Source: Candidatus Nealsonbacteria bacterium RIFCSPLOWO2_01_FULL_38_120
GTDB taxonomy: Bacteria; Patescibacteriota; Minisyncoccia; Minisyncoccales; GWA2-38-27
NCBI GenBank assembly: GCA_001821475.1
Contig: MHMF01000002.1
Span: forward strand, 1 to 33,004
DNA length: 33,004 nucleotides
Reading direction: 5' to 3'
The position numbers and the translations under genes are program-made. The notes beneath the pieces were generated by a model. It was not told the origin of the DNA. It made no database searches and was given only the letters and a program-made list of their open reading frames with translations. Positions 1-33,004 of the stretch are shown in pieces (position 1 is the stretch's first letter; every line of letters begins with the position of its first letter).

Positions 1-54
1 GAACTGGACGCAGCCGTGGATATGATGGAGGGAAAATTCCCTGTTAACCTTTGA
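1..54 (+). CDS. 3' end of an unidentified CDS entering from outside the window (reads ...ELDAAVDMMEGKFPVNL then TGA)
   Basis: Open frame from base 1 to TGA at 52-54. By eye it is more GC-rich than the next 10 kb. Too short to identify. Confidence 0.3.
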   Translation, partial: ELDAAVDMMEGKFPVNL

Positions 55-62
55 ATACTAAA

Positions 63-1553
63 TTAGAACTTAACGATCTCAAAAGATAACCGCTTATGTT
101 TTGAGGTTTTTTTATTACTGTAATCACCCTCATGTGACCATTTATCTACCTTTCGTTTCCAAACACTACCTGTTATCAATAACTTCAATTTTTTATCTTT
201 CAGATACTTTTTGAGGTACTTTGTCTTTATCATTAACAGGTGGCCATAATTAGCTAATTCAAATCTATCCTCTCCCTGCCTCCCAACATTTCGGTAATAA
301 CCATCTTGCCAATTAAGACAGTATGCTACCAATTCCCGCCCTTTATAATAATTTAATGTGTTTTTCTTTTGGGTTAATTTAAAGTGTTCTATTATCTCTG
401 GCGCGGGGAAAAGTTTTGTGCAATCATCGAAGTCCTCGGAAACAATCCCATACGAGGGAAATAATTTATCTTTCAATACATCGTGTCGATTGCCAGAATC
501 ATCCAAATATAGCCTACCATTTTGTTTTGCTTTTAATGGTAACTCATTTATATAGCAATTTCGACAACTGTAATTCGGCGTAGAAAATTCAAGCTTTCTT
601 GAAATATTAGACACTGGCGGCTTAATAAAACACGCTGTTATATGCCTATCAAACGACTTGTCTTCGTGCTTAAAACTTGAATTTTCGTATAAAGGAAACC
701 ATTCTTTTTTAGGATCAAAAAACTCATAAGTGCTCTTTTTGTTTATTTTTTGTTTAATCCAGATATTGGTTTCTGTTTTTAGTTCTGTGAAGTGCAAGAA
801 GGACGGCCTTTCTTGAACCATAAGCTGGGGCATAGAAGCGTCCCAGTTGCGCTCGTCTATTAAAAATTCTGACCAATCATCATTTCTGGCGGTTAAGTTA
901 TTAACACACCACATCAGAAACATTTGTATCCCGTGTCTGGCAAAATAATTAAGTTTCGTTTCATAACGATTGCCATCAAAATCATGTTGCCAACGTGATG
1001 GCCTCTCTTTCCAATATTGAGTTCCTTTTTTATATCCCAATGCTCTCATATAGGCAAATAATTGTTTGGTTGCTTTTTTACAATCGTATCGAAAAGTTCT
1101 ACATATACGAGACAGCTCATATTTATGATTTCTATCACCTAAGGAATACTCTAAAAAATGATCGCAATTATCGGAAAAATAATCTGCATTTTCTGACCCA
1201 TTTAACTTCGGTATAATTCTTTTAGTAATCCGATTAATGTCCAACACTTGGCCGTCAATCTTATTTAAAATATCTCTGCATAAAAGCGCTATGGAAAAAT
1301 GGTTGGTTTTTAATCCAAGTTTTGCAATTTTAGCGCTCATCGCTTTTACCTTATCCTGGTTTTCGTGGCTGATTGCAAATATAACTCTGAGACTATTCAG
1401 AACGATGTCAAAATTATTTGAATCAAGATTCAAGCCTAATTGTTTTATAGCTTCTGTATTTGACCTCTCTTTAAACAAGCACAATAAAGATTTATTGCGG
1501 TGTGCAACAATTGGCGAATTTAAATATTTAGTAATAAATTCAAGTGTATTCAT
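63..1553 (-). CDS. Hypothetical 496-aa protein with no motif I can name; translationally coupled downstream partner of the STAND NTPase
   Basis: Long uninterrupted ORF. Its ATG (1553-1551) overlaps the TGA (1552-1550) of the upstream 1585-aa gene as ATGA. No P-loop, HTH, or obvious nuclease or peptidase motif recognised. Confidence 0.75.
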   Translation of the reverse strand: MNTLEFITKYLNSPIVAHRNKSLLCLFKERSNTEAIKQLGLNLDSNNFDIVLNSLRVIFAISHENQDKVKAMSAKIAKLGLKTNHFSIALLCRDILNKIDGQVLDINRITKRIIPKLNGSENADYFSDNCDHFLEYSLGDRNHKYELSRICRTFRYDCKKATKQLFAYMRALGYKKGTQYWKERPSRWQHDFDGNRYETKLNYFARHGIQMFLMWCVNNLTARNDDWSEFLIDERNWDASMPQLMVQERPSFLHFTELKTETNIWIKQKINKKSTYEFFDPKKEWFPLYENSSFKHEDKSFDRHITACFIKPPVSNISRKLEFSTPNYSCRNCYINELPLKAKQNGRLYLDDSGNRHDVLKDKLFPSYGIVSEDFDDCTKLFPAPEIIEHFKLTQKKNTLNYYKGRELVAYCLNWQDGYYRNVGRQGEDRFELANYGHLLMIKTKYLKKYLKDKKLKLLITGSVWKRKVDKWSHEGDYSNKKTSKHKRLSFEIVKF

Positions 1554-4500
1554 TTCGATAATGATAAGCGAGTAGACTTATTTACAATCCTTTTCCAATC
1601 TTCAAAAGAATATTTTTTAATTTCGGGAATATATTTATCGATACTATCAGAAGAATAGATAAAAAGCTGAGGAAGATAATAACTACTTCCAGTTAACCTA
1701 CGGATACTTAGCAATAACGCTTTTCTCAATAAGGTTCTCTTTAGGGGAAATTCTATTTTATCCAACTCTTTTATTATCTCTGTCAAATTATACTCTCGAT
1801 CGGATGCGTCTATTTGTTCTAAAACCTCCGAGCGCGTTCTTGTTAGTATCCGTTTATTGTTTGCTTCTGCCGCCTTTTTCATTATAGAGGAGAGCAATTT
1901 GGGGCTGCTTATATTTATCTTGTTTTCCAATCCCCATTTTCTAATTTTTTGCAGATCGACATCGCTAAGAGATGATACCAGTTCCACAATTAAGCTATCT
2001 GTAAAATAACCTTTTGTTTTGGCATATTCACTTATTCTTTTTTGAAGAATATTAATGCGCCCTTTTCTGGCTAAATTTTTTAACTGTTTGATATTTAAGC
2101 CATCATAAGTAACCTTGAACTCAGAATTACTTTTCTCAACCGCTCGGTATCCTTCGCATTCTAATTGCTTCAAATATTTATTAACTTTATTGACAATATC
2201 TTTTAGCGCAGAAGTAGCCAACGCAGCAACGAAGTTTCTTAATAAGTTTATTCTATATGACGGCTCAATATCTGTTTTAAGAATATCTATATATTGACTC
2301 GCCAGCTTCTCAGCAGTTGCATAATCTTCATTTGATAAAGACCATTTTATGACGGTTAGATAAACAGCAGAAATATGTTCAAAATAATCAGAGGAATTTT
2401 CCTCCTTAATATCCATCAATCTTAGAAGCGGTAAGATTTCGGAAATTTCTCTGTATGGATAGCGTTTTACAAAAGTTGATATTATCCTTCTTAATGCTTC
2501 GTTCTGATTCACCTCGCTCTTTACTACGAATGGAAAAAAATAATCCAAAGCCAGATGATAATCTGCATAAGTGGCAGATTCCAAAAAATCAAGTTTCCGA
2601 TACCACGCACCCTCTATAACATTAGAAACACGATCGATTTGCTTTAAAATTGGTGGGAATTGCTCTTTGTCCTGCGTCCTTAAAGTATCTATAAGACTGC
2701 TTATTCTTAAGTCGCCCTTATTCCAAAGACCACGAGAATATCTTAGATTTTTATCAAATATTTCCTCTGCCATCTCTGAGAAGCCTTTATCGGCAGCAAG
2801 AACGGCCAACCTCTTTAGATTATCGCTTTTATTTAAATTATCTAGTTCTTCTTTTTGTCTCCATTCTAACGCCTTATTTAAATAACCCTCTATTTTATCT
2901 TTTAGCAAAGACGATCTAACTGACGACAAATTGATTAGACTTTCTAAAAGATCAACTCGGCTATTTAAATAATCAGCGCCTAGTATATTTTCCAATTTAT
3001 TTAATGCTAACAGAAACTTGTTCGGAAATAAGGAATCTATTATAAAAAAATTATCCCTAATTAAATCTAGGATATCTTGGCTGTAGGGATATAAATTTTT
3101 TTGTATATCAGAAGAATAAATATTAGCCGAAGACTTTATCTCGTCCACCTTTTTCTTGTAAAGCTTTAAGTGAATTTCAAAAGATTTCCAGAAATTTTTC
3201 CAATCAATCTTATCCGCACGCAAAAGCAATCTCTTTTTTGTTATATCTTGTTCTATGGACAGAACTTTTACAAATTCTGGGTTTTCTTTTTCCGAGCTAT
3301 CATTTGATTGTGGAAATTTAGTTTTAAGAGAGGCTGAGTAAAACGCCTCAATATTAAAACCCTTATCTACTAAAGATTTCAACGCTACCCATCTTAAAAA
3401 TGTCTCTCGAGGGTTTCCATTAGACCCCCAATAAGAATATCCGTGATCGTGGGACGGAATTTCTATATCAACCTTAGTCAGTAGATTTAATATTCTCTTC
3501 TTGTAATTTTTAATTTTGTAGATAAATAATGCTTCTGCTAAATCAAGACGTTGGCTTACATTCCTATCGTTGTAGAGATATTTCTCCAAATCATCATCAA
3601 CGAGTAGTTTTTTAAAATCTTGCTTATCAGAAACTTTAATTCCACTGTTTTCAAAAAGTAAATACGTCAAAAGGCGTTCTATCTTAGTGGAACGTTTCAA
3701 ATTTCGAAGCGTCTCTTTTGTGTTAATTTTAAAATTTTGAAGATGTATATCTGAAAGATAGCGACACCTCAAACCTTCAAATATTGCTTTATGTTTTTTA
3801 AAGCCAACTTCTTTCTTGAGGAATCTAATAGCGTTTTTGTATCGATTTGTATTTACTAATGCGCGGGCAAACTGTTCAATATTATTTTCTATATCGTGAC
3901 GTGCATTTTCGTCCTCTCCCCAAAGCAGTTTCCGATTTAATGAAATTCTAAATAAACTATCATCAATAAATCTTTGAGCTAAATTTATACATTTTTTATC
4001 CCTGTTTTCAAAAAGGATATTTCCAATAGCTAATCTTTTAAAAACCCATTCTCGTGTTAACCAGGGTTGATCCCCCATAGGAAGCAATAACTCCTCCTCC
4101 ACTTCCTTTAACAATTTTTCGGTAGCAATCCTAGTCTTTGTATAAATATCTTCATCGTGAACAGTTGGATAAATATCGCTAGCAGTAATTGCGTAATGAA
4201 CCAACTGCTCAATATTATTAGTTTTATAAAAATAATTTACAAAACTTTTACCAATTTCTACTTTTGTTTGGTTATCAAGATTAGACTGAAGTATTTTTTT
4301 ATAGAATTGATCCCGATGAAACTTGGCAAAAATGTTCCTAACAGATAGTTGCGATAAACCAATAGCCTCTAAATGCTTAGTTATATATTTGCGGCCATAT
4401 TCCAAATGTGTATTTTGAGAATAATATTTAGAGATTCTTTGATGATAGGCGCTTTTATCTTTTGATAATTTACTTACCACAAATCTTCTAAAACTATCGT

Positions 4501-6304
4501 GGTATGGTTCAAGTTTTCTACCGCCTCCATCTAGGAAATGCTCAATAGTTTCAATTAAATGATTAAAACTGGCTATTTTAAACTTAGATACAATTTTCCG
4601 CAAATCTTCTCTTGGCACGGGCGAAAAGTGAAAACATAGATAACCTAAGCATTCTCTTTCTTGATTATTTAAACTTTCCCAAATTGGCTTATACCAATCA
4701 AAAACTTCTTTATAGTGTAAATTTGAGCGAATTATACTGTCAACGCCATCGTGGCTATGTAGTTTTTTGCTGAGATAAAATAAAGAAATGGCCAATCCGC
4801 CAGTACCTTTTTTGATAACAGCTATTTGATCCTGAGATAAAGTTATACCTGCTTGTTTAAAATATTCCTTTATTTCCTTCTCACAAAAGTAGAGGTCTAT
4901 ACTGATTTGTTTTTTGATCTTATTAGATAAATTTTTTATTGACTGTGGTAGATATTCTTTTCCCCAGGTACTTAAAAGGAAGACTACACCAGGATAGTTA
5001 ACTAATGGTATGGCATCAAGGACAGATCGATCTTTATACCTATCTGTTTCCACTTGGTCTAGAGCATCAACAATAATAACAATCTTCTTACCTGGCCTCT
5101 GAAGTGCTTTTTCGCTTAACCTCTTTAAAGCTTCATCAAAAGTCTTATCAATGAAATCCTCATTATCTTTAATACCTACAGACATTTTAATTAATCCGAA
5201 TTCATAACATCTCTGGATAATATCTGCTTTAAACCAAGAACTCTTCAAACGATTATTATTGGAATATCCAATTCTTCCCTTACTAACTTCAAATGGACGA
5301 ATGCGACAAAAATATGGTAGAAAATCTGAATTTCTATCCGCCAACATAGAAAGTAAAACAGTTTTTCCTGAACCAGAGGGAGCAAAAAGAAAAACAAATC
5401 CTCCGTCTTTTTTCTTTGCTTCAACCGCTTTAATAATTTTACTTTCAAGATCGGGACGTTCTACATAATTTGGTGGCGCAATTATTTCCTGAAGTAAGCC
5501 TGTTTTTAATCTATCAATTAGTCCGAAAACTCGCTCTGGAAGTATTTCTATCTGGTTAGATGCAAATACCTTTGTAATCCTACCAATAAAAGCATTAATT
5601 CTGTCGTCATCAAATACTCCCTGTTCTTTCAATTTTTCTACGAGCTTCTCATGTAAAGGATCGATATCAGGAAGCTTTTGGAATTGTAAAGCAGAGATAA
5701 AACTCTTCAATTCATTTTTATTAATTAAAGGTTCTTTTTTGCAGTTCAATTCAATATTTTGAATTTCAGAAGAATATTTAGTTTGAAAATTTTGCCAAGA
5801 TAATTTTCTCTTTTTTAATTTCTGAATATCTTTTAGAAAATTATCTAAGTTGCTGGTAGGAGTTTTATTGCTTGCAACAATAAGTCGAATACATTTATTA
5901 CTTTTTTTATGCGTACGCCAGCTTTTGAGAAACTTAAATATGTTTGTTCCTTCCTTAGGATTTTTAGCGTTCGGCCTAGTAGTCCACAAATCACCAAAAC
6001 CCCATTTAGTACCAGTCTTAAGTGTATGCTTAATTTGTATTACTTCGATGCTCCCATCTTTTAAAAATCTTGTTAAATCTTCAATCCTCCTATTGGCTCC
6101 GTCTTTTCTGTCTGGTTTGATTTCTATCTTAAAAACAGACGGATTCTTTTCTACAAGACCCAAAAAACAAAGACCAGCAAATAGTTTTTCAAAATAGAAT
6201 GGAGCGTCTTCATTTTTCACTACTTTAGTCATAAAGTTATACACACTTACATTTTCGTAATATTTTCGGTATACTGTAAGTGTATCACTTAAATTAAGAA
6301 ACAT
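1550..6304 (-). CDS. Tripartite STAND (NACHT-like) P-loop NTPase with an N-terminal DUF4297/Cap4-like PD-(D/E)xK nuclease-like domain and a C-terminal helical sensor region of about 1100 aa (Avs/bNACHT-like antiphage protein)
   Basis: N-terminal block IEDLTRFLKDGSIEVIQIKH (D76, Q91-x-K93, about nt 6029-6082) resembles the D...QxK signature of DUF4297/Cap4 nucleases. Walker A is APSGSGKT at 5360-5383. Walker B is IVIIVDALDQ at 5057-5083 (NACHT-like hhhhDxxD). A long Leu/Lys/Glu-rich tail follows. The track start is TTG 6307; ATG 6304 or the internal ATG at 6232 (M26) are alternatives. Confidence 0.8.
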   Translation of the reverse strand: MFLNLSDTLTVYRKYYENVSVYNFMTKVVKNEDAPFYFEKLFAGLCFLGLVEKNPSVFKIEIKPDRKDGANRRIEDLTRFLKDGSIEVIQIKHTLKTGTKWGFGDLWTTRPNAKNPKEGTNIFKFLKSWRTHKKSNKCIRLIVASNKTPTSNLDNFLKDIQKLKKRKLSWQNFQTKYSSEIQNIELNCKKEPLINKNELKSFISALQFQKLPDIDPLHEKLVEKLKEQGVFDDDRINAFIGRITKVFASNQIEILPERVFGLIDRLKTGLLQEIIAPPNYVERPDLESKIIKAVEAKKKDGGFVFLFAPSGSGKTVLLSMLADRNSDFLPYFCRIRPFEVSKGRIGYSNNNRLKSSWFKADIIQRCYEFGLIKMSVGIKDNEDFIDKTFDEALKRLSEKALQRPGKKIVIIVDALDQVETDRYKDRSVLDAIPLVNYPGVVFLLSTWGKEYLPQSIKNLSNKIKKQISIDLYFCEKEIKEYFKQAGITLSQDQIAVIKKGTGGLAISLFYLSKKLHSHDGVDSIIRSNLHYKEVFDWYKPIWESLNNQERECLGYLCFHFSPVPREDLRKIVSKFKIASFNHLIETIEHFLDGGGRKLEPYHDSFRRFVVSKLSKDKSAYHQRISKYYSQNTHLEYGRKYITKHLEAIGLSQLSVRNIFAKFHRDQFYKKILQSNLDNQTKVEIGKSFVNYFYKTNNIEQLVHYAITASDIYPTVHDEDIYTKTRIATEKLLKEVEEELLLPMGDQPWLTREWVFKRLAIGNILFENRDKKCINLAQRFIDDSLFRISLNRKLLWGEDENARHDIENNIEQFARALVNTNRYKNAIRFLKKEVGFKKHKAIFEGLRCRYLSDIHLQNFKINTKETLRNLKRSTKIERLLTYLLFENSGIKVSDKQDFKKLLVDDDLEKYLYNDRNVSQRLDLAEALFIYKIKNYKKRILNLLTKVDIEIPSHDHGYSYWGSNGNPRETFLRWVALKSLVDKGFNIEAFYSASLKTKFPQSNDSSEKENPEFVKVLSIEQDITKKRLLLRADKIDWKNFWKSFEIHLKLYKKKVDEIKSSANIYSSDIQKNLYPYSQDILDLIRDNFFIIDSLFPNKFLLALNKLENILGADYLNSRVDLLESLINLSSVRSSLLKDKIEGYLNKALEWRQKEELDNLNKSDNLKRLAVLAADKGFSEMAEEIFDKNLRYSRGLWNKGDLRISSLIDTLRTQDKEQFPPILKQIDRVSNVIEGAWYRKLDFLESATYADYHLALDYFFPFVVKSEVNQNEALRRIISTFVKRYPYREISEILPLLRLMDIKEENSSDYFEHISAVYLTVIKWSLSNEDYATAEKLASQYIDILKTDIEPSYRINLLRNFVAALATSALKDIVNKVNKYLKQLECEGYRAVEKSNSEFKVTYDGLNIKQLKNLARKGRINILQKRISEYAKTKGYFTDSLIVELVSSLSDVDLQKIRKWGLENKINISSPKLLSSIMKKAAEANNKRILTRTRSEVLEQIDASDREYNLTEIIKELDKIEFPLKRTLLRKALLLSIRRLTGSSYYLPQLFIYSSDSIDKYIPEIKKYSFEDWKRIVNKSTRLSLSK

Positions 6305-6315
6305 CAATCAAGTTT

Positions 6316-7842
6316 ATGCCTCTTCCAATAACAAAAAGACAAAAACAGGTATTTGATTTTATAAAGGGATATATTGCCGATCGAGGCTACTCTCCCACTT
6401 TTGAAGAAATGAAGAGGGGTCTTAAACTTTCGGCTGTATCAACTGTCTACCAACATATAGATGCCCTCATTAATAAAGGCTATATTAAGAAGTTTGATAA
6501 TATGGCACGGGCTATTGAAATTAATAAAACAAAGAAAAAGAATCGAGACCTTATAGAAATCCCCCTAGTTGGAACAATCGCAGCTGGCGAACCTATAGAA
6601 GCGATAGAAGTGCCAGACAAAACCATCACCCTATCACGAGAAGAACTCCCATCATCTGGTAAACACTACGCTTTGCGGGTGAATGGCAACAGCATGGTTG
6701 ACGATGGTATATTTGACGGAGATATCGTTGTAATTCGTGAACAACAAACTGCCGACAATGGACAGACGGTAGTCGCAATTATTGATGATAATCAAGCAAC
6801 ACTCAAAAGAATCTACCGAGAAAAAAATAGATTTCGTTTACAGCCAGCCAATCAAACCCTCTTGCCTTTTTACAGAACAGAGGTCGAGATTAGGGGTGTG
6901 GTAGTAAAGATCATCAGGGAGCTTGAATCAGCGCAAGATCAGGATAGCGAATTAATTAAATTAATAAAAACGATGCCGCCGACAACTAATGTACACCGAA
7001 CAGCGACATCAGAACCTAATGAGAAAGCAAAACCTTTTATACAATGGGTTGGCGGAAAAAGAGAAATGATTCCTCAATATGAAGAATTCATTCCCAAAAA
7101 ATTTAATACCTATTACGAACCTTTTCTTGGCGGGGGGGCAATGTTCTTCTGTCTCCAACCAGAAAAAGCAGTCTTATCCGACAATAATACCGAGCTTATA
7201 AAAACATATGAGGGAGTAAGAGACAACCCAGAAGAAGTTATAAAAATACTTAAAGAATTAAAATCAAAACATTCTGGAGAACTCTATGCTAAGATTAGAA
7301 ATCTCGATCGGGAGATAAGCATTTTTCATAAACTAAACAATGCTGAAATTGCAGCAAGAATGATTTACCTTAATCAGACCTGCTTCAACGGCCTTTATAG
7401 GGTCAACCAGAAAGGCCAATTTAATGTGCCAATAGGCAGTTCGCTCAATCGCTTAATTTGTGATGAGCACACGCTTCGTAATGCGAGTAAAATATTAAAA
7501 AAAATTACAATCGAAGAAACAGATTTTGATACATCAACGAACGACGCAAAAAAAGATGACTTTATATACTTTGATCCACCCTATTATCCAGTCTCAATTT
7601 ATTCTGATTTTACCAGATATACTAAAGAAAAATTCTACAAGGAAGACCAAATAAGGTTAAAAAACGAAATTGATAGATTGAACAAAATCGGCTGTAAGAT
7701 TATGCTTTCCAACTCGGATTGTGAATTTATAAGGGATTTATATGCGGGTTATAATTTACATAGGGTTTATTCCAGTCGGTCATTAAACTGCAAAAAAGAC
7801 AAGCGAGGCAAAGTATCTGAGCTTCTTATAGTAAATTATTAA
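6316..7842 (+). CDS. Fusion protein: LexA-type repressor (wHTH plus S24 autopeptidase, aa 1 to about 205) joined by a linker to a Dam-family (D12 class, alpha) N6-adenine DNA methyltransferase (aa about 238-508)
   Basis: The N-terminus aligns by eye along E. coli LexA. PLVGTIAAGEPIEA matches the Ala-Gly cleavage site (A90-G91 at 6583-6588). NGNSM carries the catalytic Ser126 (6691-6693). ATLKR carries the catalytic Lys164 (6805-6807). The C-terminal half has Dam motifs QWVGGKR, EPFLGGGAMFF, NQTCFNGLYRVN..FNVP and DPPY (7573-7584). There is no stop codon between the halves. Confidence 0.85.
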   Translation: MPLPITKRQKQVFDFIKGYIADRGYSPTFEEMKRGLKLSAVSTVYQHIDALINKGYIKKFDNMARAIEINKTKKKNRDLIEIPLVGTIAAGEPIEAIEVPDKTITLSREELPSSGKHYALRVNGNSMVDDGIFDGDIVVIREQQTADNGQTVVAIIDDNQATLKRIYREKNRFRLQPANQTLLPFYRTEVEIRGVVVKIIRELESAQDQDSELIKLIKTMPPTTNVHRTATSEPNEKAKPFIQWVGGKREMIPQYEEFIPKKFNTYYEPFLGGGAMFFCLQPEKAVLSDNNTELIKTYEGVRDNPEEVIKILKELKSKHSGELYAKIRNLDREISIFHKLNNAEIAARMIYLNQTCFNGLYRVNQKGQFNVPIGSSLNRLICDEHTLRNASKILKKITIEETDFDTSTNDAKKDDFIYFDPPYYPVSIYSDFTRYTKEKFYKEDQIRLKNEIDRLNKIGCKIMLSNSDCEFIRDLYAGYNLHRVYSSRSLNCKKDKRGKVSELLIVNY

Positions 7843-7843
7843 T

Positions 7844-8902
7844 ATGAGATTTATTGGTAACAAAGAAAAATTATTAGAGCGAATTCATCAGGCCGTATTA
7901 TCTACCAGTGTCAAAGATGGCGTATTTTGCGATTTTTTCTCTGGCACTTCAAATGTCGGCCGCTTTTTCAAAGAAAAGGGGTTCAAAATTATTTCATCTG
8001 ATCTTCTTTATTTTTCATATGTACTTCAAAAAGCTTATATATCAAATAATACCGAACCAAAATTTACAAAGCTTCTTAAGAATATTAAAACGCCTAAAAA
8101 CAATCTCTTCTCTTCTCCATTTGAATCTATCAAAAATTATCTCAATAACTTAAAAGGAGTTAATGGTTTTATTTATAAAAATTACACTGAAGAAGGAACG
8201 AAAAATCAGCAGTATAAGCGAAAATACTTTATTGCAGAAAATGCAAAAAGAATCGATGCTATACGCATTAAAATAGAAGAATGGAAAGAGAAAAATCTGA
8301 TAAATGAAAACGAGTACTTTATTTTATTAGCATCTCTAATAGAAAGTGCTCCTTTCTACGCAAACATATCGGGAGTATATGCCGCATTCCTTAAGCAATA
8401 TGATCCAAGAGCGCTTAAGCGTTTTGAGATGAAATCAATAAAATTTTATTCTGGGAAAAAATCTCATGCAGTTTATAACAAGGATAGCATGGATCTTCTC
8501 AATAATCTTGATGCAGATATCCTTTATATCGACCCTCCATACAACAATAGACAATATGCACCAAATTATCATCTGTTGGAAACTATTGCTAAATATGACA
8601 ACCCCCCAATAAAAGGCGCTACTGGCCTGCGAGATTATAAAAATCAGAAATCAGATTTCTGCAACAAAGAAACTGCGCTAACTGCGCTTGATAAGATAGC
8701 AAAAACGGCTAAGTATAGATATCTAATCCTTAGCTATAATTCCGAGGGCATAATGCCAGAGAAAGATATAATGTCCGTACTAAAAAAATATGGAGAAGTC
8801 ACTCTTCAAAATATCAATTACCCAAGATTTAAGAGCAATAATAACGGAGATTCAAGGCACAAGAAAACAATCCAAGAGCAACTATATATTTTAAGAAGTT
8901 AA
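7844..8902 (+). CDS. Second D12-class (alpha) N6-adenine DNA methyltransferase
   Basis: MRFIGNKEKLL start, FxGxG-type motif DFFSGTSNVG, and DPPY at 8531-8542 (ILYIDPPYNNRQY). It starts 1 nt after the stop of the LexA-Dam ORF. From memory it resembles the N-terminal half of M.FokI; this is unverified. Confidence 0.85.
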   Translation: MRFIGNKEKLLERIHQAVLSTSVKDGVFCDFFSGTSNVGRFFKEKGFKIISSDLLYFSYVLQKAYISNNTEPKFTKLLKNIKTPKNNLFSSPFESIKNYLNNLKGVNGFIYKNYTEEGTKNQQYKRKYFIAENAKRIDAIRIKIEEWKEKNLINENEYFILLASLIESAPFYANISGVYAAFLKQYDPRALKRFEMKSIKFYSGKKSHAVYNKDSMDLLNNLDADILYIDPPYNNRQYAPNYHLLETIAKYDNPPIKGATGLRDYKNQKSDFCNKETALTALDKIAKTAKYRYLILSYNSEGIMPEKDIMSVLKKYGEVTLQNINYPRFKSNNNGDSRHKKTIQEQLYILRS

Positions 8903-10276
8903 AAGATTATTTACTACTTCCTTAAAAATTTCTGGCGGTTGTTTGCCTAAAACTATTTCTCCATTTTCGTTCAATAAGAACCCAATTTGTTTTTCGGCGA
9001 TAGATTTTTCCTTGCTACCGAAAACTACAACTGTCCTTAAGATTGAATCGGGATTGTGCGATGGTTTGATAATTTTCTTCTCAATATATGAGAAGTTTTT
9101 TAATTCGCTGATACCTGATTTACGAGTAGCGTATCTTTTGCCCTCAACGTTTATTATCTGATTTCTTTCAGGATCATAAATAATCATATCTGGGAGATAT
9201 ATAATCATCGTTTTGTCTCCAGATTTATATATTGCTCTTTTGCCTTCCTGGTATTTTCCGATTGCCATTGCTCCTAATGTTTTATGCATAAAATAACCTC
9301 GCTCTGAGCCACCATGATTTGCATAAATTACTTCTGCCTTAGTATATGCTAAAAGCGTAACATGCAAAAAGATTGTAGCCATTTTCTCTTGCGAAGCTTC
9401 GTAGTGCCAATAACTCTCGTGACTAATCGTAACTGGCAGCCTTAAGCCCTCCAGCTTAATATCCAAGTGGTTAGCAATCTGAATAAATTTATTGTCCCTG
9501 CCCAAGTTTTCTTGTTTTAAACCGTGATGAGTAATAATAATATCTTTATCCTTTTCCCATTTTCTAATACATGCAGCGATAATAGTGAGAGCGCCTATGT
9601 TAGGATCATGTCCGATGCCTCCAGATTTATATAACCTCCCAGAAACTTCTATACGATTAGAAAGAATCTTAATCTGAATTGGTACATTACCCGCTGGTGG
9701 TTTTCTCATCGAATTTTTAGCCGAAACTAATTCGGCAAGATTAGAAAATGGCTTCATTACCGCCTCATCATAAACCTTACCCATAATTTCAACCCCGATA
9801 GTCTTTAACATTCTTGTACCGAATATATTTGTTTCTGTTGGTTTTTCCTTTTGAGAAATCTGAAGATTATAAAGCATAATCTTCTTAACGTTCGGATAAT
9901 AAAAATCAATGTAAACGAATTTACTGCATCGTTGATATACTCCCGTATTTCGAGATTCCGAATCGTCAGTCTTGGTTTCCTCAATCGCATATAAAGGTTT
10001 TGAACTCTGATCTGGTTCTTTCTCCTGGTAAAAAACAAGAAAGTCGACAAAGCTGGAATTGCCACTGGCAATTTTGATAAACACATTATCAAAGTCTTTG
10101 GAAACAACACCCTCGGTTTTATAAGTAAACAGAAAATGACCCCCTTTAATAATGGGGACTATGCGTAATTTGTTAATCTTTATCTGAAGATTAAAATCAG
10201 CAGCCATCTTTTCTAAGATAACTTGGATTACGCCACCTTTCGGCATTTCTTCTGTGAGAATCCAAACATTCTTCAT
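8891..10276 (-). CDS. Putative restriction endonuclease (461 aa) with a C-terminal PD-ExK motif
   Basis: It is convergent with the second methyltransferase and overlaps it by 12 nt. The C-terminal motif YLPDMIIYDPERNQIINVEGKRY fits PD...ExK. No other family recognised. The call rests mainly on context. Confidence 0.6.
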   Translation of the reverse strand: MKNVWILTEEMPKGGVIQVILEKMAADFNLQIKINKLRIVPIIKGGHFLFTYKTEGVVSKDFDNVFIKIASGNSSFVDFLVFYQEKEPDQSSKPLYAIEETKTDDSESRNTGVYQRCSKFVYIDFYYPNVKKIMLYNLQISQKEKPTETNIFGTRMLKTIGVEIMGKVYDEAVMKPFSNLAELVSAKNSMRKPPAGNVPIQIKILSNRIEVSGRLYKSGGIGHDPNIGALTIIAACIRKWEKDKDIIITHHGLKQENLGRDNKFIQIANHLDIKLEGLRLPVTISHESYWHYEASQEKMATIFLHVTLLAYTKAEVIYANHGGSERGYFMHKTLGAMAIGKYQEGKRAIYKSGDKTMIIYLPDMIIYDPERNQIINVEGKRYATRKSGISELKNFSYIEKKIIKPSHNPDSILRTVVVFGSKEKSIAEKQIGFLLNENGEIVLGKQPPEIFKEVVNNLLTS

Positions 10277-10380
10277 GAATTCAAAATATCACGAAATAAT
10301 AAATTTTACTACCCCAAGATGCTAAGATTTTGTAAATTCCTGTCAGATTTTGTCAGAAAAGTTGTCCACAGAAATTAGCC

Positions 10381-10408
10381 TTGACCTTCGCCCATATCCT
10401 GGTAAAAT
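10381..10408 (+). promoter_or_regulatory. Sigma70-like promoter: TTGACC, 16-nt spacer, extended -10 TGgTAAAAT
   Basis: TTGACC at 10381-10386. TG at 10400-10401. TAAAAT at 10403-10408. It is preceded by two TGTCAGA direct repeats at 10341 and 10351. Confidence 0.45.
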
Positions 10409-10414
10409 CAAAGT

Positions 10415-10552
10415 GTAGACAGAAGCGGAAAGGATCACCGCTAAAAGCCCAAAAAATTATAGAAGACTTAGTGAGCAAGTAGGGCTATAACTTCTGTTCT
10501 CAATCAGCAAGATTAGAAATTGATTGAGGACGAGAAGTTGTAGCCCTTTTTT
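10415..10552 (+). ncRNA. Candidate small RNA or 5' leader of about 135 nt ending in a long terminator-like hairpin
   Basis: It lies between the predicted promoter and the T-run. It has a small hairpin AGCGG...CCGCT, then a 65-nt hairpin. No ORF is present on this strand. Confidence 0.3.
10482..10552 (+). terminator. Long imperfect hairpin followed by TTTTTT (intrinsic terminator or attenuator)
   Basis: Left arm GGGCTATAACTTCTGTTCTCAATCA (10482-10506) pairs with right arm TGATTGAGGACGAGAAGTTGTAGCCC (10521-10546). The loop is 14 nt. The T-run is at 10547-10552. Confidence 0.5.
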
Positions 10553-10657
10553 GTTTGTAAATTATTAAATTCCCTTCTGAGGCTAAGTGCCTGGATGGCA
10601 AGACATTTTTCTATAAGAACAAGATAAAGGCTGGCTCCCAGCAGGGGCAAGCCTTTT

Positions 10658-10858
10658 ATGTTGCCCCCAAAAGCCATACAAGAATTCAAAGAATTATACA
10701 AAAAGCGCTACGGCGTGGAGCTTTCCGATGCCGAAGCTTCTTTTCGTGCCAATAACCTTTTCAAGCTCTACAAGATCGTCTACATGGGTGAACCTTCTGT
10801 GGAAGGTCTCGAAATAAAACCAACGAAAAATTATGTCCCAAAACCAAACAATAATTAG
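10658..10858 (+). CDS. Small hypothetical protein (66 aa), first gene of the element's compact plus-strand module
   Basis: The ORF overlaps the next gene by 26 nt, giving phage-like packing. No domain recognised. Confidence 0.5.
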   Translation: MLPPKAIQEFKELYKKRYGVELSDAEASFRANNLFKLYKIVYMGEPSVEGLEIKPTKNYVPKPNNN

Positions 10859-11144
10859 CGAAATTCAATTCTACCCCGTTAAGCCCAAAGATGGTCTTTT
10901 AGGATTTGTTTCATTTGTCGTGGACGACAAGTTTTGGATGGGATCAATAGCGGTATTCACTCGGCTGGAAGGCGGCTATCGTCTGGTTTATCCCACCCGC
11001 AAGGTCGGCAGTCAGAATATAAATATTTTTCACCCGATTAATCGTGACGCAAGTCTACAGGTCGAATCTGCCGTGATCAAAAAAGTAGAACAAATATTTA
11101 ATGAAGATTATAAATCAACCGAACCAACAGAAAAAATGTGGTAA
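10833..11144 (+). CDS. SpoVG-like nucleic-acid-binding protein
   Basis: IQFYPVKPKDGLLGFVSFVVDDKFWMGSIAVF...FHPINRDASLQVESAVIKKV parallels SpoVG. In SpoVG the N-terminal strand is followed by AHPIN and a helix. Confidence 0.7.
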   Translation: MSQNQTIISEIQFYPVKPKDGLLGFVSFVVDDKFWMGSIAVFTRLEGGYRLVYPTRKVGSQNINIFHPINRDASLQVESAVIKKVEQIFNEDYKSTEPTEKMW

Positions 11145-11520
11145 GCACGCAAACTTCTTCCCAGCACCACATAGAGTTTTTGATGATGAAGAACTCCGCA
11201 TTCAGCTGAGCCACGCAGACAGGGATTTTTATATAGCACTTTGCCACTTAGCTAATCGACACGCTAATGAAAATGGATGGTTTCGACACATCGACGGCGA
11301 ATTCAAAACTCTGAAGGGAAAACGAAAAGGATTTGTTTCTTATGGGTTCGGCTCAACAACCTGCAAAAGAGCCAGGAAAAAACTTATAGCTCTTGGCCTA
11401 ATTGAAACAAAAGAAAATCCAGAAAAACGAGGTAAAACAGGTGGCACTATGTATCGAATTTGTATAGAGAGTTGGAATAACCCTATAGACCAAAATGGTC
11501 TTAAGAACAGACCACCATGA
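11101..11520 (+). CDS. Putative winged-helix DNA-binding protein (replication-initiator or regulator-like)
   Basis: The ORF overlaps the upstream gene by 44 nt. The segment FYIALCHLANR...STTCKRARKKLIALGLIE looks like a wHTH. The call is weak. Confidence 0.5.
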   Translation: MKIINQPNQQKKCGKHANFFPAPHRVFDDEELRIQLSHADRDFYIALCHLANRHANENGWFRHIDGEFKTLKGKRKGFVSYGFGSTTCKRARKKLIALGLIETKENPEKRGKTGGTMYRICIESWNNPIDQNGLKNRPP

Positions 11521-11658
11521 GCCATAGCATAAGACCGCAAAGGTCTCCATATTAAAAAAGAAGTATTAAGAAATTAATTAATAAAGCATAAGTAATGCAC
11601 ACAAGCGTGCTAAAAAAATAAATAAATTGTGAATCAAATAAATTCCACAACTTCAAAG

Positions 11659-12237
11659 ATGCCAAAAGAAACCGAACAGCAATACACGGCATGGCTTTTG
11701 TATTGCGAAGCGGGCAGCCTGGTAAAGACATTAATCCTATGGGGTAATGTTGGGCAAAGTGTGGGTGAAATGGGGGTGGAATTTGCCGAACGGCTTGGCA
11801 AAAAACCGAGCGATACGACACTGGAAAGATGGTCGAAAAAATATCACTGGGTTGAAAGGCGTGAGATTAAATTAACGGAAGACTTAGAAGCTCTACGGCA
11901 AAAGACCAAAAAGATAAAGCGAGAAAAACTTCACAAGATCGCTGAGATCTTCGACAAGATCACTAATAAAGTCCTTAAAAGACTTCGGGGAGATGAGGAG
12001 CCTTCCATTTCAGAATGGAAAATGGTCTGGGAGATGTTCCAGATTGAGCTTGGAAAACCGACCAGTAGGGGTGAATTAAAAACAGAATCAGAACAAAGAC
12101 TGCCAACGTCCGAAGAAAGGGAGCATGGGAAAAGACTTCATAAAGCTGTGGAATGGTATTTGGACAATGAACTGGACGATGAAGACAAATGGCAAGAATT
12201 TCAAGAGCTCATTGAGAAAAACAAAAAAACAAGGTAA
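11659..12237 (+). CDS. Hypothetical HTH-like protein, possibly terminase-small-subunit-like or a regulator
   Basis: ATG at 11659; the track starts at GTG 11629. The N-terminal segment QQYTAWLLYCEAGS...TTLERWSKKYHWVERRE resembles phage HTH modules. The C-terminus is charged and coiled. Confidence 0.5.
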   Translation: MPKETEQQYTAWLLYCEAGSLVKTLILWGNVGQSVGEMGVEFAERLGKKPSDTTLERWSKKYHWVERREIKLTEDLEALRQKTKKIKREKLHKIAEIFDKITNKVLKRLRGDEEPSISEWKMVWEMFQIELGKPTSRGELKTESEQRLPTSEEREHGKRLHKAVEWYLDNELDDEDKWQEFQELIEKNKKTR

Positions 12238-12245
12238 AATATAAT

Positions 12246-12388
12246 TGCGTCCTACAAGTTTGAATTAAGGCACAGGGTAATTGCTTCTTTGAAGCCCAAT
12301 TGCGGGCTGAAAGGGGCAGCTATCCTCCACAATTGGTTGCCTTGTGCAATTCAATCTTGTGGGACGCAGGCTCTGGCTGTCCCTTTTT
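12246..12388 (+). promoter_or_regulatory. Structured intergenic RNA element: a long closing helix of about 28 bp and inner helices, overlapping an intrinsic terminator (attenuator or riboswitch-like layout)
   Basis: Arm 12246-12276 (TGCGTCCTACAAGTTTGAATTAAGGCACAGG) pairs with arm 12340-12368 (CCTTGTGCAATTCAATCTTGTGGGACGCA). An inner CCAATTG/CAATTGG helix is present. The terminator GGGAC(12361-12365)...GTCCC(12379-12383) is followed by TTTTT (12384-12388). It shares the GGGAC segment with the long helix. Confidence 0.4.
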
Positions 12389-12482
12389 GTTTTCCTTGAC
12401 TTGCTAAAGCCTTTGACCCATGTTGTGTGTTGAGGGGAGAAATCCCAAAAAATCGAATAAAAAATTAATTAATGAACCAAAT

Positions 12483-13367
12483 ATGACAAATAAAGCCAAA
12501 ATTAGCGCCGTAATCGCCATTGTAGCGGTCTTTGGGGCGAGTTATGGAGTTTATCACCTTATAATCAAAGCACCGCAAAATAAAGGCAATGTTGATGTAA
12601 CTTCAATAAAGACATTCGAGCAATGTTCCGAAGCAAGCTTCCCTATAATCAGGCACTATCCAGATCAGTGCCAAACGCCAGACGGCAGAATCTTCATTAA
12701 TGAAAATCCTCCGAGTGAGGCCGAGCTCGCCAAAGCCGAACAAGCGATCAAAACATTCATGGGAGACCCGAACTTGGAGCTGGAATACATAACGCAAAAT
12801 AGGCATCCCGCAAACTTCGGTATCTATAAACCTGCCGATCCGAACGATCCATCAAATACTGACAAGCAAACAGCAATCCGCTATGACTTTACAGAAGAAT
12901 GGGATCGCCCAGTTTACATCTTCCAGCAAACAGAATACATCAACAACCGATGCGAAGTTTATCAATATCAAGTAACCATAAAAACTAACCAGGTCGTGGA
13001 GATAGGTATGGTCTATCCCGAAGGGCTTCAGGCAGAAGCTTCAATCTCTGGAGAGTGCGGTAATGGATCGCTGGAATGGCCACTTAAAACTAAAGAAGAA
13101 ATCGAGCAAGCAGCCTTCGCATATCTGGGCAGAGACTCAGAACACACGGGCTTTCTGGCAAGATCAGATATTCAGCTCGAATACATCTCAAGCAAACCAG
13201 GCGCAGAAAACCCATCTCATAATGAATGGCGCTGGGAAGATAAAAGCTACAAACTGCCAAAAGGGCTTATTGCTGATCCGTTCCCTTATCCAACAATGAG
13301 AATAATAATGTCGAGTGGTAGAAAGCTGGTTTATTATCTCAACACCACCGATTTATTTAATAACTAA
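12483..13367 (+). CDS. Membrane-anchored or secreted hypothetical protein carried by the element
   Basis: ATG at 12483 gives MTNKAKISAVIAIVAVFGASYGVYHLI, an N-terminal TM or signal anchor. The remainder is hydrophilic with scattered Cys. No family recognised. Confidence 0.65.
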   Translation: MTNKAKISAVIAIVAVFGASYGVYHLIIKAPQNKGNVDVTSIKTFEQCSEASFPIIRHYPDQCQTPDGRIFINENPPSEAELAKAEQAIKTFMGDPNLELEYITQNRHPANFGIYKPADPNDPSNTDKQTAIRYDFTEEWDRPVYIFQQTEYINNRCEVYQYQVTIKTNQVVEIGMVYPEGLQAEASISGECGNGSLEWPLKTKEEIEQAAFAYLGRDSEHTGFLARSDIQLEYISSKPGAENPSHNEWRWEDKSYKLPKGLIADPFPYPTMRIIMSSGRKLVYYLNTTDLFNN

Positions 13368-13368
13368 T

Positions 13369-14973
13369 ATGAGCCAAGAGGACTTATTGAAAATTAAATA
13401 CTTCCTCTACGCCAGAAAATCATCTGAACAAGAAGATCGACAAGTGCTTTCAATCGATTCGCAGAAAAGCGAACTGGAATCAGTTGCTAAAAAAGAAGAA
13501 CTGAATATCGTCGGCCGATTTGAAGAATCATATTCAGCGAAAGACCCAGGCCGAAAAATCTTCAATGAAATAATCGGACGAATTGAAAAAGGTGAAGCCA
13601 ATGCTATTCTCGCCTGGCATCCGAATCGCCTCTCAAGAAATTCAGTAGATACGGGGTATTTGATTTATCTGATGGATCAAAACAAACTTCTCGAAATCCG
13701 AACGCCAGGACAAACATTCAAAAATACTCCGAATGACAAATTTCTTCTTAATCTTCTCTGCAGCCAAGCAAAACTTGAAAACGATAATAAAGGTATAGAC
13801 GTAAAGCGTGGCCTAAGACGCAAAGTAGAACTGGGCTGGCATCCAGGCCCAGCGCCGATCGGCTACTTAAACACTCCAGATAAAGAAAAGGGATTCAAAA
13901 CAATTCGCAAAGACCCGAAAATGTTTCCGATGATCCGCAAAATGTTTGATCTGGTCTTAAGCGGAGATTTTACTGCTCCCCGTGTCCATGAAATTGCAGT
14001 TGAGAAATGGGGCTTAAAGAAATTAGCCCGAAGCGGTTTTTACCGCACGTTGTATAATCCTTTCTATTACGGCTGGTTTGAATGGCCGAGAGGCAGCGGT
14101 AATTGGCGTAAGGGCAAACACGAGCCAATGATTACCAGAGAAGAATTCGATCGCATTCAAGAATTAATGCATCCTGGTCAGAAACCAAAGCCTGAAAAAC
14201 ACACCTTCGCTTATACGGGCATGATCCGCTGCGGTGAATGCGGTTGCATGATTACAGCCGAGAATAAGGTCAAAAGAAATAAACAAGGCGGTGAGCATTA
14301 TTATACTTATTATCGCTGTACCAAGCGTCGTGGGCGATGTAGCCAGAAATACATTGAGGTAAAAGAACTTGAAAAACAAATTACAAAAACGCTGGCTGGC
14401 ATAGAAGTACCGCCGGAATTCCATAATTGGGCTATGACTTGGCTTCGGACTGAAAATACCAGAGAATCTAACGACAGGAATACCATCTTAAATAATTTAC
14501 AGAAAAATTATGAAACCTGCGTCAGAAAACTGGACACACTAATCGACATGCGAGCTTCGGGAGAAATAACCGAAGATGAATTTAATAAAAAGAAAACAGC
14601 CGTAGGCCAAGAAAAGGCACGACTTCAAGAACTTTTGAATGATACTGATAAACGCATAGACAGCTGGCTCGAAACCGCAGACAGGGTTATCAAATTCGCT
14701 TCGGATGCCAGAGAAGCTTTCACTGAGCGAGGCCAGTTAGCGAGAAAGATTATTCTTTCCGCCTTAGGTTCGAACCTACTCTTAAAAGGCAAAAAACTCG
14801 AAATTGACGTACAAAATGCGCTTATGCCAATGATGCTCGTCTCATCTGGGGCAAAAATAAAAACTGGTACGTTCGAACCAGTCAAAACAGGCACAAATAA
14901 AGAGAAAAGCGGAGCTTTTGGCTCTGCTCATCCCATATGGCTCCGCGGGCAGGACTCGAACCTGCAACCTTGA
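13369..14973 (+). CDS. Large serine recombinase (integrase)
   Basis: Resolvase catalytic N-terminus YARKSSEQEDRQVLSIDSQ. Recombinase domain present. Zinc ribbon CGECGC...YYRCTKRRGRC. A coiled-coil C-terminus follows. The probable start is ATG 13369; the track gives 13315. The last 12 codons are antisense to tRNA-Asn. Confidence 0.9.
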   Translation: MSQEDLLKIKYFLYARKSSEQEDRQVLSIDSQKSELESVAKKEELNIVGRFEESYSAKDPGRKIFNEIIGRIEKGEANAILAWHPNRLSRNSVDTGYLIYLMDQNKLLEIRTPGQTFKNTPNDKFLLNLLCSQAKLENDNKGIDVKRGLRRKVELGWHPGPAPIGYLNTPDKEKGFKTIRKDPKMFPMIRKMFDLVLSGDFTAPRVHEIAVEKWGLKKLARSGFYRTLYNPFYYGWFEWPRGSGNWRKGKHEPMITREEFDRIQELMHPGQKPKPEKHTFAYTGMIRCGECGCMITAENKVKRNKQGGEHYYTYYRCTKRRGRCSQKYIEVKELEKQITKTLAGIEVPPEFHNWAMTWLRTENTRESNDRNTILNNLQKNYETCVRKLDTLIDMRASGEITEDEFNKKKTAVGQEKARLQELLNDTDKRIDSWLETADRVIKFASDAREAFTERGQLARKIILSALGSNLLLKGKKLEIDVQNALMPMMLVSSGAKIKTGTFEPVKTGTNKEKSGAFGSAHPIWLRGQDSNLQP

Positions 14974-15012
14974 AGTTAACAGCTTCTTGCTCCACCATTG
15001 AGCTACCGCGGA
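14938..15012 (-). tRNA. tRNA-Asn (anticodon GTT) with encoded CCA
   Basis: Cloverleaf folded by hand. Acceptor stem TCCGCGG/CCGCGGA. D arm GCTC..GAGC. Anticodon loop CTGTTAA. T arm GCAGG-TTCGAGT-CCTGC. Discriminator G followed by CCA. Confidence 0.9.
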
Positions 15013-15084
15013 ATAATACTTTAAGGCGTATTTTTATCTTAAATAAATTCAAACTTTTTTTCAATATGATTTTGTTTTTATCGT

Positions 15085-15142
15085 CAATGTCACTGGAACA
15101 CTTCCCTTTATAATTATAGCGGGAAGTGTTCCCCTGACATTG
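15085..15142 (-). terminator. Long perfect hairpin immediately after the rpoD stop; no U-tract
   Basis: CAATGTCA (15085-15092) and GGAACACTTCCC (15095-15106) pair with GGGAAGTGTTCC (15121-15132) and TGACATTG (15135-15142). The loop is 14 nt. Confidence 0.45.
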
Positions 15143-15143
15143 A

Positions 15144-16325
15144 TTAGTATCCTTTCAATTTCTTTAATTTTTCGTGATCGCGAATTTTAGTAAGGGCTTT
15201 TGCTTCAATTTGGCGGATTCTTTCGCGGGTGACGCCAAATTCCTGGCCTACTTCCTCCAGGGTATGAGTGATGCCGTCGCCCAAACCGAACCGCATCGCC
15301 AAAATTTTCTGCTCTCTCGGATTAAGGTCAACCAATATCTCTCCAAATCTTTCCTTAAGCAAGCTCCTTGCCGCTTGAGTGGAAGGCGAAACTGTCTTTT
15401 CATCTTCAACAAATTCAGCTAAAACGCTGTCTTCGTCGTCTTCGCCAACCGGCATTTCCAGGGAAACAGTTTCCTGAGAAATTTTTCTGATATGATGGAC
15501 TTTTTCAACTTCAATGCCCATTTCGGAAGCAACTTCTTCGGGCAAAGGCTCCCTGCCCAAGTCCTGTAAAAGCCGACGCCTTATTTTCGTGTATTTTGAA
15601 ATCGTCTCAACCATATGCACTGGTATCCTTATAGTTCTTGCCTGGTCTGCCAAAGCGCGGGTAACCGCCTGCCGTATCCACCAAGTTGCGTAAGTTGAAA
15701 ATTTATAACCCCGCCTCCAGTCAAATTTTTCAACAGCCCGCCTCAAGCCGATATTCCCCTCTTGCACCAAATCAAGCAATGTCAAATTCGGCGACTTGCC
15801 TATGTATTTTTTCGCAATAGAAACAACCAAGCGTAAATTAGCCCTCATCAGTATTGCCATCGCCTCCTTGTCCCCGCCCTCAATTTTTCTTGCCAGCTCT
15901 TTTTCCTCCTCAGCGGTAAGAAAAGAAACCTTTCCGATTTCTTTCAGATAGAGTTGAACCGGATCAATTTTAACATCTCCTAATCCGGACAAAGCCTTTT
16001 TTTTCTTCGCGTCTTTTTCAACTTCCAAAAATTCTTTCGCTTCTTTTATTTCTATACCTGTTTTATCCATTTCCTCGTAGAGGTCTTCCAAGCCAGCTAT
16101 GTCTCTTTCAACATCCGGAAAAAAAGCCAAAATCTCAGAAGTTGTGACAAACCCTCTTTGCCTGCCTTTAGCGAAAAGGGCATCAATTTTTTCCAGAGTG
16201 AAAACTTTTTTTGCCGCCCGCTTTTTGCGAGATATTTTATTCTTGTGTATTTTTTTATGAATTTTTCTCCCAGCCGCTCTAACTTTTTTCTGTTCTTTTT
16301 GCTTTTTCTTTTTTTCTTTTTTCAT
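15144..16325 (-). CDS. rpoD: RNA polymerase primary sigma factor (sigma-70 family)
   Basis: Region 2 motifs [10 protein letters not shown] and [13 protein letters not shown]. Region 4.2 motif [20 protein letters not shown]. The N-terminal tail is Lys-rich. Confidence 0.95.
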
Positions 16326-16371
16326 AATCGCAGTATGTAAATGCCAGACATCTACATAAACAAAATAGCTG

Positions 16372-18225
16372 TTATATTATTTCTAAATCGGTTTTTTGCT
16401 TGGAAAAATCGTTAAATTCTTTCATTAGCCGTAAAACCATTTCCGGATTTTTGCCAACTTCCGCCTCTTTTATTTTTTGGGAAATTTCGTCAAGCTTATT
16501 TTTGAAAGCCGCTGTTTTTATTTCTCTTAAACAAGCTCTGAATTCCTCCTCTATTTCTTCCGCTTCGCTTTTTTTCATCCAATCCATTTTTTTCTTTGCC
16601 GGGTCTTCGGGAGTAGCCAAAGCAATTTCCGCTTCCGACTTAATGGAAAGATATTCCAGCCGCTTTGCTAAATCCGAAGAAAAATTCTGAACGAGGACAT
16701 CTTTTCCCTTCTCTTTCTGCCTCAAAAAAGAAATCATATCAACTATATGAGGGGTGAGAAAACCAAAATCGCTGTCTTGAATAATATCCAAATTTTTCGG
16801 CGCCCTTAATGCCAAAATAACCAATCTTTCCTCCATAAGCCCCTGTCTTGTATTGACGACAAGCGGAGAAGAGGCGATTTCTTCAACAGCCGGCTCTGTT
16901 GCTTCTTGAAAATACGGCTCCTGCCCAGCAATTTCTATTTTTTCCAACTCCTCTAAAACATTTTCTTCTCTTGTTCCGATTCTTTCCGCTAAGTCCTTTA
17001 CCCAAAGCGATTGTTCAATTTTATTCGGAATTTTTTTTATAATCGGGATCAAAATTTTTGAAATTTCTTTTTTGCCTTCAAGGAAATTTTTGTCAAATTT
17101 TGCGAAAGTATTCTCAAAATAAAAATCGTGGATTGTTCTAGCCCTTTCAACTGAATCCTGCCATATTTTCGGATCTTTCAAAACAGCGTCAGCCGGGTCC
17201 ATATCTCCAGGCATCACCACCACTTTTATATTAAACCCCATTTCCTGGGCAAACCCTATGCTCCGCTTTGTGGCAGTGTCGCCGGCAGGATCCATATCAA
17301 AAGCAGTAAAAAGATTTTCCGAATGCCGTTTCAAAATTTTCAATTGCCATGGAGTAAGCGCTGTGCCGGAGCTCGCGACAGTATTTTCAAATCCCGCTTG
17401 TTGCGCCATTATGGCGTCCACATAACCCTCAACTAAAACAGCAAAATTCTTCTTTCTTATTTCCGTCCCGGCGGTTTGCAAGCCGTATAAAATTCTGCTT
17501 TTGTCGTATATTAAAGTATTCGGCGTGTTTATATATTTCGCTTCTTTCTGACCGTCAGGCCTGCTGTCATGCTTAAACACCCTGCCTCCAAATCCCACCA
17601 CTTGGCTACCGAAATCAAAAACCGGAAACATAATTCTCCCCCGAAATCGGTCATAGTAATTGCTTGATTTTTCTGATTTCAAACAAAGCCCGGCTTTTTC
17701 TATTTCTTCCCTTTTATAACCCCTGCTAACCAAAAAATCAGAAAGCCCCGCCCAAAGATCGGGCGAATAGCCCAGACGCCACTTCTTTATTGTTTCCTCT
17801 TTTATTCCCCTACCCAATAAATAATTTTTCACCTCCTTGCCTTCTCGACTTCCTTCCAGCTGTTTCTCAAAAAATTTACAAGCCAGTTCCGCGATTTCGC
17901 AGAGCCGCTGTTTTTCAGTGGCTAATTTCGGGTCCTGTCGTTTCAGCTCCACTCCGGCTTTTTTCGCCAAAATCCGCAAAGCATCCCCGAATTCCACGCT
18001 CTCTATTTTCATCACGAACTTAAAAATGTCTCCTCCCTCAGAACATGCTCCGAAACAATGCCAGCTTTGCCTTGCCGGAGAAACAAAAAAAGAAGGTGTT
18101 TTTTCAGAATGGAACGGGCAAGGCGCTCGAAAATTCACGCCCGCTTTTTGGAGCTTAACATAGCCACCAATAACTTCCGCCACATCCAGCCGGCTTTTTA
18201 TTTCATCAATCGGAGAGAATGCCAT
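16372..18225 (-). CDS. dnaG: DNA primase
   Basis: Zinc-ribbon motif [31 protein letters not shown]. Toprim motifs LVEGYVDAI and DMDPAGD. It lies upstream of rpoD, as in the conserved macromolecular-synthesis operon. Confidence 0.95.
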
Positions 18226-18236
18226 ACTTTTTTTAA

Positions 18237-18958
18237 TTATTTGATTTTTGATTTAATTATTTCAACTAATTCTGCCGGTTCAACTAAAAATTTTTGGAAA
18301 TCACTTATATTTTTTCCCGTAATTCCAATCTGATATTCAATTCCTCCCCTATGTTGATGACTTCGTATTGGACACTGCTTTACTTCTTTGTTTGTCAAAA
18401 CCCAATAAATAATTTTATCCACCCAAACACCGACAAAAATAAAAACATTCGCTATGCCTAATTTAATCTGCTGAAAATTCATCCAATAAGGTTCACCCGA
18501 ATCAAAGCTTAATGCTTTAGTTTCTAACCCGCCTCGTATCTTTGTGTTTATTGCCCGAGATGCTTTAATCTCAACCTTAATTATCTTTTTATTATTTTCA
18601 ATGTAAAGATCATAATCACTAGAATACTTTTTATCAATTTGTTTTGATGGCTTCTTAAATTTCGCATCAATACTAATTAAATGCCGTTGAGCCCAAATTT
18701 CACCAAAAACGCGCGGGGAAACATTATAGAGATTTAAATAAGGGTTATCTTCTATATAAGATAAGAGCTTCTTAAAATCTCGTATTCTTGAAAAGTAATA
18801 ATTTGTCTATCCAGCAAATACATAAGACGATATTCATATTCATTAAACGGATAAATAGATTTTAAACCACTTAAACACTCCAACAAAGATTTTCTATCTT
18901 CTTGCGGTAATTCTTTGATCCATCCGTCAAGTTTATTATCTAAATTCTTTTTGTCCAT
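18237..18958 (-). pseudogene. Restriction endonuclease (PD-(D/E)xK) split into two reading frames by a frameshift
   Basis: ORF A (18752-18958, 68 aa) ends at TAG. A second frame is open from 18806 to 18237. It encodes ...VFGEIWAQRHL...DYDLYIENNKKIIKVEIK (a D...ExK motif). It has no ATG, GTG or TTG start before 18482. The two frames overlap at 18755-18806. The total span is not a multiple of 3. Confidence 0.6.
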
Positions 18959-18963
18959 ATTAT

Positions 18964-19941
18964 TTAAATTAAATCTAACAAAGTTGGCGCTCCTAATAGT
19001 TGCTCATCGTCTGCTAGAATATTACCTTCTTTCAAAATTTTGGTTCTGCCCCAGCCTATTTCTCCAGTCCGCCTATAATGTAATAAACGAGCAACCATTA
19101 TTTTGCAATAAGCGGGGTTTATATCCATCGTATAACATTTTCTCTTACTTAACTCCGCCTGCAACAATGTAGAGCCAGAGTGCCCAAAAAAATCAACAAC
19201 AAGGTCTCTTTGGTTGCTGCTCGCCTCAATAATCCTCTTGGCGGATTTAAGCGGTTTTTGAGCAAAACAGCCCTCTATATTTTCGTGCATTAAATAAAAA
19301 ACCTGTTGTATATCGTGCCAAACATTTCCCGCCCGAATAGTTAAAGATTTGCTCCGCTCAAAATTTTCTGTTATCTTCCCATTTATTTTTTTGTAATATC
19401 CTTTAGTTTTTTTAGGTATATCTGTATATTCGGCCCGAACATCAAAAATTGGCTCACCCTTAATGTAGTAAAGTAATTCTTGTCGAATTGCCATCCAGTT
19501 TTTTTGCGTCCCATATCCTCGTTGATTCCTCATTGTTATGAAATTCCTGATGCTTACGGGCTTATTTCTCATCATAATTATAAAATCGGGAAGTGGCTGC
19601 AAGCCGTCTCTAATATCCGCCCCAAGCCAGACATAAAAAGAGGAATTTTTATCAAGAATATCTATTGTATTATCAACCCATTTTTCACTCCAACCAATAT
19701 ATTGATTAAGCGGCAGATTTCCAAATTCATCATTTATATCAACATTATATGGCGGGTCTTGGATGGCAAGAATCGCTTTTTCATCCCGCATCAATTTTTT
19801 AACATCTTCCTTTTTTGAAACATCAAGACAGCCAACCCTATGACCGCTAATCGGGTCTTCCCAAATAAAACCGTACTCAAAATCAGGAATTTTAACTATT
19901 GTCTTATTATTTATTTTTTTTCTGTCTTGGACTATCGGCAT
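18964..19941 (-). CDS. Beta-class N6-adenine (N4/N6 family) DNA methyltransferase
   Basis: DPPY at 19747-19758 (AIQDPPYNV) precedes the C-terminal SAM motif DFFGHSGSTLLQAE. This circularly permuted order is typical of beta-class enzymes. Confidence 0.85.
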   Translation of the reverse strand: MPIVQDRKKINNKTIVKIPDFEYGFIWEDPISGHRVGCLDVSKKEDVKKLMRDEKAILAIQDPPYNVDINDEFGNLPLNQYIGWSEKWVDNTIDILDKNSSFYVWLGADIRDGLQPLPDFIIMMRNKPVSIRNFITMRNQRGYGTQKNWMAIRQELLYYIKGEPIFDVRAEYTDIPKKTKGYYKKINGKITENFERSKSLTIRAGNVWHDIQQVFYLMHENIEGCFAQKPLKSAKRIIEASSNQRDLVVDFFGHSGSTLLQAELSKRKCYTMDINPAYCKIMVARLLHYRRTGEIGWGRTKILKEGNILADDEQLLGAPTLLDLI

Positions 19942-20031
19942 AATTTTATTTCTTTTATAATTCTAATCCTTGATTATGTTATACTCTTTTTATAGCACGA
20001 GCCGGGCGCCAAATCAATCGGAAAAATTCTT

Positions 20032-20105
20032 AATTGTCCTTTGCTAAGCAAAGGATTTTCTAATAAGCAAAAGATTTTCTTGAATTGTCCTTTGCTAAGC
20101 AAAGG
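20032..20105. repeat. Two copies of a 23-nt direct repeat AATTGTCCTTTGCTAAGCAAAGG, each containing a 17-bp palindrome CCTTTGCT-A-AGCAAAGG (operator-like)
   Basis: Copies lie at 20032-20054 and 20083-20105, 51 bp apart. A partial AAGCAAAAG lies between them. The second copy ends 12 bp upstream of the glgA -35 hexamer. Confidence 0.7.
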
Positions 20106-20117
20106 GCAATATTTAAT

Positions 20118-20147
20118 TTGACAAAGAGCCGCGATAAAAAGTATAAT
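20118..20147 (+). promoter_or_regulatory. Consensus sigma70-type promoter for glgA: TTGACA, 18-nt spacer, TATAAT
   Basis: TTGACA at 20118-20123. TATAAT at 20142-20147. It lies about 80 nt upstream of the glgA ATG. Confidence 0.6.
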
Positions 20148-20227
20148 TAAAGCATAAGCCCATAAAAATAAATCGAAATACATCAAACCCGCCAATGCGG
20201 GATTATATTTTAGAAAATACAAACAAA

Positions 20228-21724
20228 ATGAAAAAGAATAACGGGCATAAAAAATTAAAAATATTATTTGTGGCGACAGAAGCCGCGCCATTCGCTAAAG
20301 CCGGAGGGCTGGGCGATGTGGTTCACTCTTTGTCTCTCGCTTTAAAAAAACTTGGCCAGGATGTCCGCATAATTATTCCGAGATACGCAACAATTGACCC
20401 GGAAAAATGCAAATTGGAGACAAAAATAAAAGGAATAAAAGTTCCCACTGACCAGCCGGGAGACAACCACTTTCTCGTTTGCAATGTCAAAAAAAGTCCC
20501 GAAAGCGATGTGCCGATCTACTTTCTGGAAAATATGGAATATTACGAACAAAGGGCGAATGTCTACGGATACGGAGACGACCACATAAGGTGGGCTTTAT
20601 TGTGCCGCGGCGTCTTGGAATTCTTAAAATTATTCCACTGGAAACCTGATATAATAGTGGCATCTGATTGGCAAACCGGCTTAGTTCCCAATTATTTGAA
20701 AACTACTTACGCAAACGACCCTGTTTTGTCAAAAATTACTACAATTTTTGCTATCCATAATCTCCAATACCAAGGAATGTGCGATTTCAAATTTGTGCAG
20801 GAAACAGAACGGGATTCCGGAAAAGAGCTGATTCCGGACTTCTTTAACCCGCGCTTGGCAAAACTGAATTGGATGCTAAGAGGAATAATTTACAGCGATA
20901 TAATAACAACTGTCTCCCCCACCTACTCCCAAGAAATAACAACCCCTGAATATGGAGAAAATTTGGAAAAAATATTTTCGGAAAATAGGGAAAAATTATA
21001 CGGAATATTAAATGGAATTGACTATGAAGAAAATAATCCAGAAAACTCCTCCAATCTCCCTGGCAATTATAATTCCAAAGCAATTGAAAAAAGAAAAGAG
21101 AATAAAATTTATCTTCAAAAAAAATTCGGGCTGGAACAAAACCCGGATATTTTTTTGATTGGAATGGTTTCCCGTCTTACTGAGCAAAAGGGCTTTGATT
21201 TGATAGAGAAAATTACCGAACCGATTTTCAAAAATCTCCCGCTTCAGCTTGTCTGCTTAGGCGACGGAGAATCAAGGTATAAAGAAATGATAAGCAAGGC
21301 GTCTGAAAAATTTCCGGATAAAATAAAATACTTTTTTGAATTTGATGTGAACCTGCCTCATATTATTTTCGGAGGAGCGGACGGTTTTTTGATGCCGTCA
21401 AAATTTGAGCCCTGCGGAATAACCCAGATGCAGGCAATGAGATACGGATGCATTCCAATAGCCAGAAAAACAGGCGGCTTGGCAGACACTATTTCCGACT
21501 ATGACCCAAAAAAAAATCAAGGAGATGGCTTTGTTTTCCAGGATTACGACCCAATGGATTTGTTTATAGCCATAGTAAGAGCTGAAACCTGTTTTTCTTT
21601 TTCAAAAGAGTGGAGGCAAATGGTCAAGAGAGCCATGAAAAGAGACTTTTCTTGGAAAAAATCAGCCCAAGAATATCTAAAGGTCTTTTGGCGGGCGATT
21701 GACAAGAAAAACAAAATAAAATAA
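20228..21724 (+). CDS. glgA: Glycogen (starch) synthase, GT5
   Basis: N-terminal motif KILFVATEAAPFAKAGGLGDV (KxGGLxDV). The length and C-terminal GT-B motifs (SRFEPCG-like SKFEPCGITQM) fit. The likely start is ATG 20228. Confidence 0.92.
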   Translation: MKKNNGHKKLKILFVATEAAPFAKAGGLGDVVHSLSLALKKLGQDVRIIIPRYATIDPEKCKLETKIKGIKVPTDQPGDNHFLVCNVKKSPESDVPIYFLENMEYYEQRANVYGYGDDHIRWALLCRGVLEFLKLFHWKPDIIVASDWQTGLVPNYLKTTYANDPVLSKITTIFAIHNLQYQGMCDFKFVQETERDSGKELIPDFFNPRLAKLNWMLRGIIYSDIITTVSPTYSQEITTPEYGENLEKIFSENREKLYGILNGIDYEENNPENSSNLPGNYNSKAIEKRKENKIYLQKKFGLEQNPDIFLIGMVSRLTEQKGFDLIEKITEPIFKNLPLQLVCLGDGESRYKEMISKASEKFPDKIKYFFEFDVNLPHIIFGGADGFLMPSKFEPCGITQMQAMRYGCIPIARKTGGLADTISDYDPKKNQGDGFVFQDYDPMDLFIAIVRAETCFSFSKEWRQMVKRAMKRDFSWKKSAQEYLKVFWRAIDKKNKIK

Positions 21725-21732
21725 TAAATACC

Positions 21733-21890
21733 TTGAATTGCGAAATTCCTTTTAAGTATTTTGTTTTAGTTTGAAGGCGTGCCGAAGCAAAAATTTTGAG
21801 GTATACTACAGAATGAAGTATACCGAAAAATTTTTGCAAAAGCGCAACCCAAGCCAAAACATAAAAAGTTGAAGGGATTTCGCAATTCAA
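21733..21890. repeat. Nested inverted-repeat element between glgA and the GH57 gene: 14-bp outer arms enclosing a hairpin with a stem of about 20 bp
   Basis: Outer arm TTGAATTGCGAAAT (21733-21746) pairs with ATTTCGCAATTCAA (21877-21890). Inner arm GCAAAAATTTTGAGGTATAC (21787-21806) pairs with GTATACCGAAAAATTTTTGC (21818-21837). Confidence 0.5.
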
Positions 21891-21901
21891 AGCATATAAA
21901 T

Positions 21902-23311
21902 ATGTATTGGGCAAATTTTTTGCATATTTACCAACCGCCGACCCAAAAGCCATATTGGATAAAAAGAGTAAGCGAGGAGTCATACTGGAAAATATTCCGC
22001 CTATTTTTGGAAAACCCGCGAGCGAAAATAACTATGAATATAAGCGGAATACTTTTTGAACTTTTTGAAAAAAATGGTCAGAACGACATAATTGAAATGA
22101 TAAAAAAACTTTTTGACCAAGGACGGCTTGAAGTCACCGGCTCGGCAAAATACCATCCGCTTCTACCCTTTCTGCCCAAACAAGAAATCATCCGCCAAAT
22201 AAAGCTTAACGAAGAAACCCTTTGCCATTATCTTGGAAAAAATTTCAGACCTAATGGATTTTTTCCGCCGGAAATGGGATTTTTTCCAGAGCTTTCACCA
22301 ATTCTGGAAGAGCTCGGATATAAATGGATAATCGTGGATGAATTGTCTTTTCCAAAACAAGCCGCGAAACAGCAATACAATCGGATTTACCAAGCATCTA
22401 ACGCGAAAGATTTTTCCATTTTTTTCCGCGAGCGAAAAATGAGCTGGGTAATACTTTCCGGCCAAATAGGAACCGGGAAACTGCTTCTCCAAAGTTTAGG
22501 CGACCGTTTGAAAAAAAACGAATACCTGATTACCGCAATGGATGGCGAAACATTCGGCCACCACAGGCCGGGCTTGGAAATGCTTCTTTTTGAAATTTAC
22601 AATTCCAATAAAATTAAAAATGTGAAAATTTCCGAATTGCTGGATTTATTTCCTCAAAGGGAAGAGATTGAGCCACAGGCCTCAACTTGGGCGCTAATGG
22701 AAAAAGATTTAGAAAAGAAAAAACCTTTTGCCAGATGGCAGGACGACGACAATGAAATCCATAAAGCTCAATGGGAACTGACTAAACTGGCGATTGATTC
22801 TGTTGAAAAATACGAAAGCAATAGCCCGGAATACCAAAAAGCTCGCCGCTCATTAGATAAAGCTCTACATTCCGACCAATACTGGTGGGCATCAGCCCGG
22901 CCGTGGTGGAGCATTGAAATGATTGAACTCGGAGCCAAAGAACTTTATGAATCAATAATTTCCTGCCCAGAAATGCCGGAGGAAATAAAAGAAAAGGCGA
23001 AAAAACTTTATCATAAAATAGTTTTCACCGCTTTTGATTGGCAAAGAGCGGGAATTATTGAAAAATTATCCCGCTCAGAAGATGAAGAAATTAGGCAGAG
23101 AACCGACGAAAGCTTGCCCCGTCTTCCTAAAAAAGAAGTTGAAAAAATGGTAAACCGGCTAAAAAAAGAAATGAAGCTCGTCGCGAATCGACAGGAATAT
23201 GAAAGAGCCGCCCAAGTAAGGGACAGAATTAAAGAGCTAAAAAAATATTCTTCCGAAGAAAAACTCGAGCCCTCCTCCGAGGGAAACAAAGAGTTTAATT
23301 TGAACAAATAG
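21902..23311 (+). CDS. Glycoside hydrolase family 57 enzyme with a C-terminal UVR (UvrB/UvrC-type) motif
   Basis: All five GH57 regions are recognisable: HIYQP, GRLEVTGS, FFPPEMG (Glu at 22271-22273), AMDGETFGHH (Asp at 22541-22543) and HSDQYWW. The C-terminal segment EKMVNRLKKEMKLVANRQEYERAAQVRDRIKELKK (about 23129-23245) matches the UVR motif. Confidence 0.85.
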   Translation: MYWANFLHIYQPPTQKPYWIKRVSEESYWKIFRLFLENPRAKITMNISGILFELFEKNGQNDIIEMIKKLFDQGRLEVTGSAKYHPLLPFLPKQEIIRQIKLNEETLCHYLGKNFRPNGFFPPEMGFFPELSPILEELGYKWIIVDELSFPKQAAKQQYNRIYQASNAKDFSIFFRERKMSWVILSGQIGTGKLLLQSLGDRLKKNEYLITAMDGETFGHHRPGLEMLLFEIYNSNKIKNVKISELLDLFPQREEIEPQASTWALMEKDLEKKKPFARWQDDDNEIHKAQWELTKLAIDSVEKYESNSPEYQKARRSLDKALHSDQYWWASARPWWSIEMIELGAKELYESIISCPEMPEEIKEKAKKLYHKIVFTAFDWQRAGIIEKLSRSEDEEIRQRTDESLPRLPKKEVEKMVNRLKKEMKLVANRQEYERAAQVRDRIKELKKYSSEEKLEPSSEGNKEFNLNK

Positions 23312-23343
23312 AATCAACTGCCAATAGAGATAAAAAAATCAAA

Positions 23344-24390
23344 ATGGCAAAGAAAAATTATATTATAATTTTGTTGGACAAAAAATGGATCGGCAAATTT
23401 TTCCAAAACCGGTTTGCTCAATATTTTCATGGAGCGAAAAAACTGATAGATTTTGACATAGAAGTTATAAAAATATTTTTGAATCATCAACGCCTTATTG
23501 CAAGATATAATCTTATTCTATCCGGCCGAAATGGAATTTTCAAAAAAACAATAATAGTTAAGGCCGAAAAAAAAATCGGTTTCTTTGGAAAACCCGCTGG
23601 AACAAAAACAGATTATTCAACCAATATATTTTTGAGAGAACAAAAATTAGACAATCTTGTTCCCCGTCCGTTGGAATATTACCAGCCCCTGCGGGCTTTT
23701 TTTTATGAAGCGATTGAAGGCGTTTGCTTAAGACAATTAAGCATTAACCGCCATAGTCAAGAATTTATGGATTTTATTCCGATAGTCGCGGAAGCCGTTC
23801 AAAAAATTCACTGCCTCAAAAATAATAAAATAATCGTCAATGGCCAACATTGGGAAAACAAACAACATAAATTCTATTTATTTTTGGTAAAAAAATATTA
23901 TCCTTTTGGATTTAACCATTTCAAAAATTTAATCCAGGCCTGCCGCGATTTCAAAATAAAAAACAAAAACTATTTTCGTTCCCGTTTCCAGTCCCTCCGA
24001 TTAACCCATGGCGACCTCCATAGTGGAAATATTTTTATAGTTAATGAAAATATAAAACTGTTGGACTTTTCCGACGCCAGCGCATCCGATCCCCTAAGCG
24101 ACTTGGGCTGTTTTTTTATTCATACCGAGCTTATGTTTGAACATGATTTCCATCAAAATTACAAAGAAATGACTGATAAAATGAAATTGCTATTTTGCCG
24201 AAATTATTTTAATCGCGACCTTTCCGATTCTGACAAAAAAATAATCTATTATTATATGCTTAGTAATTTATGCCGAATTATCAGTTATGCCTCTATGGAC
24301 GGGAATAAACACAAAGAAACAATGGAAGCCAATGATTTGCTGGAAAAATTAATCAAAATCGGAGAAGAAAAAATAAAAACCTCTTACTGA
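23344..24390 (+). CDS. APH/choline-kinase-fold phosphotransferase, possibly maltokinase-like
   Basis: Catalytic loop THGDLHSGNIF (HxDxxxxN). The LLDFSDAS motif is equivalent to DFG. It sits at the end of the glgA-GH57 cluster. Confidence 0.7.
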   Translation: MAKKNYIIILLDKKWIGKFFQNRFAQYFHGAKKLIDFDIEVIKIFLNHQRLIARYNLILSGRNGIFKKTIIVKAEKKIGFFGKPAGTKTDYSTNIFLREQKLDNLVPRPLEYYQPLRAFFYEAIEGVCLRQLSINRHSQEFMDFIPIVAEAVQKIHCLKNNKIIVNGQHWENKQHKFYLFLVKKYYPFGFNHFKNLIQACRDFKIKNKNYFRSRFQSLRLTHGDLHSGNIFIVNENIKLLDFSDASASDPLSDLGCFFIHTELMFEHDFHQNYKEMTDKMKLLFCRNYFNRDLSDSDKKIIYYYMLSNLCRIISYASMDGNKHKETMEANDLLEKLIKIGEEKIKTSY

Positions 24391-24450
24391 AATTCCAAAA
24401 ATACTCTCAACGATAAGCCAATACTACGAGAACACCTCCTGTACTATTTT

Positions 24451-25137
24451 TTAACTTTTCAAATTTACGAGATGTATAAATTTATCTAAAAATTTACTCA
24501 AAGAGAATTCATTTTTAATTAGTCGTTTTGTCTCAATAGAAAAATCAAAATCATTTAAATTAACAAATTTTGCTTTCTTATTTTGATCAAAATCTAAAAT
24601 ACAAATCCCTATTAAATCAGGTTTGTGGGGAAAATCCATGTCATTAAATAAATTTATGTATTTTTGTAAATATTTTTCAGACATAACCTCTACTTTCTTT
24701 TCTTTCCCCCGCAAATTTCCTTTATTTTTTGAATAATACGGCGTATGCCCACGAAACACCAAAAAATGAGCAAAACCAATATTTTGCCGTTTTATATTGG
24801 CTGTTTCGCCCATAAGATTTTCAAAATAGTTGTTTGCGTTTTGTTGATAGTTTGAGGTGATAAATTTGAAGCTTACAGTCGCGATAATTTTATCACCCCT
24901 GAATACGGCAATATCAAGATCTTTTGGATAATATTTCCCATCTATTGTCGCCTCTTTTCCGTCGCCAATTCCTAATGATTTTATTAAATAATCATCATTA
25001 AGCGCGTCCAAAATAGCTTCTGATAAAAATTTATGAATTGGGATCAATTTTTTATTACTTCTCGCCCCGCCTTTTTTATTATAAACCACAAAAGAAGCAT
25101 TAATTGCTTCTATAAATTTATCTTGTAAGTTATCCAT
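24451..25137 (-). CDS. Putative Type II restriction endonuclease (228 aa)
   Basis: It lies 11 nt downstream of the NPPY methyltransferase on the same strand. A possible PD..(S/E)xK core is KDLDIAV...ATVSFK. No family recognised. A decayed paralog lies at 27147-27566. Confidence 0.55.
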   Translation of the reverse strand: MDNLQDKFIEAINASFVVYNKKGGARSNKKLIPIHKFLSEAILDALNDDYLIKSLGIGDGKEATIDGKYYPKDLDIAVFRGDKIIATVSFKFITSNYQQNANNYFENLMGETANIKRQNIGFAHFLVFRGHTPYYSKNKGNLRGKEKKVEVMSEKYLQKYINLFNDMDFPHKPDLIGICILDFDQNKKAKFVNLNDFDFSIETKRLIKNEFSLSKFLDKFIHLVNLKS

Positions 25138-25148
25138 AATATTTTCTG

Positions 25149-26609
25149 TTAAAATAATGCTGGTTGGGTTTTATAAAATTGAGGGTGCACAAAATCTTTC
25201 AAAAAACTTTTTGCGTAGGATTTATATCCCCCGCGATAACTTTTTGAGACCGACTTAATATGTTCTTTCATTAAATTGGAATTCAGCGCTTCGCATAATT
25301 CACAAAGATTAATACCGTTTTTCGGTTTGACGCAATATCCTGCATAAAAACTGATTTTTTTGTTTTCAATTACATAAAAACGAGGGGCAATATTCATCGT
25401 GCTGGTTATAATTTTTTCCCCAAAACTGGTTTTTAACCCTTGATTTCTGCCAAAAGCATAAAATTCCTCATAATTTTTTCCTCCTCCCTTATCTCTCATT
25501 TCCAAAATATCGCGGTGATATAAAAAATACCTATATGCTTCTGGATATTTTTTTTGAAAAACATTTTTAGGTATTATTTTTTCATTTTTATATGGAAAAA
25601 TCAAAAAAAGATTTTGATTTTGTCCCTTATATGTTGACGCTTTAATAATTGGAACGCATATATTTTTTTCAATCTTAAAGTTATTAAAATAAAAATAATT
25701 CACATCGCTTTTTTCCGGCGAAAAAATATAAATATCGTCTTTGAGTGTGGCTATTCCATAATGAATGTCAGCCACTTCCTGAAGTGTGGAATATTTTTTA
25801 TTAAGTTTGACTATTTTATCTAAATATTTTTCGTCAAAAAATTCCCATCTTTCAGATCTCATGTATTGGATTGATATTTTCTTGTATTTAAGATTTTCAA
25901 AATCGCTCTTAAAATTTTCTGCGTATAAAAAATCGGTAGCATTCTCTTTCTGCAAAAATGTAATTGCCGTATATGCGGTAGCGTTTTTAAAAATCTGGAA
26001 ATGATCAAAATTTATTATTTTTATTAAATGAGTGGATAATAAATTTCGCAAATTTTTCCCAGCGGCTGAATAAAAATGAGAGTTAGGGGTGATGAAAGCA
26101 ATTTTACCATTTTCGCTTAATAATTTTAATGCTTGCTCAAAAAAACAAAAATACAAATCGATAGAGCCACTGGAGGCGGTAATATAACTTTTTTGTAGCT
26201 GTCCTTTTCTGCTGTTTAAATTTTGTATACGAACATAAGGGGGGTTACCGATTATAAAATCAAATTTTTCACTAAAGTTATGAAAACAAAAATCATCCGT
26301 TATCGTATTGTATTTTGTAATTTTATTTTTTGATAATTTTTGCAAATTTTGTTTGGTCTTTTCCGTGTGTTCTTCCGATATATCAATGAAATAAATATTT
26401 TCCTCTACAACTTTATTTAATGGTTTGCCTGATAATTTTGAAAATTTCTCAGCCGCAACGATCGTAAAAATTCCCTCTCCGCAACCAGCGTCTAATATCT
26501 TTTCATCGCCCATTATTTTTTTACCATTTAGCGCCTCGCTAATCATAAAATCAACCACCCATTTAGGGGTAAAAACGATGCCGTTTTGTTTTTTAATCTC
26601 TGCGCTCAT
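25149..26609 (-). CDS. Gamma-class (Eco57I/TaqI-like) N6-adenine DNA methyltransferase with a C-terminal target-recognition domain
   Basis: Motif I is ILDAGCGEGIF. Motif IV is FIIGNPPYVRIQN. The order and spacing fit the gamma class. Confidence 0.88.
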   Translation of the reverse strand: MSAEIKKQNGIVFTPKWVVDFMISEALNGKKIMGDEKILDAGCGEGIFTIVAAEKFSKLSGKPLNKVVEENIYFIDISEEHTEKTKQNLQKLSKNKITKYNTITDDFCFHNFSEKFDFIIGNPPYVRIQNLNSRKGQLQKSYITASSGSIDLYFCFFEQALKLLSENGKIAFITPNSHFYSAAGKNLRNLLSTHLIKIINFDHFQIFKNATAYTAITFLQKENATDFLYAENFKSDFENLKYKKISIQYMRSERWEFFDEKYLDKIVKLNKKYSTLQEVADIHYGIATLKDDIYIFSPEKSDVNYFYFNNFKIEKNICVPIIKASTYKGQNQNLFLIFPYKNEKIIPKNVFQKKYPEAYRYFLYHRDILEMRDKGGGKNYEEFYAFGRNQGLKTSFGEKIITSTMNIAPRFYVIENKKISFYAGYCVKPKNGINLCELCEALNSNLMKEHIKSVSKSYRGGYKSYAKSFLKDFVHPQFYKTQPALF

Positions 26610-26618
26610 AACAACTAC

Positions 26619-26647
26619 ATTATATCATTTATTAAAGAATAATTCAA
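26619..26647 (-). promoter_or_regulatory. Strong promoter for the R-M cassette: TTGAAT, 17-nt spacer, TGaTATAAT, only 9 nt before the ATG (near-leaderless)
   Basis: On the minus strand the -35 is at 26647-26642, the -10 at 26624-26619, and the ATG at 26609-26607. The same layout is conserved upstream of the decayed copy (-10 at 27875-27880, -35 at 27898-27903, in plus-strand coordinates). Confidence 0.6.
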
Positions 26648-26678
26648 AAATCCGATACTCTTTAGAATATCGGATTTT
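26646..26678 (-). terminator. Hairpin flanked by an A-run and a T-run (bidirectional terminator type) downstream of the 151-aa gene
   Basis: AAAAATCCGATA...TATCGGATTTT. A paralogous, more perfect copy lies at 27902-27935. Confidence 0.6.
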
Positions 26679-26694
26679 CAATTATTGGAACTAT

Positions 26695-27150
26695 TTACTT
26701 TATTCCTTGTTGTCGCTCTTTTTCTTTTTTCTTCTTTTCCCGCCAGAATAACCAGAATAGAAAGAGTGAAATAATTATCGCCAGCAATAATATCCACCAC
26801 AAATTTTCTATTCTGAAAAAATTAACAGATTTATCTAAATTCTCAGGCACGTCGTTATCGGTTCCTGTCAAATTTGCGTCAGCGCTCGCTCCTGCTGTTA
26901 CTTCGGACCCCAAAACAGCCCCTCCGCTCGCCGCCTGTTCTTGGACGATGCCATCATTTGTAGCCGAATCCCCTTCCGGAAAATCAAAGATAAACTCCGT
27001 TATTGGAACTCCGTTTTCATCCACTCCCCCGTCATTCACCATCATCTCTTGTATCGCGCCGTCCGGCAAAACATCAACAGCAAAAACAACGCCGGCAAAA
27101 AATAAGCCCGCTCCCAAAACTGCAACAAATAATATTAAAATCTTTTTCAT
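26695..27150 (-). CDS. Small secreted or anchored protein: signal peptide, acidic Gly/Asp-rich middle, C-terminal TM helix and Lys-rich tail
   Basis: N-terminal signal peptide MKKILILFVAVLGAGLFFAGVVFA. C-terminal segment WWILLLAIIISLFLFWLFW followed by REKKKKEKERQ. Confidence 0.65.
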   Translation of the reverse strand: MKKILILFVAVLGAGLFFAGVVFAVDVLPDGAIQEMMVNDGGVDENGVPITEFIFDFPEGDSATNDGIVQEQAASGGAVLGSEVTAGASADANLTGTDNDVPENLDKSVNFFRIENLWWILLLAIIISLFLFWLFWREKKKKEKERQQGIK

Positions 27151-27566
27151 TTTATTTTTCCGGATTCATTATAATAGGGCATCTCTTCCGACAGAATTAA
27201 AATCTGAAAATACTCCTTATTGCTTGTTCTAATGTTAGCTGTCTCACCTAACATATTTTAAAAATAATTATTAAAATTATGCGAATAATTATTCATTACA
27301 AACTTTACCGCAATTCCCGCAATGTCATTTTCATTTTTTGAAATTAAAATATCAACAATCTTTTCCATATATCTTCCATCTACCTTTCCTTCTTTAGCAT
27401 TGCCTACGCCAAGCGATTTGATTTTATATTCCCGCCCCAATCTATTTTTAATATCATTTGCTATTGAGCCACGCAGTGTTATTAATTTCTTATTACTCCG
27501 CGGATGTGTTCGCAAAAACTTAATAAATGATTCTTTAATTGTCTGCAAAAATTGATGATTATCCAT
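27147..27566 (-). pseudogene. Decayed paralog of the 228-aa endonuclease, with an in-frame TAA at 27258-27260 and the 3' part missing
   Basis: It aligns by eye with the intact copy. Shared segments are MDN..., SNKKLI, IKSLG(I/V)G, NNYF, then a stop where the intact copy has Glu, then GETANI...PYY. Homology ends where the 151-aa gene starts. Confidence 0.75.
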
Positions 27567-27568
27567 AT

Positions 27569-27865
27569 TTTTTTAATTTTATCTTTTGATAATTTTTGCA
27601 AATTTCGTTTGGTCTTTTCTATGTATTCTTCTGATATATCTGCGGAATAGATATTTTCTTCTATAACTTTTTCTATTTTTTTACCTAATAACTTTGAAAG
27701 CTTTTCAGCGGCAATGGTGGCAAAAATTCCTTCGCCACAACCAGCGTCTAATATTTTTTCATCACCCATTATTTTTTTGCCATTTAACACTTCATCAATC
27801 ATAAAATCGGCCACCCATTCAGGGGTAAAAACGATGCCATTATGTTTTTTAATTTCTACGTTCAT
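27569..27865 (-). pseudogene. N-terminal fragment of about 99 codons of a paralog of the gamma-class methyltransferase; the catalytic NPPY region and TRD are deleted
   Basis: MNVEIKKHNGIVFTPEWVADFMIDEVLNGKKIMGDEKILDAGCGEGIF... compares with MSAEIKKQNGIVFTPKWVVDFMISEALNGKKIMGDEKILDAGCGEGIF... in the intact copy. Similarity stops after NLQKLSKDKI. That point lies directly upstream of the endonuclease-remnant ATG. Confidence 0.8.
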
Positions 27866-27901
27866 AATGACTATATTATATCATCCCTTAAAAAACATTT
27901 C

Positions 27902-27935
27902 AAAAATCCGATATCTTTTCAGATATCGGATTTTT
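27902..27935 (-). terminator. 15-bp perfect hairpin AAAAATCCGATATCT/AGATATCGGATTTTT downstream of the cohesin-like gene; paralog of 26646-26678
   Basis: Read directly from the sequence. An A-run and a T-run form part of the stem and flanks. Confidence 0.6.
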
Positions 27936-27968
27936 GATCACAAAAACTTTTTTATTTGCTTTTTCATT

Positions 27969-28763
27969 TTACTGCTGAATTTTTTCTTTGCGAAATTTTT
28001 TGACAAAATAAATAACCACTGACGCAAAAATAATTAATATTATCGCCACTGATATAACCAACAGCCACGCTTTGCCTGTCCCGAAAGACAAAATATTCGC
28101 TACCGATGCCAATAGACCTGTTGAGTCGGTTCCTGTTTCAAAAACAACTGGAACGACAAGGTTAGATGTTTGCTCCTCTTCCGGCTGCGGAATCACTTGT
28201 TCCCCTGGATTTTCTTGTGTTGTTTGCGGCTGACTTTCCGCGACAGGTAGCTGGCTTTGCGGAGGAGTAACAAGGGTAGGAATAACAAGGGTAGGAGCAA
28301 CAGGAGCGGTAATCGTGTAATTCCCGCCTGTGGAAATGTTAGAAATGGAAACCCCTTCGCCCACAATATCAAGATCTGAAAAAATAGCGCTCGCGCCGCC
28401 AGAATTAGCCGCTTTCACGGTGATCGTGAAAAGATTTTTAACGGCTGAATTGCAACCCTGAATGCCCAATAAAAAAGCTGGATTGGCGCAGGTCGGAGAT
28501 GTTTGAACGCTCAAACCGTCTGACACCGCAATACTCTGGCAGGACAAATTATTTAAGCTTATTTTTCCCTCAACAACGCAAACTTTTTGTCCGGCGCCAT
28601 CAACCCTCGTTGATAAATCAAAACTCTGCCCAATTTCTTTTTCTAAATTAGCTGGCGAAATAAAAACCGACGGGCTGGCGGCAACCGCAAAATTAGCGGC
28701 TGTTATAAATGAAACATATACGACTGACACTAAAATTTTTCTATTTTTAAGCATATTTCCCAT
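27969..28763 (-). CDS. Cohesin-like domain protein with signal peptide, Pro/Gln-rich linker and C-terminal TM anchor
   Basis: The signal or anchor is ILVSVVYVSFITAANFAVAA. A beta-rich domain of about 140 aa (ISPANLEKEIGQSFDLSTRVDGAGQKVCVVEGKISL...FTITVKAANSGGASAIFSD...GGNYTI) follows the cohesin-like pattern. The linker is PPQSQLPVAESQPQTTQENPGEQ. The TM helix is followed by KKFRKEK. Confidence 0.65.
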   Translation of the reverse strand: MGNMLKNRKILVSVVYVSFITAANFAVAASPSVFISPANLEKEIGQSFDLSTRVDGAGQKVCVVEGKISLNNLSCQSIAVSDGLSVQTSPTCANPAFLLGIQGCNSAVKNLFTITVKAANSGGASAIFSDLDIVGEGVSISNISTGGNYTITAPVAPTLVIPTLVTPPQSQLPVAESQPQTTQENPGEQVIPQPEEEQTSNLVVPVVFETGTDSTGLLASVANILSFGTGKAWLLVISVAIILIIFASVVIYFVKKFRKEKIQQ

Positions 28764-28792
28764 ACTATTTTCTTACTTGAATTATTAAATTT

Positions 28793-29866
28793 TTACAACG
28801 ACCAATACAACATCAATAAAGCGAAATCGTATTTATCAACTTTTCCATCGCCGTTAAAATCGCAGACATTGGTTCCTGTTTTACCCCAATTAGACATCAA
28901 CAAAGAAAAATCGTATTTATCAATTTTGCTGTCTTTATTGGTGTCAACTTTTTGCGCGGTGGCGCTCAATGTCGTTGAGGGCGTTGAACCTGAAACAGCG
29001 GCTGAACCTGAACCAGAACTTGGTGGTGGATTTATCCCGTCTCCGCTAATGCTACTTCCCCCTGACGACGGAACTGACGCCATAAACCCAAATATCGCAT
29101 ACGGAGTATTTGCGGACGCAATTGAGAATGTTAATGTATTCGCGGTTGTGTCTTTCGTGAAAGGAGTAACTACTTCCCATGCCGATCCGTTATATTTATA
29201 TGGCTTCACAGCGCTCTCATCAATTCCAGTATCGTCATATTTCATGGTCGCGGTGATTGATAACCCTGTTCCATTAATTTTAATTTCATACGCATTCAAT
29301 ACTTTTCCGCCAGCAATCACCGCAGCCGCGCCCGTAAAAAAACTTGAATCCAGTTTATGCACATCGGCTATTGTCGCCATCGTAATCGCGCCAACAGATA
29401 CATTTACGGTTAATAAATCACCCATATTTATAAGCATCGGTGATGTCGGCGTGATTATCGCTTCCTGCTGAGTGATTGCCTCGCCTTCGGACTTCGTAAT
29501 CACGCCAACAGATCCAGGAACTATTAAATTAAGTTGCGTAGAGTTGCCGTTCGCAAAAATCGCTGTTTCGTTTGCCTTAATGCCGGAAACATAAAATTCA
29601 ATTGTTTTTCCGGCATTTGTGTTTTGACTATCGGTCACGAAAAGCAAATTTGGATTATAACCATAGCTTCCACCCGCTGTTACTGAACCGCCAACTACGA
29701 CACCGTTAATCTTTGCCTGAATCGACAATCCATTAGGAATCGCGCCGCTCGCAAATTGCGCTGCGCCAAAAAACTGGTGCGGAATACCGGGACTTTGAGC
29801 AAAAACAATAACAGGGAGACATAAAGACGCCGCCATAGTTATTATTTTAAGTAACATTGTTTTCAT
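28793..29866 (-). CDS. Secreted protein with a C-terminal dockerin-like module
   Basis: Signal peptide ending VFAQSP. A Ser/Gly linker follows. Two EF-hand-like dockerin repeats are present: DTNKDSKIDKYDFSLLMSNW and DFNGDGKVDKYDFALLMLYW. Confidence 0.75.
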   Translation of the reverse strand: MKTMLLKIITMAASLCLPVIVFAQSPGIPHQFFGAAQFASGAIPNGLSIQAKINGVVVGGSVTAGGSYGYNPNLLFVTDSQNTNAGKTIEFYVSGIKANETAIFANGNSTQLNLIVPGSVGVITKSEGEAITQQEAIITPTSPMLINMGDLLTVNVSVGAITMATIADVHKLDSSFFTGAAAVIAGGKVLNAYEIKINGTGLSITATMKYDDTGIDESAVKPYKYNGSAWEVVTPFTKDTTANTLTFSIASANTPYAIFGFMASVPSSGGSSISGDGINPPPSSGSGSAAVSGSTPSTTLSATAQKVDTNKDSKIDKYDFSLLMSNWGKTGTNVCDFNGDGKVDKYDFALLMLYWSL

Positions 29867-29892
29867 ATCAATTTACCAATATATTATTCCTT

Positions 29893-32800
29893 TTAATTGC
29901 TCGGAGTGTAAATTTTATCGCTCGTAAGTGAAATCCAAAAAGCATCGCCAGGATTGATTGCTGTCACAGAATTAAAAATACCTGTCGTGTTATTGAATCC
30001 CCAAAGACCGCTCCATGATTGCAAGCTCGCAAACGCTTTCGCGGGTGTGCTGTTGGACTCGCCTGGAAGCTGATAATAACCGACAAGATTCCAACCTGCT
30101 TCAAGCGAACGAGATGGCGGCAATGTGTGACCGGCGATAAGAAGTGTTCCCGAACCAGAAAGATTTGCGTTGCCAGTCACGCTAATCCAATAGCCAAGTC
30201 CGGCGGTCATCATATCAAGATTGCTTGTATTCGGGGCGCCCGTGTATACCAACCAACCATTAATCGCATTCGGAGCAGTCGGGTCATAAGTCCATACCGC
30301 GTCAATGTTATTAGCCGCGCCGCCGAGCACCTCATCAATAGCCGTACTAGTTGGAATAACTGGCAGAGAAATCAAATTCCAGCCGCCTGAATTAGTATTC
30401 AAAGCGATAGAATAAGTAGTCGCGGTAGTGAATTTAATATTGCCGTATTCCGGTAAAACATTGCCAGCAAGATCGGCAACGCCCGAAAGTGTTATAGTAT
30501 ATGTCGTATTATTAGAAAGCGAACTATTGGGCGTAATTGTCGCCACGGTTGTTCCTGAGTTGGTTATAGCAAATCCGCTGGAAATCGTCGGGCTAAATAA
30601 AACATCGCCGCTTTCTACATTAACTGCTTCGCTAAAAGTGACCACGATTTGCGTAGTCGGGCTGATATTTAACGCATTAAGCGAAGGCGTATGAGAAGAA
30701 ACCGACGGAACAGCGGTATCAATCGTCCACGAATAAGAAATCGCGTTCGCCTCTAATTGTAAATTTCCGGCCACATCGCGACCAATGACGGAAATCGTAT
30801 GCGCTCCCCCAGACAAACCAGACAAGACAATGTGCGTAGCCACAGCTGTCTCCGAATTATACAAACCTGTGTCAATTTTGTATTGATAATGCGTCACATC
30901 CGTTCCGCCAACAGTAATGTCGGTTGTCGTTTGATTAGTCAAGCTATTTGGCGTATTAGTTAAAGTCGCTGTCGGAGCTTGAGTATCAACGGTCCAAGTC
31001 AAAGTTGCCGTTCCGGGTTCCGCTTGCCAATTTCCAGCGACATCGCGACCGATGACAAATAAAGTGTGCTGACTTTCCCCTAATCCGCTAAGTATTATAT
31101 GGGTTGCAATCGGAATTTCTATCCCGTAAGATCCGCCATCAAGTTTGTACTGGTAATGTGTTACATCCGTACCGCCAACTGTGATATCTACTGAATTTGA
31201 ATTCGTGGGAGAAACAGGCTGACCGGAAATTGCAGCGGTCGGGGCAACTGTGTCAGTATAGGCCGCTTTTGTCGCTTCGTTGGTGGGATCAACACTGGTA
31301 GCAGGGTTGCCAGCCACATCAGCGCCTGTGATGGAAATATTTTCCAAAATACCGCCAACTGCCGCGGTATCAAAAGCAATAAGACGAGCGTAACGGTAAT
31401 CATTGCCGCTTATAAAAACAGTAGCGCTATCAGTTACATCGTTAGCCGTCCCTTCGGCGTCAATAAAAATTGTCGGCGTGGAATTCAACGGTTCGCTTGA
31501 AGTAATTTTTATATAATAAGTTCCTTGCTTTAATCTTTTATTATCTGCCAGTGAAGCGGTCAACCCCTCATCGGAATAATACTGCATCGTAAAACTGGGA
31601 ACAGTGGCGTCTTGAGTGTAAGAAATTGCATTTGATTCCACGCTGAAATTTCCTACCGCGTCGCTAGCTTTAACGGTTGCAACTTTTGCGCTGGAATAAT
31701 CTGTATCAGAAACAATCCCAGCGCCAAAAGCTCGCAAATCCTCATTAGTAAAAATGAATGTCCCGTTTGTTGCCACTTTAGTTACGGTAGACGCTAAATT
31801 ATTAACATAAATTTCTACGATTGATCCTGCTTCTGCCGCGCCTGATAATGTTTGGGTGGATTTATTGGCGACATTTATAACGACTGGGCTTGAAGCTGGT
31901 ATTGTAATAATTGGGGCGTTTGGCGGAGTAGCATCTTTTGTCGCGGTATCAATTCCCGTAGAGCCAGTATTTCCAGCCACATCGGTTAAAGTAACAGAAA
32001 CAGTCAATAAGCCATCTGCAAATCCAGACACATCAATTCCAGATACAGTTAAATCCCCGCCAGTTAGCGCTCCAGAGCCAGCAATCGGTGATCCTGGGGT
32101 TGCATCGTCAATAGAATAGTTGTAAGTAGTTCCCGCTTCGCCGGTAATATGAAGAGTTGCTGCTGTTTTATTCGCATTATTTATAGGGTCAAGAAGGGTA
32201 ACTGTTGTTGGCGCGCTTGGTGTATCAGCGTCAATAGTTTTTTGAATATCTATTCCACTTCCAGCCGCGCTCGGATTTCCCACTGCATCAGTAATAACTA
32301 CGCCAGAAATTTGCAAAGGAGAAGTCTGGTGGGCATTGCCTTCAGCAATAGTGTAGGTTGCGGTATATGTCCCTCCTCCATTTGCTGTATTCCAAAAAAG
32401 AACAACGCCGTTGTAAGAACCAACAACTGAAGCGCCAACTTCAGCGGAACCGGGAGTCAAAGTGAAAATAATAGAATTTCCTACTTTCAACCAACCCACT
32501 CCAGTAGCATTGGAAGTGATTGATATAATGGTGGGCAACGCAGTATCTTGCGCAGCTGTTGGATCTGTGTCAGCGCCGCTTACATTTCCTGCCGCGTCAG
32601 TGGCAATTACGGAAGGAGTAATAGTGCCATCAGTAAGAGTTGTGCCATCTATTGTAATTGAGTAAGCGCCGCCAGTGGCTACGCCAGAATTACTGACAGT
32701 ATGAATAGCATCGCTTAAAGATACATTAATTATACTGCCAGATTCGGCTGTGCCCACAACTACAATTGCCGCTTTTTCCGCGATGTTAATTTTCTCATCG

Positions 32801-33004
32801 ACGGCAATATGGGCAATCACAGGAGCAGTTGGCGCAACCACATCTTTTTCTGCGATATCAGTTCCGTTAACAGCCGGATTGCCAGTGGTATCAGAGACAG
32901 AACAAGTTGCGGTAATATTTCCATCAGCCAAACCATTAAGCGCGCCAGAAGCGATAATCACCGCATTATCAGTAATCGCTCCAGTAACAGGTCCGACATT
33001 GCCG
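29893..33004 (-). CDS. Very large secreted Ig-like/SbsA-Ig repeat surface protein; the N-terminus lies beyond the window
   Basis: The frame stays open to base 33004. The track's M at 32961 is an internal GTG. The protein is Thr/Gly/Ala/Val-rich with a recurring D(V/A)AGN motif. An SbsA-Ig-like segment is HTPSLNALNISPTTQIVVTFSEAV...ADLAGN. Confidence 0.85.
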   Translation of the reverse strand, partial: GNVGPVTGAITDNAVIIASGALNGLADGNITATCSVSDTTGNPAVNGTDIAEKDVVAPTAPVIAHIAVDEKINIAEKAAIVVVGTAESGSIINVSLSDAIHTVSNSGVATGGAYSITIDGTTLTDGTITPSVIATDAAGNVSGADTDPTAAQDTALPTIISITSNATGVGWLKVGNSIIFTLTPGSAEVGASVVGSYNGVVLFWNTANGGGTYTATYTIAEGNAHQTSPLQISGVVITDAVGNPSAAGSGIDIQKTIDADTPSAPTTVTLLDPINNANKTAATLHITGEAGTTYNYSIDDATPGSPIAGSGALTGGDLTVSGIDVSGFADGLLTVSVTLTDVAGNTGSTGIDTATKDATPPNAPIITIPASSPVVINVANKSTQTLSGAAEAGSIVEIYVNNLASTVTKVATNGTFIFTNEDLRAFGAGIVSDTDYSSAKVATVKASDAVGNFSVESNAISYTQDATVPSFTMQYYSDEGLTASLADNKRLKQGTYYIKITSSEPLNSTPTIFIDAEGTANDVTDSATVFISGNDYRYARLIAFDTAAVGGILENISITGADVAGNPATSVDPTNEATKAAYTDTVAPTAAISGQPVSPTNSNSVDITVGGTDVTHYQYKLDGGSYGIEIPIATHIILSGLGESQHTLFVIGRDVAGNWQAEPGTATLTWTVDTQAPTATLTNTPNSLTNQTTTDITVGGTDVTHYQYKIDTGLYNSETAVATHIVLSGLSGGAHTISVIGRDVAGNLQLEANAISYSWTIDTAVPSVSSHTPSLNALNISPTTQIVVTFSEAVNVESGDVLFSPTISSGFAITNSGTTVATITPNSSLSNNTTYTITLSGVADLAGNVLPEYGNIKFTTATTYSIALNTNSGGWNLISLPVIPTSTAIDEVLGGAANNIDAVWTYDPTAPNAINGWLVYTGAPNTSNLDMMTAGLGYWISVTGNANLSGSGTLLIAGHTLPPSRSLEAGWNLVGYYQLPGESNSTPAKAFASLQSWSGLWGFNNTTGIFNSVTAINPGDAFWISLTSDKIYTPSN
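30712..31260 (-). repeat. Two tandem copies of a coding repeat of about 93 aa (279 nt) inside the surface protein
   Basis: Residues about 568-660 and about 658-750 share DITVGGTDVTHYQYK(L/I)D...ATHI(I/V)LSGL...VIGRDVAGN...W T(V/I)DT. Confidence 0.85.

Follow-up and report, generated by a model that had tools for sequence, protein, structure and literature searches.

One end of the window (the whole stretch of 33,004 nucleotides analysed here) carries two overlapping genes, the larger encoding a nuclease–STAND NTPase and the smaller a 496-aa protein of no recognizable family. What, then, is the smaller gene for? The initial annotation suggested that the partner (gene B) could be a second effector, a decoy, an assembly factor or an inhibitor, obligatorily coupled to the large gene (gene A) in a "two-component variant" of the Avs sensors. 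We arrive at a different answer, to which we assign a probability of about 65%: the locus is a pattern-recognition system of the Avs kind (antiviral STAND, NLR-like) in which the sensor is divided between two polypeptides. On this reading gene A contributes the STAND NTPase, a DNase effector of Cap4-like type and the greater part of a helical sensor arm, and gene B contributes the last ARM/TPR-like repeats and a beta-rich C-terminal sensor domain.

Nuclease, NTPase and helical arm of gene A

The two open reading frames, and the ATGA by which they overlap at 1550..1553, are present as first reported, both on the minus strand. The longest version of gene A (1550..6307, minus strand) comprises 1,585 aa counted from a TTG at 6307, which was the length originally given. 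That frame exists; the gene itself, however, almost certainly begins at ATG 6232 (MTKVVKNEDAPFYFE) and encodes 1,560 aa (1550..6232), because homologues all begin in register there. Every one of the 28 homologous clusters is 1,540–1,586 aa long. Residue numbers refer to the 1,560-aa protein; those of the initial annotation are higher by 25.

Gene A is laid out in the order nuclease, NTPase, sensor arm. Profile, hhalign and fold comparisons place a Cap4/DUF4297-type PD-(D/E)xK nuclease domain at approximately residues 1–245 (5498..6232, minus strand). The PADLOC model for CBASS endonuclease effectors (PDLC00741) matches 10 of 24 family members (best E 1.9e-8) and the SAVED_PDDEXK model six; in addition, hhalign aligns the N-terminus with that of P0060, a single-chain metagenomic protein of 2,058 aa, which matches Cap4/SAVED_PDDEXK models at 3e-20. 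The N-terminal block IEDLTRFLKDGSIEVIQIKH contains the D...QxK signature that had been pointed out in it, and the putative catalytic residues D52...Q66-x-K68 (6029..6079, minus strand; formerly D77, Q91 and K93) are invariant throughout the 24-member alignment, as are E15 and P40-D41. The AF2 model has the alpha-beta-beta-beta-alpha-beta core (H7-25, E33-40, E50-57, E62-68, H97-109, E115-121), and Foldseek matches it to Cap4 (6vm5, E 1.5e-3) and HamA (8zue, E 1.8e-5).

The STAND NTPase module occupies residues 255–640 (4313..5470, minus strand; boundaries approximate) and is recognized by Pfam, NCBIfam and Foldseek. NPHP3_N, a NACHT-type P-loop family, matches at residues 265–398 (E 5.6e-6) and does so in 24 of 24 members; nSTAND, ATPase_2 and KAP matches also occur in the family, and NACHT (PF05729) matches a single member (E 0.0075). 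The helical/winged-helix region of the NCBIfam Avs1b model matches the module at E 6e-7. Walker A (APSGSGKT, 5360..5383, K290) and Walker B (IVIIVDALDQ, 5054..5083), both on the minus strand, are where they had been placed, with G287, G289, K290 and T291 of the first and D389 and D392 of the second invariant among the 24 sequences. The structural model finds its top Foldseek matches in the STAND-TPR protein 6mfv, plant NLRs, MalT, Apaf-1 and AVAST5. Together these data bear out the nuclease–STAND architecture originally proposed.

The remainder of the protein, approximately residues 641–1560 (1553..4312, minus strand), is assigned to an alpha-helical, TPR-like sensor arm on the basis of AF2, hhalign and the family alignment, in which it closes with a conserved tail, ...RLSLSK. 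The long helical stretch earlier described after the NTPase is upheld as far as the model reaches (residues 1–1200, pTM 0.48); beyond residue 1200 the protein follows the helical part of P0060 colinearly. A beta-rich C-terminal sensor domain was not detected in gene A, either in the model to residue 1200 or, by colinearity with P0060, in the rest.

Gene B and the C-terminus of single-chain relatives

Gene B (63..1553, minus strand) starts with ATG and has no match in Pfam, PADLOC or NCBIfam, in keeping with the early remark that it lacks any familiar motif. Its predicted structure is more informative (pLDDT 87.9, pTM 0.86). Residues 1–280 (714..1553, minus strand) are modelled as ARM/HEAT-like helical repeats, with weak ARM-repeat matches both by fold and by profile, and residues 281–496 (66..713, minus strand) as a beta-strand-rich domain with strands at 285–494. 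The sole significant Foldseek matches in the PDB are the SeAvs3–terminase chains 8dgc_A and 8dgc_B (for 8dgc_A, E 1.3e-13, probability 1.00, TMq 0.63, 524 columns, 14% identity); generic ARM repeats follow at E > 0.03. Because the gene A model (residues 1–1200) matches generic STAND and NLR proteins, with 8dgc absent from its top 50 Foldseek matches, the Avs3-specific signal comes from gene B alone. At the level of sequence, searches of the PDB with both proteins and with their profiles returned P-loop and ARM-repeat noise only, and neither gene has an above-threshold link to 8dgc or to any Avs model in PADLOC, NCBIfam or the PDB. The idea that gene B mimics a viral protein or acts as a decoy was likewise rejected, since its model has no relative in BFVD (best E 0.16).

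In P0060, encoded on a 7-kb contig, the counterparts of both proteins lie on one chain. A profile search of 1.84 billion representatives matched only 11 proteins, P0060 among them, at residues 1563–2037, and hhalign of gene B with P0060 gives a probability of 98% over 447 columns. The gene A profile aligns with P0060 residues 14–1437 (probability 99.5%), colinear up to gene A residue 1471. The order Cap4, STAND, sensor is the same as in the pair, and the lengths are nearly equal (1,560 + 496 = 2,056 aa, against 2,058 aa). P0060 has an Avs1b-like NTPase (1e-33 in PADLOC, 2e-26 in NCBIfam), its 92–114 bits to Avs1b models being confined to the NTPase region. It differs from the window pair in being a single chain, shares about 20% identity with it and is uncharacterised.

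A second line of evidence comes from three relatives of gene B (P0056, P0057 and P0062), the C-termini of which match positions 1969–2070 of the 2,083 in the NCBIfam Avs3a model, colinearly but individually weakly (E 0.009–0.06). Foldseek reports no target residues for the 8dgc match, so the placement of gene B is drawn from P0060, these three HMM matches and the published domain description. Together they favour its equivalence to the final ~500 residues at the C-terminal end of single-chain Avs proteins, and its beta-rich domain would be the equivalent of the "C-terminal sensor" of Avs2 and Avs3. Since gene B is colinear with the C-terminus of single-chain Avs relatives, the pair is attributed to a gene split within the sensor domain. 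The fold match to 8DGC, P0060 and the Avs3a-end matches speak against the four roles first suggested for the partner; of the "two-component variant" the two genes are upheld, and a new kind of component is not supported.

Relatives of this kind are scarce. A third large homology search, with a widened alignment of the C-terminal module (A3), added nothing to 26 proteins already known; a genome scan with alignment A1 found only five loci in 185,579 species genomes, and a viral-contig scan with the same alignment found no homologue. P0060 and P0062 had no match in metagenome scans. An independent split at another position, which P0062 (709 aa) might have represented, was considered and rejected: the 90%-identity cluster of P0062 consists of proteins of 286–1,169 aa on short contigs, and P0062 itself probably derives from a longer fused protein of the kind of P0063 as a fragment. 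A distant stand-alone relative of 495 aa (P0061) lies on a 1.5-kb contig.

Comparison with known Avs systems and a proposed mechanism

Of the features of an Avs in the broad sense, a STAND P-loop with Walker A and B, an N-terminal effector and, across A and B, a C-terminal repeat sensor are found; a single polypeptide for all of them is not. One of the closest likenesses is to Avs3 (SeAvs3, PDB 8DGC), which shares the N-terminal Cap4-type PD-(D/E)xK domain with D...QxK, the STAND NTPase, the long helical sensor, the specific fold match of gene B and a comparable length (2,028 aa, against 2,056 aa for the pair). Avs3 is, however, one polypeptide rather than two, its hosts are Proteobacteria whereas those of the window family are CPR bacteria and Ignavibacteria, and the window proteins match neither NCBIfam Avs3a (NF041816, cut-off 2,800 bits) nor PADLOC Avs3. 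Avs1 is another candidate: Avs1b is the best named HMM match of the NTPase/helical region, the structure of Avs1 is said to resemble that of Avs3 closely and its ligand to be terminase, and a split sensor has been noted for some of its members. Against this, the window scores 27 bits where the Avs1b cut-off is 1,500, none of the 24 gene A members matches PADLOC Avs1b at E ≤ 0.01, and the NCBIfam Avs1b effector is a protease rather than a Cap4 nuclease. The "split-TPR variant of Avs1" is mentioned only in passing (PMC13601566), and our comparison with it draws on the published description; its association with Upx is reported "in some cases", and no large gene with a C-terminal, Upx-like nuclease adjoins the pair in the loci read, which is weak evidence of a difference. 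To CBASS Cap4 only the nuclease part corresponds (approximately model positions 12–236 of 489), and the window contains neither a SAVED domain nor a cyclase. The earlier statement that single genes are the rule among Avs holds only approximately, given the published Avs8A/B (PMC12236752) and split-TPR Avs1 (PMC13601566). The best reading of the window pair is a split Avs-type system.

How might such a divided receptor work? The tight coupling of the genes (ATGA in the window and eight other loci) suggests that A and B are made together and assemble non-covalently. The N-terminal repeats of gene B would continue the C-terminal solenoid of gene A and so rebuild a clamp-like sensor, which would bind a conserved phage protein. 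The likeliest target is the large terminase, via its ATPase domain, because the homologous beta-rich C-terminal sensor common to Avs2 and SeAvs3 binds the terminase ATPase (PMC13601566). In SeAvs3, Y1714 and the H1770 loop contact terminase-bound ATP, and the loop is reported to be essential for Avs3 immunity (bioRxiv 10.64898/2026.08.25.746987); both lie within the last ~500 residues. Ligand binding would relieve autoinhibition, the ATP-bound NTPase would oligomerise (a tetramer in Avs3, Avs4 and Avs7), and the Cap4 domains gathered at the N-termini would degrade dsDNA and abort the infection. That gene B is required, and that terminase is the trigger, are both inferred, the latter by extrapolation from Avs2 and Avs3.

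A split sensor need not respond to terminase. Avs families of similar architecture sense many different phage proteins (PMC13581612); gene B and SeAvs3 share only 14% identity, and the phages of CPR bacteria and Ignavibacteria are poorly known. A different cue, such as portal or capsid, or even a non-protein signal, is a minority prospect, the foremost of those weighed here; it has to be set against the fact that the only significant structural relative of gene B is a terminase sensor, and that Avs2 and Avs3, though they differ in other respects, contact one and the same surface of terminase with their C-terminal sensor. Somewhat less probable is that gene B acts as a free adaptor, capturing the phage protein first and docking onto the nuclease–STAND chassis afterwards, as a bacterial sensor/helper pair analogous to the paired NLRs of plants. 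Were this true, a swap of gene B might suffice to change the specificity, and subunit stoichiometry could set the threshold for activation.

It is also conceivable, if rather unlikely, that gene B is a stoichiometric inhibitor or guard which holds the nuclease–STAND protein inactive until infection removes or modifies it, by a guard/decoy logic or toxin–antitoxin-like control. Its being a separate polypeptide, in a ratio fixed through overlapping genes, would suit such a role, and the sensor C-lobe of SeAvs7 shares in the autoinhibition of NTPase and Cap4 (PMC12803255), so that a detached C-lobe could serve as a brake. But gene B is homologous to the C-terminal end of single-chain, fused relatives and aligns with it colinearly, it shares its fold with the region of SeAvs3 that binds the ligand, and it gives no sign of encoding an unstable or cleavable product. 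The idea is in any case partly compatible with a divided sensor, as inhibition and sensing can be combined in one lobe.

The divided sensor would be a natural two-piece form of a bacterial NLR-like receptor, with the ligand-binding C-terminal part as a separate protein. Its two parts can be expressed, titrated, swapped and fused independently, and such a system would let the transfer of sensor occupancy to the NTPase, and autoinhibition by the sensor lobe, be tested directly. It would account for an orphan family of 496-aa "hypothetical proteins" and a 1,560-aa STAND family, both missed by current defence-finder models, and extend Avs-type immunity to CPR/Patescibacteria (Nomurabacteria, Parcubacteria) and Ignavibacteria. 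It also counsels caution in annotation: where a STAND gene has a neighbour of unknown function, that neighbour may encode a separated portion of the sensor.

Conservation of the pair and its genomic setting

Genes A and B are adjacent in all 14 distinct loci examined, at distances of −4 to +6 nt, and this conservation of the 496-aa protein beside its STAND clade supports the obligatory, tightly coupled two-gene unit first described. In the window the junction reads TCG AAA TGA / ATG AAT. The ATGA overlap recurs in eight other loci, and the remaining five have gaps of −1, +1, +4, +4 and +6 nt. The sensor is divided at a conserved site in every locus, and effector, NTPase and sensor are therefore not on one polypeptide.

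These data bear on whether gene B is needed at all. The two-gene Avs8 (PD-lambda-4) operon likewise consists of a nuclease–STAND gene followed by a gene of no recognizable family, and in that system Avs8B is dispensable for defence (PMC12236752); by the same token gene A might be a complete single-gene Avs and gene B an accessory. We consider this improbable: A and B co-occur in 14 of 14 loci and their pairwise identities correlate (r = 0.94), diverging at equal rates down to 36% identity; fused relatives exist; and a beta-rich sensor was not detected in gene A, either in the model to residue 1200 or in the part colinear with P0060. Avs8 also differs from the window pair: the effector of Avs8A is an Mrr nuclease and its ligand the major capsid protein, and Avs8B has not been described as part of a sensor, whereas gene B, on our reading, is a piece of one.

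A single-base indel could mimic the −1 frame relation at the ATGA, and the two genes might then be an artefact: one 2,056-aa gene turned into a pseudogene by a frameshift, or misassembled. This is effectively refuted by the comparative data, in which the split recurs at the same site in 14 independent loci, drawn from several samples and from more than one phylum, with five forms of junction (ATGA, TAATG, TAATATG, and TAA and ATG separated by 4 or by 6 nt), an ATG of its own for gene B every time and both reading frames intact down to 36–42% identity.

The A–B cassette is rare, amounting to about 28 clusters in CPR bacteria (Nomurabacteria and Parcubacteria included) and Ignavibacteria; the models of PADLOC and NCBIfam do not pick it up. 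Divergent from gene A in the window, and of interest here as context only, is the type II R-M system noted from the outset (6316..10276), made up of a LexA-HTH/S24–Dam MTase fusion, a second Dam-class MTase and, on the minus strand, a REase (E 3e-51), all of type II. Neighbours vary from locus to locus, and include serine and tyrosine recombinases, R-M systems (type III among them), TIR, AbiU2, SocA and RT-protease genes; the best explanation is that small integrative elements and defence islands carry the cassette as cargo. A megablast of the locus against plasmids gave no match, and scans of positions 1–6600 for promoters and terminators gave sites no more numerous than in shuffled sequence. 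The defence-island setting first suggested is supported by the adjoining R-M system. The AT-rich block to which the pair had been assigned is confirmed by a GC content of 0.31–0.37 over 1–10 kb; elsewhere the window is mostly at 0.39–0.47, apart from another block of low GC at 24–28 kb.

The two reading frames and their junction

Both open reading frames described in the initial annotation are present on the minus strand, at 1550..6307 (gene A) and 63..1553 (gene B, 496 aa), as is the ATGA at 1550-1553 that is common to the two. The larger frame does extend to the TTG at 6307; however, that codon is an unlikely start, the ATG at 6232 (MTKVVKNEDAPFYFE...) being in register with the start of every homologue. 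Gene A (1550..6232) therefore encodes a product of 1560 aa, the numbering used here. The D...QxK block attributed to it was found, together with the Walker A (5360-5383) and Walker B (5054-5083) motifs, and D52, Q66, K68, K290, D389 and D392 are invariant across the 24 family members aligned.

The proposed PD-(D/E)xK nuclease proved to be of the Cap4/DUF4297 type and occupies the N-terminal ~245 residues: the CBASS endonuclease effector model matches 10 of 24 members (best 1.9e-8) and the SAVED_PDDEXK model six of 24. An AlphaFold2 model of residues 1-1200 (pLDDT 80.7, pTM 0.48) gives this part an alpha-beta-beta-beta-alpha-beta core, with D52 in strand 2 (E50-57) and Q66-x-K68 in strand 3 (E62-68); Cap4 (6vm5) and HamA (8zue) are among the Foldseek matches listed. 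Assignment of a STAND NTPase is borne out by NPHP3_N, which matches 24/24 members, and the stretch said to follow it is helical in the model at least to residue 1200, where the modelled range ends. The best Foldseek matches are to a STAND-TPR protein, plant NLRs, MalT, Apaf-1 and AVAST5. SeAvs3 (PDB 8dgc), a single-chain antiphage sensor of the Avs (antiviral STAND) type, is absent from the best 50 matches of this multi-domain model, and thus, as modelled, gene A alone looks like a generic nuclease-STAND protein.

The structure and relatives of gene B

Gene B had been described as having no recognisable motif, and searches of Pfam, PADLOC and NCBIfam likewise returned no match. The further idea that it is a new kind of component is not supported by structure and profile comparison. 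The AlphaFold2 model, built from a 21-sequence family alignment (pLDDT 87.9, pTM 0.86), comprises ARM/HEAT-like helical repeats (1-280) and a beta-strand-rich domain (285-494), and of the 350,542 PDB chains compared just two match it significantly, A and B of 8DGC, SeAvs3 in complex with the PhiV-1 terminase (E 1.3e-13, probability 1.00, TMq 0.63, 524 columns; Foldseek gives no target residue range). The remaining PDB matches are ARM-repeat proteins, all with E > 0.03, and structure comparison found no viral protein structure resembling gene B.

When 1.84 billion representative proteins were searched exhaustively by HMM, just 11 matched. These include P0060, a metagenomic protein of 2058 aa of which residues 1563-2037 match gene B; P0063 (1777 aa, N-terminally truncated), which carries a gene B-like C-terminus; and P0061, a distant stand-alone relative of 495 aa. 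The nuclease of P0060 is clearly of the Cap4 type (3e-20), and its NTPase is Avs1b-like (1e-33). Using hhalign, gene A aligned with residues 14-1437 of P0060 (99.5%, 1279 columns) and gene B with residues 1563-2033 (98%, 447 columns): the two products, 2056 aa in total, are therefore colinear with one polypeptide chain of 2058 aa; for comparison, SeAvs3 has 2028 aa. Three gene B relatives match, by their own C-termini, positions 1969-2070 of 2083 in the NCBIfam Avs3a model; the E values (0.009-0.06) are weak singly, and the matches are mutually consistent.

The end of gene A (1553-1580, minus strand; ...S-M/I-R-L-S-L-S-K) is among the best-conserved parts of the C-terminal third in the family alignment. 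This tail directly precedes the split point, and at the corresponding junction P0060 has a Pro-rich, linker-like stretch (...LPPLDEKYTWLGDFQPTEATPASL...). On these sequence features the split point appears to be a domain boundary, and the conserved tail may serve for docking. Among distant relatives of gene B, the module is found either at the C-terminal end of a single-chain Cap4-STAND protein (P0060, P0063) or as a protein of its own (P0061); fusion or fission of the module may thus have happened more than once. A further relative of 709 aa (P0062) is probably a fragment.

Pairing and the proposed function

Coupling of the two genes, as first claimed, was found wherever we looked. We examined 13 more distinct loci, picked partly via gene B and partly via the most divergent gene A homologues (to 36% identity); in all 13 the gene immediately after a gene A homologue is a homologue of gene B (hmmsearch E 1e-123 to 1e-249). 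The intergenic gap is -4 nt (ATGA), as in the window, in eight of these loci; the remaining five have gaps of -1, +1, +4, +4 and +6 nt. Every member is full-length (about 495-507 aa for gene B, 1540-1586 aa for gene A), and the families comprise 26 and 28 clusters, respectively, in 5.8 billion proteins. Pairwise identities of the two genes are correlated (r = 0.94), with equal mean divergence (43% for A, 42% for B). The pairing is obligatory. The tight coupling of the genes may serve to supply matched amounts of A and B.

Neighboring genes vary by locus, encompassing serine/tyrosine recombinases, type III R-M, TIR, HEPN-AbiU2, SocA/Panacea and RT-protease; accordingly, the cassette is a self-contained, mobile two-gene module found in defence contexts. 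It is rare, occurring in five of 185,579 species genomes (Nomurabacteria, a 'Saccharibacteria' MAG, Parcubacteria and two Ignavibacteria), and was absent from the viral contigs scanned. Two MAGs, labelled Nomurabacteria and Saccharibacteria, carry the cassette with R-M neighbors on contigs 93.6-93.7% identical in DNA to positions 1-9541 of the window, gene B being 98-99% identical in each. Either the DNA passed from one CPR phylum to another very recently, or there was a mistake in binning or labelling.

By analogy with characterized systems, we propose that the pair works like an Avs, with the Avs1/Avs3 group closest. EcAvs2 and SeAvs3, whose TPR domains otherwise differ, have a C-terminal sensor domain in common that binds the same terminase ATPase surface in both (PMC13601566). 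In SeAvs3, Y1714 and the H1770 loop are located at terminase-bound ATP, and the loop is reported to be essential for Avs3 immunity (bioRxiv 10.64898/2026.08.25.746987); both residues lie within the last ~500 of the protein. If gene B is such a module in detached form, then A and B would assemble into a complete Avs-like receptor, in which the beta-rich domain of B and the helical arm of A would clamp a conserved phage protein, most likely the large terminase. The NTPase would then swap nucleotide and oligomerise, bringing together Cap4 domains that would cut DNA and abort the infection.

It is also possible, if unlikely, that gene B is mainly an inhibitor or guard, since the sensor C-lobe of SeAvs7 contributes to autoinhibition (PMC12803255). 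That the trigger is something besides terminase seems to us somewhat more probable, yet still unlikely. Less probable than either is that gene B is dispensable: Avs8B is dispensable (PMC12236752), but strict co-occurrence with gene A, co-divergence and the existence of fused relatives argue against a partner of that kind. A frameshift or sequencing artefact is ruled out by five different junction forms and intact reading frames.

Neither gene is recognised as an Avs by PADLOC 2.0 or NCBIfam; the pair falls outside both the Avs3a and the Avs1b sequence models and, unlike Avs generally, is not a single polypeptide. A split Avs is not in itself a new idea: a 'split-TPR variant of Avs1', which could be this same family, appears in PMC13601566, and the methods section of PMC13581612 mentions 'split proteins'. 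Described here is a rare CPR/Ignavibacteria family with the C-terminal sensor module as a separate, tightly coupled gene product.

The island and the remainder of the window

The first 15,000 or so positions of the window have the appearance of an integrated island. The AT-rich block noted initially is evident as a GC-content of 0.31-0.37 in the first 10 kb, with higher values in most of the remaining window, and the neighboring R-M system is of type II and divergent from the cassette (63..6232, minus strand). Its components are a LexA-HTH/S24-Dam methyltransferase fusion (6316-7842, plus strand), a second Dam-class methyltransferase and a restriction endonuclease (E 3e-51). The interval separating the endonuclease from the recombinase holds a gene for a small SpoVG-like protein (10833-11144, plus strand) and three ORFs of 139, 202 and 315 aa (11101-13367) with no Pfam or PADLOC match. 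The large serine recombinase (13315-15012 region) has 552 aa, including a SHOCT motif, and its gene ends within a tRNA-Asn gene on the opposite strand (14938-15012); next come the housekeeping genes rpoD and dnaG. The position of the recombinase end and the low GC-content of 1-10 kb suggest that the island is integrative and entered at tRNA-Asn; its far end falls outside the window. The window DNA is 93.7% identical to a contig of the CPR bacterium Candidatus Nomurabacteria GW2011_GWF2_43_8.

In the fused methylase, which has three parts, aa 4-66 form a LexA-type DNA-binding domain, aa 83-197 an S24 self-cleaving peptidase and aa 244-487 a Dam-class D12 N6-adenine methyltransferase. The LexA-like module is possibly a DNA-damage-responsive repressor and, to our knowledge, its joining to an R-M methylase is unusual; the fusion could make expression of the methylase, or of the R-M system, respond to RecA activation.

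Beyond the island, an N4/N6 methyltransferase is encoded at 18964-19941 (minus strand). A second AT-rich block at 24-28 kb (GC 0.29-0.34) contains an Eco57I/MmeI-like N6 methyltransferase (25149-26609, minus strand) among ORFs without a family match, and may be a further defence or mobile patch.

Follow-up and report, generated by a model that had tools for sequence, protein, structure and literature searches.

The window that we analyzed, a stretch of 33,004 nucleotides from Candidatus Nealsonbacteria bacterium RIFCSPLOWO2_01_FULL_38_120, contains a gene, lexA-M1, whose single open reading frame (ORF) joins three modules in one protein: a LexA winged helix-turn-helix domain (wHTH), an autopeptidase of the S24 type, and a D12 m6A methyltransferase (MTase) that resembles DpnM. 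It is always the first gene of a three-gene cassette, followed by the gene for a second MTase (M2), whose ATG lies 1 nt past the M1 stop, and by a convergent gene for a Type II restriction endonuclease (R), which overlaps M2 by 12 bp. The features of the locus are collected in Table 1.

Table 1. Genes and predicted elements of the lexA-M1 locus, with positions in the window
Feature	Position	Strand	Basis or remark
Divergent STAND (NACHT-like + TPR) gene	1550..6232	-	PF24883 NPHP3_N; neighbor outside the conserved unit
DnaA-box-like motif TTATACACA	6237..6245	+	Just upstream of -35
Predicted sigma-70-type promoter of lexA-M1/M2 operon	6246..6275	+	-35 CTTACA/TTACAT, -10 TATACT (6270-6275)
Predicted Patescibacteria-type LexA box, direct repeat TTTCgtaatatTTTC	6253..6267	+	Period 11, in the spacer between -35 and -10
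lexA-M1 fusion gene	6316..7842	+	508 aa + stop, one ORF
LexA winged-HTH DNA-binding domain	6325..6513	+	aa 4-66, PF01726 LexA_DNA_bind, 2.4e-16 (Pfam)
Peptidase S24 domain	6562..6906	+	aa 83-197, PF00717 Peptidase_S24, 1.8e-28 (Pfam)
Ala90-Gly91 autocleavage site (predicted)	6583..6588	+	Aligned to E. coli LexA Ala-Gly site
Catalytic residues of S24 domain	Ser126, 6691-6693; Lys164, 6805-6807	+	Alignment to LexA
Short variable linker	6928..6972	+	aa 205-219, ~15 aa; variable alignment columns
M1, DpnM-like D12-class N6-adenine DNA methyltransferase	6973..7839	+	aa 220-508
M1 motifs	FxGxG, 7123-7137; DPPY, 7573-7584	+	
M2, second D12-class Type II methyltransferase	7844..8902	+	PF02086 8e-36; PADLOC MTase_II 1e-98
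R, Type II restriction endonuclease	8891..10276	-	461 aa; PADLOC REase_II PDLC03445, 3.2e-51
Probable extended -10 of R, TGaTATTTT	10283..10291	-	6 nt before R ATG; read by eye, inferred

The initial annotation of this DNA had described one 508-aa ORF without a stop between a LexA-like, wHTH-bearing N-terminal half and a Dam-family MTase half. This description held throughout, as did its coordinates for the cleavage site, the catalytic Ser and Lys, and the DPPY motif, all of which are correct. Beyond the Pfam matches, the protein scores 190.1 bits against the NCBIfam lexA equivalog TIGR00498 (cutoff, 110.95), and alignment to solved LexA structures places PLVGTIAAGEP on PLVGRVAAGEP of E. coli LexA at the Ala-Gly site, NGNSM on SGMSM at the catalytic Ser, and ATLKR on VTVKR at the catalytic Lys. 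The MTase half matches PF02086 (MethyltransfD12) at aa 244-487 (8e-57) and the dam family TIGR00571 with 267 bits (cutoff, 115), its AdoMet motif FxGxG and catalytic DPPY follow each other in alpha-class order, and its catalytic part is closest to DpnM (2dpm, E=1.8e-73); against the E. coli Dam equivalog NF008152 the fusion scores 134, below the cutoff of 441. Avoidance of GATC was dropped as a clue to specificity, since the O/E of this site (0.70 in the window, 0.85 pooled) is mid-range among palindromes and uninformative. The AF2 model of the whole protein has three folded modules with flexible hinges between them; the wHTH is built of helices 7-23, 29-36, and 41-53 plus a wing, and the linker region of a short helix (212-218) followed by extended chain. 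Where a linker of about 30 aa had been assumed, it is in fact half that length, because aa 220-238 (MPPTTNVHR...) belong to the MTase: they form the conserved N terminus of the M1 clade and occur in its LexA-less homologues too. With its 508 aa and C-terminal D12 MTase, the protein departs from the stand-alone, two-domain form of LexA of ~200 aa.

The notion that lexA and dam are really separate genes, joined by an assembly, frameshift, or gene-calling artefact, can be regarded as refuted. It might draw on the GenBank record of a relative (locus L001), which annotates only a 289-aa MTase starting at the internal Met220, but the same record holds the intact 508-aa ORF. Moreover, a homology search for the same architecture, which the initial annotation had proposed, recovered the three domains in at least 56 protein clusters (clustered at 90% identity), and in 40 of 40 independent fusion loci, from independent assemblies, the two halves are in the same frame with no stop between them, which together exclude an artefact. 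Across 47 homologues, the most distant of them at 57% identity, A90, G91, S126, K164, FxGxG, and DPPY do not vary. The dN/dS values are 0.03 to 0.15 across wHTH, S24, linker, and MTase (0.07 to 0.15 for the wHTH and 0.06 to 0.07 for S24), so that the linker is under purifying selection as well. The arrangement recurs widely in Patescibacteria; among GTDB species representatives it was found in only about 12. The genomes that carry it include GCA_002030005.1, LCGX01, GCA_030650095.1, and the single-cell genome JBHPEK01. A phage origin was rejected, as a search of IMG/VR found no LexA-MTase fusion.

The region upstream of the fusion gene suggests how it may be controlled. In an unbiased search over all 4-N(0-12)-4 dyads in 24 non-redundant fusion promoters, TTTC-N7-TTTC ranked first, with 19/24 promoters compared to a background of 1.7% (binomial P=9e-30). 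The five promoters without the exact repeat include one-mismatch versions (L011 and L121) and an inverted repeat instead (L141). The dyad was found in none of 12 LexA-less M1 promoters (Fisher P=5e-6 versus the fusion promoters), and HTH_26-fused M1 genes have a palindrome, TATATCAAC-N4-GTTGATATA, where the fusion promoters have the direct repeat. In other words, across the M1 clade the kind of operator changes together with the DNA-binding domain that is fused. Most strict TTTC-N7-TTTC sites in 469 kb (33/46) lie within the fusion's own promoter. The predicted promoter itself matched in a consensus scan at 9/12 positions. A long inverted repeat in the window, ATACACTTACA/TGTAAGTGTAT, was considered as a palindromic LexA operator and rejected because even L001, at 91% identity, does not preserve it. 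Taken together, in silico evidence supports autoregulation of the fusion via a predicted LexA box in its own core promoter.

The same box precedes stand-alone Patescibacteria lexA genes (L191, L193, L195, L200, L202, and L203), and PMC7739468, citing Sanchez-Osuna, Barbe & Erill 2017, gives a direct repeat as the LexA motif of Patescibacteria, for which the fusion promoters now offer comparative support. The promoter stretch of L001 is identical to that of the stand-alone lexA L203 at 38/39 positions, while the L203 protein is just 67% identical to the LexA half in the window. Likewise, the DnaA-box-like motif also occurs in stand-alone lexA promoters; in the fusion promoters, TTATNCACA is found exactly in 5/24 (background, 1%) and with at most one mismatch in 16/24 (background, 14%). 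The shared box and the near-identical promoters argue that the fusion is, by its sequence, a genuine lexA gene to which a methylase has been added. Its LexA half was not invented for restriction-modification (R-M), the predicted operator and promoter being those of ordinary Patescibacteria lexA genes.

M2 is present in each fusion locus that extends far enough, R is strictly syntenic, and the order M1-M2-R is kept in all loci of sufficient length, LexA-less versions included. The endonuclease has invariant residues in two PD-(D/E)xK-like motifs (D78..E100xK102 and PD363..E378xK380) and a confident AF2 model (pLDDT, 91.6). A fold search of the PDB with R gave no significant neighbor, only weak hints of MUS81, McrC, and T7 endo I, and a sequence search against the PDB gave no match. 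We take M1-M2-R to be a real Type II R-M system, as supported in silico. The putative -10 of R has a counterpart in homologous loci, where an element resembling TGnGATAAT is found again in the corresponding position. A LexA box upstream of R was sought and rejected: TTTC-N7-TTTC occurs in 1/18 R promoters, and none precedes R in the window. No small HTH controller ORF is found upstream of R in the window; the sister cassettes L124 and L125 have a C-like ORF before R. The claim that the MTase itself controls the R-M operon would hence stand for M1-M2, with a predicted operator in their promoter, and fall for R, whose own promoter lacks one, so that control would act on M1-M2 and not directly on R.

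It had also been suggested that the divergent STAND operon might come under the control of the fusion. As a conserved partner, STAND did not survive comparison: STAND lies beside the cassette only in L001, L003, and L004, the closest strains, and upstream neighbors elsewhere are heterogeneous. In a nucleotide identity profile between strains, the STAND block is 99% identical compared to 72 to 85% for the cassette. The recently exchanged part is the STAND block, and not the R-M cassette, for which a swap between strains was considered and rejected. The shared box could nonetheless repress STAND locally along with M1-M2. In L002, Avs2 takes the place that STAND has in the window. More generally, the cassettes sit amid abortive-infection and defense genes (STAND, Avs2, AbiU2, CBASS, and Shedu), and lexA genes of the CPR are often found inside defense islands.

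Close homologues of this LexA are fused to, or stand first in operons of, four MTase families (the present one and three others). The LexA half of the fusion P0022 has a stand-alone counterpart, P0136, with 94% identity. Monophyly of the fused LexA halves relative to stand-alone LexAs was not supported, in a neighbor-joining tree that is itself poorly resolved. That LexA is paired with four unrelated MTase families, in fusions as well as in operons that begin with lexA, speaks for a strategy under selection in these bacteria, which have tiny genomes and live largely as episymbionts. The initial annotation had considered the fusion previously undescribed. Indeed, our literature search found no description of a LexA-MTase fusion, the study of the SOS network in Patescibacteria (Environ Microbiol 2017;19:3465) being outside its reach, but the fusion is not unique, given the four MTase families with LexA. 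It represents MTase-fused R-M autoregulation of a kind that we have not seen described before, as a variant of a known theme.

LexA self-cleaves at Ala-Gly when activated by RecA-ssDNA filaments, and in E. coli both cleavage fragments are quickly degraded. The explanation that we favor, with somewhat better than even confidence, is that M1 of this Type II cassette carries a full and apparently self-cleaving LexA and that autorepression of M1-M2 is relieved by RecA-stimulated self-cleavage, making methylation SOS inducible. The fusion protein would dimerize via its S24 domain, bind the SOS box TTTC-N7-TTTC between -35 and -10 of its own promoter, and repress M1-M2 in the manner of MTases of the SsoII/EcoRII type. 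Upon DNA damage, RecA-ssDNA filaments would stimulate cleavage at Ala90-Gly91, separating the wHTH from the S24-MTase body and derepressing the promoter. MTase output would then rise, with R unchanged on its LexA-independent promoter, and the M:R balance would move toward protection while repair and recombination make unmodified DNA. In effect, restriction alleviation would have a Type II analogue. In this scheme we infer that the protein binds DNA, that its cleavage depends on RecA, which way the physiology shifts, and that the cleaved MTase is stable. DNA damage probably controls this R-M defense system directly. There is precedent for the parts: MTases that autorepress through an N-terminal HTH are known (PMC3874152), and so is restriction alleviation for Type I systems (PMC4231737 and PMC11109961). 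The window does not contain recA. No visible link ties R to the switch, so that the timing of establishment is left unexplained. The operator is a generic SOS box, and a separate host LexA, if present, could be the real regulator, with the fused wHTH redundant.

This last point bears on the scope of the regulon. Possibly, though we would put it forward only tentatively, the fusion is the cell's own SOS master regulator, and perhaps its only one, created when a selfish R-M cassette welded its MTase onto the resident lexA. The cassette would thereby gain an SOS-regulated promoter and become hard to lose, and the fusion would also repress the rest of a small SOS regulon. That the LexA half outscores the equivalog cutoff would fit, and so would the sharing of promoter, operator, and DnaA-box-like element with stand-alone lexA genes, the 94% identity of P0136 to the LexA half of P0022, the lack of monophyly of the LexA halves, and the divergence of the cassette at the same pace as adjacent housekeeping genes. 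Neither the 33-kb window nor the flanks of any fusion out to +/-8 kb contain a second lexA; however, the search was confined to these regions. Furthermore, there are almost no strict boxes beyond the fusion promoters in the ~470 kb examined, and the few species with the fusion contrast with lexA being widespread in the CPR. With respect to cis-regulation this reading is compatible with SOS-inducible methylation, from which it differs in regulon scope only. Its strongest form, which we consider unlikely, has the fusion as the sole LexA of the cell, so that the DNA damage master regulator is physically an R-M MTase and SOS, R-M, and adjacent defense (STAND/Avs2) form one circuit; the four MTase families joined to close LexA homologues would then point to a rewiring across the lineage. 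If true, the fate of the S24-MTase fragment would decide between damage-induced restriction alleviation and damage-triggered suicide.

Should that fragment be as unstable as those of E. coli LexA, damage would bring methylation down, not up. Conceivably, cleavage exposes degrons, the S24-MTase fragment is degraded, methylation collapses, and the constitutive endonuclease attacks newly replicated DNA, turning the cassette into an abortive-infection or toxin-antitoxin-like device that SOS or a phage sets off. The independent promoter of R without a LexA box and the defense gene surroundings of the cassettes are consistent with such behavior, and R-M systems are known to act like toxin-antitoxin pairs with M as the antitoxin (PMC3874152). 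Nevertheless, existing methylation would last until replication, which makes for slow killing in damaged cells that stop replicating; derepression would at the same time boost the supply of fresh fusion protein; the fusion sequence shows no identifiable degron; and M2, being unfused, would persist. We therefore judge suicide to be very unlikely. At the other extreme, the LexA moiety might be a non-cleaving tether or dimerization module that serves DNA targeting and autoregulation only, with no damage response. HTH_26-fused and unfused M1 homologues share the same M2 and R partners, which implies that the N-terminal domain is exchangeable and that simple autorepression suffices. The invariance of the Ala-Gly site, Ser126, and Lys164 and the low dN/dS of S24 (~0.06) make this reading hardly credible, as known non-cleaving LexA-like proteins have lost these residues.

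R-M systems are timed by C-proteins, by HTH-bearing MTases, or by promoter methylation, and to our knowledge none of these devices listens to a cellular signal. If SOS-inducible methylation holds true, the modification arm would respond directly whenever RecA is activated, be it by DNA damage, repair, recombination, or phage attack, and Type II systems would gain a built-in counterpart of the restriction alleviation of Type I systems.

Among the closest known systems are the MTases of the SsoII, EcoRII, Ecl18kI, and ScrFI systems (PMC3874152), which, like the fusion, have an N-terminal DNA-binding domain and an operator that overlaps their own core promoter, allowing the MTase to sense and limit its own level. 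Theirs, however, is an HTH of ~70 aa attached to a C5 MTase, whereas the fusion has a full LexA of ~205 aa (wHTH and S24 with cleavage site) on a D12 m6A enzyme. Its predicted operator, a direct repeat, is the same as the SOS box of the host; its R gene is convergent with a promoter of its own rather than divergent and co-controlled; and DNA damage could, in principle, switch its repressor off. Canonical LexA (E. coli; Thermotoga maritima, 3k2z) likewise has a wHTH, an Ala-Gly site, a Ser/Lys dyad, and a box in its own promoter, and for Patescibacteria LexA this box is the same direct repeat. In contrast to canonical LexA, the fusion heads an R-M operon and has a 289-aa MTase at its C terminus, so that cleavage would release S24-MTase instead of bare S24. 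C-protein R-M systems also rely on a cassette-encoded transcription factor to set the R-M balance, and sister cassettes of the fusion have Xre-type HTH domains with palindromic boxes. Yet C-proteins are small separate proteins encoded upstream of R, whereas the controller proposed here is fused to M, would act on M1-M2, and is potentially signal responsive through RecA-stimulated cleavage. In composition, the cassette resembles the DpnII system (DpnM/DpnA/DpnB), with two MTases and one endonuclease and with M1 closest to DpnM, but M2 is a second D12 enzyme and not of the DpnA N4/N6 type, R is an unrelated protein, and the genes are convergent. Finally, phage CI-type repressors and UmuD also use a self-cleaving S24 module to couple a switch to RecA activation, and the SOS-controlled toxin-antitoxin modules symE and tisB have LexA boxes over toxin/antitoxin-like modules. 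Unlike in all of these, the predicted cleavable repressor of the fusion is cellular and covalently part of the antitoxin-like R-M enzyme.

The LexA-type repressor and the Dam-family methyltransferase M1 are encoded in one uninterrupted ORF, as proposed in the initial annotation. Pfam places LexA_DNA_bind at residues 4-66, Peptidase_S24 at 83-197, and MethyltransfD12 at 244-487. The N-terminal 203 residues pass the NCBIfam lexA equivalog cutoff (190 versus 111 bits), and the C-terminal half, whose nearest match is DpnM (2dpm, E=1.8e-73), passes that of the Dam family (267 versus 115), bearing out the Dam-like assignment. Solved LexA structures match the fusion as well (Thermotoga maritima 3k2z, E=3e-32; Escherichia coli, E ~1e-25), PLVGTIAAGEP aligning with PLVGRVAAGEP, NGNSM with SGMSM, and ATLKR with VTVKR. 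Hence, the putative autocleavage site Ala90-Gly91 and the proposed catalytic Ser126 and Lys164 match the canonical LexA residues. An AlphaFold model (47 homologues as input; pLDDT 81) has three folded modules, a low-confidence hinge at 72-77, and an extended stretch at ~219-247. The halves are indeed joined by a linker, although at ~15 residues (205-219) it is shorter than the 30 or so first estimated, since 220-238 is an N terminus conserved across this methyltransferase clade. In a 47-sequence alignment, A90, G91, S126, K164, F270xGG, and D420PPY are invariant, and dN/dS against five relatives is 0.07-0.15 for the winged-HTH domain, 0.06-0.07 for S24, 0.03-0.13 for the linker, and 0.03-0.11 for the methyltransferase.

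Features of the window and of compared loci (L numbers)
Feature	Position	Strand	Remarks
STAND gene (NACHT-like + TPR)	1550-6232	-	divergent from fusion
DnaA-box-like motif, TTATNCACA / TGTGGATAA	6237-6245	either, across loci	just 5' of -35
Predicted fusion promoter, CTTACA-18-TATACT	6246-6275	+	promoter scan
Predicted LexA box, TTTC-N7-TTTC	6253-6267	+	within promoter spacer
LexA-M1 fusion gene	6316-7842	+	single ORF, 508 aa, 0 internal stops
M2, second D12 methyltransferase	7844-8902	+	ATG 1 nt past M1 stop; PADLOC Type II MTase, 1e-98
R, REase, 461 aa	8891-10276	-	convergent, 12-bp 3' overlap with M2; PADLOC Type II REase, 3e-51
Large serine recombinase (Resolvase + Recombinase + Zn ribbon)	13315-14973	+	3 kb right of cassette
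Further N4/N6 DNA methyltransferase	18964-19941	-	beyond rpoD/dnaG
L002/L005 (Buchananbacteria), Avs2 STAND	4000-7902	-	divergent from fusion; PADLOC E=4e-193
L191 operon	3001-5981		lexA, N4/N6 MTase, HinfI-type REase, in that order
L193 operon	3001-5492		lexA overlapping Eco57I/MmeI-type enzyme; CBASS (SMODS/SLATT) and GmrSD adjoining
L196, LexA + N4/N6 fusion	4001-5468		box GTTCGGTAAATGTTCGGTATAAT

The same three-domain architecture recurs in at least 56 protein clusters (90% nonredundant; ~500 aa, 56-91% identity), and GTDB genomes and JGI metagenomes together yielded 40 loci in which a single stop-free frame spans both halves. The named hosts all belong to the Patescibacteria/CPR (Nomura-, Buchanan-, Taylor-, and Komeilibacteria, Paceibacterota, "Saccharibacteria"); no fusion was found among the viral sequences of IMG/VR. 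In the near-syntenic GenBank contig L001 (LQBG01000056.1), the annotation is a 289-aa hypothetical methyltransferase called from Met220, while the DNA holds an intact 508-aa ORF. Together with the low dN/dS, these clusters, loci, and the L001 ORF rule out an assembly or gene-calling artefact. Public taxon and gene labels at L001, L018, and L004 look unreliable, since this CPR cassette sits on contigs assigned to 'Firmicutes bacterium ML8_F2' and, in the case of a 3-kb contig, to 'Gammaproteobacteria'. Sources name the homologues "LexA" or "DNA adenine methylase", and no description of a LexA-methyltransferase fusion was found in the literature searched; the architecture is present in public databases yet unremarked there.

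A search of all 4-mer/N0-12/4-mer dyads in 24 nonredundant 100-nt regions upstream of fusion genes ranked the direct repeat TTTC-N7-TTTC first (19/24 versus 1.7% of random same-locus segments; binomial P=9e-30), with the consensus AcTTTCgATtTATTTTCgATAt and an 11-bp period; in some loci it is reversed and lies between the -10 and the ATG. The fusion loci, 469 kb in all, contain 46 strict sites, of which 33 fall in the fusion's own promoter. The repeat is also present in the stand-alone lexA promoters of L191, L193, L195, L200, L202, and L203, and a direct-repeat LexA motif in Patescibacteria is attributed, in PMC7739468, to Sanchez-Osuna et al. 2017. The L203 promoter equals that of the L001 fusion at 38/39 positions, although the L203 protein is only 67% identical to the window LexA half. 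That half is 55-68% identical to ~200-aa Patescibacteria LexA proteins, the true stand-alone LexA P0136 (L202) and fusion P0022 share 94% identity across the LexA half, and monophyly of the fused LexA halves was not seen in a poorly resolved NJ tree. By the shared repeat, near-identical promoters, and 94%-identical LexA, the fusion gene is a bona fide lexA that retains its promoter and predicted SOS box and has gained a C-terminal methyltransferase.

This theme is broader than the window fusion. Among the 120 best LexA-half matches, 27 carry a methyltransferase domain (PF01555, 14; PF00145, 9; PF02086, 3; PF02384, 1), and homologues P0124-P0237 include fusions to N4/N6 (PF01555), C5 (PF00145), and N6_Mtase (PF02384) enzymes. 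"Stand-alone" lexA relatives can likewise open R-M operons of HinfI or Eco57I/MmeI type; lexA of L203 adjoins a Shedu (SduA_C) gene.

M2 and the convergent R accompany the fusion gene in every locus reaching that far (tblastn). R has two invariant PD-(D/E)xK-like motifs and no Pfam domain; its confident model (AF2 pLDDT 91.6) gave no significant PDB match in a fold search, and its more than 2400 homologues, Capnocytophaga and Thermoflexibacter among them, are all labelled 'hypothetical'. As its probable extended -10 lies just 6 nt before the ATG, the R mRNA is probably leaderless. The cassette also occurs with a LexA-less M1, either unfused (~290-315 aa) or fused to an Xre-type HTH_26 domain (~368 aa). 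A LexA-less version in a DPANN archaeon (M1 57%, M2 45%, R 52% identity; loci L017, Pacearchaeota, L023, L028, and other DPANN loci) implies cross-domain transfer among ultra-small cells. In L124 and L125, a C-protein-like Xre-type ORF ends right before the REase gene (150 nt upstream of R), so that these cassettes have two different controllers, M1 already bearing LexA.

The operator type co-varies with the fused DNA-binding domain. None of 12 LexA-less M1 promoters has the TTTC repeat (Fisher P=5e-6), and the HTH_26-fused genes carry instead a conserved palindrome, TATATCAAC-N4-GTTGATATA, at the -10 (L139, L143, L146, L147, L152, L155; ~100 nt upstream of M1), a putative C-box-like operator of that class. 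The most divergent fusion, L141 (LexA half 52% identical), lacks the repeat and has an inverted repeat, ACAAAAT...ATTTTGT, ~100 nt upstream, which may be an operator switch. The R promoter seems independent, with the TTTC repeat in only 1/18. A DnaA-box-like motif is exact in 5/24 fusion promoters (background, 1%) and within one mismatch in 16/24 (14%), and recurs in CPR lexA and lexA-MTase promoters (L007, L012, L111, L133, L191, L196, L198, L202); it may feed DnaA or replication status into the control of these genes as a second input, or be a piece of the divergent gene's promoter.

The suggested link to the STAND operon does not generalize: this gene is found only in the three closest loci, and upstream neighbours elsewhere vary (serine recombinase, AbiU2, Avs2 in L002, surface proteins, others). 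The Avs2 of L002/L005 is unrelated to the window STAND NTPase and also shares an intergenic LexA box with the lexA-MTase gene. Over window 1-6275, the STAND+orf496 block is 99% identical in nucleotide sequence to three other assemblies (L001, L003, L004), versus 72-85% over 6276-12400 for the cassette and the housekeeping genes to its right; against L003, identity is 99% over 1-6000 and drops to 72-85% beyond ~6276, in housekeeping genes as well. The STAND defence block was therefore probably acquired by horizontal exchange not long ago, with a crossover inside the conserved lexA promoter. Window 12393-13335 does not align to relatives.

Judged from its residues, the LexA module is predicted to be cleavage competent, and the predicted SOS box lies in the M1-M2 core promoter. 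Probably, the dimeric fusion represses M1-M2, and RecA-stimulated cleavage at A90-G91 would free the winged-HTH domain and derepress the operon. Methyltransferase would then rise relative to REase while repair proceeds, an analogue of restriction alleviation. Degradation of the S24-methyltransferase fragment would instead turn the module into a suicide device set off by DNA damage. Given the invariant catalytic residues, a LexA moiety that is solely structural and does not cleave is unlikely.

The nearest known kind to this predicted cleavable autorepressor is the SsoII/EcoRII-type methyltransferase, which autorepresses via an N-terminal HTH (PMC3874152). Both are methyltransferases with an N-terminal DNA-binding module, autorepression being predicted here. 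In contrast to the simple HTH, however, the window fusion carries an entire, predicted self-cleaving LexA, its operator is a predicted host SOS box, and it departs from the SsoII/EcoRII type in methyltransferase class and gene layout.
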